Assembly (NCBI GenBank): GCA_051362555.1
Contig: CM120649.1
Coordinates: 5,456,001 to 5,520,000 of the forward strand
Length of the DNA stretch: 64,000 nt
Direction of reading: 5' to 3'
From: Lingula anatina
Lineage: Eukaryota; Animalia; Brachiopoda
The notes under the pieces were generated by a model. The model was not told where the DNA came from. It did not search any database and saw only the letters and a program-made list of their open reading frames with translations. Position 1 is the stretch's first letter; every line of letters starts with the position of its first letter. Both the position numbers and the translations under genes were made by a program. Positions 1-64,000 of the stretch are shown here, piece by piece.

Positions 1-784
1 CTGAATGTCTGTTTTTTTATATTTATACTTGTGCATACACTGATACACACAGCCCTCCGATGGAGGAATGGATTAAAATAATGACACGTTTAAATGGTTT
101 ACACAAAAGTTGTTTCAAGTTTGTACTTCACTTATCTGGGGCTTAATTGCAATCACTGACACCTTAGCCCTGGATTGAAAAACATGTAGCAAACAGGATG
201 GTGAATGCCACTGAAGGGGCTTGTGAATAATTTGCTTCTTATCTATAGTGTTTCTGTGGTATTTACTGAAGTCATGTAAAAAAAAAAAAAAAACGGGATC
301 TCATTTTTTTTCTTTCACACCTGCTATAGTGAACTCTAGTGTTTTTAAGCGCCGGAGAAAGACGACGAAGCAAAAATGTTGCTTATGATAGATGTAGACT
401 GCATGTCAAAATGGTTTAATGAACTATAACAACATAGGCGTGAGTGTCCAACAGCCACGTACCACTCGAAATCATGTAAACAATCAGCAGCTGAAGTGAT
501 TCCTAAAATGTACAGGTTTTGACGAAAAAATATTGTTACATGAAAATTGTCACGCAATCTAACATGGCGCGGTGGAAATAACACACCAAAGCGCAGGATG
601 TTCTTCCTCTTGTGTAGCCAAGAGTGAATCAAAGATCACGATTCACATTGTTTGAATTAGTTTCATACCGAAGAAAAATGCATCCTTTGAACGTGTGTTA
701 TTGATAATATGTCAAGTGTTTTGTCAAAATATCCTAATCTAGCAAAATGCTCGTATAATTTGATGTCAGTTCGTGTTGGATATA

Positions 785-2447
785 CAGCATTGGTCAAAAA
801 GGTTGTCCCACCCCCATTTCCATGTACTTTTATTTACAAATGATCACCTCACAGCTGTGAACTGTTAGAAATAGTGCTTTTTATCACGGATACCGTGTCT
901 AACATGATTAATGGTTAAAAAAATACAAAATAGTGGTGAAAATATACATATTTTATACCATTTAGTAAAATTTATAAGAGGTACCCCCTCAAATCGACTG
1001 TTTCACTGTTACTACTACAGATGTAAAGAAATGTCTATAAAATTGAAAAGGTGCCATCAAATGTCACCAAATTCACACACAATTACCATTAGGGTGTGCT
1101 CGTTAAAGATCACGTGCCTAACAGCGTGTGCGTCTACCGCGTACTGCAATTATCTCCTGTAGACGGCGCGAAAAGCCTCCAACATGGGTAACAATTCTGT
1201 TATGTGGGATATTGTCCCATTCATCCTAAAGAGCGTGGCGGAATTAGTCAAGATTATTTAGGAATTGGTTCTCCTCTGCAATGCACATTCCAATTTATGC
1301 CACAGGTGCTCAGTAGGATTAATATCAGGACTCAAAGACGGTTGTCCCATCCTCAGAGCCCTGTGTTTCTGCAACAAATCGTTTGCCAGACGAGAGCTGT
1401 GAGCAAGTGCGTCGTCACAATGAAGCCAGTAGTATCCCTGAAGTCACCTCTTGCAAATGGAGTGAGATTTCTGTTGAGAATGTTACATCAAAATGCCCCT
1501 GTTACGTTTTGTTCCAAAAGGAACAATGTACTAATACCATGGGCTTGGAATGTTCTCCAAATGCGGATTGATCTAACACCTCAGGCGATATTATCCTGCA
1601 CACATCCTTCCAAGAGGCATTTTTTAACATGTCTATGGACCCTCTTTGACCATCGATGGGATACAAGAAATAATTTGATTCTGCATCAAAATCAACTTCC
1701 TTCCAGTGATGGATGGCCAGGTTCAGGTGCCTGTGGGATCACTGAACGTAGCATTCTCAGCTGATATCTCATTCCATCTGCAAGAATTGACTTTGGGGTT
1801 AACTTCAGGCTTTATCGTGACTGCACACTTGCTCACACCTCTCGCCTGGCAACTGTTTGTTGAAGAAACATAATGGTCTAAGGATGGAACCACCATCTTT
1901 GAGCCCTGATATCAAACTTACTAATCAACTGTGACATGTATTGGAGTGTGCAATGCAAAGGAGAACCAACCCCATAAAAGCGTGGACCAACTCCCCCAAC
2001 TTGTTTAAGAAGAATGGGACAATATCCCACAAAACAGAATTGTAACCCGTCTTGAAGGCTTGTCGCGCCGTCTACAGGAAATAAGTGCAGTACGCGGTAG
2101 ACGCACACGCTGTTAGGCACGTGATCTTTAATGAGCACACCCTAATGCTAATTGTGTGTGAATTTGGTGACATTTGATGGCGTCTTTTTAATTTTATAGT
2201 AATTTCTTTACATCTTTAGAAGTCACAGTGAAACAGTCGATTTGAGGGGGTACCTCATATAAATTTTACTAAATGGTATAAAATGTATATTTTCACCACT
2301 ATTTTGTATTTTTTAAACCATTAATTATGTTAGACACGGTATACATAATAAAAAACACTATTTCTAACAATTAACAGCTGTTAGGTGATCATTTGTAAAT
2401 AAAAGTACATGGAAATGGGGGTGGGACAACCTTTTTGACCAATGCTG
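785..2447. mobile_element. Non-autonomous palindromic Tc1/mariner element built from two inverted 3' ends
   Basis: Starts TA|CAGCATTGGTCAAAAAGG and ends CCTTTTTGACCAATGCTG|TA (TA target duplication). The inverted arms run about 570 bp (785-~1357 vs ~1880-2447). Both arms carry decayed Tc1 transposase C-terminus (SLSPDINPTEHLW on -; EEWDNIPQNRI...RRLQEISAVRGRRTRC on +). Confidence 0.88.
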
Positions 2448-3453
2448 TATAGCCAATGTCAAAGCATCCGCTAAATCAATTGTGGTAAACGCTAAAGCAA
2501 AGATTGATTCTCACTGTATTTATATGCACATTGGTTATTCCGATCTCCGAAATAACAATTTTACACAGGGGAGTCTGAAATGAGTCAGGAGCTTCAATTT
2601 TCTGATGTATCAAGTTACTGTTTTTCTCATCGTTTGAACGAAAACAAAATTCCCCGGCGCACATGAACATGCTTTTCTTTCTTCTTTTGTCAGACTGCCA
2701 TCAACCCCAACTTTGTTTATTTTCACAGTGATGGTTTTCCTCATGGCAATTATTTTCGAATTATTTCAAGTTTAGGAAAAATATTCATCTCAGAAAAGAA
2801 TACAAAACAAAAAAAAACAGGATATAACCATCACACATTAATTTGTGCAATCAAACGCATAAAAAGAATAGGAAGCAGACTCGTCTAATAAGCCCATCTC
2901 TTTGAATTTGATTCACTCATGATTTGATCCACTCAGTAAATCCCCACTGAAAGAGATACTTAGCGCCCAGGAAGAATTGATAAACAAGAGTAACCAATTG
3001 ACGGTCAACCAAACTCGATCGATCATATCAAAATCTCATGAAATAAACTGATTTTGAAGGAAAGGCGGGGGGGGGGGGGCATTAGTGAAATATTGATAGG
3101 ATATTTATATAAACGTTCTTTAAACTTATCAGTTGAAATTTAGCGAAATATCTAATACTTTATGTGGTGAGCTAACTCATAACCTGCACAGATTGTTTTC
3201 AGCAGATCAGTATCGTTTTGTGCATGTATGTCAGGCGTGTTTTGTGCCTTATTAATTAAGCATAAAAAACTATTAGGCTACCTCGGAGAACTGAACCGAT
3301 AATATAACTCCTAGTTTGCTAAACAAAATAGAGTAAACTAATAGCTTTGGTTTTTTATCTAAAACATAAGAGGGCATATCAATATACATTCATGCATAAA
3401 AATGGATAGGAGATACACTGCAAAGCGACCGGAGGGTTATGCTTTGTTACCAT

Positions 3454-3584
3454 CTACCAGGGCCGCAATTATTACTGTGGACATATTTCCTCAGGCGATT
3501 TGCACAGTGCAGCGATTAGCCATCTATTTAACCAGAGACACATCCGTTAATATCTAGTGAAAAATCAATCTGTGGCCCTGGTAG
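3454..3584. repeat. Small inverted-repeat (MITE-like) element
   Basis: CTACCAGGGCCGCA at the start and TGTGGCCCTGGTAG at the end form ~14-bp inverted termini; no clear target duplication. Confidence 0.35.
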
Positions 3585-4951
3585 AGGGTAATGCTTTGTT
3601 TGTTTGCTTTATTTGCAAGCTGCCAAAGAGTCTACAGGTAACACTGGCTGTGCAATTATATGAGATGGCAATGGGCTTGTGAACAGCGGTGAACAAATTG
3701 TCGATGCGGATTTAACGACAGACTTCTGTGGTAAATATTTATGTTTACAAATGAAATGTAAAGCAGATATGACACAGGTACTGTCTCCATCGTCGCGTGT
3801 TGACATGAGATCACAGCATTGTCGTGTTCTGGCGCACGAGCTCTGAGTAGCCATTAGTAAATTAAGGTCTTCTCTCCGTAGTCAAAGTCACGGGAAGCGT
3901 TCTGTTGGGATAAATGTGACAAGGACATTAATGTTTTCAATTTGGTTAAAAGTCAAACTTTATTGGCACATTGTCTGGGGATAACGGTAGACAAAAAAAA
4001 TTGCAAGGCATAAAAAACAAAATATTTAATTCAAACATTTTATAATTAATAAAATCTAAAACTCTTAGTTTGGGGTTATAAGATTGGATTTATTTTTAAA
4101 TCTGAACGCCTTTAGTAAAGACTGGCGTCGTTATTTACCCCACATTCAATAACTGCTAACCTCGCACAGGCGTCTACCTCAGTATTTTATCACTCGGTCG
4201 TTAAGGTGTTCTTGCTCGAGCAACACAGGGTGACTCCCCGCTCTCACCACCAACTCCAACCAATTATTGAACCGAGCAAATAATTTCTCCTTTTCCGTCC
4301 ATATAGCAACTATAACGTTATTTGGCGCCGAGCCATCGTCCATGTAATGTGGTGCTTAACCCCTGTACCGTGGACAGGTGTTACCAGAATGTTAATCCTC
4401 TGAATTAATGGACGCCCGGGTCCCACTGATAATAAGCGCATGTTAAGTTTAACCGAAAATATCTGGTCAGTATATAGAACGAATGGCACCTGTACAGTTG
4501 CAGAATGTCGAGAAACTGGTTACTGTCCTCAGCGAAGAACCATTTTTGTCACAATCATTATTTTCTCTCTGTCAAAACTGAAATCTATAAGGTATTTTTT
4601 TCAGATACGGTGCATCTGCGTATGTTCGATGCGTTTGCGAAGAAAGGACACGGAAAATGCGTCGAGGTTAATCTAATATTATATGAATGCAGGGCGCTGA
4701 AGTGTCTTAACGATTTTTAAAAACCAAGAAACTGATGTTTCTTTTTTTTCTATTTCTTTTTTTCAAAAAACACTTTGGCAACGCCATCTATTGTCATTTT
4801 TAAAATACGGCGATGACACCGTGAGACTTAGTCTTTTATTCGAGGGAAATGGGAGAGGACGGAAGGAAAGACAAGAGGCAGGTAGTGTCTACGGCGCACA
4901 GGAAGCCTTTACCGTGAAAGACTATACCCGTGCTGTCAAAATAAAAAAATG

Positions 4952-5023
4952 TTCCGATACCGGGAATCGAACCCGGGCCGCCTGGGTGAAAACCAGGAAT
5001 CCTAGCCACTAGACCATATCGGA
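4952..5023 (-). tRNA. tRNA-Glu (anticodon TTC)
   Basis: Reverse complement TCCGATATGGTCTAGTGGCTAGGATTCCTGGTTTTCACCCAGGCGGCCCGGGTTCGATTCCCGGTATCGGAA is 72 nt with intact stems, A and B boxes and a TTC anticodon. An oligo-T Pol III terminator follows (4943-4949). Confidence 0.96.
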
Positions 5024-6489
5024 GCTGATGAAAGAATGTTACTTTTTGCCAAATATATAGTAAAACAAAGCGTTTCTTTTGTTAAGGTAGAACATAATGG
5101 CTGTAACGCTCTCTTTTAATAGAGTTCAGAGACTGCGACAACCGGCGATCGGTGCCAACAATCGAATGTACTAGGTCGGCGGAGAAAGCTTAAAGGGCCC
5201 TGGAAGTCTCACTTTGCTGGACTGATGACTTAGTTTAATCATTTAAATTTAAAAAAAACTTTTTTTCGTGACCAGAAACTAGTGTCATTTTTGAAAACTG
5301 ATTATGACAAACCAGACAGGGAGGAGGGGTGTGCGGCCGTAGCGATTGTATACTCTAACACGGGAGAGTCCCACAAGTGCCTGCGTTTGTTCCATTACGT
5401 TGGTCATTGTATTGTAATGACATGAGTGGTGGACGAGGCAAACTATCTAGAACCAGGCTACAAACTAGTGATTTTCTGCAACCGTGCACCCTACCAACTG
5501 GGCTGTAAGAACCAGCCACCTACGACCACCGATCTTGCCGCGCCTCACCCTAGTCCACGCCCTACTTGACAAATGAAACTAGGTTAGTGAAAGATTTTTT
5601 TCACCCTGGCAAGGTGCGTGACAAGGGGCGTTGCAAGAGGCGTGGCACGCTGCCTTCGTATCTTCATCTCCAAGCAATGCATACGCCTTTTAAAATAAAA
5701 GAAATCTTCATTATAACTATGGATCTTAGATATGACGCTATATTTACAATTGAAATGATGCATGTTGAAGTGAAGGACAAATTGTTGTTTTATTAATTGG
5801 GCATTTTGATGATCTCACAGAAAATGAAAAACTCAACCATTTGTTACTGATAAAAGTTTATTGAAATGACAAAAGCTTTAGCACAGTTCAATTCAAACAA
5901 CACCAAATCGCTTATGATACTGTTCACAAAACGTTATAGCTAGTTCATCTCTTACGATAGAACAGGGCAAAGTGCAAACAAGTGATGACGCAAATATGCC
6001 TTGCATTCAACGACTCAAATGGTTCACAAAATCACTCACATGTTTTATGCACTTTAAAACTCAAATAATTGACCGAAACTAAGTTTTTTTAATGGCACTC
6101 ATTTATGCAACATCTTTCATTTCAAACCAAAGCAAATACATCCAAAATAAAATGACAACCACAGAATCTGTTTTAACATAAACAGAAGATGGCGGTGACC
6201 ATATCACCATCTCTTTTTAATTGACCATTATGTCTCTTCAGTTCATTAGATAGCACGTACTTAATCTAAGCCAAAGTACTTCTAAAGTCTAGTTAACCGG
6301 AAAAGTTGAGCACAAAGCGACATCCAAAAGCAACCGTGAATTAAGCAAAAGTGTCAAACATTCTTTGTGCATTTTAAATCAAGAAACTAAAAAAAAATCA
6401 CAGTTTAGATTGCTGATTTATTGAGCTCTTGTTTGCGTGAGCCTCACACTTAAGATGACTGGGTTGATATTAGGATGAGCCAGTCGAAT

Positions 6490-9400
6490 TTAGCCGTAGC
6501 AACGGAGACGCACTGCACTGTAATAGTAATATCTGACGTATCGCCTACCGTAGCGGTAAATGACAACGTATCGACGAAGAGTAATACGGCGATAGTAACA
6601 ACCGCGCTTTTGTCGACTGTTCCCTGAAATGTAAAACACATCAAACAACATAAAACACATTGACCAATTTTAAGTACCAAAGCATATTGGCATCTAATGC
6701 AAAGGCCATACGTAACATTTTTTTGTTCACAAAGTTGAACAATAGAACTCGATCTCTGACTCACGGATTCAATATCTTTATCTTACACGATAAACCAATA
6801 TTGTACCAAAGCTAAAAGAAACGTTATATTGATCAAAATAATTAACCATGTCAGCCGATTCAACCACGATTTATTAACTGGCTGCAATAACTTCTTTCAA
6901 GTTTGATTTTTTTGTATTTCCGAATTTCAGGCCTTTAGACCCAAAGTGCATAGTTCAACACATTGTTTAATAGGATGAAAATATAATAAAAGTAACAAAC
7001 ATTCTTAATATAAGTATGAAGATAAAGGTATGCATGAGTTCCACTGATTCAATGGTCTTGTTGTATTTTTTTCTTATTTAAGAAATCATTTTGACATATT
7101 AGAATAAGTATAATAATGCCTCCTTTCTTTCTCACCTGCCGGTGCCTTAGTGGTGGCGCCATCTACAGCACCGTCATCCTTCTCCGTCAGCCAATACGCC
7201 TCCAGATCCTTACAAAAGTCCCGTATTTTGGGACTAAGGAAGGATCTGTCCTTAATTGGAGAGGAGTTGGCAACGTATTGTGTTTGTTCATCCTCATCTG
7301 GGTTATTGATCTCGTCGTTTCTCTGAAAGAAGAATAATTTAGGATAATGTAACCCTTAATTATCATCCAGATGCCGTCATTGCGGTTTAAATGTTTTTGC
7401 TAGGGCATTATGAGTTCAATGACATATTTTCATCAAACAAAGGCATTATTTTGCTTTATAAATGTTAAAATCTTAAATAAGACTTTTAAGAAAAATCGCT
7501 GTCAAGGTTTTGGAGTACTATAGTGTCATTAAATTAACGGTGATCGTTGGTTCTTAGGTAAAAGAGAAACTTGAGAAATCGACTTTAACCCAAAATCGCA
7601 ATTATGACGTCATGTTAATTAATTAATGTTAATTAATTTAGTCACTGAACACTGAAGATTTATTTATTACCCAAAAAAATGTATGTAAGCAGTAAATAAG
7701 GAGTTTTGGGCGATGTGTGGCAATATGCTAAAGCTACCCGTCAAATGTCTATTTCAAGTATTATCATACAGTTTTCCATATTCAGTAAGCAAACGTAAAT
7801 AGAATTGCTCGTTCAACATTTAATGCTCTATGGTACTGGTTGCCTCAATCAAACAACACTTTAATCAAATTCGTCATTTTCCACGGATTGTTAAAGAGGG
7901 TGGGGGTGGGGGGGGGGGGGGGCAGTGGCCTCAATTTTGTGATAAAACTTTGAATTTCTGCATGGAGTTGGAAAACATTTGAATCTTTAAAAAATACTTA
8001 CAGCCTTTTCAAGACTGTTGGCCACGTCCTTGCTGTCAGCCTCGTCCGACTTGTTCATTGGCGTCACGTAGCAGGCAAACCTATTGTTCATCTCCATTTT
8101 GTACACCACAAGACCCTAAAATGGTGATTATGAATACCTTTATTCTTTTAGGCTGCAACAATAAAGAAAGTAAGTCATTGCAGTTATCTGGGTCATGTAA
8201 TCATACTTTCTCTGCCGATAACCAGAAATATTCTGTTCAGTAAGATTCGGCATCATGGCATCCAGAATTTTGATTTTAATAAAGGAAATATGACGCTGAT
8301 AAGGTTACCTGTATATTTTATACCCCGAATTAAACAACTGATTCTTACCATTTAATACTTCAAAAACTTTAAAGTGCTGTTATTAATATTTTGGTTTTAT
8401 CTTACCCTTGGGTTATCCATGGCAACGTGAAATCGCTCATCTGGAACGTTGTACACGGTGACATTGTCCTTGACATTGACCTTAATATTCTCATTTTCAC
8501 TCGTGCCGTCTTTGTTAGTGAAACGAAGGTGGTACTCCTGAAGAAAGACACCTTATTACGTTGATATTTCAGTGTTTTTTTGACGTTACTGTCGCGTTAG
8601 TACGCCATTGACAAGTGCCACATCACAATGACGCCAGAATCTGTTACACCAAACGAATGAATTATGAAAAAGTAGAACACATGTCATTAAAACAAAACAG
8701 TATTGATAAAAACAATAGAAACAGACATGGAATGTAAATAAATGGAGACTTCAAACATAGTATACTACAGTTAGTATGCCCACCTTCCACACATCTTGTG
8801 CTGCATTGTTAGAGATGTGAACTGCTCCCAATATTCCACCGACAGCAACAGCAACAACAACAATGACAGCAACAGCAACAATGATGTACTTCTTGTACGA
8901 CGCCTTGATCTGAAATCAAAAGTTTATGTATGAATCAGTCAAGGTGGCCAACATTTTGAAGACATTTTTAAAATGACTCACAAGCACTTTAAGTAACTTC
9001 ACATCATGTCTTTGTTTACCTCGTAATTCTCTAACCCCCTTTTCCAAATTCACATGCATTTGAAGTAACTTTACGTAATGTCTTTGTTTGGAGTTCGTTT
9101 GGCATTAATTCTTTATAACCCCTTTTCTCTTATACATCATGTTAAGTCTAAAGAGGTTAAGTCAACTTGTTTGGTAGTCCGTTTGAGGACTAAGAATCCC
9201 TTTGTCTTGGTTTACCAGTACCAGTATGATAACAGGAGTTCGATTCCCCACAACTAGTTACGACGGTGTCCGCATTATTCACCTATTTGTATATTTCACT
9301 CTTGACTTAATTTGGTCGGTTCCAGACGGACATAGTTTTTAATGTGACCTTCAACATCGTATCACAACATTTCCATAATTAATAGTGCAGTTTATGTTTA

Positions 9401-10240
9401 TAGATTTTGTATAAAAAAAGTCTTAAATGATTTAAATCAAATTTCAGCTGCTGATGAAGAGAAGAAGGAAGAGGCTCCTGCAGCAAAAGAGGAGTCCGGC
9501 GGTCTCTTTGATCTCTATTTGCCTGGATAGTCTCTTTCCCCGAGGAAGTTTAGATAGACATCAAAATGTTTGAGACATACAGCGATCTCAATGAACTAGA
9601 TTAAAATAAAATACAATAAAATGAAATAGAACAAAATAATGCTTCATTTTTATGAAATTAAACTTTCTCATTCAATGTCTGTATCATACTTTCGATAGGT
9701 TGGCTTTTCGAACATCCTCGTTTCTATCATTCGTTTTCTCATAAATTCCTGTTTGCTGTATTTAAGAATTTTTGAATCTCTTTTTTTTCCTTAAAAGGAT
9801 AACAACTCTTCGTATGAGATCTATATTTTACTATAAATACACAGTAAAAAAACTGACGAAAATATAATAATTTCTATTTTACCACAAAAACGGCAGTTAT
9901 AGCAATTATTCTTAAATCTGTGTTTGTCTTCCAATCACGTGACCTCCATAGATGGCTATACTCTGTAATTATCTCATAAGAGATTATTACAAAAACACTT
10001 CTCATAAAAAAAGGCGAGACTAACTTCGAATGTAGAAATGGATTCATTAACCATCAGTAAGTATGGAAAAATTATCATTTACACCAGGAAAATTCATTTT
10101 TTGGCCCAAATGAACAGTTGTTATCATTTTAACTTAGTATCCTTGCCACGTACCTCAGCGTCAGTTTGTCGAGGAGACGCACTATCCGTGACAACGGTCA
10201 CGCTTGGGTCGATCGACTTCTCGTTCACGGTTGGCAACAT
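6490..10240 (-). CDS. BRICHOS-domain precursor G1 (259 aa); predicted mature peptide GCYYRRITLRRYVVIYRYGRRYVRYYYYSAVRLRCYG (37 aa, 2 Cys)
   Basis: Six GT-AG exons: 10240-10154, 8909-8784, 8537-8406, 8115-8002, 7322-7136, 6623-6490 (intron phases 0,0,0,0,1); open throughout. Membrane anchor [22 protein letters not shown]; BRICHOS hallmarks AMDN, FACYVTPM, DFCKDLEAYWL; RQKR furin site; TATAAAA at 10314-10320. Most divergent paralog. Confidence 0.9.
9448..9512 (+). pseudogene. Fragment resembling the C-terminus of acidic ribosomal stalk protein P1/P2
   Basis: After tttcag the sequence reads ADEEKKEEAPAAKEESGGLFD, like the P-protein tail (EEKKEE...EES-DDDMGFGLFD) with the DDDMGF part missing. 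It lies in G1 intron 1 on the opposite strand. Confidence 0.55.
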
Positions 10241-10687
10241 CTTGAAAACGCACCGATGTCGTAATAACACGAGCAAACCTTTGGAAATGATGACAAGGAA
10301 GATTTAATTTGTCTTTTATACCTGCCGAATAATTGGCAACCTGCCAATTGTCTTGCAAACCTTTGATACGTTTTGTTTACTCAATCTTCATTTCCAGGGA
10401 CGACTTTACGAAGAACTGGATTTCATCTTATCCTTTAACGCGTTCATCGCTTGAAATCACGTAGCAAAATTTCAGTATGTAGTGAAGATTAAAGTCACAA
10501 CGGTGATATTCCAATCATTTTTTTTTTCAGATAACGCAACCGGGAAGTAGTGCTGTATTTACCAACTGAATGTTTGCAGTAGCGAGAAAGCGTTTTAAGA
10601 TGTACTAGTAGTATGATGTAATGCGTAAGTGTATACACACACAGTGAAGTGCAAAATACCCAGTATGTTTGTGCTTTGGATATTTGA

Positions 10688-10689
<2 letters not shown>

Positions 10690-10732
<43 letters not shown>
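10690..10732. repeat. (GA)n microsatellite
   Basis: Direct reading. Confidence 0.95.
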
Positions 10733-10736
<4 letters not shown>

Positions 10737-13109
10737 AAGAAGAAGAAGACGAAAGCGTAAATAGAATATCTTTCTACAAACTAGATTTTTTGGTATCTGG
10801 GGGAAGGGGATGGTATGATAAGATTGCTTGCAATATCAGTGAAGTCTTGATAAGAGAAGGGAAGTTCCCTTCTTCCAAGAACACAAGCATTCCCATGTGT
10901 TTATCACATGTTGCAAACGCAGGCAGGTTTTGTACCAGTTTTTTTGGGAGAGAGGTCGTTGGTCGACCCAAAGGCCACAGAAACAAGCGCGGTATGCAAT
11001 GACTTTATTTTGCTCCATTATGTGTTCATAATTTTTTTAAATCTCAGTTGCATACACAGCCATTTAAAGGCATGGAATAGTGTTTAACTAACTCCTCCGG
11101 AAGAGAAAATTAAAGTTAAAGACGAAGACATATGATACAAGGAGTATTTGGTGCCCGCCTAAAATTTCCTTTCACTTCTCCCTAAAAGCTTTTTTCGATC
11201 AGCTCTTAAATCTGACATGCCAAAAACTTGTTTCTGTCCAGAAATGCATTTTACCGGTTCTCTAGTCGTCAACGACACCAGTTTACAGAGTGAACTATCT
11301 ATTAAGTATTTTAAAAATACTTCACGTAATATCTTGTTTATTAATGACCTAAAGACTTATGTTGAAATGGTGGCCCTTTTGATTCTAGGACAGTTCCCTC
11401 ACCCCAGTCAATCACCCCATAGATAATACCCCCTACCCCCAAGAAAAAATTACAATTTTAGAATTAATTTTTCAAAGAATTTGTAAGTTTCATAAATGAT
11501 TTACCGAATATTTACAGTATGTAATTATATTCTCAAAATTAAAAAAGTTCTCCTATATTCTAAAGCATACCTGAAAGGTAACATAATTTAACATGCTAAA
11601 GACAAAATTTGTGAATTTGCCTTTACATTTTAAAATCGTCATTTTTCTTCTGAAAGCATATCGATGTCATTTTAAAACTCATCTGCATTTCATTTAATTG
11701 TTAGTCAGTTATCTGAATAACAGGTTGAGAAAATACATTAAACAATTATATATAAAAAGAAAAGGAAAACAAGTTTTAAAAGTCATTGTTTATTTGTCAT
11801 TGGGTAGTGGTGAAACAATTAAAACGACAGTTCCTCAAAGGAATACCTGGATAAGTGAGATTATTTGTTTGGAAATGCAGCTTAATTAAAGGCAGGGATT
11901 ATAATTTGTTCCCAGTATTACACTGTTTATTGTGAACAGTAGCATTTCATGACTGAAGGGGGGAAATGTCCGAGTAGATTTGTCCGGAGGGGGGGGGGGG
12001 GTGAATAACAGTCCTCATACTATCGAAACGGCTAGATCGAGGAGAAATGATATAGAAGTGATCATCGAGGGATAGAATTGAGAAAATCATAGAGGGAATA
12101 TACTCATTTTACTCCTTTCGAATATTTGTACTCCCCCTTACTTTTACTGCAATTAAAAACAATATCTTCTCAGTTTAGAAATACAGGTAACTGCTGCCAG
12201 GGATCCATTAATATTACTGGAAGTGAAAGTACATTCTAACAAGGCTTCTCTCTCAGTGGTAATTTGTGCACAGCCTTTCCTTATAGTTCACAGGTCCCAT
12301 TCCATAGTAAGTTATAAGCTATAACTGCATTCCCATGTCCAGTAGATATCATTTTATTTTGTGAAAATATGTGCATGACTATTTTACAATGTTGGCATTC
12401 GAACAATTCACTCCTATTCTGAAAACACGCTCTGGTTTCTTTGATTTGGTTAAGCAGAGAGATACAGAAATCAGGAATGGAATTTTGAATATCAAATATT
12501 TTCACATTACCATTATGTTAATCCTATCATTTTTATATCTAAAATAAGCTACACGGTCAGGACAATGGTTTCGTCTCGCTTATGTACGAGTAAAGGCATG
12601 ATGTGATTATAAAATGTTAAGTGAACCATGGGGCGGTAACATCCCAGTGTCCCCGTTAGCCTATACCCTTCTTCGGCCCATAGAAAGATCATTTAGTAGA
12701 GGCACATGCTGCATTGATTACGGTGCTTATATACATATCGCGTGCGTACTATCAGAAGTACACGCAGTTATATATGTTTAATGGAGTGAAAGGTGGTCCC
12801 CCCTCCCCGTCCTACTACATGTTGTACCACACGTCTTCCCCACCCCCATGGCAGAGTTAAAAAATTTGACCAGGAAGATACACAGGAGTTCTCATTCATT
12901 GATTTCATCTGCAGTGTGCAGGTCGCTCACGCTATTTTTAAAGCGATAAGAACTGTTACAGACTTAGTCATGTTACCAGGTGTTGGCGTTCACACCCTGT
13001 GTCAACAGACACTCAAATCCTCGTTATAGTGCGCGATCACAGGCAGGGCATATAGATATTTTCAGAGATTGTCGAAACAGGCAATTTTATTATAAAGAAT
13101 GTAAAACCT

Positions 13110-13490
13110 GATTTTACCTCCGACAAGGAGGTTATGAATTCACCCCCGTAAGTCTGTTTGTTTGCTTGTTTTTGTTCATTTGTCACCGGCCTACAAAGCA
13201 ACTCAAAAAGGTTAAAGGTGGACTTTCAGTTTCATGAAATTTTCGTAAGATGGATTAGACAGAAATGAGCTAGCTTAAAAGTGATTCGATCTTGGTAGTG
13301 ATGCGTGATCAGGGTGCCCACTTGGACCAATCGCCATTACGAGATAGGGCCAATGACCTTGACCCGTTTTGCAACGAATGAGCTCTCAACTACCACAATA
13401 TTGCTATTGGCTGCAACACACGCCAAGTTATTAATCCAAGTTATTAATTCTGGTCAGAAATATTTCAGTTTGACCGAAGGCGTTGGTAAT
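13110..13490 (+). mobile_element. Probable Helentron/HINE-like non-autonomous element (boundaries approximate)
   Basis: Begins TTTTACCTCCGACAAGGAGGTTATG (short hairpin), followed by a GTCTGTTTGTTTG tract and TTTCATGAAATTTT, a layout typical of such elements. Confidence 0.4.
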
Positions 13491-13519
13491 AACAACAAAA
13501 ACAACAACAATAATAATAA

Positions 13520-13550
<31 letters not shown>

Positions 13551-14128
13551 AAACTTTACTTAAAGAGGGTAAAACATGTTAAGTGTATAAACTTATCTTA
13601 CACATGGCCTGGTAAGGCGATTATAGTGTGTAACTCCCGCTCCCCTGCTTGGCGTCATAATTCTTGTCCAGTGTACATAAAAGATACACAAAAGGCGTTC
13701 GATATTGATATAGCCAAACAATTATTTGAGATTTTTACACCTCTCCTCGATGCGCCACGTTACACCCTTTTCAAAACCGTCCACATAATGACGATTCAAA
13801 AAACCAATTTTGAGTACGAAATGTCCAATTTTAAGGCATAGACGTAATGGTGATGGCTTTCGGTCAATTATACTCGTCACGGTAAAAATATAAATTTAGA
13901 ACGCGAAAACTGGTATGCACATGCACAGGCCGGCATTTTGTCATCCGCCTTGGGTTGGATATACTATATACCTTGGAGATTGAAGGGGATGTTGTTGGTA
14001 TTTTTAAGATTTTTAACTATTGCCTTGTACAGGTGTTTTGTCAATCATGTGCCTTTAAACAGCCACGGTGTCTTTATCACGTGCGGCATGACATCACCAC
14101 GGTCATTATTACTGGATAGACGCAAACC

Positions 14129-15512
14129 ATGAAGACTGCCCTTTGTGTCGTTTTGTTGGTAATGGCTTTCGCCTGTGCCAAGGTACGTGCAAACTCGGTA
14201 TATTTCTTATGAAAACAGTGTCCATTTGTAATTATTATCACATGTACCGGGTATATATTGAGGTGAAAATAGTTTTATTAACTTGGGATTCACAACTGGG
14301 CATCGTAAATTACAGTCTTTAAATGTCCAAGTTAAAGAAGACTGAATGGAATAAGTTTATTCAACTACCTTGTTCAACTACCTACAGGTTCCCCAAAAAT
14401 TTTACGATGTTGCTCTAATTCACTGAAGAAACCAAATAATTGATTACCGTCAGGCTGGTTGAAAAAATCCTGGTAAGCGCTTCGCCCTAGGCTGAGAACA
14501 ATGTTTGGGGAAAGCAGCTGTTGAAGCCGTAATACTAACACATGCCACCCAAGCGGGTAAATAAGTATGTGGCACTCAGTAAGAAGCTCCCTGAAGGATG
14601 AGCAAGAGAGTCGGCAATGATTGATCGAGGGAAAGAAAGAGGCTAACGCTTCTTTTAAGATCCGCAAAAGATTATTTTTCAAATATCTCGAGGGGAAGGG
14701 GCAACTTCCATCCCCTCGTCCTGCAGTATACGATCCTTAATTAATTACCCCAGTACAATGGTATAACATGCAGAATCTTTGAAAGATGTAAAGAAATAAT
14801 TCCCTTTCTGCCATAGGCCTATAAGAGATGTAGCAGCGACACAGACTGTTACGGTGGCAAAACAATGTGCTGCGTGTCCAATCGGTATGGTAGAGGGTAC
14901 TGCCGTTCTCGTGGACGCCAATACTCTATTTGTTCCATAAGTGGAAGCGCCAATCGATGTTCCTGTAGAGAAGGTACGACTGTCTTTGTTCTTGTCTTCG
15001 ATTCCGTGCTTATAGGCCTAACAGTTTTTTTTTCTTTTTCAATTACCGTTCCTTCTTTTGTTATTTTTTAAAAATTTTATTATATAATTATTTTCATCAA
15101 ATTATTATTTTCATTATTATTACTTTCATATGTTAGTTTTCACTTTTGTCATGCATTCCACAATCGACAAATTATCCTATCTCAAAGACTGTATTGGAAC
15201 CAGAGGTAGACGTATTCAAAGCTGACCTACATTGTATCTCACAACTAAAGCTGCTTACCACCACTATTTCTCTATAGAGAGCCAATCGTAAAGAGTACAT
15301 TGTTTCCTGGTGAAAGTGACTCTGACACATATTGACACATTTATTTCATTAGTCCATTTGATAAAATTTCAGGTTTGGAATGCATCAGTGCTCGTGGCAA
15401 CCCCTGGTTTGGCGGCCTCGCTGCTATTCTCGTCAACCCAGATAGCGGTCTGTGCAACACGATTAAGGTGACCACTGGCGGGTCTGGGGAATCCGGCGAC
15501 GGTGACCTTTGA
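14129..15512 (+). CDS. Secreted 10-Cys prokineticin/astakine/colipase-fold protein (116 aa)
   Basis: Exons 14129-14182 (MKTALCVVLLVMAFACAK, signal peptide), 14817-14973 (AYKRCSSDTDCYGGKTMCCVSNRYGRGYCRSRGRQYSICSISGSANRCSCRE) and 15373-15512 (GLECISARGNPWFGGLAAILVNPDSGLCNTIKVTTGGSGESGDGDL*). Sites are GT-AG with compatible phases. Cys pattern C-C-CC-C-C-CxC-x2-GLxC-C; AATAAA at 15684. Confidence 0.85.
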
Positions 15513-16597
15513 ATCATGTGACTTTCTGGGATCAAGGTCAAGTTTACGACCAATGATTGCGCCTATAGCTAGCCTCTGGAGAACGCCCCAATTTGTGTAT
15601 GTATCATCAAAGGGACTGCTGTTTAAGCAACTTATCTATATTTTATAAATATCTTTCATCGATGATAGTGACAGTTTTTTCCCAATAAAATTGCAAACGA
15701 GGACTAATGTGTTGGGAATATGTTGAGTTGTTTTATGAATTCATCTTAAACAGTGCAACACAAAGACATTACAAGTATGGACTTCGAATATATCATGCAT
15801 AGGTGAAGTTTGAGTAAATGAAATGGTCCATTTCATTTTTACCAATGTTTCATGAAGGTTTTAATTTTTTAATAATTGTATAACAGAACGGTACATTCCA
15901 ACCGTGAGATTGTTTCGGTGTTCGGTTTCGGTTTCGGCTTTTTTTTAAACATTTTTCAGACTGTCATGTATTTGCACCGCGTTTATAATTCATAAATAAA
16001 CGGGGCATTGTAAAATACAACTAGACACGCACGTGTAACGCACACAATCCGAGAAATAAAATAATTTCAGCCTGATCGAATCATCAAAGAGTCTTATATT
16101 TATTCTCGTTTGGAAGCATAACACAGACGCATGGGTCACAGCTGGCAGCATCTTGAAGGGTTTCCTGTCTCTATAGAGCAGGTATCAAAAGAAGCCAGAA
16201 AACCATAAAAGGGAGAGAATGAACACACTCTGTACTTGGTAAAAACGCGCCAAAAACGCGCACTTGCCTTGTTTTCACACCAGTGGTATCTGATTTATCA
16301 TAATTAAAGACTGAATGCAGGTTTTGCGACCTATTTATGCAAATGCAATCACCCAGGAGTTATTTTCAGTGCTCTTTTTTACGTTTTATTTCCTCAGTAT
16401 TTAACAGGATGTAGATAAGCAACTGTCATGTGTATGTAAAAATGAATAACATTTATCCCATTGACGTCTAAATAGCCTTCGAACAAACTAAATACGTATC
16501 AACCGCCCTATATTAGCCATAGAAATCAGTATTGATAATAGAAATCAAATAAAACCGCATCATATACGTCAGTGTCAAACTTCCTTACGTTTATGGC

Positions 16598-16638
<41 letters not shown>

Positions 16639-17622
16639 TAATTTAATAATAACATATTAAAAAGAAATAGTAAATCTTCTAGATTTACCACAGAGCATTT
16701 GAGTAAATGCTCTCTTCTTGAACATTTTATGGATTTTATGGATTTTTCTTAAAACCATTAAAACCATAAAAAGCAAAAAAAAAAAAAAAGAAAAAAAATC
16801 CTTTTAATGTCTAAATGATAATTTAAAGAGTCCGTTTCCACTCCTCATCCAAGGAAATAACTGAAGATGCATTGAATCTAGGAACATTCTGAATTACCAT
16901 ATCGCAGGGAAAGTCTGAAAAATTAAAATGTCTGTATACAAGTTTCTTAAAAAAAAGGAGCATGGCGTTTCAACATACCAATAAAATTCTGTCAAGTGAC
17001 TAGGCCGTTTGAAAAAGGGTGGCAACATCGGAACTCATAATACGCTTATGTTGTCTCTTTAAAAACTATTTACTTTGTTAACACAATTACAGAAGAGGTA
17101 TGCAGTGACATTTCACCGACCGCAAATGAATGAAAGTGCACAAACACAAATTTATGTCTTTGATAACACAACAAAAACATAATGTATGTCTTTTTACCTC
17201 TTTTATTAGGTAAATGCCACACAATCAGTAACTGTCGCAAGTTTTTTTTTTTCTTTTGCTTTATTAATTTGGCAAAATATATACGTAGCAGGAAAATCGA
17301 CATTGTAACCCCAACTTACTATCTTCTTGAAAGAACATTACTTTTTCAAATCCCCATGTTTGTAACTTATCAGTTCATCATTCAATGAAGTTCGCAAAAC
17401 AATTCTTTATCTTCAGGTAGCCAGTTTGTCGTACAAGGTCTTCGTTCACAATTAATGACTCTGTTCGTTTATATTCTAGGGTGTGTCGCTGTGTGTGTGT
17501 TTGTGTGTGTGTGTGTGTCTGAGAGAGAGAGAGAGAGAAGCCGGAAATAATTCTCCAGCTTAGCCGAGGTGTTGCACTCAAAAAGTAAGCTAAGTGACAT
17601 TACTGACATTTCGCGATGGCAT

Positions 17623-19535
17623 TTAATAACGACACCTGTGGCACCACACCCAAACCACACGCCTGATGCAAACACGTCTACACCTTTTACAAAATAAACA
17701 GCGGATACATATGCAAATGCGTCGCACCCTCCGGCAACGGTACCTATAGCAGCCTCGCTTTTGACGATGAACTCCTGAAATATAATATAATATAATATAA
17801 TATAATATAATATAATATAATATAATATAATATAATACAACGGGAAGAAATTGAGACCAAAGGGACCTGCAATTTATATTGTACGTCCGATGCGTCTAAA
17901 TACAAAGTAAGAAAGAAATCTCACGTCGCTGCTATACAGGTACATTCCCGAGACATGTCTAGTGCTTACCTGCCGTGCCTCGAGTGTTGGCGCCATCTAC
18001 AGTATTGTCGTCCTTTTGAGTAAGCCAGTATGTCTTCAGATCCCTGCAGAATTCCTGCATTCTGGGACTTAGGAAGGACTTGTCCTTGATCGGGGAGGTG
18101 TTGACAACGAATTGCCTGTGTTCATCATCGGTGTCTTCATCATCGTCATCTGTTGTACTTTCATTCTAAAGTCAAAATGGAAGGTTAAGTGAGATCTAGT
18201 TATTCAAAGCTCCCGTGATTTTCATTTTTAAAATTGACCTGACATTTTTTAAATAAAATTAAATACAAGGTGCAAGTGTCAGCACAAATTCAAAGTCTGC
18301 ATATACAAAGTAAATTGTTCCGATTGCTCCATTAGCCCTGATCACATTTCTAAATGTAACTTCATATTCTAAAACTCATTCAATAGTATCGTTTATGTAA
18401 AAAATGTAAAAAAAAAAGACTGAATAAATATAAAGTTAGTCGTACCGGTTGTTCCAAAGCGTTGGCCACGTCCTTGCTGTCAGTCTCTTCAGATTTGTTC
18501 ATTGGAGTCAAGTAACAAGCAAACTTGTTATTCATTTCCATCTTGTATCCTACCAGACTCTGAAATGATGAAATCTGCATATGATAGTTTGAAAAGAAAG
18601 ACTTTAAGGCTAAGCAAGCAAACTTGCTGTTCATGTCCATCTTGTATACTACCAGACTCTGAAATGATGAAATCTGTTTATAATAAATTGAAAACAGACT
18701 TTAAGGTTGAAACTGGTGGTGTAATCTGCCCTTTTACAGAAATCCGTCGCTCGTTAACCAACTAATTAATTCAGTCTGGCCTTTTTTTGTTAAAATGATA
18801 AAAACGTATTTTGATGGAATGAAACATTTGCAACGAAAAAAAAGGAAATGTCACCACAGTCTTCCAAATTATCTTTGTTGATCTATCCTACATTTTTGAC
18901 CGTCTTCCGACAGACAAAATTAGATACCCGACAATGTAAACTTCAAAATCTGAGCGTCTTCTGGAAGACCCAGAAGACGGCCTCAATCCGCCCCTGCATT
19001 GAATTAGTCCTGAAATGACGGTGCAACGCTCTTAAGAACTCTTAAGAATTTTAAAACAACATGTTTTCCTTTTGACATACATCAGGTAGAATAAAACTTT
19101 ATTGTTTATTATTTTTCTAAGTTAAGTTGAAACCTCCACTCACTCTCGAGTTGTCCATGGCGACGTGGAACTTCTCGTTGTCCACGTTGTACACGGTGAT
19201 GTTGTCCTTCAGATCAACCTGAACCTTTTCGTCAACTTTCTTCCCTTGTTTGTCGGTTAAGCGGAGATGGTACTCCTGAAGAAAAAGCAATGTCACTGGA
19301 AAACCATATAAGGCAATAGGGGTTATATTGGCATATTGTGTTCCCGATAAGCTTAAAAAGAAACAGAAAAAAATGGCACGTTTTGCCGATTAGATTATCC
19401 TTACTAGTGCTCGCAGAGCACGGTGCTGTTTTAAAGCAATTCTCTTCTCTGCCTGTATCAGATGTGTTAATCAATATAATTTCAAAATATTCAGTTTAAC
19501 CCTACTGTATTTTTATTATTATTATCATTATTACG

Positions 19536-19572
<37 letters not shown>

Positions 19573-20345
19573 GTGATATAGTATGCTTCCACCACATATA
19601 CCTTCCACACATCCTGTGATGCCTTGTTAGAGATGTGAACTGCTCCCAACGTTCCACCGACAGCAACAGCAACAACAACAATGACAGCAACAGCAACAAT
19701 GATGTACTTCTTGTACGACGCCTTGATCTGAAATGTGTGAAGATGGAATTAATCAGACATTTAATTAGCTTTCCAAATGCTCTCTCACTTGTGGCGTATT
19801 TCATTAGAAATACGTACCTTTAAAAGAAGGTGGTAATCTGTAAAGCCGATATAATATTATGATTTTTATACAATGTTTGTACAACAGGTTGAAAATGAAA
19901 CTGACAAATTTAGAGATTCCAGATGACAATCTAAACACATAAAATAATAACGCTGTTCGTTTTTCCATAGTTTACCAGTATGAATTTAAAAAAGAGTGCA
20001 CCTTTATGAAGTTAACATGTCATTTTTTATATAAAGATAATCTTGATACTTTTAGATAAATTAACTCACAAAATCCGATTTAAACATTGCAAAATGTTCA
20101 GACTTAAGCATCGTCGTTCTTTAAACTATTTAAGATAAAAAATACAAGTGTGCACCAAATTATGCAGCTGTTTTAGCATGGTTGCACATCCCTGACATCC
20201 CCTGTATAAGGCTGAAAAATTCTTGGCCTAAACATCTTTATTAAGTGGATATACTTACCTCGGCGCTGTTACGTCGAGAGGATCCACCATCTGTGATGAC
20301 CGTCACGCCGGATTCGGCAGACTTTTCGTCGACTGCTGGCAGCAT
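17623..20345 (-). CDS. BRICHOS-domain precursor G2 (268 aa); predicted mature peptide GCYRYRCRRVRRICICIRCLFCKRCRRVCIRRVVWVWCHRCRY (43 aa, 10 Cys)
   Basis: Exons 20345-20259, 19727-19602, 19275-19144, 18559-18446, 18165-17970, 17774-17623; all GT-AG, open frame, RQKR site, TATAAAAA at 20431-20438. Confidence 0.92.
17781..17836. repeat. (ATATA)n pentanucleotide microsatellite at the exon-6 acceptor of G2
   Basis: Direct reading. Equivalent tracts lie at 38141-38217 (G5) and 50813-50876 (G7), with related AATAG/AAAAT tracts in G3, G4 and G6. Confidence 0.95.
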
Positions 20346-20430
20346 CTTGAAAAATAGCAGGCACCAAACAAGTCCTTCCTTCTCCAGGTAGAGGGAAACC
20401 GTCGTCTGATTCGTGTTCGGCGCACATCCC

Positions 20431-20500
20431 TTTTTATAGATCCGATCTTGTTTGAAAATTCACCAAGATTTTACATAAGAGGAAAAACGCCTTCCAAGAA
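20431..20500 (-). promoter_or_regulatory. G2 core promoter: TATA box plus upstream TTACATAA and TTCCAAGAA (STAT/GAS-type) motifs
   Basis: TATAAAAA lies ~90 bp upstream of the ATG, at a similar position in G1, G4, G5 and G7. TTC-N3-GAA at 20492-20500 is also found in G3 (29081-29089) and G4 (34792-34800). Confidence 0.55.
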
Positions 20501-21471
20501 AAAAAAGCCATTTCCATTTGTTTATTGACCACAAAACTGCGAACCTTGTTTTTCAAAAATGCATATGATGATGAGGGGCAAATGTCAAAACCAAGATAGC
20601 GTGCATTTAGGTTGTACTTTAGATGTTGCCTCAAATACTCCATGCTAAATATAAGCTTAAGCCCCAATGTACGGGTGATATCAAATATGCAATTTTTCCA
20701 TAAGATTCTCGCTGCAATAACCTGATTTATTTCGCTGAAACTTAAATAAGCCAAATACGCCTAAGACCACTCATTTAATCTAAACTAAAATGTCGCTGCC
20801 AACGTCATCCCACTGCTAAATCACCGGTTTCTCTTAAAGTTGCCATTACTAGCAATTAGGTGCCATGAATATTTAGTTGCACGCCGTCTGGAATCTCCCT
20901 TAAACTAGCACTGCCTGGATATTTGTAAGTCTTTTAATGTTATGCCATAGCATTACTGATACCAGCAAAATGTATACAGCTTCAAAGTTACATTAAAATA
21001 AATTTAAATTACTTTGAATGTAAAATGTGCACTGGTTTACTGGTTAAAGATATCATTCATTACTGGATAACATTATTATTATTATCAAAAGCAAGAATCA
21101 ATTTCAAGGCAACGATGTAAGGTTTTCCAGGAAAACTGCGATAAAGAAATATTAACTGCTAAAAAATTGTTTAAAAAGTTTTCAAAAGGCTGATGTAGAT
21201 CTTACAAAAAATTATAACCCTTCAGATTTGCTGTACTAGCAAAATTTGAAGTGCAACAGGGCATGTCAGCGCAAGATAGATTCTGCACATTTTTACCTCA
21301 TAAGACTGTACAGGGGTATAACCACCCAATGACTTTCAAATCGTTACGTAGTCGTTACATTATCATAACGAAATATTCCGTTATTTTATAGAAAAATTGC
21401 ATCAGCCGGGGTAAAGACTATGAAAGCTGTATGTTACCGTACTGTATCATCATCTCTAAAATGGACTCTAA

Positions 21472-21785
21472 GACCCCATTCCCATAGATTTTAGATCGAT
21501 CTATCCCTGTGGGAAGTCTCACTAGATTACTGATAGCTTAGCCGGCTTAAGCGTCTGTCCCGCCTACTAAAAGCTGTAAGGGGGTAATTAACTATGGTGC
21601 GTGTTCAGCTGACTGCAATTTAGCGTGAACCCCCAGGGAGTTAGGTCGATCTAATTCTAAATCTCTGGATCGATCTAAATCTCTGGGAATGCACTCTAAG
21701 ACTGCATTCCCACAGATTTTAGAACGATCTATCCCCATGGGGAGTCTCACTAGATTGTTCTCATCTTAGCCGGCTTAAATGTCTG
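21472..21785. mobile_element. PIF/Harbinger (Tourist-like) MITE: one full copy plus a truncated tandem copy
   Basis: Copy 1 (21472-21696) has inverted termini GACCCCATTCCCATAGATTTTAGATCGATC / GATCGATCTAAATCTCTGGGAATGCACTC and is flanked by TAA. Copy 2 starts at 21700 and is cut at ~21785. Same family as 42288-42502. Confidence 0.7.
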
Positions 21786-21884
21786 ATAGCGGCATAATTT
21801 CGATTTCGGAGTGTAAATTGCAAAATCGGCTATTACTTATATATCTCCTTTTACCTTAGCATCTGTGAAAATCGTGATACTTTT

Positions 21885-21886
<2 letters not shown>

Positions 21887-21923
<37 letters not shown>

Positions 21924-22528
21924 TTATTCGAGCATTAAATGTGACAGTTACATTTGTTAGCCCTCTATACTACAAATAGATAAATAAATAAATAGTTATA
22001 CATCGCTATGGATTACTACTTATACAGTGTTGAGGAATATTTATTACAGTGTATACGGTGTTTAAAAATACTTATCACAATTGAAAATAGTTAAAAATAC
22101 TTATTACAATTGTAAATAGTTCTATACACTGGGTGAACACACATTTTTCTTTGATAGGCTTATAGCTATATGTATCTAATGTGCCATACTTATGGTTCAT
22201 ATAATATAGCAGGATGAGGCTACTTCAGTGTGGCAGATGCTCATTTCTTTTCCAAATTGCCCTCTGGATGTATTTACCAACAGCGTGCAATTCTTTCTCA
22301 TTTTCTGGGTTTAGTATGATTTTAACCTTCTCGTCACTGCTTGCTAGGTGATGCATGTCACATTTAGGGAATTGTTTTAACATGCCCTCCCTCTCTTTTA
22401 CATGGTGTCTACATTCTAGTAGGAAGTGCACTTCGTCCTCCATTGCAGGACAGTGGGGACAGAATCGTTCCTCGCGTGGTGTTTTAGGTCTGGTGTAGCG
22501 TCCTCTTTCCATTTCGAGAATAATCCAG
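21887..22528 (-). mobile_element. 5'-truncated LINE (C-terminal CCHC domain of ORF2, 3' UTR, (TAA)n tail)
   Basis: LEMERGRYTRPKTPREERFCPHC...EDEVHFLLEC; AATAAA plus (TTA)n tail; TTTTTA target duplication (21881-21886 and 22529-22534). The empty site is visible in the paralogous block at ~42800. Confidence 0.88.
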
Positions 22529-24250
22529 TTTTTAGAACTGTTCAATAAAACACTGTAATGATAGAATCATGACTCCATAACAAAAACATTTAAACCATAG
22601 TAATACTAAAGGCAGGGGATTGTAGTTCCAAATTTTTACGACACATGTGTCAATTTCAGTGAGAAATTCATCTTCAGTTAAGTTACGATACTAATTGTTA
22701 TCTCACCTTGAAATAAAAAGGGTATGCATTTTCCAAAAGCCCATGTACGTTAAATTTAGAATTTACTGATTGCACAGTTAGGGGGGCCTACGGCTATGAT
22801 ATGATACACAATAAAATTGCATGTTAAGATATTTTTCAATGCAGCTTTCTAATCTTCTGTTAATCTTGTAATGTAATTCTGTTAATCTGCTTGATTTCGT
22901 TTTCACATGTTGTCTGATTGCGCTCCGTAAGACTTATGGCACCCATCGCTTGTGACTGCACAGTTCAGGTGGCTATGCTTATCACGTGACACCACAGTAG
23001 CCCCGCCCATCCCATAGCAACTGAGGCGGAGTTAAGTGGCAGTATCTATTCAATTTTAAGAAGTAAAATAAAAACATAAACGGAATGTGAACGCCTGTCT
23101 TATTTTTCAATAAGCAAAATGGTCGATACATTATTTGAAAAAAGACAAACAAAAATCTTCTTCCTGGGTATTTTGATGATCATAAACCCTGTCGTTGCCC
23201 TTAGCGCCTGATATAAACGCGTGTGTAACGCGTAAAATAACGATCTTTGGACAACGTGCACGTATACATTATTACGTGTACATTAATGCCTTAAGAATGA
23301 AATGACGATAAACAATATATTAAACAACACTTTATGTCTTTTTAAGTATCTGATTAATCATACTACACGCACTCCTCGTGAAATTTAAACTAATTTCCAT
23401 GGATGAGAGACAACGCGTGAAAAAAAATGCCTTCCACGAAAACTGAAAAATATATTTGTGGTTTTTCTTAACGCGCAAGTATGCATAATTTTGGCGTTTA
23501 CAAATGAAGAACGTTTAGTCTGTCACGTGCTTAACAGATGTATTTCCTGAAAAAATGTATTAGCTATTTAAATGGCCTCTAAAACGTGCTAACTATGATT
23601 ATGGCAAGTTGGAGGGAGAGAGAGACAAAATACCTCTTTGCATTTAACTTTCATTATTTTTCATGAAATGCCATACATTTACATTTACATTTTATATATA
23701 TCACTCTCCACCTCTATGGAATAATCACAGGATTACCATTTTCGAAATACACCGTGTGGGCGTGGCTGATGTATATTTCAAGAACACGTTTTGCAATTTG
23801 GATGCTTTCATGGCCACATAACTCATGTAAAGATATAAAGACATAAAAAGTTCAGTTCAGCAGCATGTGGTGTCTTTCGACACACGACCGTCATACAGTT
23901 AACACAAATATAAAATAATTACAATCAGTAACTGTCATAACTTTTATTTGATTCAGTTGACGATCGTATAAATCAGTAGGTCTATTCTACTTCTTTTGAA
24001 GTACAATGCATGCATAATCGCTCATTCAGTGATATAAAGAATGACGCCCGTTATGTAGATAAGCAACTAATACACTGTATGTGAGAATTAATGCCATTAT
24101 AATCCTGTTGACGTTTAAATAGCCTTCGAACAAACTAAATATGAATCAGCCGCAATAGATTAGCAATAGAAATCAATATTGATACATGTAGTAGACATCA
24201 AATAAAACCACATGAAATACGTCAGCGTCATGCTTCTTCGCTTTTATTAC

Positions 24251-24292
<42 letters not shown>

Positions 24293-25681
24293 GAGGGAGG
24301 ACGGGGATGATCTACTTTGAAAAAATGCGTATAATAAATATGATCTATTTGGAAGAAAAATATTTGTCTTTTTCTTTGCCTTGAGACATTTATTCCACAT
24401 GGATGTTTCCAGGAGCGTCGTGCGTTTGTTTGAGATCTATTTATATAAACAACTTTCACTTACATCGCCTTAAATCGTGTGGATATGGCTAAGCAGGAAC
24501 ACTTGTAAAATGAGGACCAAGACGCACGTATAACTTTGCATACATTAGCTTAATAACGATGTCACTTTACAAGCGCATTGATTAAGCGTCTCTCTCTCGC
24601 AGATCATTAACAATTTGTCCCTGAAGTGCGATGTCATTACACAATTATATATTCAATTATTTTTCGGAAGCTATATGTTGATTTTATCGTTTAAAATTAT
24701 TGTACTGCTGTACATGTATATTTTACCATTTTGAAAAAAATAATTTAATAACTAAACATATCAAAAAGACATAGTAAATCTAGATTTACAGCAGGGCATT
24801 TTAGTAAATGCTTGAGCATTTTACAAATTTTATGGATTTTTATAAAACAATTAAAATCATTAAAAGCAAAAAAGCAAAAAATCCTTTTAATGTCTATGTG
24901 ATAATTTAAAGAGTTCGTTTCCACTCCTTTTCCCAGGAGGTAATTGAAGACGGATTGAATGTAGGAACCTTCTGAATCACCATATCGCAGGGAAATTCTG
25001 AGACAGCAGAAAAAAAAGAAAGATGAAATGATTTTCATTTCACTTTAATGCTAACAGGGAATAAATTCTGTTTATCATAACTTGGCTTCTCGCATCCTCA
25101 ATATTTAAAACCGAAGAAAAGAACGATTTTTAAATTAAAATTGCTGTAAACAGCTAAATCGTTTCTAAAAGAGGAGTACGGCGTTTCAACATTTCAGTAA
25201 AAATCTGTCAAGTGATAGGTTGGTAACACCGGATCTCATAATACGCTTATATTGTCTCTTTAAAAACGCTTTATTTTCATACCACGATTACACAAATGAA
25301 CCGACCGCAAATGTTCATTTGTCACCGACCGCAAATGAATGAAAGTCCACAAACACAACTTTAAGTCTTTGATAACGCAACAAAAACATAAGATATATCT
25401 TTTTGCCTCTTTTATTGGGTAAATTCCACACAATCAGTAACTGTCACAAGTTTTCTTTCCTTCATTTTGCAAAATAAGTAGCAAGGGAAATCTGCATTAT
25501 ATCCCTGACTTAGAGACTATTTGAATATATCTTATATATTAAGCCCCCATGTGTGTTACTTATCAAGTAATCATACAATTAAGTTCGCCAAATATTTTAT
25601 AATCATCAAATAGCCACGGTGATGTGCAGGTTTTGATCTACAATGGTTGACTATGTTCATGTATGTTCTAAAGTGCGTGAC

Positions 25682-25752
<71 letters not shown>

Positions 25753-25829
25753 CCGGAAGCAATTATCCAGTTCTGCTGAGGTGTTGCAATAAGCTTAGTG
25801 ACATGAATGACATTTCGCGATGGCGTTTA

Positions 25830-27017
25830 TTAGTGGCACTTGCGACACCACCCACTAGATACACGCCAAACACAAATACGTTTACAACTTTTACAAGTTT
25901 TACAACGGATGCAACTGCAAATGCGACGCAACCTCATGCAACGGTGCCAATGACAGCCTCGCTTTTGACGATGAGCTCCTGAAATAGAATAGAATAGAAT
26001 AAAATAAAATATAACAGGAAGAAATCGAGAGGAAAGGAACCTGCAATTTATATTGTGCGTCCTATGTGTCTAAATACAAAGTAAAAAAGAAATCTCATGT
26101 CACTGCTACACACAGGAACATTTCAGAGATTTTTCTTGTGCGTACCTGCCGGTGCTTGGGTGTTGGCGCCATCTACAGTATTGTCGTCCTTCTGAGTAAG
26201 CCAGTATGCCTTCAGATCCTTGCAGAATTCCTGCATTCTGGGACTTAGGAAGGACTTGTCCTTGATTGGAGAGGTGTTGGCAACGAATTGCTTTTGGTCG
26301 TCATTGGTGTCTTCATCTTCATCATCGTCATCTTTTGTTCTTTCATTCTATAGTCAAAACGAAAAGGTTCAGTGAACTCAAGTTATTCAAAGCTTGTATT
26401 CACTATAATTTTTTTAAATGAAAATTCAATACAAGGCGTATGTAAAGATGCTCACACAGATTCAAAGTCCGAATAGGTATCAAGTTCATCATACCGGATG
26501 TTCCAAAGCGCTGGCCACGTCCTTGCTGTCAGTCTCTTCAGATTTGTTCATTGGAGTCAAGTAACAAGCAAACTTGTTTTTCATTTCCATCTTGTATACT
26601 ACCAGACTCTGAAATGATGATATCATGTTATAGTTTTACAAAGACTTTTAGGGTCAGGCAAAGCTGTTTAACGAGAACGACTGGCTTATATATATTGATA
26701 AAAATGCATTACATGTATTTTTCAGTTTCCGTAACTGGGCAACCTTTACAATAGGTCCATGTAGGACCTTAATGCTTTTGTTTTTATACTTTCTTTTAAT
26801 TGCCCTCCACTGTGGATCTGACAAAAGAACGGACCGACTCTCACATTCAGTTGCTTTTCTCCTGAAACTGCTGACGTCCTCTGTTTAGTCGTCGCTCGTT
26901 AGCAATCAATTTGTATGGCTTCTTTTTTGTTAAATATAATAAAACACGTTTTGAAATGGAATAAAACATGTGCAACGAACAGAGCATTAATAAATTGTAA
27001 AGGAAATGGAGTAACAA

Positions 27018-27085
<68 letters not shown>

Positions 27086-28925
27086 GCGCCACAATAATGA
27101 ATATTGTTCTGGAATGATGCAACGGTCTTAAGAACTCAACTGAGAGGTAATTTTAAAACAACACTTTTGGCAAAGTACTAGTGGAATAAGCCTTTATTGT
27201 TTATTTATTTTCTCAATTAGGTTGAAACCTCTACTCACCCTCGAGTTGTCCATGGCGACGTGGAACTTCTCGTTGTTCACGTTGTACACGGTGATGTTGT
27301 CCTTCAGATCAACCTGAACCTTTTCTTCAACTTTCTTCCCCTGCTTGTCAGTCAAACGGATATGGTACTCCTTGAAGAAATAATGATAATAACTGGAAAA
27401 CCATATAAGGCAATGAGATTCGCTTTCGTGGACTATTTTCATACATTGGTATGTATTGGCATATAATGTTCCCCAACAACTTAAAAAAGAAACAAATATT
27501 TTGACACCCCTTGCAGTTGCAAGTATCCATGCATTTGCTCGCGGTGACGATATTTTTAAAGTACTTCTCTTTTCTGTCTGTATCAGATATGTTAATCAAT
27601 ATAATTTCGATTTTTCCCTTATTTAAGTGATCTTTTTAAGTCACTGAACGGACTTAATTTTCTTTTCTTTACGGCACCCGGGTCTGGAACATCAAGTGGA
27701 CCTAGTTGCTGAGATTGGCCGGACACAGTATACCCACCTTCCACACATCTTGTGCTGCCTTGTTAGACATGTGAACTGCTCCCAACGCTCCACCGACAGC
27801 AACAGCAACAACAACAACGACAGCAACAGCAACAATGATGTACTTCTTGTGCGACGCCTTGATCTGAAATCAAAAGTTTATGTATGATCTGCAATATATG
27901 AAATAAAGTATATCGAATGATAAACTTAGTCAGACATTGAGTAGCTTTCCAAATGCTTTCTGCATTGTGGCGTATTCTACTTACCTTTAAAAGCTGGTGA
28001 TGATATGTAAAAATGACATAATAGTAATACTTATGATTTTTAGACATTGTACAACAGGTTGAAAACGAAATTTAAAGATTCAAGAGGAGTTTTATCTGAG
28101 ATTCGTGACAATTTTAACATAGAAAACTACGCTGTTCGTTTTTCCGATTATTTATTTTAAGTATATAAATAAAAAAATGCCCCTTTATGAAGTTTATATA
28201 ACCAACGCTTCTGTTTATCACTATAGACCGCATCTAAAAAACTTTGTTGCCGACATGGCAGAAATTACATATATAGTTATTATTTTTCATTTCATTTCCA
28301 CAATGTTCTTATGTTTATTTAGATTGTGTTAGAGAAGAAACTACTAACACTAACACGTGGTCAACTGTATAAAAGGCAATGTCGCATGTGCTCTGTAAAG
28401 ATTGATTTTTTTTGATAAGATCACATAAATTATGTTATTTAGTAAACTTGGTTTATTTATCTCGATATTTCAATTTATTGTTATTATTATATATTTTTTT
28501 TCTTTTAATAGTTTTCACCAGTTTCTGTTCAGAACAATTCTGTTCACACTGCGTGAATAAACAGCAGTCATATCCAACGATGTTTCTTCGTTTTTACTCG
28601 TGATCCGCTATAAACTTTTTAATAATTTCACTCACAAAATCTGAATTTAAACATCGTAAAATGTTCAGACCAAAGCATCGTCGTTCTTTAAACTATTCAA
28701 GATAAAAATACATGTGTGCACCACATTATGCAGCTGTTTTACAGCTTAGCATGGTTACACACCTCTGACATCCCCTGTATACTTAGGCTAAAAAAAAAAA
28801 ACTCCTGGCCTAAACATCTTCAAAGTAGATACACTTACCTCGGCGCTGTCACGTCGAGAGGACCCACCATCTGTGATGACAGTCACGCCGGATTCGACAG
28901 ACTTTTCGCTGACTGTTGGCAGCAT
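25830..28925 (-). CDS. BRICHOS-domain precursor G3 (269 aa); predicted mature peptide [42 protein letters not shown] (42 aa, 10 Cys)
   Basis: Exons 28925-28839, 27863-27738, 27370-27239, 26608-26495, 26347-26146, 25978-25830; GT-AG, open frame, RQKR site. The TATA position reads CATAAAA. Confidence 0.92.
27023..27082. repeat. (TA)n microsatellite
   Basis: Direct reading; another lies at 48331-48408. Confidence 0.95.
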
Positions 28926-31142
28926 CTTGCAAAAATCAGGTACCAAACAATGTCTTCCTTCTCCAGGCAGAGGGAGACCGCCGTCTGATCCGTGTTGAGA
29001 GCACATCCCTTTTTATGGACCCGATCTTTTTTGAAAATTCGCCACACGTAATCTGGTTTTTACGTAAGAGGAAAAACGTCTTCCAAGAAAATAAAGCCAT
29101 TTCCGTTTGTTTATTGACCTCAAAATTGCGAACCTTGTTTTTACGAGAAAAAAAAGTTGCATACGATGATGAGGGCGTATGTCAAGTCAAAGACAGCTTT
29201 CGTTTAGGTTGCACTTTATAAGATGCTTTCAATGCTCCAGGCTAAAAATAAACACCCGGGTATGGGGGGGGGGGGGGGGGGGTTATAAACTGCAATAACC
29301 AGACATATTACTCTGGAAATGGTATTCACATTCTAAGAGCCGATCACACCGGAAATACGACCCAGACCATGTCTTTCATTCAGGTAGGCCTATCCAAAAT
29401 GAAGCCGACGACGTCATTCTATTCATATTTACACAATAATCAATAATATTTTCACAATCTGTTATAATTATTAAGAGGGCATTCACAACAAATGATCCCC
29501 GGATCCTCTGAGCCGTGGATCAAATATGGCGGACCCTGCATGGAAGAAGAACCGATAGATTTATCGGCAATTTCTCTTCCCGCCTCCACACTCGCCGACC
29601 TTGCAGGGATCTATCAACTAAATTTCGGACTTCGGAGGCAGAACTTATGTCGGAGATCGTTACTGGCGGAAATAAATACTATTATTAGAAGCAGGAATCA
29701 ATATCAGGGTAACGATGTAAGATATTTGTTATTACGAAGTGAAAACGGCGATAAAAGAAAATAGTAGCTACAAAATTTGTTCCAAAAGTCTCATGTAGAT
29801 ATATGAAAAATCATCATCACCCTTCAAATTTGCTTGTACTTGTAGGAATATATATATATATATTCTCGCTTTCGCTGCTCGCTTTCGTTTCCACATGTTG
29901 ACTGCTTGCTCTCCGTAAGATTTATGGCACGTATCGCTGTGACTGCACTGTTCAAGTGTCTGCGTATCATGTGACACCACAGTTGCTCCGCCCATCCCAT
30001 ATAGCAACTGAATCTACAGTAATTATTCACCTTGGGGAATTAAAAAAACATACGGGATTGTAAACGCTTATGTCTTATTTTTCAATAGGCAAAATGTTCA
30101 ATACATTATTGGAAAAAAAATGAACAAAAAACTTCTTTCTTGGTATTTTGATGATCATAAACAATGTCCATGGAATCTTGTGTAAAAATAATGATCTTTG
30201 CACAAGGTGCACGTTTACATTATTATATTGATGAGGGTCTTAAGTCAAAACAACCCGTGTTGTTTTTAATGCCTTTAGAATAAAATGACGATGAACAAAA
30301 TATTAAACAACACTTTATGTCTTTTTAAGTATCTGATTAATCATACTACACGCACTCCTCGTGAAATTTAAACAAATTTCCATGGATGAGAGACTACCGG
30401 TGAAAATATGCCTTCCACGAAAACTGAAAAATATATTTTGCGGTTTCATTTAACGCACGAGTGTGCATAATTTTGTCGTTTACAAATGAAGAACGTTTAG
30501 ACTGTCACGTGCTAAACAGATGTATTTCCTGAAAAACTGTATTAGCTATGTAAATGCACTCTAAAACGTGATAACTATGATTATGACAAGTTGAAGAGAG
30601 AGAGAGAGAGAGACATATTGTCTCTTTGCATTAATCTTACATTATTTTTCATGAAATGCCATACATTTGCACTTACATTTTACATTTTATATCACTCTCC
30701 ACCTTTTTGGAATAATCACGGGGTAACCATTTTCGAAATACGCCATGTGGGCGTGGCCCGATGTAAATTACAAGAACACGTTTTTCAATTTGGATGCTTT
30801 CATGGCTACATAACACACGTAAGGAAATGAAGACATAAAAATTCCAGTTCAGCAACATGTGGTGTCTTTCGATACGACTTTCATACAGTTAACACAAATA
30901 TAAAATAATGACAATCAGTAACTGTCATAGCTTTTATTTGATTCAGTGTCGCGCGTGTTTAAGTCCCCACAGTCTAGATCTACTTAAGGAATGGCTCTGT
31001 ATATAAGCGTGTGGATGAATGTTTGTGTGCGTGCATGCGTGTGCGTGTATATGTGTGCATGTGCACCTGTGTGTGTGCGTGTGTGTTTGTGTATGTGTGT
31101 GATATAAGCCACACGCTTTCTTTTCTTGGTTGACAACTCGGC

Positions 31143-31195
31143 ATTTGACATCTGTAACACTAACCATAATAGTATCTGTAAAAGCAAAACGGGGC
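31143..31195 (-). pseudogene. Orphan relic of a peptide exon (FCFYRYYYG*CYRCQ)
   Basis: Similar to the G7 peptide C-half (YCFYRYYRLCYRCY). In-frame TAG at 31160-31162; no RQKR or upstream exons. Confidence 0.7.
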
Positions 31196-31217
31196 CATCA
31201 TACATTTAACACAGGAG

Positions 31218-31255
<38 letters not shown>

Positions 31256-32132
31256 TGTTATTATTTTATTTAAAAATAAAAGTCGCCGTACTATAATGGT
31301 GGCGAGAGACTGAAACCTGTGAAAGTACAAAAATGTTTCTTGCTCTCTACTTCATTTGAGGTACAATGTATGCATAATCGCTCATTCAGTGATGTAAAGA
31401 ATACCTGTAATGCCCGTTTTCCACCCTCAGGGGTGCGCTTCCACAATGGAGACGACGAAAAACCTATATCATCGATTTCTCCATAAACTTTGGTACTACC
31501 TTAGCAAAAAGTAAGTGTTTTCTTTAATCTTCTATTTACTTTTCAAAAATAAAGCAAACATCAAGAAAAAAGCATCACTTAAAGATGCATCACATGTAAT
31601 AATCTATAGCTAGGATAATGAGATAATGATTTCACTGTTGTCGTGATAACAGTTAACATTCAAATATGCACACGTGGGCCTTATTAAAAACAAAACAGGG
31701 AAGCTGGTTAAGAACTTCGGAAGAAATTTTCTAAAAAAAACATTCTGTATTTGTACCATGTGGTCCTAACATCCTTTACATGATTTACCTTTTAAGCATA
31801 ATTTCAGAGAGAATGAAACTTATTTTCGACCATTTATACCATCATTCACATACATAAGAAATCCTGTAAAATAGCACACCTTATCAAATGTCAGCACCTG
31901 ACAGTCCAGCTCCTTTACTCATATTTCGAATATGAATAAAAAAATAAATATAATTCTCACTAAAAGATGCATAACTTACAGTAATCGAGGATAAATGATC
32001 TGCAATTGTTATGGTTCTGATATATTCTTGAATACACACGTGGATTTTTTGAAGTCACTTGATTATTTAATTACACTTCGCAAAAATTCTTGTGATAAAC
32101 GGACATTTCACCACGAAGTTTATGAACCCCAG

Positions 32133-34053
32133 CTAGTAGCATCTCTTACAGTAACCACGAGTGATTCTATAAAAACAATACCGACGAGAACCAATCCTGA
32201 AACAAATGCGTTGAATCCTTATGCAACGGTACCAAGAGCAAGCTCGCTTTTGGCGAATACCTCCTGAAATAAAATAAAATAGAATAGAATAGAATTTAAT
32301 GTCCTGTACATTCTATATACAGAGTATTTACCTACATTTTTACTGTTGTAGGTATTGCATCGCGTTATGGTAAAGATTACAGAGATTTATACTGTGCGTA
32401 CCTGCCGGGGTTCGGGTGCTGACGCCATCTACGTCCTTCTGAGAGAGCCAGTATGCCTCCAGATTCCTGCAGAATTCCTGCATCCTGGGACTTAGGATGG
32501 ACTTGTCTTTGATCGGGGAAGTATTCACCTCGAAGCTTTTTTGGTCATCATCATCTTCTACATCATCTGTCGTGTTCTGGACGGTGTTCTAAAATAATAA
32601 CTGTACAGGTAATGTCTCAAAAGACTATTTCATGCCTTGCATTATTGTCATGTGTTTAAAATTTATATTTTGAAACACAGTCAATACCATCCTTTATGTA
32701 CAGAAGTAAACAAAAAGACTGAATAAATATAAAGTTAGTCGTACCGGTTGTTCCAAAGCGTTGGCCACGTCCTTGCTGTCAGTCTCTTCATATTTGTTCA
32801 TTGGAGTCAAGTAACAAGCAAACTTGTTGTTCATTTCCATCTTGTATACTACCAGACTCTTGAAATCAAAGGGGCAATTCACTTTTGTTAAATATGATGG
32901 AATATTCCCACAAAATATTACATCTCTACGATTCTAATAAGTTCTACTTAGATATAATGTACAATGCAACTAGCTCGGCAGTGCTTTATCATATTTTCAT
33001 GTTTTTCCTTGAAATTACGGTACATTATTATTATTTTTTTTTTGTTTGTTTAGGTCCCTTCTGGGGATCTGTCATAAATATGTCAACAATTTGTAGGCAA
33101 AGCAAATGCATTGTTCAAGTGAATGAGCCATCCAAAAGTAATGCGTTGCCACTAGGCACTTCATCACAGAGTAAATAATCAATGTAACTGCCACGAAGCC
33201 GGTGACGTCATAAATCCTTTACGTTGCTAACTCAGCCTGTTTGTTGATGTGTTACGGGCTGAGGTTACTCCACCCCACGCCAAGAGCCTAACTCAAATCT
33301 TCTCTGTAGAATGGTTTTTACATGTAGCCATCCCAACAGTGTCCCAACAGGGTATTTAACATTTCTAATCAACAATGTAAATTAGTAAACAACAACGGCT
33401 TGTTTTACTTGTACTGTGTCAAAAGGTAATTATAGTTTAGAACACCTAAGCTGAGATATATAGAATTTACTGAATTCAATGTGGTGACATTTCTAGATTT
33501 ATGTTTCAAGTCTTTTTAATTTTGCTGTATATTATTAATTTTATATATTAAGCAACTCACTAAATTAGCAAAGTGGGTTGACAAGCGGAGACTTAATGTA
33601 TTATATGTATCATCTTTATCATACTAGGTGTAACGACCACAGCAGCTAAACCATGGGTTGATCGTTTTTATTAATAATTTTCTAAATTCAGTTAAAACCT
33701 CTACTCACTCTAGAGTTGTCCATGGCGACGTGAAACTTTTCGTTGTTCACGTTGTACACGGTGATGTTGTCCTTCAGATCAACCTGGACATTTTCGTCAA
33801 CTTTCTTCCCTTGCTTGTCAGTTAAACGGAGATGGTACTCCTAAAGAGATATTTTATAGCGATGTTGATGATGAGAACTTTTGCTTTCATTGAAAATATT
33901 TTTGCGTTAAGTCCCATTGATTTTCTTTAAAAGCAGATCTATACTTATTGCTTTACAACTGATACCCTTTATGCGTAATAATTCTAACCTTTTTCTCCAG
34001 TGATCTGATTGTTTCATTTAATAATCAGTATAATTTTAGAACATCTTTACGAC

Positions 34054-34095
<42 letters not shown>

Positions 34096-34620
34096 TCTCT
34101 TTTTCTTTACTGTTGTAATATAGTAAACCCACCTTCCACACATCTTTGTTAGACATGTGAACTGCTCCCAATGTTCCACCGACAGCAACAGCAACAACAA
34201 CAATGACAGCAATAGCAACAATGATGTACTTCTTGTACGACGCCTTGATCTGAAATGTACCGAATTTAAGGATAATGGAACCCAAAGAACAGACCCAAAG
34301 TTAAAAAAATAATAATAATAAATTAAGGCAATTCAAAAGAATGAAAATATTACACGATATGTTTGTGCAATTGACATGACCTAAAGGTGATATTTGTTTT
34401 AGTATGGAATGGCCTTTCGAAAAGTAATTTCAATTTCTAGCCTTTACAGCTTAATATGGTTGCACACCCCTGTTACCCCCTGTATAAGGCTAAAAATTCC
34501 TGGTCTTAACATTTTCAAAGTAGAAACACTTACTTCGGCGCTGTCACGTCGAGAGGACCCACCATCTGTGATGACTGTCATGCCGGATTCGGCAGACTTT
34601 TCACTTACAGTTGGCAGCAT
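32133..34620 (-). CDS. BRICHOS-domain precursor G4 (255 aa); predicted mature peptide ACSWYRCIRIQRICFRIGSRRYCFYRITRGYCKRCY (36 aa, 6 Cys)
   Basis: Exons 34620-34534 (an extra in-frame ATG lies at 34623), 34249-34133 (3-codon deletion), 33840-33709, 32858-32745, 32588-32402, 32263-32133; GT-AG, open frame, RQKR, TATA at 34722-34730. Confidence 0.92.
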
Positions 34621-37600
34621 CATGAAAGTATATCAAAAATTTGTCTAGCAAGAAGCGGAGCAAGTATTCGTACTTTATCAGAACGATTGAGTTCGCCGTC
34701 TAATTTGTGTACTTTGCAGTCTTTTTTATAGCCGAGATCTTATTATAAATTCGCCATACATTTTTGATTTATGGACTGGAGGAAAAATGTCTTCCAAGAA
34801 GAAACCTATTTTTATCTGTTACCTGACAACAAAACATACGGGAAAAATGTGCATGTTATGAAAAGGGACAATTATCAAAACAAAAGGAATTTTAATTTAA
34901 AATTAAACGTTGTGTTTACGATATTTTAAAGATCTCACGTCATTAAGCGATCGTTCTTAAAAATGTGGAGAAGATTCATGAGGGTTGATCTTTTTTAAAT
35001 GTACCCCATCCGCTTTCCAAAATGGTGTAAAAAGGTATCAGCGTTTTTTTTCTTTTTTCTTTTTATTTCTTCTTTTCTTCTCCTTTACAAGTTACCTTCA
35101 ACAATCAAAAATGAATATGAAACTTTGTGAAGGATAGGATAAAATATGCCGATTACAATTAAGATACACTGCAAAAGGCAGTGAATTTCCTGTGCTTATA
35201 TATTGCATTGGCATTAAAAAGTTCGCAAGTGCCGGACGTAGGACAAAAACGCCCCACACCATTCCTTCAATCAAGGGACTGGTCTGAGACCGCCATGTTC
35301 AAGGGGAAACGTAAAGCGTTGGAACCTGGAAAGCTAAATCTTCTCGGCAACTAGCAACCTAAAAAAATGCGATAAAAGAACGTCGAGTATAAAAACCAAT
35401 CGTGATTTTCGTGATTGCATATAAAAACAAACAGTTCATTTTAATAAAATCATTTCACCTCGCGGGAGAAATAAAACCGTGTATACTCGTACGTGTAGCT
35501 CACTTTACACTTGGACCTCTCTTATAATGTCCATGCTTTACAGCTGGTCCCACAGTTGTGGTACATGTAGTTCGTATCTTAGGCTACCATGCTTGGTGAG
35601 GGTAGGCTGTTCAATCGCTCATTAAAGGTCTTTTTTATTCGACGCCTGAACCACTTCTCTTTGGCAAAGATCACACAACGTCTTAGTACCACATGAGTGA
35701 CTATAGTTTTAATACAGATTGCAGGTAAATACAGCAAAGTCACATGTATCACTTGTACTATGGAGTCCAGTGATTTTTATAAACAGTTTTGCCCCCCCCC
35801 CCACAAGCACATATATATATCTTTGCATTCACTGTTTTATTTTTTACCTTACATCGTTTACAACGTTTGAAAACTTTTTTGTAGTCATTATCTTGCATGT
35901 CCTTCGCATTGACTAGCTAATTGGCATCTAAGGGTAGAGAATGGTTTATGAACTGTCACTTTTTTTTTAATTTGTCAGACAGATTCTTTATGTAGTGGAG
36001 GGTTACACGTTTTTTTATTATTATTACTACCAACATGACAACTTCAGGATATGCTATAGCCTTCATATAACCGCCTAATACACAGTGCTCTCACGCTTTG
36101 TTCTACTTCATAACATTCAAATGGTTCGATAGCCATTGTGAAAGCCATGGAAATGATGTATGTTAATGGGTATGTGCCATAACATAATAAAGTATCTAGT
36201 TCGTTCAATATTCCATTATCTTTTGTGAAGGTGAATTGTACATGTAATTGACCGGAAATGACCTCTGACACTCAAAAGATACTAAGTAGTCCGTTATCGT
36301 CTGTGGGTGGAATATTGTTAGATATATGCGCCACGGTAAGTAAAGGTCATTAATTAAAATTAACTAAAAACCTATGACTGACATGTAACCTTCCGTATCT
36401 GTAACAATGATTAAATTCAGATTTAATCAAATAAGCAGTATCGATTTTTGTTGTAAGCTAAAGGAGTAACACCTTGATAGTAATTTGTTTTATTTAATAC
36501 TCAAAGAAATTGAATCATAACAACGAGAAAAAATACATTTTGGTAACAAAGCCATAAATTCATATTTTGGAATTGGTCATTTTTCTCTGCCTTGGGCTAG
36601 CTTTCCTTGAGTGACTTTAAAGTAACTGTCTTAAGTAAATATTCTTAAAAGTTGGCCAATTCGGAAAAGCCATAACAGGGCGTCATCCATGTAGGGGAAT
36701 TTAAAACGAAAACCGAAGGCCCTTCCATAATTTTAACTTTTCATAAATCTTGTGCTGTTTTGGACACCTTCCTCCTCAACTCATCCAGCGAGAATACCCC
36801 ATAAGTCAAGAAACTTGCTGATATTCACATATTGTGTAGTTTTTACAGGGACTAGTAAAAAACGAATGAATAAAAAAGACTTTTAATGAATTTAATGTAT
36901 CTCATCAATAAAGTGCCATTCCTTAGGTAATTTAAACCTCTATGAACACGGCAAAAAGGAGGAAAAATATGTTAGTGGTTCAATTTTACACCCCAAATAA
37001 AGACGTAAAGACTGCCAAAATGGCATGCAGTCAAGTGTAACGAAGGGTTGAAAGTAACGCCTCATACGTCGAAAACACATTTTATCTCTTTCGAAATCGT
37101 GATTTTTGAACTACCATTACAGGGTTCTAACATCGCTGAGTTACATATACGCTTTTTGTAAATAAATAAAATCCATTGAAAACAATGATAACAACTTAGC
37201 AAAAGGTCAGGCAGTGACTTTTATTCATTTTTCGAATACAAAGCAAACAACAAGGCAAAGGAAGCACAGCTAAAAGATCTATAACTAACAATTACCTAGA
37301 ATGATAATTTTAACTGTTGCCGACATAAGAGTAATCATACAAAATGCATACGTGAAACTTATTAATAACAAAACCGGGGCCCTGAGTAAGAACTGCGGAA
37401 GGGATTATCTTAAACACCATTCTGTACTAGTACCATTTTTACCATTTACTTATTTTAACCATCATATCAGAGGCAATGAAAAAAGTTTTACGCCGATTTT
37501 TAGCATATTTGTTTTTTGATTCCGTAAAAAGATGCAAATCTAAAAAAGAACATTTCACCAAAAACGTCAGACCCTGCTTAATCTTTTCGATTACAAACAA

Positions 37601-37974
37601 ATAGTAATAGAAGCTCTGCTAATAGAAGAATAACTAAATGATGCATAACTTTCAATTATCTGGGATACTGATTTCGCTGTTGTTGTTATGACAGTTTGCA
37701 CACAAAAAATGCATACATGGGTATTATTGAAAAACAAAACAAAACAAAACTGGGGTGGCTGATTGAGAACTCGGGCGGGTTTATCTGAAACGTCATTCTG
37801 TGCTAGCACCATGTGGTTCCTATTTCATATAAACTCATGTAACGGTGGATTAATCCTCTTTCATTTATGGTTCTAAAAATATACTTAGATACACACGGCC
37901 GCGGGAAGTTTTTAAAGCTGACTTATCACGCTTTGCAATAATCTTTCAGATAACCAAATGCTTCGCAGCAACGT

Positions 37975-39940
37975 TTATTTACCAAAGCATCTGTACCTAT
38001 AACAGTATCTAAAAACGTATGTATACCTATATCGGCAATACCACCGAAAACCGATCCTGACCCTAATGCATATCCTTATTCGAACCCGGCATATGTAGCG
38101 TATCCGGTAGCAAGCTCGCTTCTGGCGTTCACCTCCTGAAATATAATATAATATAATATAATATAATATAATATAATATAATATAATATAATATAATATA
38201 ATATAATATAATATAATCGAAACGGTGGGTAATGTTCTTAATGCCTTGTAGATTCTACATGTATAAGGTAAAAAGTGAATTTACTGCACGGTCATAGTTG
38301 TAAGTATTGTATCGGGTAATAGTTAGCATCAGATATTTATATCGTGCGTACCTGCAGGGGTTTGGGTGCTGGCGCCATCTACAGTGTTGCCGTCCTTCTG
38401 AGTTAGCCAGTATGCCTCCAGATTCCTGCAAAATTCCTTCATCCTGGGACTTAGGAAGGACTTGTTCTTGATCGGGGAGGTGTTGGCAACGAATTGTTTT
38501 TGTTCATTATCTTCATTTGTCGTATTTTCGACGGTGTTCTAAAAGCATGATGGTATAGGTTAGGTTACGGTTTTATTCATATATCTTGCACATGTTTAAA
38601 TGCCACTTTATATCTTTAAACACAATTAAAAGCATTGTGTATGTAAAGATATAAACACAGATTCAAAGTCCGAATTAATATGAAGTAAATCATACCGGTT
38701 GTTCCAAAGCGTTGGCCACGTCCTTGCTGTCAGTCTCTTCAGATTTGTTCATTGGAGTCAAGTAACAAGCAAACTTGTTGTTCATTTCCATCTTGTATAC
38801 TACCAGACTCTGAAAGGAAACCAACGGGACAATTCACTTTTGTTAAAAACGATGGAATATTCCCACAAAATATTGCATCTCTGTTATTCTAATAAGTTCA
38901 ACTAGCTCGGCAGTGCTTTATTATATTTTCATGTTCTACCTTCAAATTACAGTAAATTATGTTTTTGTTTGGTTCTTTCTGGCGACCTGTCATAAATTTG
39001 TCAGCAATTTGTTGGAAAAGTAAATGTCATGTTCAAGTGAATGAGCCAGTAAAGTGGAGAGAATACCAGAGCCATTCAAAGTAATGCTAGGCCACTAGGC
39101 ATTTCATCAGAGTTAGTAATTAATGTAGCTGCCACGAATCCGGTGACGTCATATATATCCTTTAAAGTGCTAACTCAGCCTGTTTGTTGATGTATCCCAG
39201 GGGATACACTCCACGCCAAAAGCCCAGCTTAGTTCTTCTCTGTAGAATGGTTTTTAGTGTAGCATCCCAACAGTGTCGTTCAAACAGTTGGTTTAACATT
39301 TCCACCACCCCCGCTACCCCCAGACCCCACAAAAAAGACCGACCAATTTTTTAGCTGCTATGGTGGTTATACCTAGTATGTTAAAGATGATAAATACAAT
39401 ACATTAAGTCTCCGATTGTCAACCCATTTTGCTAATTTAGTGAGTTGCTTATCTTTTTAGCATCTAAAATACAAAAACTAAAAAGACTTGACACATAAAT
39501 CTAGAAATGTCACCACATTGAATTCAGTAAATCCTGTACACCTCAGCTAAGGTGGTCTAAACGAGGTTTACCTTTTGACATAGTACAAGTAAAACAAGTC
39601 GTTGTTTATTATTTTTCTAAATTCAGTTTAAAATTCCACTCACTCTCGAGTTGTCCATGGCAACGTGGAACTTCTCGTTGTTCACGTTGTACACGGTGAT
39701 GTTGTCCTTCAGATCAACCTGAACCTTTTCGTCAACTTTTTTCCCTTGTTTGTCGGTTAAACGGAGATGGTACTCCTGAAAAAAAAGCAATGCCACTGGA
39801 AAACCATATAAGGCGATGGGGGTATATTGGCATATAGCGTTCCCGATAAGCTTAAAAAGAAACAGAAAAATTCGCGAGCCTTGCCATTGAGATTATCCAT
39901 ACACGTGCTCGCAAGTCTCTTCTCTGCCTGTGTCAGCTAG

Positions 39941-39985
<45 letters not shown>

Positions 39986-41185
39986 TTATTTTTCTATGGC
40001 GCATTCCATTAAAAATCTCAATGCGCCTTTCAACATTCACTTAAAAGAGCTAAATAACACAATATTAGTATAAGAACACATTACACATTTTTAAAGGACT
40101 AAGAACTAATTTAAAGAACCAATTATTTCATATTCTAAAATGATAAGAAACTAAAATGACAACATTTAAAGTTAATCATAAAATTACAGTACACCTTATT
40201 AAAAACTAAAATTAACTTTATTATAGTTACTGATAGGCTATTCTAAAAATATGAGTCTTCAAAAGCTTTTTAAAAGTATCTCATGTCCCCTGCTGCTCGT
40301 ATTTCAGAGGGTAAGGTGTTCCAAACTTTGGGTGCATATATAATATCATTAATCAATATAATTTAAAAATATTCGATTTTACCCTACTATAGCGATATAG
40401 TATACCCACCTTCCACACATCTTGTGCTGCCTTGTTAGAGATGTGAACTGCCCCCAATATTCCACCGATAGCAACAGCAACAACAACAACGACAGCAACA
40501 GCAACAATGATGTACTTCTTGTACGACGCCTTGATCTGAAATATATGAAGATAAAATTAATCAGACATTAATTGGCTTTCCAAATGTCCTCTTCTTTGTG
40601 CCGTATTTCATTAGCAATACGTACATTTAAAAGAAGGTGATGATCTGTAAAGCCTTTATAATATAATGATTTTTATACAATGTCTGCACAACAGGTTGAA
40701 AACGAAACTGACATATGTAAAGATTCCAGAACATCTATGTATATATGACTGAGATTCATGACAATTTAAACACAGAAAATAACACTGTTCGTTTTCCCAT
40801 GGTTTACCAGACTGAGTATAAATTTTAAAAAAGTGCACCTTTATAAAGTTAAAATATCATTTTTATATAAAGAGAATCTTGATGCTTTTAGTTAAATTAA
40901 CTTACAAAATCCGATTTAATCATTGCAAAATTTTCAGACCTAAGCATAGTCGTTCTTTAAACTATTAAAGATAAAAATACAGGTGTGCACCACATAATGC
41001 AGCTGTTTTACAGCTTAGCATGGTTGCACATCCCTGGTATCACCTGTAAAAGGCTAAAAAATTCCTGGCCTAAACATCTCCAAAGTGGATATACTTACCT
41101 CGGCCCTGTCACGTCGAGAGGATCCACTATCTGTGATGACAGTCACGCCGGATTCGGCAGACTTTTCGTCGACTGCTGGCAGCAT
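37975..41185 (-). CDS. BRICHOS-domain precursor G5 (268 aa); predicted mature peptide ACYRIRYICRVRIRICIRVRIGFRWYCRYRYTYVFRYCYRYRCFGK (46 aa, 6 Cys, GK amidation signal)
   Basis: Exons 41185-41099, 40535-40410, 39775-39644, 38809-38696, 38538-38352, 38135-37975; GT-AG, open frame, RQKR, TATA at 41271-41278. Confidence 0.92.
39947..40348 (-). mobile_element. 5'-truncated L2/CR1-type LINE 3' end in G5 intron 2
   Basis: YAPKVWNTLPSEIR motif, 3' stem-loop (GGCGCATT...AATGCGCC), (TTA)n tail and TTAAT target duplication; absent from the matching intron of G2. Confidence 0.75.
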
Positions 41186-42287
41186 CTTGAGAAATACCAG
41201 GTACAAAACAAGTCCTTCCTTCTCCAGGTAGAGGGAAACCGTCGTCTGATTCGTGTTCGGCGCACATTCCTTTTTATAGATCCTATCTTGTTTGAAATTT
41301 CGCCATAGTAATTTTGATTTTACATAAGAGGAAAAATAAAGCCATTTCCATTTGTTTATTGACCACAAAATTGCGAAACTTGTTTTTTCAAAGTTGCATA
41401 TGATGATGAGGGGCAAATGTCAAAACCAAGATAGCGTGCATTTAGGCTGTATTTTAGATGTTGCCTCCAATACTCCATGCTAAATATAAGCTTAAGCCCA
41501 AATGTACGGGTGACATCAAATATGCAATTTTTCAATAAGAACCTCGCTGCAATAACTAGTTATATTTTGCTGAAACTTAGTAAATAAACCAAATACGCCT
41601 AAGACCACTCATTTAATCCAGGTAACTAAAATGTCGCTGCATGGCAACGTCATCCCATTGCTAAATCAACTGTTTCTCTTAAAGTTGCCATTACTAGCAA
41701 TTAGATGCCATAAATATTTAGTTGCGCGCCGTCTGGAATCTCCCTTAAACTAGCACTGCCTGGATATTTGTAAGTCTTTTAATGCTATGCCATAGCATTA
41801 CTGATACCAGCAAAATGTATACAGCTTCAAAATTACATTAAAATAAATTTGAATTACTTTGAATGTAAAATGTGCACTGGTTTACTGGTTAAAGATATCA
41901 TTTTTCAACTACGTTCTCGTTACTGGATAACATTTTAGTATTAATATCAAAAGCAAGAATCAATTTCAGGGCAACGATGTAAGATTTTTCATGAAAACTG
42001 CGATAATGTAGATCTTACAAAAAAAATCATCACCCTTCAGATTTGCTGTACTAGCAGAATTTAAAGTGCAATAGGGCATGTCAGCGCAAGATAGATTCTA
42101 CAAATTTTACCTCATAAGACTGTACATGGGTATAACCACTCAATGACTTTCAGATCGTTATGAAGTCATTACATCATCATAACGATTTGTGTTCCGTTGT
42201 TTTATAGAAAAATTGCATCAGCCGGGGTATAGAATATGATAGCTGTATGTTACCGAACTGTATCATCATCTCTGAAATGGACTCTAA

Positions 42288-42502
42288 GACTGCATTCCTA
42301 CAGATTTTAGATCGATCTATCCCCGTGGGGAGTCTCAGTAGATTGTTGTCAGCTTAGCCGGCTTAAATGTCTGTCCCGCCTACTAAAAGCTGTAAGGGGT
42401 AATTTAACTTTCGTGCGAGCTCGGCTGACAGCAATTTAGCGTGAACCCCCAAGGAGTTAGGTCGATCCAGATAGATCGATCTAAATCTGTGGGAATACAG
42501 TC
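42288..42502. mobile_element. PIF/Harbinger (Tourist-like) MITE
   Basis: TAA|GACTGCATTCCTACAGATTTTAGATCGATC ... GATCGATCTAAATCTGTGGGAATACAGTC|TAA. Confidence 0.75.
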
Positions 42503-44103
42503 TAACACCAAAAAGGCAGCTCAATATCTTTTATGGGTGAAATCTCATTAGCAAATACCTTTGACAAACAACTAAGGTGCACAGTCAAGGTTAGATAAAA
42601 ACTCCTAAATGGCTGTTTTCAGGCAAATGGTTTGGATAAATGATAAATATTTAGTGCTCATTGACTTTTTTCCTTTGCATTTACACAAGTGTCATTTTAC
42701 TGATAGCGGCATAATTTCGATTTTGGAGTGTAAATTGCAAAATCGGCTATTGCTTATATATCTCCTTTACCTTGGCATCTATGAAAATCGTGATACTTTT
42801 TAGAACTGTTCAATAAAACATTGTAATTAGAGAATCATGACTCCATAACAAAAACATTTAAACCATAGTAACACTAAAGGCAGGGGATTGTAATTCTAAC
42901 TTTTTACGACACATATGTCAATTTCCGTGAGAAACTCATCTTCAGTTAAGAAGTTACGATACTAACTGTTATCTCACCTTGAAATAAAAAGGGTATACAT
43001 TTCCCAAAAGCCCATGTACGCTAAATTTAGAATTTACTGATTGCACAGTTACGGCTATGATACGATACACGATAAAATTGCCTGTTAAGATATTTTTTAA
43101 TGCAGCCTTCTAATCTTCTGTTGATATTTCGCGAACTGCTTGCTTTCCTTTTCACATGTTGTCTGATTGCGCTCCGTAAGACTTATGGCACCCATCGCTT
43201 GTGACTGCACTGTTCAGGTGTCTCTGCTTATCACGTGACACCACAGTAGCCCCGCCCATCCCATAGCAACTGAGGCGGAGTTAAGTGATAGTATGTATTC
43301 AATTTAAAGAATTAAAATAAAAACATAAAGGGAAAGTGAACCCCTATGTCTTATTTTTCAATAAGCAAAATGGTTGAAACATTATTTGAAAAAAAAATCT
43401 TCTTTCTGGGTATTTTAGCAATCATAAACCCTGTCCGTGTACTTACATGTAGCGACTGACATGGAAGCTTGTGTAAAAATAAAGATCTTTGGACAACGTG
43501 CGCGTATATATTATTGTATTGATGAAGGTCTTAAAGGTCCGTGCTGCTTTGAATGCCTTTGGAATAATTAATTAGAAACTAATTAGAAACAAAAGATTGC
43601 AGAACACCCGATGTCTTTTAAAGTATCTGATTAATCATACTATAGACACCCCTTGTCAAATTTAAACACATTTCCATGGATGAGAGACAACGGAATAAAA
43701 AATGCCTTCCACAAAAACTGAATAATTTATTTTGTGGTTTCATTTAACGCGCGAGTGTGCATAACTTGTCGTTTACAAATGAAGACCGTTTACACTGTCA
43801 CGTGCTAAACAGATGAATTTCCTGAAAAATGGATTGGTTATTTAAATGGCCTCTAAAACGTGCTAACTATGATAATGGCAAGTTGGAGAGAGAGAGACAG
43901 AAAAATTGCCTCTTTGCATTATCTTCATTTACTTTTCATGAAATGCCAATCATTTACACTTACATTTTACATATATCACTCTCCACCTTTTTGGAATAAT
44001 CACGGGATTACCATTTTCGAAATACGCAATGTGGGCGTGGCCCGATGTTTATTTCAAGAACACGTTTTGCAATTTGGATGCTTTCATGGCTACATAACAC
44101 ACG

Positions 44104-44306
44104 TGCCACGTACACTAGACATTTGCGATAGCTTCCACTATAGAATCAACACCACACAAAGGTGTCCACTAAATTATCTTTATTTTTCAACGCACACGTG
44201 TGCCACATGACTCCACATCCAACATCTCTCTCAAAACCCCCCACTAGAGGGACGACACAATCTTACGTCTCCTCCGCAGCAACCAAGACAACCCCAATAC
44301 ACAACA
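44104..44306 (-). mobile_element. Solo LTR (203 bp)
   Basis: TG...CA termini, 5-bp target duplication ACACG (44099-44103 and 44307-44311), internal AATAAA on the - strand; empty site in the paralogous block at ~30815. Confidence 0.8.
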
Positions 44307-44677
44307 ACACGTAAAGTCATAAAGACACAAAAAGTTCAGTTCAGCAACATGTGGTGTCTTTCGACACGACCTTCATACAGTTAACACAAATATAAAATAA
44401 TGACAAACAGTAACTGTCATAACTATTATTTGATTCAATTGACGACATACAAGAGAGAAGATAAATCACTATATTGTTTTTATCGGATAAATCAGTAGGT
44501 CTATACTACAAAATTTACAAAACATTATCCCAATTTCCTACCAGCTACATCAGTGTCGTGCGTGTTTAAGTCCCCACAGTCTAGATCTACTTAAGGAATG
44601 GCTCTGTATATAAGCGTGTGGATGAGTGTTTGAGTGCGTGCATGAGCGTGCATGCGTTTACATGTGTGCATGAGCAT

Positions 44678-44714
<37 letters not shown>

Positions 44715-44756
44715 GGTACGTGTGTGTTTGTGTACGTGTGTGATATAAGCCAACGT

Positions 44757-44815
44757 TTATTTACCCCAGTGAAATCTGTAACACCAACCATAATAGTATC
44801 TGTAATAGCAAAACG
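44757..44815 (-). pseudogene. Orphan relic of a peptide exon (FCYYRYYYGWCYRFHWGK*)
   Basis: Ends GGT AAA TAA ACGTTG exactly like G5; paralog of the 31143-31195 relic; lacks the N-half, RQKR and upstream exons. Confidence 0.72.
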
Positions 44816-45098
44816 GGACCATCATACATTTAACACAGGAGACAATAATGGGAAGAAGAAGAAGAAGAATAAAATGATAATTAATATTATTATTTTTTTT
44901 TTGTTGTTTCATGTTTAATAAAACTCACCCTACTATAAGGATGGCGAGAGACTAAAGCCTGTGAAAGTACAATTAAAATGTTTCTACTTCAGTTGAAGTA
45001 CAATGCATGCATAATCGCTCATTCAGTGACATAAAGAATAATGTCCGTTTTCCAGTCTGATGGGTGCGCTTCCGCACCCATCGAAAATCCAACATGTA

Positions 45099-46483
45099 CA
45101 CACACTGGACAAAAGAAGTGTCACCCCCTAACTCAGAGTAATGAAAGTAGGCAGATCTTGGGTACTTATAATGCCTGGTCTACTTATAATGTGACTAATG
45201 AGTATAAAACCGCTATACCAAGGAATTGTATTGTTGGTCTTGTACATGTACAGCAAATGTTATTCCTGTCTTCCTCCAGTATGGCAAGATACAGGTAATT
45301 ATCTAACGGTTATAGGTGCAAGTTATTATCCTGAAGAGGCGGAATATAAGCAATGTCAGAATATCGATACAATTGAATTGTTCAGTCAGAACCGTGCAGA
45401 GGGTCTGGTCTCGGTATAGAAACACTGGATCAAGAGACAAATTGCCTCTGATGGGTCGTCCAAGAAAAAATACTGGCCGTGAAGACCGACGACTGATTTT
45501 GATGTCCAGGTTGTCAAAGTTCGACACTGCTTGTCAGTTGACAACACATTGGAACAATTTCACACATAAGAATGTATCTGTGAAAATTGCTAGGCGTCGG
45601 TTACATGCTCAGAGAGTGTACAGCAGGGTAGCAAGACTGAAACCTCTTATATCGTTACAAAACAGGCAACGTAGAGTAAACTAGGGTCAACAGGATCTGG
45701 AACTGGACAGTTCATGACAATTGGTCCTATATATTTTTTCTGATGAGTGTCGCTTTGGTCTGACCTCTGATGACAGACGGGTACTATGCTGGCAAACTGC
45801 TGGTAAAGCATTTGAACCACATGCACTGAATTTTCGAACCCGGAGCAGCATATTCATCATGGTGTGGGGCTGCATCAGCATCCATGGCTTGGGCGAATTG
45901 ATAGTGGTTAATGGAAACATGAATCACTAGAAATATATCGATGTTTTGGAGTCAGGCTTGCTACCATCTATTACTAACATGTTTGGTGAAAGGAATTATC
46001 CATCTGTTCACCAGGATGACAATGCTCCTTGTCACAGGCCCAGAGCAGTTGATGATTGGTTTGACCAACAGGAATTCGCAGGGTGATGTGGCCTGCCCAG
46101 AGTCCGGATACGAACATAATAGAAAATGTGTGGAATGATATGTCAAAATTTTTTACAAATGCCCGTCTAACCAGCAGAGAAACTCTGTTATATTCAGTGT
46201 TTCATGCTTGGGCCAGCATAAGCCCTGAACGCATCAGACAATTAAATGAATCCTTGCTTCGTAGACTGGCACCTATTATTAGGTCACGTGGCTATGCCAC
46301 TAAGTACTAATTTTGGACTTGAAACTACATATTTTGGTAGAATGTATATTTTGTTCTCATTTTGTGATTTTTTGTGAAATTTGATGTTAATAAAATGATA
46401 CCAGGAGCATATCATTCCACAGTCATTTATCTCCCCCATAGTATTGGCTCAGTAGGGGTGACACTTCTTTTGTCCAGTGTGTG
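45099..46483 (+). mobile_element. Full-length Tc1-family transposon with disabled transposase
   Basis: TIRs CACACACTGGACAAAAGAAGTGTCACCCC with TA duplication. Transposase remnants span 45281-46310: HTH region, FSDE, IMVWGCI, HQDDNAPCH, WPAQSPDTNIIENVW, with several stops and frameshifts. Empty site at ~31465. Confidence 0.93.
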
Positions 46484-47127
46484 TATATCACCGATTTTTC
46501 CATAACCTTTGGTAAAACCTAAGCAAAAAGTATGTGTTTTCTTTAGTCTTTTATTTACTTTTCAAAAATAAAGCAAACGACAAGAAAAAAAAGCATAACT
46601 TAAAGGTGCATCACTTGTAATGATCTAGGATAATGAGATAATGATTTCACTGTTGTCGTGATAACAGTTAACATATAAAAATGCTTACGTGGGCCTTATT
46701 AAGAACAAAACAGGAGAGCTGATTAAGACTTCAGAAGAAATCTTCTAAAAAAATATTCTGTATTTGTAGCATGTGGTCCCAAAATCCTTTATATGATTTA
46801 CTTTTCAACCATAATTCCAGAGAGAATGAAAAGTTTTTTCATCCATTTTTAACATCATTGATATACATAAGAAATTCCGTAAAATATAAGGTACACCTTA
46901 CCAAAAGTCAGTCCCTGTCCGTCCGACTCTTTTACTCATATTTTGAATATATAAAAAAAACAACAAATATAATCCTTACTAAAAGATGCATAACTTCGAG
47001 GATAAGTAATCTGTTGTTGATATGGTTCTGATATGTTCTTGAATTCACAAGAATTGATTATTTAATTACACTTCGCAATAATTCTTGTGATAAACCAAAA
47101 TTTCACAACGAAGTTTATTAACCCCAG

Positions 47128-47851
47128 CTAGTAGCATCTGTAACAGTAACCACGAGTGATTCTATAAAAAGAAACCCGACGAGAACCGATCTTGAAGCAA
47201 ATGCGTTGAATCCTTATGCAACGGCACCAAGAGCAAGCTCGCTTTTGGCCAATACCTACTGAAATAAAATAAAATAAAATAGAATAAAATACAATTTAAT
47301 GCCCTGTACACTCTATATACAGAGTAATTAGTGTATTTACCTACATTTTTACTGTTGTAGATATTGCATCGCGTTATGGTAAACATTACAGAGATTTATA
47401 CTGTGCGTACCTGCCGGGGTTCGGGTGCTGGCGCCATCTACTGTGTTGTCGTCCTTCTGAGAGAGCCAGTATGCCTCCAGATTCCTGCAGGATTCCTGCA
47501 TCCTGGGACTTAGGAAGGACTTGTCTTTGATCGGGGAAGTATTCACCTCGAAGCTTTTTTGGTCATCGTCATCTTCTACATCATCTGTCGTGTTCTGGAC
47601 GGTGTTCTAAAATAATAACTGTACAGGTAATTCATGTCTTGCATTATTTTCATATGTTAAAAAATCATATTTTGAAACACAATCAAAAGCATCATTTATA
47701 TATAAAGAAATAAACAAAAAGACTCAATAAATATAAAATTATTCGTACCGGTTGTTCCAAAGCGTTGGCCACGTCCTTGCTGTCAGTCTCTTCATATTTG
47801 TTCATTGGAGTCAAGTAACAAGCAAACTTGTTGCTCATTTCCATATTGTAT
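47128..47851 (-). pseudogene. G6: 5'-deleted duplicate of G4; residual peptide ACSWCRCIRIQRICFKIGSRRVSFYRITRGYCYRCY
   Basis: Exon 6 at 47258-47128, exon 5 at 47606-47411, exon 4 from 47749 broken at ~47851. There it joins sequence homologous to ~35210, so exons 1-3 and the promoter are deleted. RQKR is changed to GQKR. Confidence 0.88.
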
Positions 47852-48327
47852 TGTCATAAAAAAGTTCGCCGGACATAGGACAAATACGCCCAACACCATT
47901 TGTTCAATCAATTGATTGGTCTGGGACTGCCATGTTCAAGGGGAAGCGTAAAACGTTGGAACCTGGAAAGCTAAAATCTACTCGGCAACCATCAACATTA
48001 AAAAAGGCGATAACAGAACGTCGAGTATGAAAATCAATCGTGATTTTCATGATTGCATATAAGACCAAACAGTTTAGTTTAATAAAATCATTTCATTTCG
48101 CAGGAGAAATAAAACCGTGTATACTCGTGCGCGTGGCTCACTTTACAGCTGGTCCCACAGTTGTGGTACATGTAGTTCGTAACATAGGCTACCGTGCTTG
48201 GTGAGGGTAGCCTGTTCCATCGCTTAGGAAAGGTCATTTTTATTCGTCGCCTGAACCATTCCTCTTTGGGATAGATCACACAACGTCTTAGAACCATATG
48301 AGTGACTGTAGTCGATTCGGTAAATTC

Positions 48328-48411
<84 letters not shown>

Positions 48412-50680
48412 TTCTCCTTCTTTACACCTTACATCGTTTACTACGTTTAAAACTTTTTTGCAGTTATTATGTCCTTCGCATTGACTAATTGGTTTCTAAG
48501 GGTAGGGAATGGTTTATGGACTGTCACTTTTTTCTTTAATTATTTATGTAGTGGAGGGTTAAACGTGTTTTATCATTATTACTATCAACCCTCCCCTACC
48601 TTTATCCTCGTCCTTGGTTGTTTGTCGTGGTTTATGAAAGGACCAGGGCTCCGTATCTCGAAAGGTTCGCTATGTTGCGCACGCGTGTTAGTGTCTCGAT
48701 TCCATAACCGATTCTATTTCGAGATACGGGGCCATGAAATCGAGACACTTGCGTACGTGCAAGTGCCCAGTATGGGCAGCGACGGCTATCTGGATACTAG
48801 CACAGTTTTCAAATGTTTGCTGGTGTCCCCGAAAGATAAAAAAGATGCTTAATCACCCTTTGACGTTTGTTATACAGAATTTGAATTGCAATTGGACACC
48901 TCAGCGCTAAAAGATTAATGTGCAATTTAACATGCGAAAACATAACAACTTCAGGATACACTGTAGCCTTCATATAACCGCCTAAACCATCTAGTATTGT
49001 CACGCTTTGTTCCACTTCATAACGTTGATATTGTTCATGGGCCATTGTCAAAGCCATGGAGATGATGTATATCAATGGGTGTGTGTCATAGCTTAATAAA
49101 GTATCTAGTTCGTTCACTATTCCATTATCTTTTGTGAAAGTGTATTGTAATTGACCGGAAATGACCTCTGACACCCATTAGATACTAAGTAGTCCGTTAT
49201 CTTTTGTGGATGGAACCCTGTTGGAAAAATGCACCACAGCAAGTAAAGACCGTTAACTAAAATTAACGAAAAACCTAATGACTAACATGTAAGCTTCCGT
49301 ATATGTAACGTTTCGCTTTTGTGCAAATAGCTGTCTTTGAGCCTAGAGTTCAAAGGTTTATAAGCCCATGTTTATGAGGGAAAATAGTCAAAAAATCAAT
49401 TGTCGGATACATTTTATTTTGCTGTATTGTGTCAATGGTAATGTCACTTGTTTCTTGTGGCTAAGGCCTTTAGTCCGTTCGACCCTGCATGAATAAATAT
49501 ACATTTAATGAATTTAATGTATCTCATCAAACAAGTGCCACTCCTTAGGTACTTTAAACCTCTATGAACACAACAAAAAGGAGGAAAAATGCCTTCCACG
49601 AAAACTGAAAAAAAAGTTTGTGGTTCAATTTTACACCCCAAATAAAGACGTAAAGACTGCCAAAATGGCATGAAATCAAGTGCCCAAGGCGCTGTGATGA
49701 AGGGTTGAAAGTAGCGCGGCATAAGTCGAAAAATACATTTATCCCTTTTGAAATCGTGATTTTTAAAATACCATTACAAGAAAACACAGTGAACAGCCTA
49801 TTTCACCGAATACTAACATCTCTGATTTATGTATACGTTTTTTTTTTTTTTGTAAATAAATAAAAGCCATTAAAACACAATGATAACAACTCAGAAAAAA
49901 GTCATAGTGACTTTTACTCATTTTTTTCTAAAACAAAGCAAAAAAGAAGGCAAAAGAAGCACAACTAAAAGATGTATAAGTAACAACAATCTAGAATAAT
50001 AATTTTACTGTTGTTGACATGAGAGTTAACATACAAAAATGCACACGTGGAACTTATGAATAGCAAAACAGGGAAGCTTATTAAGAATTTCGGAAGGGAT
50101 TTTCTTTAACACCATTCTGTACGAGAACCATGCGGCCCTCATATCCTAAATATAATTTACTTTTGTAACCAGCAGTTCAGATACAATGAAAAATATTTTA
50201 CGCTGAAATCTAACACCATTGACATTTGATTCTGTAAATATAATTTAAAAAATTCCCCGAAAAATTAAAAAAAACTTTCGAAAAAGTCAGTCCTTGTTTA
50301 TCTAACTCCTTTACTCTTAAAGCAAACAACAAGAAATAAAAGCATTAATAAAAGGTGCATCACCATCTGTCATCTAGAATAATGATTTCACTGTTGTTAT
50401 TATGACAGTTAACAAACAAAAATGCATACTTAAGCTTTATGGAAAAGAAATTAAAAAAAAGAAAAAAGAAAAGAAAACGGACGCTGATTAAGAACCTCTG
50501 AAGGGATTTTCTCAAAAGTAATAGCGCATTTGTACCAAGTGACGCTTATGTAACAGTGGATTACCCCGCTTTAAAAATTCAACGTTTTGAGATATTCTTG
50601 GATTTAGTATCTAAAGCTGAAAAAGTTCTAATAACCCTATGCAGTAATCTCTGTGATAAACAAATATTTTGCCCCGACGT

Positions 50681-53082
50681 TTATCTACCGTAGCATCTGT
50701 AACACAAACGATAGTATCTGTAAAAGCAATACCGATAATAACCGTAATAGTAGCAGTAGTATCTCCAGCAATGATACCAGTAGCAAGCTCGCTTCTGGCG
50801 ATTACCTCCTGTAATATAATATAATATAATATAATATAATATAATATAATATAATATAATATAATATAATATAATAAGCGAAAATCGAGACAATGGCTCA
50901 CATTTACTGCCCCGTACATTCTATATACAAAGTAATTAATGAATTTACTGCACTGGCACTGTTGTACGTATTGCACCGAGTAACGATTAACATTTAATAG
51001 ATTAATCTTGTGCGTACCTGCCGGTGCATGGGTGCTGGCGTCATCTACAATGTTGTCGTCCTTCTGAGTAAGCCAGTATGCCTCCAGATCCTTGCAGAAT
51101 TCCTGCATTCTGGGACTAAGGAAGGACTTGTCCTTGATCGGAGAAGTGTTGACAACGAATCGCTTTTGTTCAATATCTTCATCCGTCGTATTTTCGACGG
51201 TATTCTAAAAAACATGATGGTATAGGTTAGGTTACGGTTTTAATCATACCTTGCACATGTTTAAATGCCACTTTATATATTCAAACACAGTTAGAAGTAA
51301 TGTGTATGTTAAGATGTAAACACAGATTCAAAGTCCGAATAGATATCAAGTACATCATACCGATTGTTCCAAAGCGCTGGCCACGCCCTTACTGTCAGTC
51401 TCTTCAGATTTGTTCATTGGAGTCAAGTAACAAGCAAACTTGTTGTTCATTTCCATCTTGTATACTACCAGACTCTGAAAAGATACAAAACAGGACAATA
51501 CACTGTTGCTTAAAATGATGGAATATTTCAACAGAATATTTGGGAATCCTTTTTTTCTTTTTTTTTCTCATAAAATTGATTAAAACAGGTTTTGATGTAA
51601 TATTAACATATCCAACAAAATGATTTCATTGGCATCTTAATCGCATCAAAATTGAAAGGGAGTAACTGGTAAATGTAGAAATATCACCGCATTGAATCTA
51701 GTAAATTCTACAGATCTCAGCTTAGAGGTACTTAACCTCATTTGCATATTGACGAAGTATAAGTAAATTAGCCCTTTTTTATTAGCAATTTCACAATAGA
51801 TTTAAAACCGCCTCTACCCACCCTCGAGTTGTCCATGGCAACGTGGAACTTGTCGTTGTTCACGGTGTACACGGTGATGTTGTCCTTCAGATCAACCTGA
51901 ACCTTTTCGTCAACTTTCTTCCCTTGTTTGTCGGTTAAACGGAGATGGTACTCCTGAAGAAATAATAATAATAATAATCACATTAGATGATGATGACGAT
52001 GATATCGTTAGTTTTGATTGCTCATTTCTTAGCATATAATTCCTTAGAAACCAGATCGATGCGTTTTGCAACTGAGATATTTCATGCGCGTGCTACGGTT
52101 TTTAATAAATTTGAGCTTCTAATAAAGGGATCCTTTTTTTTGTCAAAAATGATAATTAGCATAATTTTCAAATATTCTATTATTATTATTATTATTAGTG
52201 ATACAGTATATCCACCTTCCACACATCCTGTGCTGACTTGTTAGAGATGTGAACTGCTCCCAACGTTCCACCGACAGCAACAGCAACAACAACAATGACA
52301 GCAACAGCAACAATGATGTATTTCTTGTACGACGCCTTGGTCTGAAAAATAAATTAAAAGATAAATTCAAACAAAAAAGAACTTAGGATATAATATAATT
52401 CTCATCGCCAACTGTGTTGTAAATTGTTTTCGCCAATTACATTTACCATTACCAGCAAGGTAATTTCGCTAAAACATGAAAATCCCATATTAGATTTGTG
52501 TGAAAACTAACTTAAAAATCATTTAAATAACTAATCTGTTGCCATGCATGCAATTTTATCATTGAATAAGGACGTTAATTCCTTCATAAAGAAACTCGAG
52601 ATCCAGTACTCTAAAAATTAACAAATGCCGGTCGAATGTCTTTTCTAAATATATGCATAAGTCCAACTTCTTTCATTACAGAATATTTTAAAGCGTTCTA
52701 AAAATTTACCTTAGTAAAATATATGGGAGAATGAACCCCCGTCGCACATGTGTTTAAATAACATTGTCACACTTGAACTGTAGATAAAAAGCATGGTCTA
52801 TATGACAAAGCTATTTTGAATGGCTAAAAATTGGGCATTAACTGTATGAAAAAAAAAAAGGAAATTGAAAAACGGTGAATATTCACAACAAAAGCAAAGT
52901 GGATGACGCGACTCAACTGTTCACTTTTTTGAGGAATGACCCTACTTAAAGTAAAAAATTCCTGGCCTAAATATCTTCAAAGTGGATAGACTTACCTCAG
53001 GACCGTCACGTCCAGAGGACCCACCATCTGTGATGACAGTCACGCCTGGCTCGGCAGACTTTTCACTGACAGTTGGCAGCAT
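50681..53082 (-). CDS. BRICHOS-domain precursor G7 (257 aa); predicted mature peptide ACYWYHCWRYYCYYYGYYRYCFYRYYRLCYRCYGR (35 aa, 6 Cys, 15 Tyr, GR amidation signal)
   Basis: Exons 53082-52996, 52341-52216, 51953-51822, 51474-51361, 51204-51018, 50808-50681; GT-AG, open frame, RQKR, TATA at 53185-53192. Confidence 0.92.
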
Positions 53083-53809
53083 CTTGAAAGCAATCAAGAT
53101 TCGTCTAGCAGAGAGCAGCACTCAAGGTTTTACTTTTTCCGACCGGTCGAGTTCGCCGTTTGCTTCGAGCTGGGCGTACTCTCCTTTTTATAGCTGCCAT
53201 CACGGCGAGAGATTTTTCAGGAACAAGTTTTCGATACAAAAGAACAATGTCTTCCAAGTTTTTAAGCAGAAATAAACACGCTTTCATATGTTGATGTGGT
53301 GGGAAAGTTTTCGACAACCAAAAAAAAAGATGAAAACCCTAAGCATTTTTTAACTATCTTATCAATGGTTGGGTAATTTTAACAAGCATTCACACGATAC
53401 AAAAGGTGAAATAAACCAACGAAAAGTGATCTTTGTCAAACAAGTTTTCCATGCAAAAGATGGAACGTCTTCCAAGTTTTTAAGCAGAAAAAAACGCGCT
53501 TTCATATGTTGCTCTTAAGAATATGACAGCGAAGAAGAAATGCTAAAAACCGTAAGTATCTGACCAATTGTTAGGTAAATTAAACAACACGACACAAAAG
53601 GTGTAAAATTCATTCTTTCAAGAAAACTAGAAAATTTGTTTTTCTTATTTTGCTGAAGACTTGATAGTTTCATTTTTTCAATTAAATTTTATCGGTTGAT
53701 AATGTAATCGAGCTCTGTCCTTTAATGCACAAGTAAGGCCTGTACTTCTCCGACTTATGGAGAGAGTCAAGTATTGAGCATTGGTCAGTTCATTTGTTAC
53801 ACCCTTCTA

Positions 53810-54890
53810 GCATTTTATTTATTGACTACAGATCAGCTTTTAACACAGTTGTGCCAATAAATCTATATTTGGAAATTTTAAACCATCTTGAGCTACCTGT
53901 TTTTATTTGTGACTGGATTTTAGACTTTCTTTTAGATAGAAGACAATCTGTTAAAGTCAGCTCTTTTATCTAAAAAAAAAAAAGTTTTAAATACCGGTGT
54001 ACCGCAGGGATGCGTCTTTTCACTTTGTCTTTACTTCCTTTTTACCTATGATTGTACTATTGTAAGCGACGGGACTTTTCTTATGAAATTTGCGGATGAT
54101 ACTACGCTTGTGGGGCTAGTTACTTATAATGACGAGAGTACACTTAGAGAATCTGTTGAGTCGGTGGAAAGGTGGTACGAGAGTAATGATCTTAATTTGA
54201 CCGTAGCTAAAACCAAACAAATGATAGTGAATTTTAGAAAGAATCAGAATGTTAAGGCACCACTCCCAACTGGTAACGTTGAAATAAGTAGGGTAGAGGA
54301 ATTTTATCTATTTGGTACACGCATGAACAGTAAAATTAATTGGAAAGATAATACCGCGAGGAGTGTAAAGAAGGTACGGCAAAGATTAAATTTTTAGGAT
54401 CATTGAGAACTTTTACTGATAGCGAGCCTATTTTAGTCAATTTTATAGGTGTGTAATTGAAAGCATCCTGGCGTACAGAATTATAATATGGTATAGCGGA
54501 ACAACTGGGGATGAAAAAATAAACTAACCAACGTTGTAAAAACTGCAAGCAAGGTGTATGTAATCGGGCAGGATCTGCCCATGATATTTTAACGACAGAA
54601 TGAAGAAAAGAACTGTTAACACCATGGAAGATTTTTCTCATCCTGCATCATCACTTTTTACCTTTTTACCAAGTAATAGTAGACTTTAAACTTTTAAAAG
54701 GAGTAAAAGCTTTTTAAACAGCTTTTATCCAAGTGCAGTGACGCATTTTTATTTGATCTCAAAACCCAATTCTTAATTTATCTATTGTATTACACCTATT
54801 CTGTATATTTTCAAACTTGCTCCAAAAGGAAAATGATTTCCGAATTTTATAATTCACTAAATAAACTCTTAACTTATCTTATCTTATTTT
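53810..54890 (+). mobile_element. Degenerate 5'-truncated LINE (Rex1/Babar-like RT region)
   Basis: FIDYRSAFNT, CDWILDFL..RRQSV, LNTGVPQGCV and MKFADDTTLVGL motifs with frameshifts; ends with AATAAA and (CTTAT)n. Confidence 0.85.
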
Positions 54891-56131
54891 ATCGTTATCC
54901 ACGTTACGTGTAAGGCACTTACAATTACAAAAAAATGTGATTCGTGTAAAAGAAAAAGTGAGGTACGTCTCAAAGAATAATAGTTCATATTTATAGACAT
55001 TAATTGTAGTGCAAGAGAAGGAAACAAAATAAACACGGAGAGCGACTCTTTGGCGTGTAATTCAGTTGTACAAACATGAGTCTAGATGCTGACAACCTGT
55101 CATTAAGTGATTATTTATCATATTTGAAAAGAAAATGAGGTGTCGCATTTTTTAACTTACGCAATTCAAAAACAGAACTAGTTAGCATAAGAAAGGTTGA
55201 AGTGTTAAAATCTATTTATTCATTTTTTAAAGAATCCACTTGGGACATTCACGAATAAATGTGAGCGGGATATTTGGTTAGACACACAATGCAATGTCCA
55301 GAATTATTTCTCTTCAAATTGATAAGCTGTTCAGTTCTACAGGTAGTCAGCCACAGAGCAATTGTTTCAAAAAGGGTTGGTTTCACGAAAAAACTTTAGC
55401 CCCTAAAGTGGTCTAAACTTCTTGATGAAAAATCTTGTCTATGAATTTAAAAAGAATGCATTGTAGTCCAGTGGTATATTTCTTTTGAGAAAAAACTTCA
55501 ACGTAATGAGAAGTGCCATGCATACGGACGCTAAAAAAACACTGTTATTCGAAAAGGTATAAATAGCGTGCATAGTCATGATCAGCAACCACAACGAATT
55601 TCGAAGAAAAGGTGATTACAAAACTATCAATCAATATTTGAGTTAAAAGTATCTAATTATAGCAAAAAACGGCTAACCAGAGTTGGAAGTAAATATTACC
55701 TGTATGACATTGGAGCGCACCGCTAGTCTTCAACCGACTCTCTTATCTTACATAATTAACTGTGTCTTCTGCTGCAGAACGCCGCTCTGACTGGTATGCT
55801 TAGTAATGGGACGTCACTCCCCGTAGTAATGGTGGGGGAAATAAACTTAGATTGTTCAGATTGTTTAAAGAAGGTCTAGAAGTAAGTAGTCATGTCAAAA
55901 ATCCATTTTTGTCAATTAAACATCGAAGTGCACGTGCTTAGGTGAAGTGTTGGGTGGCCCCACTTCGAATAGAAACGGGTCGATATGAAAAAACTAGCTA
56001 TTTTGAGAAAAGAACCGGTGCATTGTGTGATAAGGGGATTTTAGTTAACTATCCCTCTTTTATTGTTGAACGTGGTGAAATTAAAATAAACGTTCTAATA
56101 ACACTTTTGATTTCTTGAATGATAACAAGTA

Positions 56132-56376
56132 CACACAATGGACAATAGAAGTGTCACCCCCTGAATCAGAGTAATCAAATAATAATCAAGTAATCAATTG
56201 TCAAAGTAGGCAGATCTTGGATCTTGAGTAGTTATAATGCCTGGTCTACATTTTTTTTTTGTGTGTGTGAAATTTGATGTTAATAAAATAATACCAGGAG
56301 CATATCATTCCACAGTCATTTATCTCCCCCAAAGTATTGGTTCAGTAGGGGTGACACTTCTATTATCCATGGTGCG
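56132..56376 (+). mobile_element. Internally deleted (MITE) derivative of the Tc1 at 45099-46483
   Basis: Same TIRs and subterminal sequences, TA flanks, transposase removed. Confidence 0.85.
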
Positions 56377-57977
56377 TATTTATTTTTGATTAGTAGTGAT
56401 ATGATTAATTTAGTTGCCAAAATTTGCTGCCGATTTCTAGACGGAATTTTATTTATAAATGAAGTTTCCATGTATATACACGGTATTAAGCGATATTCAG
56501 TATCTCGTAGTTCTATATAGAAATGCCATGTTTTACTGTTCTTAATTAGTATTTCTCTTTTTATGGGTGAGACTTCAATACAATATCTTGATTACTTGTG
56601 GTTTATATCATCAGTGTCAAAATAAAAGGAGTGACTGTTGAGAGAGGTACGTGGCAGTATATAATTTTGCGTTGTAAACAGAAAAAATTGAGAAAAACGA
56701 ACAAAAGGCTGAAAATACCAAGTACCCATTAAATAATTTTCAAATAAGATTCGACGAAAAGACGGACGACTGAATCCATATAAGGCAACAGACATTAAGA
56801 TAATGATACATAATGATACTATGTTGCATGACACTTCCTGGCACGCAGTAGGTGATGGAATGCGTTTTATAAAGAAACTGAACACTGAGTAAAATAAACA
56901 ATATTCCGAGGCGGACACGTGCGTGTTACAAGCTCACAAACACAAAAATAATCATTAACCTTGACCCGTCATCTAAATGCATGGCAAACAACAACAGGTT
57001 TCGAACGTGTCAGGAGTCACGTTTTAAAGCGAGGACGAACGTGAGGAGACTTCGGCAAACACAGGTCCAAACGATAAGACTTTGTTTGAGGGCAGCTAAT
57101 ATTGAAGGCCTACAATTTTAATTAAAATACAAACAGGTGCTAAAACCGTGAGTCATGTTGAAAAAAGTGCCTTCCAAGAAAATTAGAAAATATCTATGTG
57201 GTTTTATTTAACGCGAAATCGTGAGTCACGCCTACTCTTGCAAATGACAATTGTAGGCCTAAACATCACGTACTAAACAAATAAAACTACCGTGTGTCCC
57301 TCCCTTTCGTGGATAAAACTACAATCTTAATTAAAATAATTTTAATTGAAATAACATATGTTAATTAAAGGATATCTTTAATGACTTAAGACTGTCACAA
57401 CCAGGACGTTTTTTATTATCATGCAAACAGCCATGAATGCGAGCCAAAGGATGAAGAAATGCCTTTCAAGAACACGGGGGAATACTTTGTGGTTTTATTT
57501 GACGCGCAATTGGTATTATAATTTTTATCAGAAAAAAAAAGAAAAGAACACCTGGTTAACGCGTTAGGCGAACACCTCTCTTTCGTGGGTGAAATACAAT
57601 CAAAATAAAACAGATGAAGCCTTAACGAACCATATTCGAAACAACACAAAAATTTTCCTATACGATTAAACATAGTTTTCTCGATTCATTTACATCTCGT
57701 GCTGGTACTCGTACTTTCACCCATATTTCGTCCTTTTCGCTCGTGTAAATAGCCCGACTTCTTTCCATTCGAGATCAATAGGGCCTACAGTCACTTTACA
57801 AACACGTCCTTAACAGCCTATGTACAATGAAATGATGACTAATACAGAAATGGGGAAACCGCCTGAAAAGCCAGAAGACCTGTAAGATTTTTGATATCGC
57901 AGGTCCTGGCAAGGTTGATGCGAAAATACAGTACATGATAATAAATCACATGTAAACAGATATAAAATATTTAGTTC

Positions 57978-58485
57978 GGACCAGCACTCTGCACCACACA
58001 TGGCCTTCGTGACCCGTATGTCCTGCCTGTCTCTCTTCCTGGTGATAACAAAGTCGATGAGATGCCAATGCTTTGAGCGTGGGTGCATCCATGATGTCCT
58101 GTTGCGGGTGGGGAGGCTGAAGATGGTGTTTGTGATCGGAAGGTTGTGCTCGGCACATGTCTGGAGAATCTTCAGTCCGTTGCTGTTACAGCTGCCGATC
58201 CCATGCTTCCGTACCACCCCTTCCCATGTAGTGAGGTCACTGCCGACTCTGGCGTTAAAGTCTCCGAGTATAAAGAGCTTTTCTGTGTTGGGAACTGAGT
58301 TGATGGTAGCATCAAGGTCCACATAGAACTTGTCTTTGATCTCCTCTGGGTTGGTCATGGTGGGCGCATGATACAATGGTGGGAAACTTCTTTCCTGTAC
58401 AGAAAGGGAGTCTCAAGGTCATCAGGCGATCATTTATACCTTTTGGTGGGCCAGCGAGCTTGACAACCAGTTCTGTCCTCACTGT
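57978..58485 (-). mobile_element. RTE-clade LINE endonuclease fragment
   Basis: INDRLMTLRL, APTMTN..IKDKFY, LGDFNARVG, GSCNSNG, SWMHPRSKHWHLIDFV and GAECW motifs. Confidence 0.88.
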
Positions 58486-58714
58486 TCAGGAGCGTACACA
58501 TTACATGTGGCAAAGATCAGTGGGGTACTCCTTGAATTTTATTTCCTTATTTTCTTCTTTGTATGTCGACCGCTTATTTAGGGCCCCCATAAGCTGACTA
58601 GGGTAGTGTGGAGCATGACAGGTCAAGACGACTGGAGATGGAATGTGGATCCAGTGGATGACCAGGATGTACTATGTGCCTCATTCTGGGGGGGAGGGGG
58701 GTAAAGTCATGTCA

Positions 58715-58802
58715 AAGGTAGGTTTCGAACCCAAAGATGTAACAAACCGATTCATGAATACTTACCTTACGGACTTGCACGCTAACCACTACACAGACGA
58801 GC
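58715..58802 (-). mobile_element. Possible tRNA-derived SINE head
   Basis: Minus strand has an A-box-like TGTGTAGTGGTTAG and a B-box GGTTCGAAACC, but no intact cloverleaf. Confidence 0.35.
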
Positions 58803-59499
58803 TGAAGTTGCAAACCACTAATTTTTTCTCTGATATATGGCTCACCAGAAGGATTTCATATACATTTATAATTGTATCATTTAACCTTATTATTGCGTAA
58901 GTATAGGACTTTCAAATGGCCGGACTTACATTACTGTAACAGGAATAAAAGTCCGACAGTAATACAAGTCCTACTTACCCTAATTATGAGCCAGTAACCT
59001 AAGATCGCATTCACAACGAGTTGAGCCATGGCTTTACAAATCCTGGAACTAAATATGGCGGACGTACATGAAAGAAAAAACGCCTAATCTTTTAATAGTC
59101 TCTCCGCCTCTCACACGCCTCCCCATGCGTCGTCCCTGCGGGGGTACAGTCATTAAATCTCGGCTCCATTGGGACGACACAGATTTATTTGTGAATTTTT
59201 AAAAGGCTTTAGATAAATAAATAAATACATAAATAAATGAATAAATGAATTACTTCGACCTTGCTTATGCTAACGTCGTTGTGTTTTTGAATTTCGTAGG
59301 TTTAAAAAATGCGACACCGCATCATTTTCTTTTCAAATATGATAAATAATCACTTAATGACAGCTTGTCAGCGTCGAGACACACATTTGTAGAACTAAAT
59401 TACATGCCTTGGAGTCGTTCTCCGTGTTTATTTTTGTTTCCTGCTATTTCACTACAATTAATGTCTATAAATATGACCGATTATCCTTTGAGATGTACT

Positions 59500-60846
59500 T
59501 TATTTTTTCCTTACATGAGTTACCATACGTTTGAACTGATATTGACCACTATGCGTCACAAAAGCTGATTTTTCCTTTGAATCGTCAGACAAACCTACCG
59601 TCCAAAAAGCTGTATTGATGTCCATAAGGGAAAAGTAGGTAGCTTTGGAGTCGGCAACAGAGTCAAAAATATCCTCTAAACGAGGGAGGGGGAAGCTGAT
59701 TGTTTTGGTAACGGCATTCAATTTCCGATAATCAATAGCAAATCGAAAATCACCCTGTTTCTTTTTCAATAGTACCACGGGGCTACTCCAAGGTGAAGTA
59801 GATGGTTCTATGATATCGTGCCGTAGCATTTTATCTATCTGACGATCAATCTCTGCTTTGGCTTGAGGACTGGCCCTATAAAATCGTTGCGCAATCGGAG
59901 GATGCCCATCTGTTTCAATAGTATGTTTGTAGAGGGGAACGTGACCAATTTCAGATAAATCTGAGGCAAAAATGTCTTTGTTGCTACCAATAAGACATAA
60001 CAGTTGATTCTGTTGATTTGGAGAAAGATGAGTGAGATCAAAGGGAATGCCGAGAGAGAGAGCCGCTTGCTTGTTTTGAGGGGAAGGAGGAGGAATTGGA
60101 GGGGCGGGGCTGGAAGTGAAATCAATTTGATTTACCATAGATGAATCGATACGGGACGCTTTGGCCAAAATAGTATTGCGACATATTGTGATAGCATTAG
60201 GAGTCACATTTGCCATACGGTAAAAGCAATATCGCGTTGACAAAGCATTCACTGAAGATGCGCCTAATAATGTAGAAACATTATTGGTCGGTTCCAGTAA
60301 GACAAGAGTTGACACCTGGGGCTGTAGGTGAACGCGAGAGACATGCACACGTACTAATTGTTCTGTGTGGGGCGCAATAGTGACAGTGGATGTATTGCGT
60401 GCGAGGCCCAATTGGTCAGAAACGTTAAAGGGGACTGTAATGTCGGGGTTACGCAAGATCAATTCCTGGGTGGACAAATCGAGAGTGGCTCCATGATTAT
60501 GGAGGAAATCAAGGCCCAAAATAGCAGGACGAGTGAGTTTCGGTATAACTTGAAAATTGTGAGTAAATTTTGCTTTGCCAATGTAAAATTGGAGACGTAA
60601 CACACCTAAAATGTTTTGGGATACACCACCTACGCCTATAATCGTTTTCAAATGAGAAGGCGGAGCTAACTGAGATAGTGAAATACCCATTTTATGCAAA
60701 ACGTCTTTCGATATACATGAAACAGAAGCACCCGTATCTACCAATGTATCTATTCTACAATTTCGTGCCGAAATAAAAATAGAATTTTGTTTAACAGAAT
60801 TTGACAGTCTACCGACAGCCTTTTCGTTTTTTCGTGCTTTTAACCG
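59500..60846 (-). CDS. pol: Gypsy pol (aspartic protease plus truncated reverse transcriptase)
   Basis: LVDTGAS, ILGLDFL, IEPSTSPWSSPVVL, RFAIDYRKLN and FPLPRLEDI motifs; the frame is open right up to the gag stop codon. Confidence 0.9.
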   Translation of the reverse strand, partial: RLKARKNEKAVGRLSNSVKQNSIFISARNCRIDTLVDTGASVSCISKDVLHKMGISLSQLAPPSHLKTIIGVGGVSQNILGVLRLQFYIGKAKFTHNFQVIPKLTRPAILGLDFLHNHGATLDLSTQELILRNPDITVPFNVSDQLGLARNTSTVTIAPHTEQLVRVHVSRVHLQPQVSTLVLLEPTNNVSTLLGASSVNALSTRYCFYRMANVTPNAITICRNTILAKASRIDSSMVNQIDFTSSPAPPIPPPSPQNKQAALSLGIPFDLTHLSPNQQNQLLCLIGSNKDIFASDLSEIGHVPLYKHTIETDGHPPIAQRFYRASPQAKAEIDRQIDKMLRHDIIEPSTSPWSSPVVLLKKKQGDFRFAIDYRKLNAVTKTISFPLPRLEDIFDSVADSKATYFSLMDINTAFWTVGLSDDSKEKSAFVTHSGQYQFKRMVTHVRKK

Positions 60847-62100
60847 TCATTGGCGCCTACCAGAACGGCAGACCCTAGCTAAATGACCAATTCTACCGCA
60901 ATTTCTACACGTTAATTGAGAAGCGGGGCAAAATTTACGTAAATGCGACATACCACAGCCGTTGCATCTTGGTGTCTCTTGATTCATGGCAAATTGTCTG
61001 TTTCCGCTGCGACCCAGTTGTCTACCTCCAGATCGTCCCTGGAATCGAGGGGGTGGAGGTCCATTGTTATAGCGGCGTGGTTGCTGGAATTGCCAGTGTG
61101 GAATGTACTCAGGGTACGCGTTCTGAAAATTAGAAGAGGGGGGTTGGCGCTGAAAATTGGGGTTCTGGGGATATGTCGCCGTGGGCTGCACAGGATTTAC
61201 TGTGGCCGGTGTCGGGGGAGAAGTTGACAGTTGTGAAATCTTTTCCTTGATTTCGGACAATTGCGTGCTTAGGGCCGTTAACGTGGCAGATGGCGACGAT
61301 GAAGGTTGAATGGCTGTTTCCGCCTGGCGTGCGCGTGCGATGAGTTCTTCGAAGGTATGGGGCTCATGTTGCGCTACAAACGGTCGTACTTCGGGTAGCA
61401 GACCGTGTAAAATGGCTTGAATTGCTTGTTCTTCTGGCAGTTGAACTCTAGCCGCCTCTCGTCGCATTTCTGCGATATAGTCCTGGACTGGTTGGGACGG
61501 AGATTGAGTTTTGTGGAAAAGATTGGACACTGCTACCCATTTTGCGCTTTCAGTTGGCCGAAAGCGACGGGTAAAGGCCAATTCTATTGTTGTCATGTCC
61601 CGGCGGTGCTCTTCTGGTAGTGTATCATACCAATCAAGGGCAGCCCCACGCAACAGTAGGGGGAATGCCGAACGTTGTTGTTCGTCCGACAACCCTCTGT
61701 ATGCTGCGTAATTTTTAAAATGGGCTAGCCAACGATTGTAATCTTCGTGGGTTGAGGCTGTGAATTTCTCAGGCATCAAGTGCAAATCGGCTGGCATATT
61801 ATCAGCGTGGGCAGGCGACGGGGGACGTGGGGGAATTGGTGAGTTTCTGGCGGAATCGGCGGGCGTGGAGCTCTCAGTGTCGGAGACGCTGCTGTCTAAA
61901 GGCTGAATTACGGTGGGGTCGATGATATCGTTGAGTTGCGATAACGCTGGTGAAGCTGAGCGAGAAGAAGTTGGCGAGGTATGTGCCGACGGTGGAGACG
62001 TTGGCTCTTTTACCGGGACCGATGTACGTGTCTCACCTGCCTTTTTGTGCCTGGTATTTGCTGACGGCGTCGACCAATAGTTTTCTGGCCTGGAAAACAT
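60847..62100 (-). CDS. gag: Gypsy gag (417 aa)
   Basis: Intact ORF with retrotransposon gag motifs (LRGAALDWY) and C-terminal zinc knuckles CNGCGMSH...C and CRNCGRIGHLARVC. Confidence 0.9.
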   Translation of the reverse strand: MFSRPENYWSTPSANTRHKKAGETRTSVPVKEPTSPPSAHTSPTSSRSASPALSQLNDIIDPTVIQPLDSSVSDTESSTPADSARNSPIPPRPPSPAHADNMPADLHLMPEKFTASTHEDYNRWLAHFKNYAAYRGLSDEQQRSAFPLLLRGAALDWYDTLPEEHRRDMTTIELAFTRRFRPTESAKWVAVSNLFHKTQSPSQPVQDYIAEMRREAARVQLPEEQAIQAILHGLLPEVRPFVAQHEPHTFEELIARARQAETAIQPSSSPSATLTALSTQLSEIKEKISQLSTSPPTPATVNPVQPTATYPQNPNFQRQPPSSNFQNAYPEYIPHWQFQQPRRYNNGPPPPRFQGRSGGRQLGRSGNRQFAMNQETPRCNGCGMSHLRKFCPASQLTCRNCGRIGHLARVCRSGRRQ

Positions 62101-62143
62101 GCGGGGACGTTGCTGTTGGCTCGGCTGCGGGAGAAGGAATCAA

Positions 62144-62158
62144 CCGTGTTCTCCACCA
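62144..62158 (-). promoter_or_regulatory. Primer-binding site (tRNA-Ala-like)
   Basis: TGGTGGAGAACACGG lies 3 nt after the LTR end. Confidence 0.7.
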
Positions 62159-62161
62159 CCT

Positions 62162-62528
62162 TGTAACCCCGGTTGGTTACTTAATTCTGAGCGGGTAGCA
62201 AACTTGAAAACACCGAAGACATCAATGGTATCTCATGAAGATCTTTATTTGTTGACGGGCTACAATCTGGCACGCAGGCAGGGACAGTCACGACGATCTC
62301 CCGGGGTCTCTCTCTCACTAACTGAGAAGCCCTCATTTTATAGGGAATCGTTCTAAGTCCTGCGTGCCCAATTACTATTACTAAATGTGTGTAATTTATA
62401 GGAATAATAAAGGAACTAAAGGTAACATACGTGATTAATAGGAAGTATGAGAAAACTAAATACAGGGACTATATTACATTCCATAGTAGCCCTGAACACG
62501 GATATGTTCTCCGGGTAGGAAGGTTACA
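62162..62528 (-). repeat. Gypsy 5' LTR (367 bp)
   Basis: TGTAACC...GGTTACA inverted termini, internal TATAAAA (~62336-62342) and AATAAA (~62245) on the - strand. Confidence 0.82.
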
Positions 62529-63334
62529 TAACGCTCGGACCTGGGAATGGCCTCAACTGAAATTTCCCCAGGTGTAGTGACTGTTTTTGGTGGAAGAGAT
62601 CAAAAGAGCGAAATGACTATAATGAGGCCAAAGTATTTCTACAATTTTAGAGTCGGCACCGGGTTTCCATTTTCTGTCATCTGAAAGGGGTGTATCTTCA
62701 ATTACTTAAATAAATTACTCTACTGAGATTTTTGTTTCTAATTTTGGTTTCTCTTCCGTGATTGAAAATGTGATTTAAAGGCAGAGACAAATTGTATAAC
62801 ACTACCGTGTTATATAAGTGTCTAACACATAACGTAGATAACGTTATTTGGGGTGTAACAGAAGAACTGACCAACGCCCAATACATATGACTCTTACCAT
62901 AAGATTGAAGGTACAGGGCTTACATGTGCATAAAAGGACAAGGAGATAAGTTACATAATCAGTCTATAAATTTTAAAAAGTGTAACTATCAAATCTCTCT
63001 CTCTCTCTCTTCACGGAAAGTCACTGCAACTTTTCGTTGCCTTTAACCTCAGCTCCTCCTTTTTTAATGTCCACGGACTTGCATCATTTTCCTTTTGGCA
63101 CTTGAGTGGTTTGATAGACCCCCAATTAACACGTGTAAAAGAGCAGATTATTTGCTAAATATATATTTGGCATCGGCGTCAAGAGCAAATTAACTAAAAC
63201 ATTTTTTCTAGTTTTCTCGAAATGAATTTTACACGTTTTGTATTGTGTTGTTCAAATAACCTAACGATTAGTCAGATACTTCAAAAAATACTTACGGTTT
63301 TTCTTCCTTGTTGTCATGTTCTTAAGAGCAGTGC

Positions 63335-63377
<43 letters not shown>

Positions 63378-63819
63378 AAAGTTTCTCACCTCATCAACAT
63401 ATGAAAACGCTTTTTATTTCTGCCTATGAACTTGGCAGACATTGCTCCGTCTTTTGTATGGAAAACTTGTTTGTCAAAGATCACTTTTGTGCCTTGAATT
63501 TGGTTTATTTCACCTTTTGTATCGTGTGAATACTTATTAAAATCACCCAACCATTGATCAGATACTTAAAAAAATGCTTAGGGTTTTTAACAATTTTTTC
63601 CTGGTTGTCGAAAACTTTCCCACCACATCAACATATGAAAGCGCGTGACAGTGTTTTTTCTTTGGAATCGGAAACCTGTTTGTCAAAGATCTCCCTCCAT
63701 GATGTCAGCTAAAATAAGAGGGTACGCCCAGCTCGAAGCAGACGGCGAACTCGATCGGTCGGAAAAAGTAAAGCCTTGAGTGCTGCTCTCTGATACAACA
63801 ATTTTGACATACTTTCAAG

Positions 63820-63906
63820 ATGCTGCCAACTGTCAGTGAAAAGTCTGCCGAGCCAGGAGTGACTGTCATCACAGACGGTGGGTCCTCTGGACGTGACGGC
63901 GCTGAG
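63820..63906 (+). CDS. BRICHOS precursor G8, exon 1 only (remainder would lie beyond the window)
   Basis: [29 protein letters not shown] followed by a GT donor; differs from G7 exon 1 by one residue; flanks are an inverted copy of the G7 promoter region. Confidence 0.85.
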
Positions 63907-64000
63907 GTAAATGCGTCTACTTTGAAGATGTTTAGGCTAGGAATTTTTTCTCTAACTTGGGTCATTCCACAAACAAGTGAACAGTTGAGTCGCGTCAGTC

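Follow-up and report, generated by a model that had tools for sequence, protein, structure and literature searches.

In the accessible text of the literature, all BRICHOS-derived antibiotics described so far come from annelids, and our search of it turned up no account of BRICHOS peptides from brachiopods. The annelid peptides (arenicins, alvinellacin, capitellacin, abarenicin and HfBRI-25) derive from precursors with a hydrophobic N-terminus, a BRICHOS domain in an acidic pro-region and a basic cleavage site, followed by an arginine-rich hairpin closed by cysteines. They have 20-25 residues and one or two disulfides, and the available excerpts describe them as killing through membrane damage (PMC10745061; PMC13001179). 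A 2026 review, as far as its accessible text goes, counts 27 families of hairpin antibiotics, all of 11-25 residues and with charge up to +8, with hepcidin (four disulfides) and the theta-defensins (three) as the most cross-linked single-hairpin peptides (PMC13001179).

Larger BRICHOS-derived peptides are also known. The mature OAF polypeptide follows a furin-like site and is predicted to form an extended antiparallel hairpin with four nested disulfides; it has 70 residues, is highly conserved from fly to human, and no antimicrobial role is stated for it (PMC9714404). AmBRI-44a, HfBRI-75 and HfBRI-91 are, in the excerpts available, cysteine-rich (8 to 11 Cys), the first being described as defensin-like with four disulfides (PMC11767717), and the other two as not cationic and without a confident fold (PMC10745061).

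We analyzed a window of 64,000 nucleotides of the brachiopod Lingula anatina. It contains seven BRICHOS-precursor genes (G1-G7) in a tandem array, all on the minus strand (Table 1). The array was defined from the window and RefSeq proteins, and the best database matches of its products were uncharacterised L. anatina proteins. The feature studied here extends from the G2 stop codon (17623) to the exon 6 acceptor of G3 (25978). All introns of G2 and G3 are of the GT..AG type and the reading frames are open; G6 is probably a pseudogene. Alvinellacin likewise belongs to a multigene family (PMC5431198). According to the available text, diversification there affects the chaperone while the peptide stays conserved, whereas in the Lingula array the peptide is the variable part.

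Table 1. Features of the BRICHOS-precursor array in the L. anatina window.
Feature	Position	Strand	Description
G1 paralog	6490..10240	-	259 aa; peptide 37 aa, Cys2 and Cys35 only (outer rung)
G2 precursor gene	17623..20345	-	268 aa, six coding exons
G2 exons	20345-20259, 19727-19602, 19275-19144, 18559-18446, 18165-17970, 17774-17623	-	
G2 furin-type site RQKR	17755..17766	-	ahead of the G2 peptide; putative cleavage site
G2 ten-Cys peptide	17626..17754	-	43 aa, Arg+Lys 15
G2 counterpart of the 9-nt units	17674-17700	-	decayed: 4/9, 6/9, 5/9
G3 precursor gene	25830..28925	-	269 aa, six coding exons
G3 exons	28925-28839, 27863-27738, 27370-27239, 26608-26495, 26347-26146, 25978-25830	-	
G3 ten-Cys peptide	25833..25958	-	42 aa, Arg+Lys 12
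G3 tandem 9-nt units	25878..25904	-	three units, Cys19-x-x, Cys22-x-x, Cys25-x-x; 8/9, 8/9, 7/9 alike
G4 paralog	32133..34620	-	255 aa; peptide 36 aa, six Cys (three-rung reference form)
G5 paralog	37975..41185	-	268 aa; peptide 46 aa, six Cys
G6 copy	47128..47851	-	5'-truncated, exons 1-3 not found
G7 paralog	50681..53082	-	257 aa; peptide 35 aa, six Cys, Tyr-rich

Reading from its N-terminus, the G2 precursor has a cytosolic tail and a hydrophobic anchor, then the BRICHOS domain, an acidic linker, RQKR and finally the peptide, an organisation shared in outline with the annelid precursors. Exon 2, which encodes the putative N-terminal anchor, is Val/Ala-rich, and the AlphaFold model of precursor P0002 has a helix at 34-67. 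Exon 5 matched the Pfam BRICHOS family (PF04089, 29.7 bits, cut-off 25). In an alignment of 82 proteins the BRICHOS cysteine pair (C130 and C195, P0002 numbering) and the last arginine of the cleavage site were invariant (82/82 each), and the BRICHOS aspartate D112 (same numbering) was present in at least 90%. The RQKR motif, a candidate convertase site, precedes the peptide in both G2 and G3. Foldseek related the precursor to the proSP-C BRICHOS domain (2yad) with probability 0.99 but a weak E of 0.10; neither the G2 peptide model nor the P0002 precursor model gave any Foldseek match at E ≤0.001. Searching PDB sequences with a profile of the family returned a single unrelated entry (E 7.4), and G2 exon 6 had no Pfam family at E ≤1.

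The cysteines of both peptides stand, exactly as originally predicted, at 2, 7, 14, 16, 19, 22, 25, 29, 38 and 41, and the predicted charges of +15 (G2) and +12 (G3) were borne out by the Arg+Lys counts, Asp and Glu being absent. Most other residues do differ: the peptides agree at 23 of 42 positions overall and at 13 of 32 non-Cys positions, so that all 19 differences spare the ten cysteines (P = 0.0008 by chance). Aligned with G4 (Cys 2, 7, 14, 23, 32 and 35), they have six additional residues and four extra cysteines in the turn, as had been proposed. RefSeq proteins P0001 and P0002 of L. anatina end in these same two peptides, the tail of P0001 being identical to the G2 peptide. The exact spacing was found in 3 of 128 proteins compared (P0001-P0003, all Lingula); tails with at least ten cysteines are not rare in themselves (8 of 68 distant BRICHOS tails). 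Length and charge both fall outside the limits given for the beta-hairpin class in the accessible part of the review (11-25 aa, +1 to +8; PMC13001179).

Structure prediction had been suggested as a check, and the peptide and precursor models both gave one long hairpin. For the G2 peptide AlphaFold placed strands at 2-18 and 25-41 with pLDDT 83.1; two of five models were confident (83.1, 82.9, 67.6, 63.6 and 59.9), and pTM was 0.35. The G3 peptide within precursor P0002 had the same predicted strand limits (block pLDDT 89-95). With these limits Cys2 faces Cys41 and Cys14 faces Cys29. A VIA fold search through 48,161 chains found six that reached Z ≥2 (best 3.3), all of them long hairpin arms of unrelated proteins; no knottin or defensin was present among these six or among the Foldseek matches listed, and the models are two-stranded. 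Weak pore-stem matches in the fold search reflect likeness of shape, and we did not count them toward function.

We compared disulfide pairings with a strain model, which is crude and in arbitrary units, with register and phase assumed from the AlphaFold strand limits. On this register the nested pairing (2-41, 7-38, 14-29, 16-25, 19-22) scored 17.5, the next two 30.9 and 34.8, and the remaining 12 of the 15 head pairings at least 49.4. With 40 starts the values were 5.1 for nested and 25.5 and 30.0 for its rivals (baseline 1.6). Outer pairs gave 8.0 for nested against 66.9 and 63.0 (baseline 5.1), and 7.8, 12.1 and 12.6 when the ends were released. The index sums of paired cysteines are 43, 45 and 43 in G2 and G3; among the 11 six-Cys tails listed, five have 37, 39 and 37. 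G1 retains the outer pair only. As a prediction, the nested pairing thus stands, being the least strained of 15, in agreement with the AlphaFold register and with G1. Its inner two rungs depend on the predicted strands, because rival pairings fit once the head strands are released (best runs: nested 11.1; rivals 11.1, 14.6 and 16.4). The predicted "ladder" holds as a nested hairpin but is irregular, with two direct rungs, two diagonal ones (7-38 and 16-25) and 19-22 closing a CxxC turn.

The same calculation bears on an alternative in which the three outer rungs (2-41, 7-38, 14-29) are kept and the four added cysteines pair as 16-19/22-25, or crossed as 16-22/19-25, in a compact head. Releasing the hydrogen bonds 15:28 and 17:26 lets both pairings fit sterically, at a strain of 11.1 and 14.6 (nested 11.1). 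There are precedents: hepcidin's first, nested connectivity proved wrong and was revised to a non-nested one (PMC6121404), and AmBRI-44a is a BRICHOS peptide of defensin-like type. However, in both AlphaFold models the first strand runs as far as 18 and the second starts at 25, a register on which the alternatives cost 25-30 against 5.1; the Cys16 and Cys19 beta carbons lie approximately 11 A apart in the model, and neither knottins nor defensins were among the fold-search matches listed. We therefore consider the compact head unlikely.

We favour, with modest confidence, the reading that G2 and G3 are BRICHOS precursors which likely release cationic peptides of 42-43 residues, predicted to form a long hairpin, likely with five nested disulfides and likely acting in host defence by attacking membranes. 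The charge is read from the sequence, and the disulfides come from the models. The peptides likely resemble the marine-worm hairpin antibiotics in function, differing from them in length, in the five predicted disulfides and in the brachiopod host. The original prediction knew of no five-disulfide BRICHOS hairpin; the fifth disulfide would indeed be new, but it is just one rung past the four predicted for OAF.

The extra cysteines probably arose by tandem duplication of a 9-nt unit, judging from the repeats. By permutation, the triplication had P 0.0007 in G3 and 0.48 in G2. In a three-rung ancestor, point changes may have created Cys16 and Cys25, and an 18-nt tandem duplication may have added Cys19 together with Cys22. 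Such a duplication adds both cysteines at once, and therefore their count stays even.

In the mechanism that we propose, the membrane anchor would place the BRICHOS domain and the peptide in the oxidising secretory lumen, where BRICHOS would hold the aggregation-prone hairpin during folding and the acidic linker would mask its charge. Bonds 2-41, 14-29 and 16-25 would share one face, with 7-38 on the opposite side and 19-22 shutting the turn. Furin-type cleavage at RQKR would free the peptide, and the ribbon, approximately 58 A long in the model, could bind anionic microbial membranes via its arginines while an Ile/Val patch near the head inserts. More speculatively, and with rather low confidence, we suggest that this rigid five-rung ribbon of approximately 58 A exceeds every known single-hairpin antibiotic in length and cross-linking, that it can span a microbial membrane as one chain and build beta-barrel pores, and that the array keeps one-, three- and five-rung forms, the last rung having been added in one step by 18-nt slippage. 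If true, the class of hairpin antibiotics would extend to approximately twice its length, to a fifth disulfide and to a second phylum. The array would offer a ready-made series in which peptides with one, three or five rungs sit on chaperones that are nearly identical, suited to testing BRICHOS templating of disulfide pairing and the effect of extra rungs on stability, salt tolerance and killing.

A nested five-rung hairpin might also have a structural, adhesive or signalling role (shell, mucus, amyloid-like fibre), as do vertebrate BRICHOS clients. The accessible sources do not present the OAF, chondromodulin and Bri2 clients as antibiotics (for OAF, PMC9714404), certain paralog tails are Tyr-rich and of low charge (P0014 net +1, P0007 +3), and coverage of family exons was deep in X7, X8 and X9 with hardly any in X1, X4 and X5 (tissues not given). 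Against such a role stand the charge of +12 to +15 (Arg outnumbering Lys), the tandem expansion, and the antimicrobial activity of the invertebrate BRICHOS peptides tested, as the available literature reports it (PMC10745061, PMC11767717). Further, DNA identity falls to 72% in the peptide exon, against 92-96% in the precursor; this much quicker divergence is what a defence role would lead one to expect. Taken together, we judge a non-antibiotic role to be quite improbable. We also asked whether the peptide is under positive selection, which these data do not establish: non-Cys pN was 0.32 vs pS 0.28, and although the peptide was less alike than intron 5 and the near 3' flank (91/126 vs 157/186, Fisher P 0.010, gaps excluded), a 3' stretch farther out is as diverged (73.8%).

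Cys19 and Cys22 lie in an exposed loop of both models and could join two chains into a covalent dimer resembling rattusin, a homodimer with five disulfides (PMC11201828). In all 27 hairpin families of the review, as its accessible text has it, paired cysteines are at least three residues apart (PMC13001179), while the predicted 19-22 bond leaves two between them. We find such a dimer very unlikely, as the cysteine count is even, 19-22 closes at little strain (5.1 vs baseline 1.6), and the Cys10-Cys13 bond of hepcidin, the same CxxC type, has equal spacing (PMC6121404); in other respects hepcidin and the theta-defensins differ from G2 and G3, being of 18-25 residues and lacking BRICHOS.

A peptide behind a membrane anchor and a disulfide-bonded BRICHOS domain would mature in an oxidising compartment. 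Metal binding by the cysteine core was raised originally as an alternative. A reduced CxCxxCxxCxxxC core holding Zn, Cu or an iron-sulfur cluster found little support and is highly improbable: residues 16-38 weakly match the ferredoxin-type CxxCxxCxxxC in 14 PDB sequences, but at chance level (best E 0.28), the core is without Gly or Pro, the 9-nt repeat accounts for the Cys spacing, and the predicted secretory topology places the peptide beyond the anchor and a BRICHOS domain in which the conserved Cys pair is disulfide-bonded.

Finally, we examined RNA reads from runs chosen by species label, of which X5 contributed no aligned reads. At 92% likeness, none of four runs covered the bin 17300-17693 (depth 0), into which part of the G2 peptide exon falls. 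G3-like transcripts were present, and spliced reads spanned family introns. The sparing of cysteines in the G3-like variant was not significant by itself (P 0.09): 13 codons differed, eight of them altering the residue and none of these at a cysteine, and two Cys codons were changed silently.

We compared the G2 and G3 peptides, which follow the RQKR site of their BRICHOS precursors. As originally noted, both carry Cys at 2, 7, 14, 16, 19, 22, 25, 29, 38 and 41 and charges of +15 and +12, and their turn holds six residues and four Cys more than that of the six-Cys paralog G4. The peptides were identical at 23 of 42 residues, ten of these being Cys, and none of the 19 differences fell on a Cys (chance probability 0.0008). 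The ten-Cys frame is real and selected.

Seven minus-strand copies (G1-G7) of the six-exon gene were found in the window, and the array extends past its edge. Every complete copy encoded a short tail, a Val/Ala-rich anchor, BRICHOS, an acidic linker, RQKR and a Cys-containing peptide. Pfam BRICHOS was detected on G2 exon 5 (29.7 bits, cut-off 25). Two protein searches matched nothing but RefSeq entries of Lingula anatina (9 of 9 and 13 of 13), annotated as 'uncharacterized' or 'leukocyte cell-derived chemotaxin 1-like'. Among these, P0001 matched G2 exon 5 at 100% and ended in the G2 peptide, while P0002 ended in the G3 peptide. By these matches the window belongs to L. anatina or to a form very near it. 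C-terminal Gly-Lys or Gly-Arg, the usual amidation signal, was present in G5 and G7, unlike in G2 and G3. The Cys spacing of the small gene between G1 and G2 may recall colipase/prokineticin; a Pfam search of its Cys-rich exon (frame 14817-15068, + strand) returned no family at E 1 or less.

Features of the array and its surroundings (window positions)
Feature	Position	Strand	Remark
Apparent small three-exon gene	14130-15513	+	between G1 and G2; secreted Cys-rich protein; signal-like exon at ~14130, Cys-rich exon at 14817
Copy of exon-4 acceptor and exon start	18615-18673	-	59 bases, 93% identical, just upstream of G2 exon 4
RNA-covered stretch	18850-19000		all four runs, loose ends both sides; probably dispersed repeat
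RNA-covered stretch	~21470-21760		all four runs, loose ends both sides; probably dispersed repeat
G5 peptide	37978-38115	-	ends Gly-Lys
G6	47128-47851	-	lacks exons 1-3 and start of exon 4; peptide relative to G4: Cys23 gone, Cys5 new, ladder symmetry broken
G7 peptide	50684-50788	-	ends Gly-Arg
430-aa open stretch	60850-62139	-	between G7 and eighth copy; matches retrotransposon gag (E 1e-9) and zinc knuckle; Ty3/gypsy-type element
Eighth copy, first coding exon	63820-63910	+	orientation opposite to G1-G7

Structure prediction of precursor and peptide, proposed earlier as a check, gave a single hairpin with equal strand limits in both. AlphaFold on the G2 peptide alone (alignment of nine Lingula tails) placed strands at 2-18 and 25-41, with a best pLDDT of 83.1 and only 2 of 5 models above 80. 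In the precursor P0002 (82 sequences) the strands were 229-245 and 252-268, and the block reached pLDDT 89-95. Since both strands have 17 residues, the register, which we read off strand limits and not off coordinates, has a partner sum of 43, provided there is no bulge. In this register Cys2:Cys41 and Cys14:Cys29 are predicted to lie directly opposite, Cys7/Cys38 diagonally on one face and Cys16/Cys25 diagonally on the other, with Cys19 and Cys22 in the loop. The predicted ribbon carried an Ile/Val patch near the head on one face and Arg on both; its length between residues 2 and 21 was 57.8 A in the strain model.

The strain model worked in torsion space, represented only the backbone, the beta carbons and the sulfurs, and scored strain in arbitrary units. 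Hydrogen bonds were held to 17:26 and all 15 pairings of the six inner (head) Cys were run from 7 starts each. The nested pairing gave 17.5, the next two 30.9 and 34.8, and the remaining twelve 49.4 or more; raising the number of starts to 40 brought the three best pairings to 5.1 (nested), 30.0 and 25.5 (baseline 1.6). With inner bonds off, the beta carbons of Cys16 and Cys25 came within 5.2-6.8 A of each other in the best four of the six models shown; the remaining two put them at ~9 A. For the whole peptide, 2-41 with 7-38 gave 8.0 vs 66.9 and 63.0 for the alternatives. Rival pairings fitted too when the head was released (best runs 11.1 for nested, 11.1, 14.6, 16.4); with the ends released, best runs were 7.8, 12.1 and 12.6. 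The model discriminates pairings only if the predicted strands are correct.

The outer rungs were supported independently, because the G1 and P0013 peptides retain only Cys2 and Cys35 and because paralogs repeat the direct-diagonal-direct pattern, with Cys index sums of 37, 39, 37 (P0004, P0006, P0009, P0014, P0018), 39, 41, 39 (P0007) and 43, 45, 43 (P0021). Sums were shifted in P0005, P0010 and P0011, and P0008 had seven Cys. The three outer rungs (2-41, 7-38, 14-29) are very probable, and the full nested set, which adds 16-25 and 19-22, is fairly probable. On AlphaFold strands, strain and paralogs, the originally proposed five-rung nesting stands as the best prediction, but as an irregular ladder and not a regular one. 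Hepcidin advises caution, as its first connectivity, which was nested, is described as later shown wrong (PMC6121404; see also PMC4009444, and PMC11201828 on rattusin for a dimer).

G3 codons 19-27 consist of a 9-nt unit repeated in tandem, its three copies agreeing at 8, 8 and 7 of the 9 bases (P 0.0007 by permutation). The G2 counterpart has decayed (P 0.48), and at the corresponding place in G4 stands a Ser codon that a single base separates from Cys. In the simplest history, Cys16 and Cys25 would have arisen by point gains, and Cys19 and Cys22 jointly by an 18-nt duplication. The earlier alternative, metal binding by the CxCxxCxxCxxC core, lost ground, as such a duplication would account for the CxxCxxC spacing with no need of a metal site, and ferredoxin-like matches were at chance level (best E 0.28).

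The G3 peptide exon was evenly covered in RNA runs X7, X8 and X9 (~110-290 reads; intron 0-4), with four spliced exon 5-exon 6 reads in X7 and zero reads on the peptide exon in X5. These reads carried 16 differing sites relative to the window, spread over 13 codons, and nearly all reads shared 14 of the sites, so their source is another population or a close paralog. This variant has eight residue changes, none of them at a Cys (P 0.09 taken alone), and at Cys2 and Cys29 the codon changed silently. Depth at the exon 5 end, with paralogs pooled, was ~3,200-8,400, far above that of the G3 peptide exon, and therefore ten-Cys transcripts look like a minority. Expression of the G2 peptide exon itself did not show up: bin 17300-17693, which covers part of it, stayed at depth 0 in all 4 of 4 runs when reads had to be 92% alike, a threshold below which a diverged allele would fall.

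Anatomy and precedent suggest that the G2 and G3 peptides are likely antimicrobial. In published models, BRICHOS domains hold the clients at their C-terminal side in hairpin form (PMC10182729). Annelid precursors that share this layout are described as releasing membrane-damaging hairpins (PMC10745061, PMC6265681, PMC11767717, PMC13001179). DNA identity of G2 and G3 was 72% in the peptide exon vs 92-96% in exons 1-5. Such fast divergence would fit a defence role or precursor homogenisation; positive selection on the peptide is not established. The pattern is reversed in alvinellacin (PMC5431198).

It had been suggested that no five-disulfide BRICHOS-derived hairpin is known. Our literature search (BRICHOS with brachiopod or Lingula, Lingula antimicrobial peptides, five-disulfide hairpins), mostly in main texts outside subscription journals, found neither such a hairpin nor a brachiopod BRICHOS peptide described among the papers listed, but a nested hairpin of four bonds was already proposed in the BRICHOS client OAF (PMC9714404). 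Cys-rich BRICHOS tails are also reported in AmBRI-44a (four bonds, defensin-like; as cited in PMC11767717) and HfBRI-75 and -91 (11 Cys; PMC10745061). A furin-like site was present in 68 of 98 more distant relatives. Of these 68 tails, 8 contained at least ten Cys; all eight were longer (56-108 aa), weakly charged and spaced differently from G2/G3. Both peptides also lie outside the length and charge ranges of 27 reviewed hairpin antimicrobial families (11-25 aa, +1 to +8; PMC13001179). What is new is the combination of 42-43 residues, +12 to +15, a predicted ten-Cys single hairpin and a brachiopod host. Many unnamed BRICHOS precursors among P0025-P0121 form a large pool with unusual tails, such as eight Cys in 40-41 residues (P0030, P0042, P0098), 16 Cys (P0039) or alternating His-Ile (P0073).
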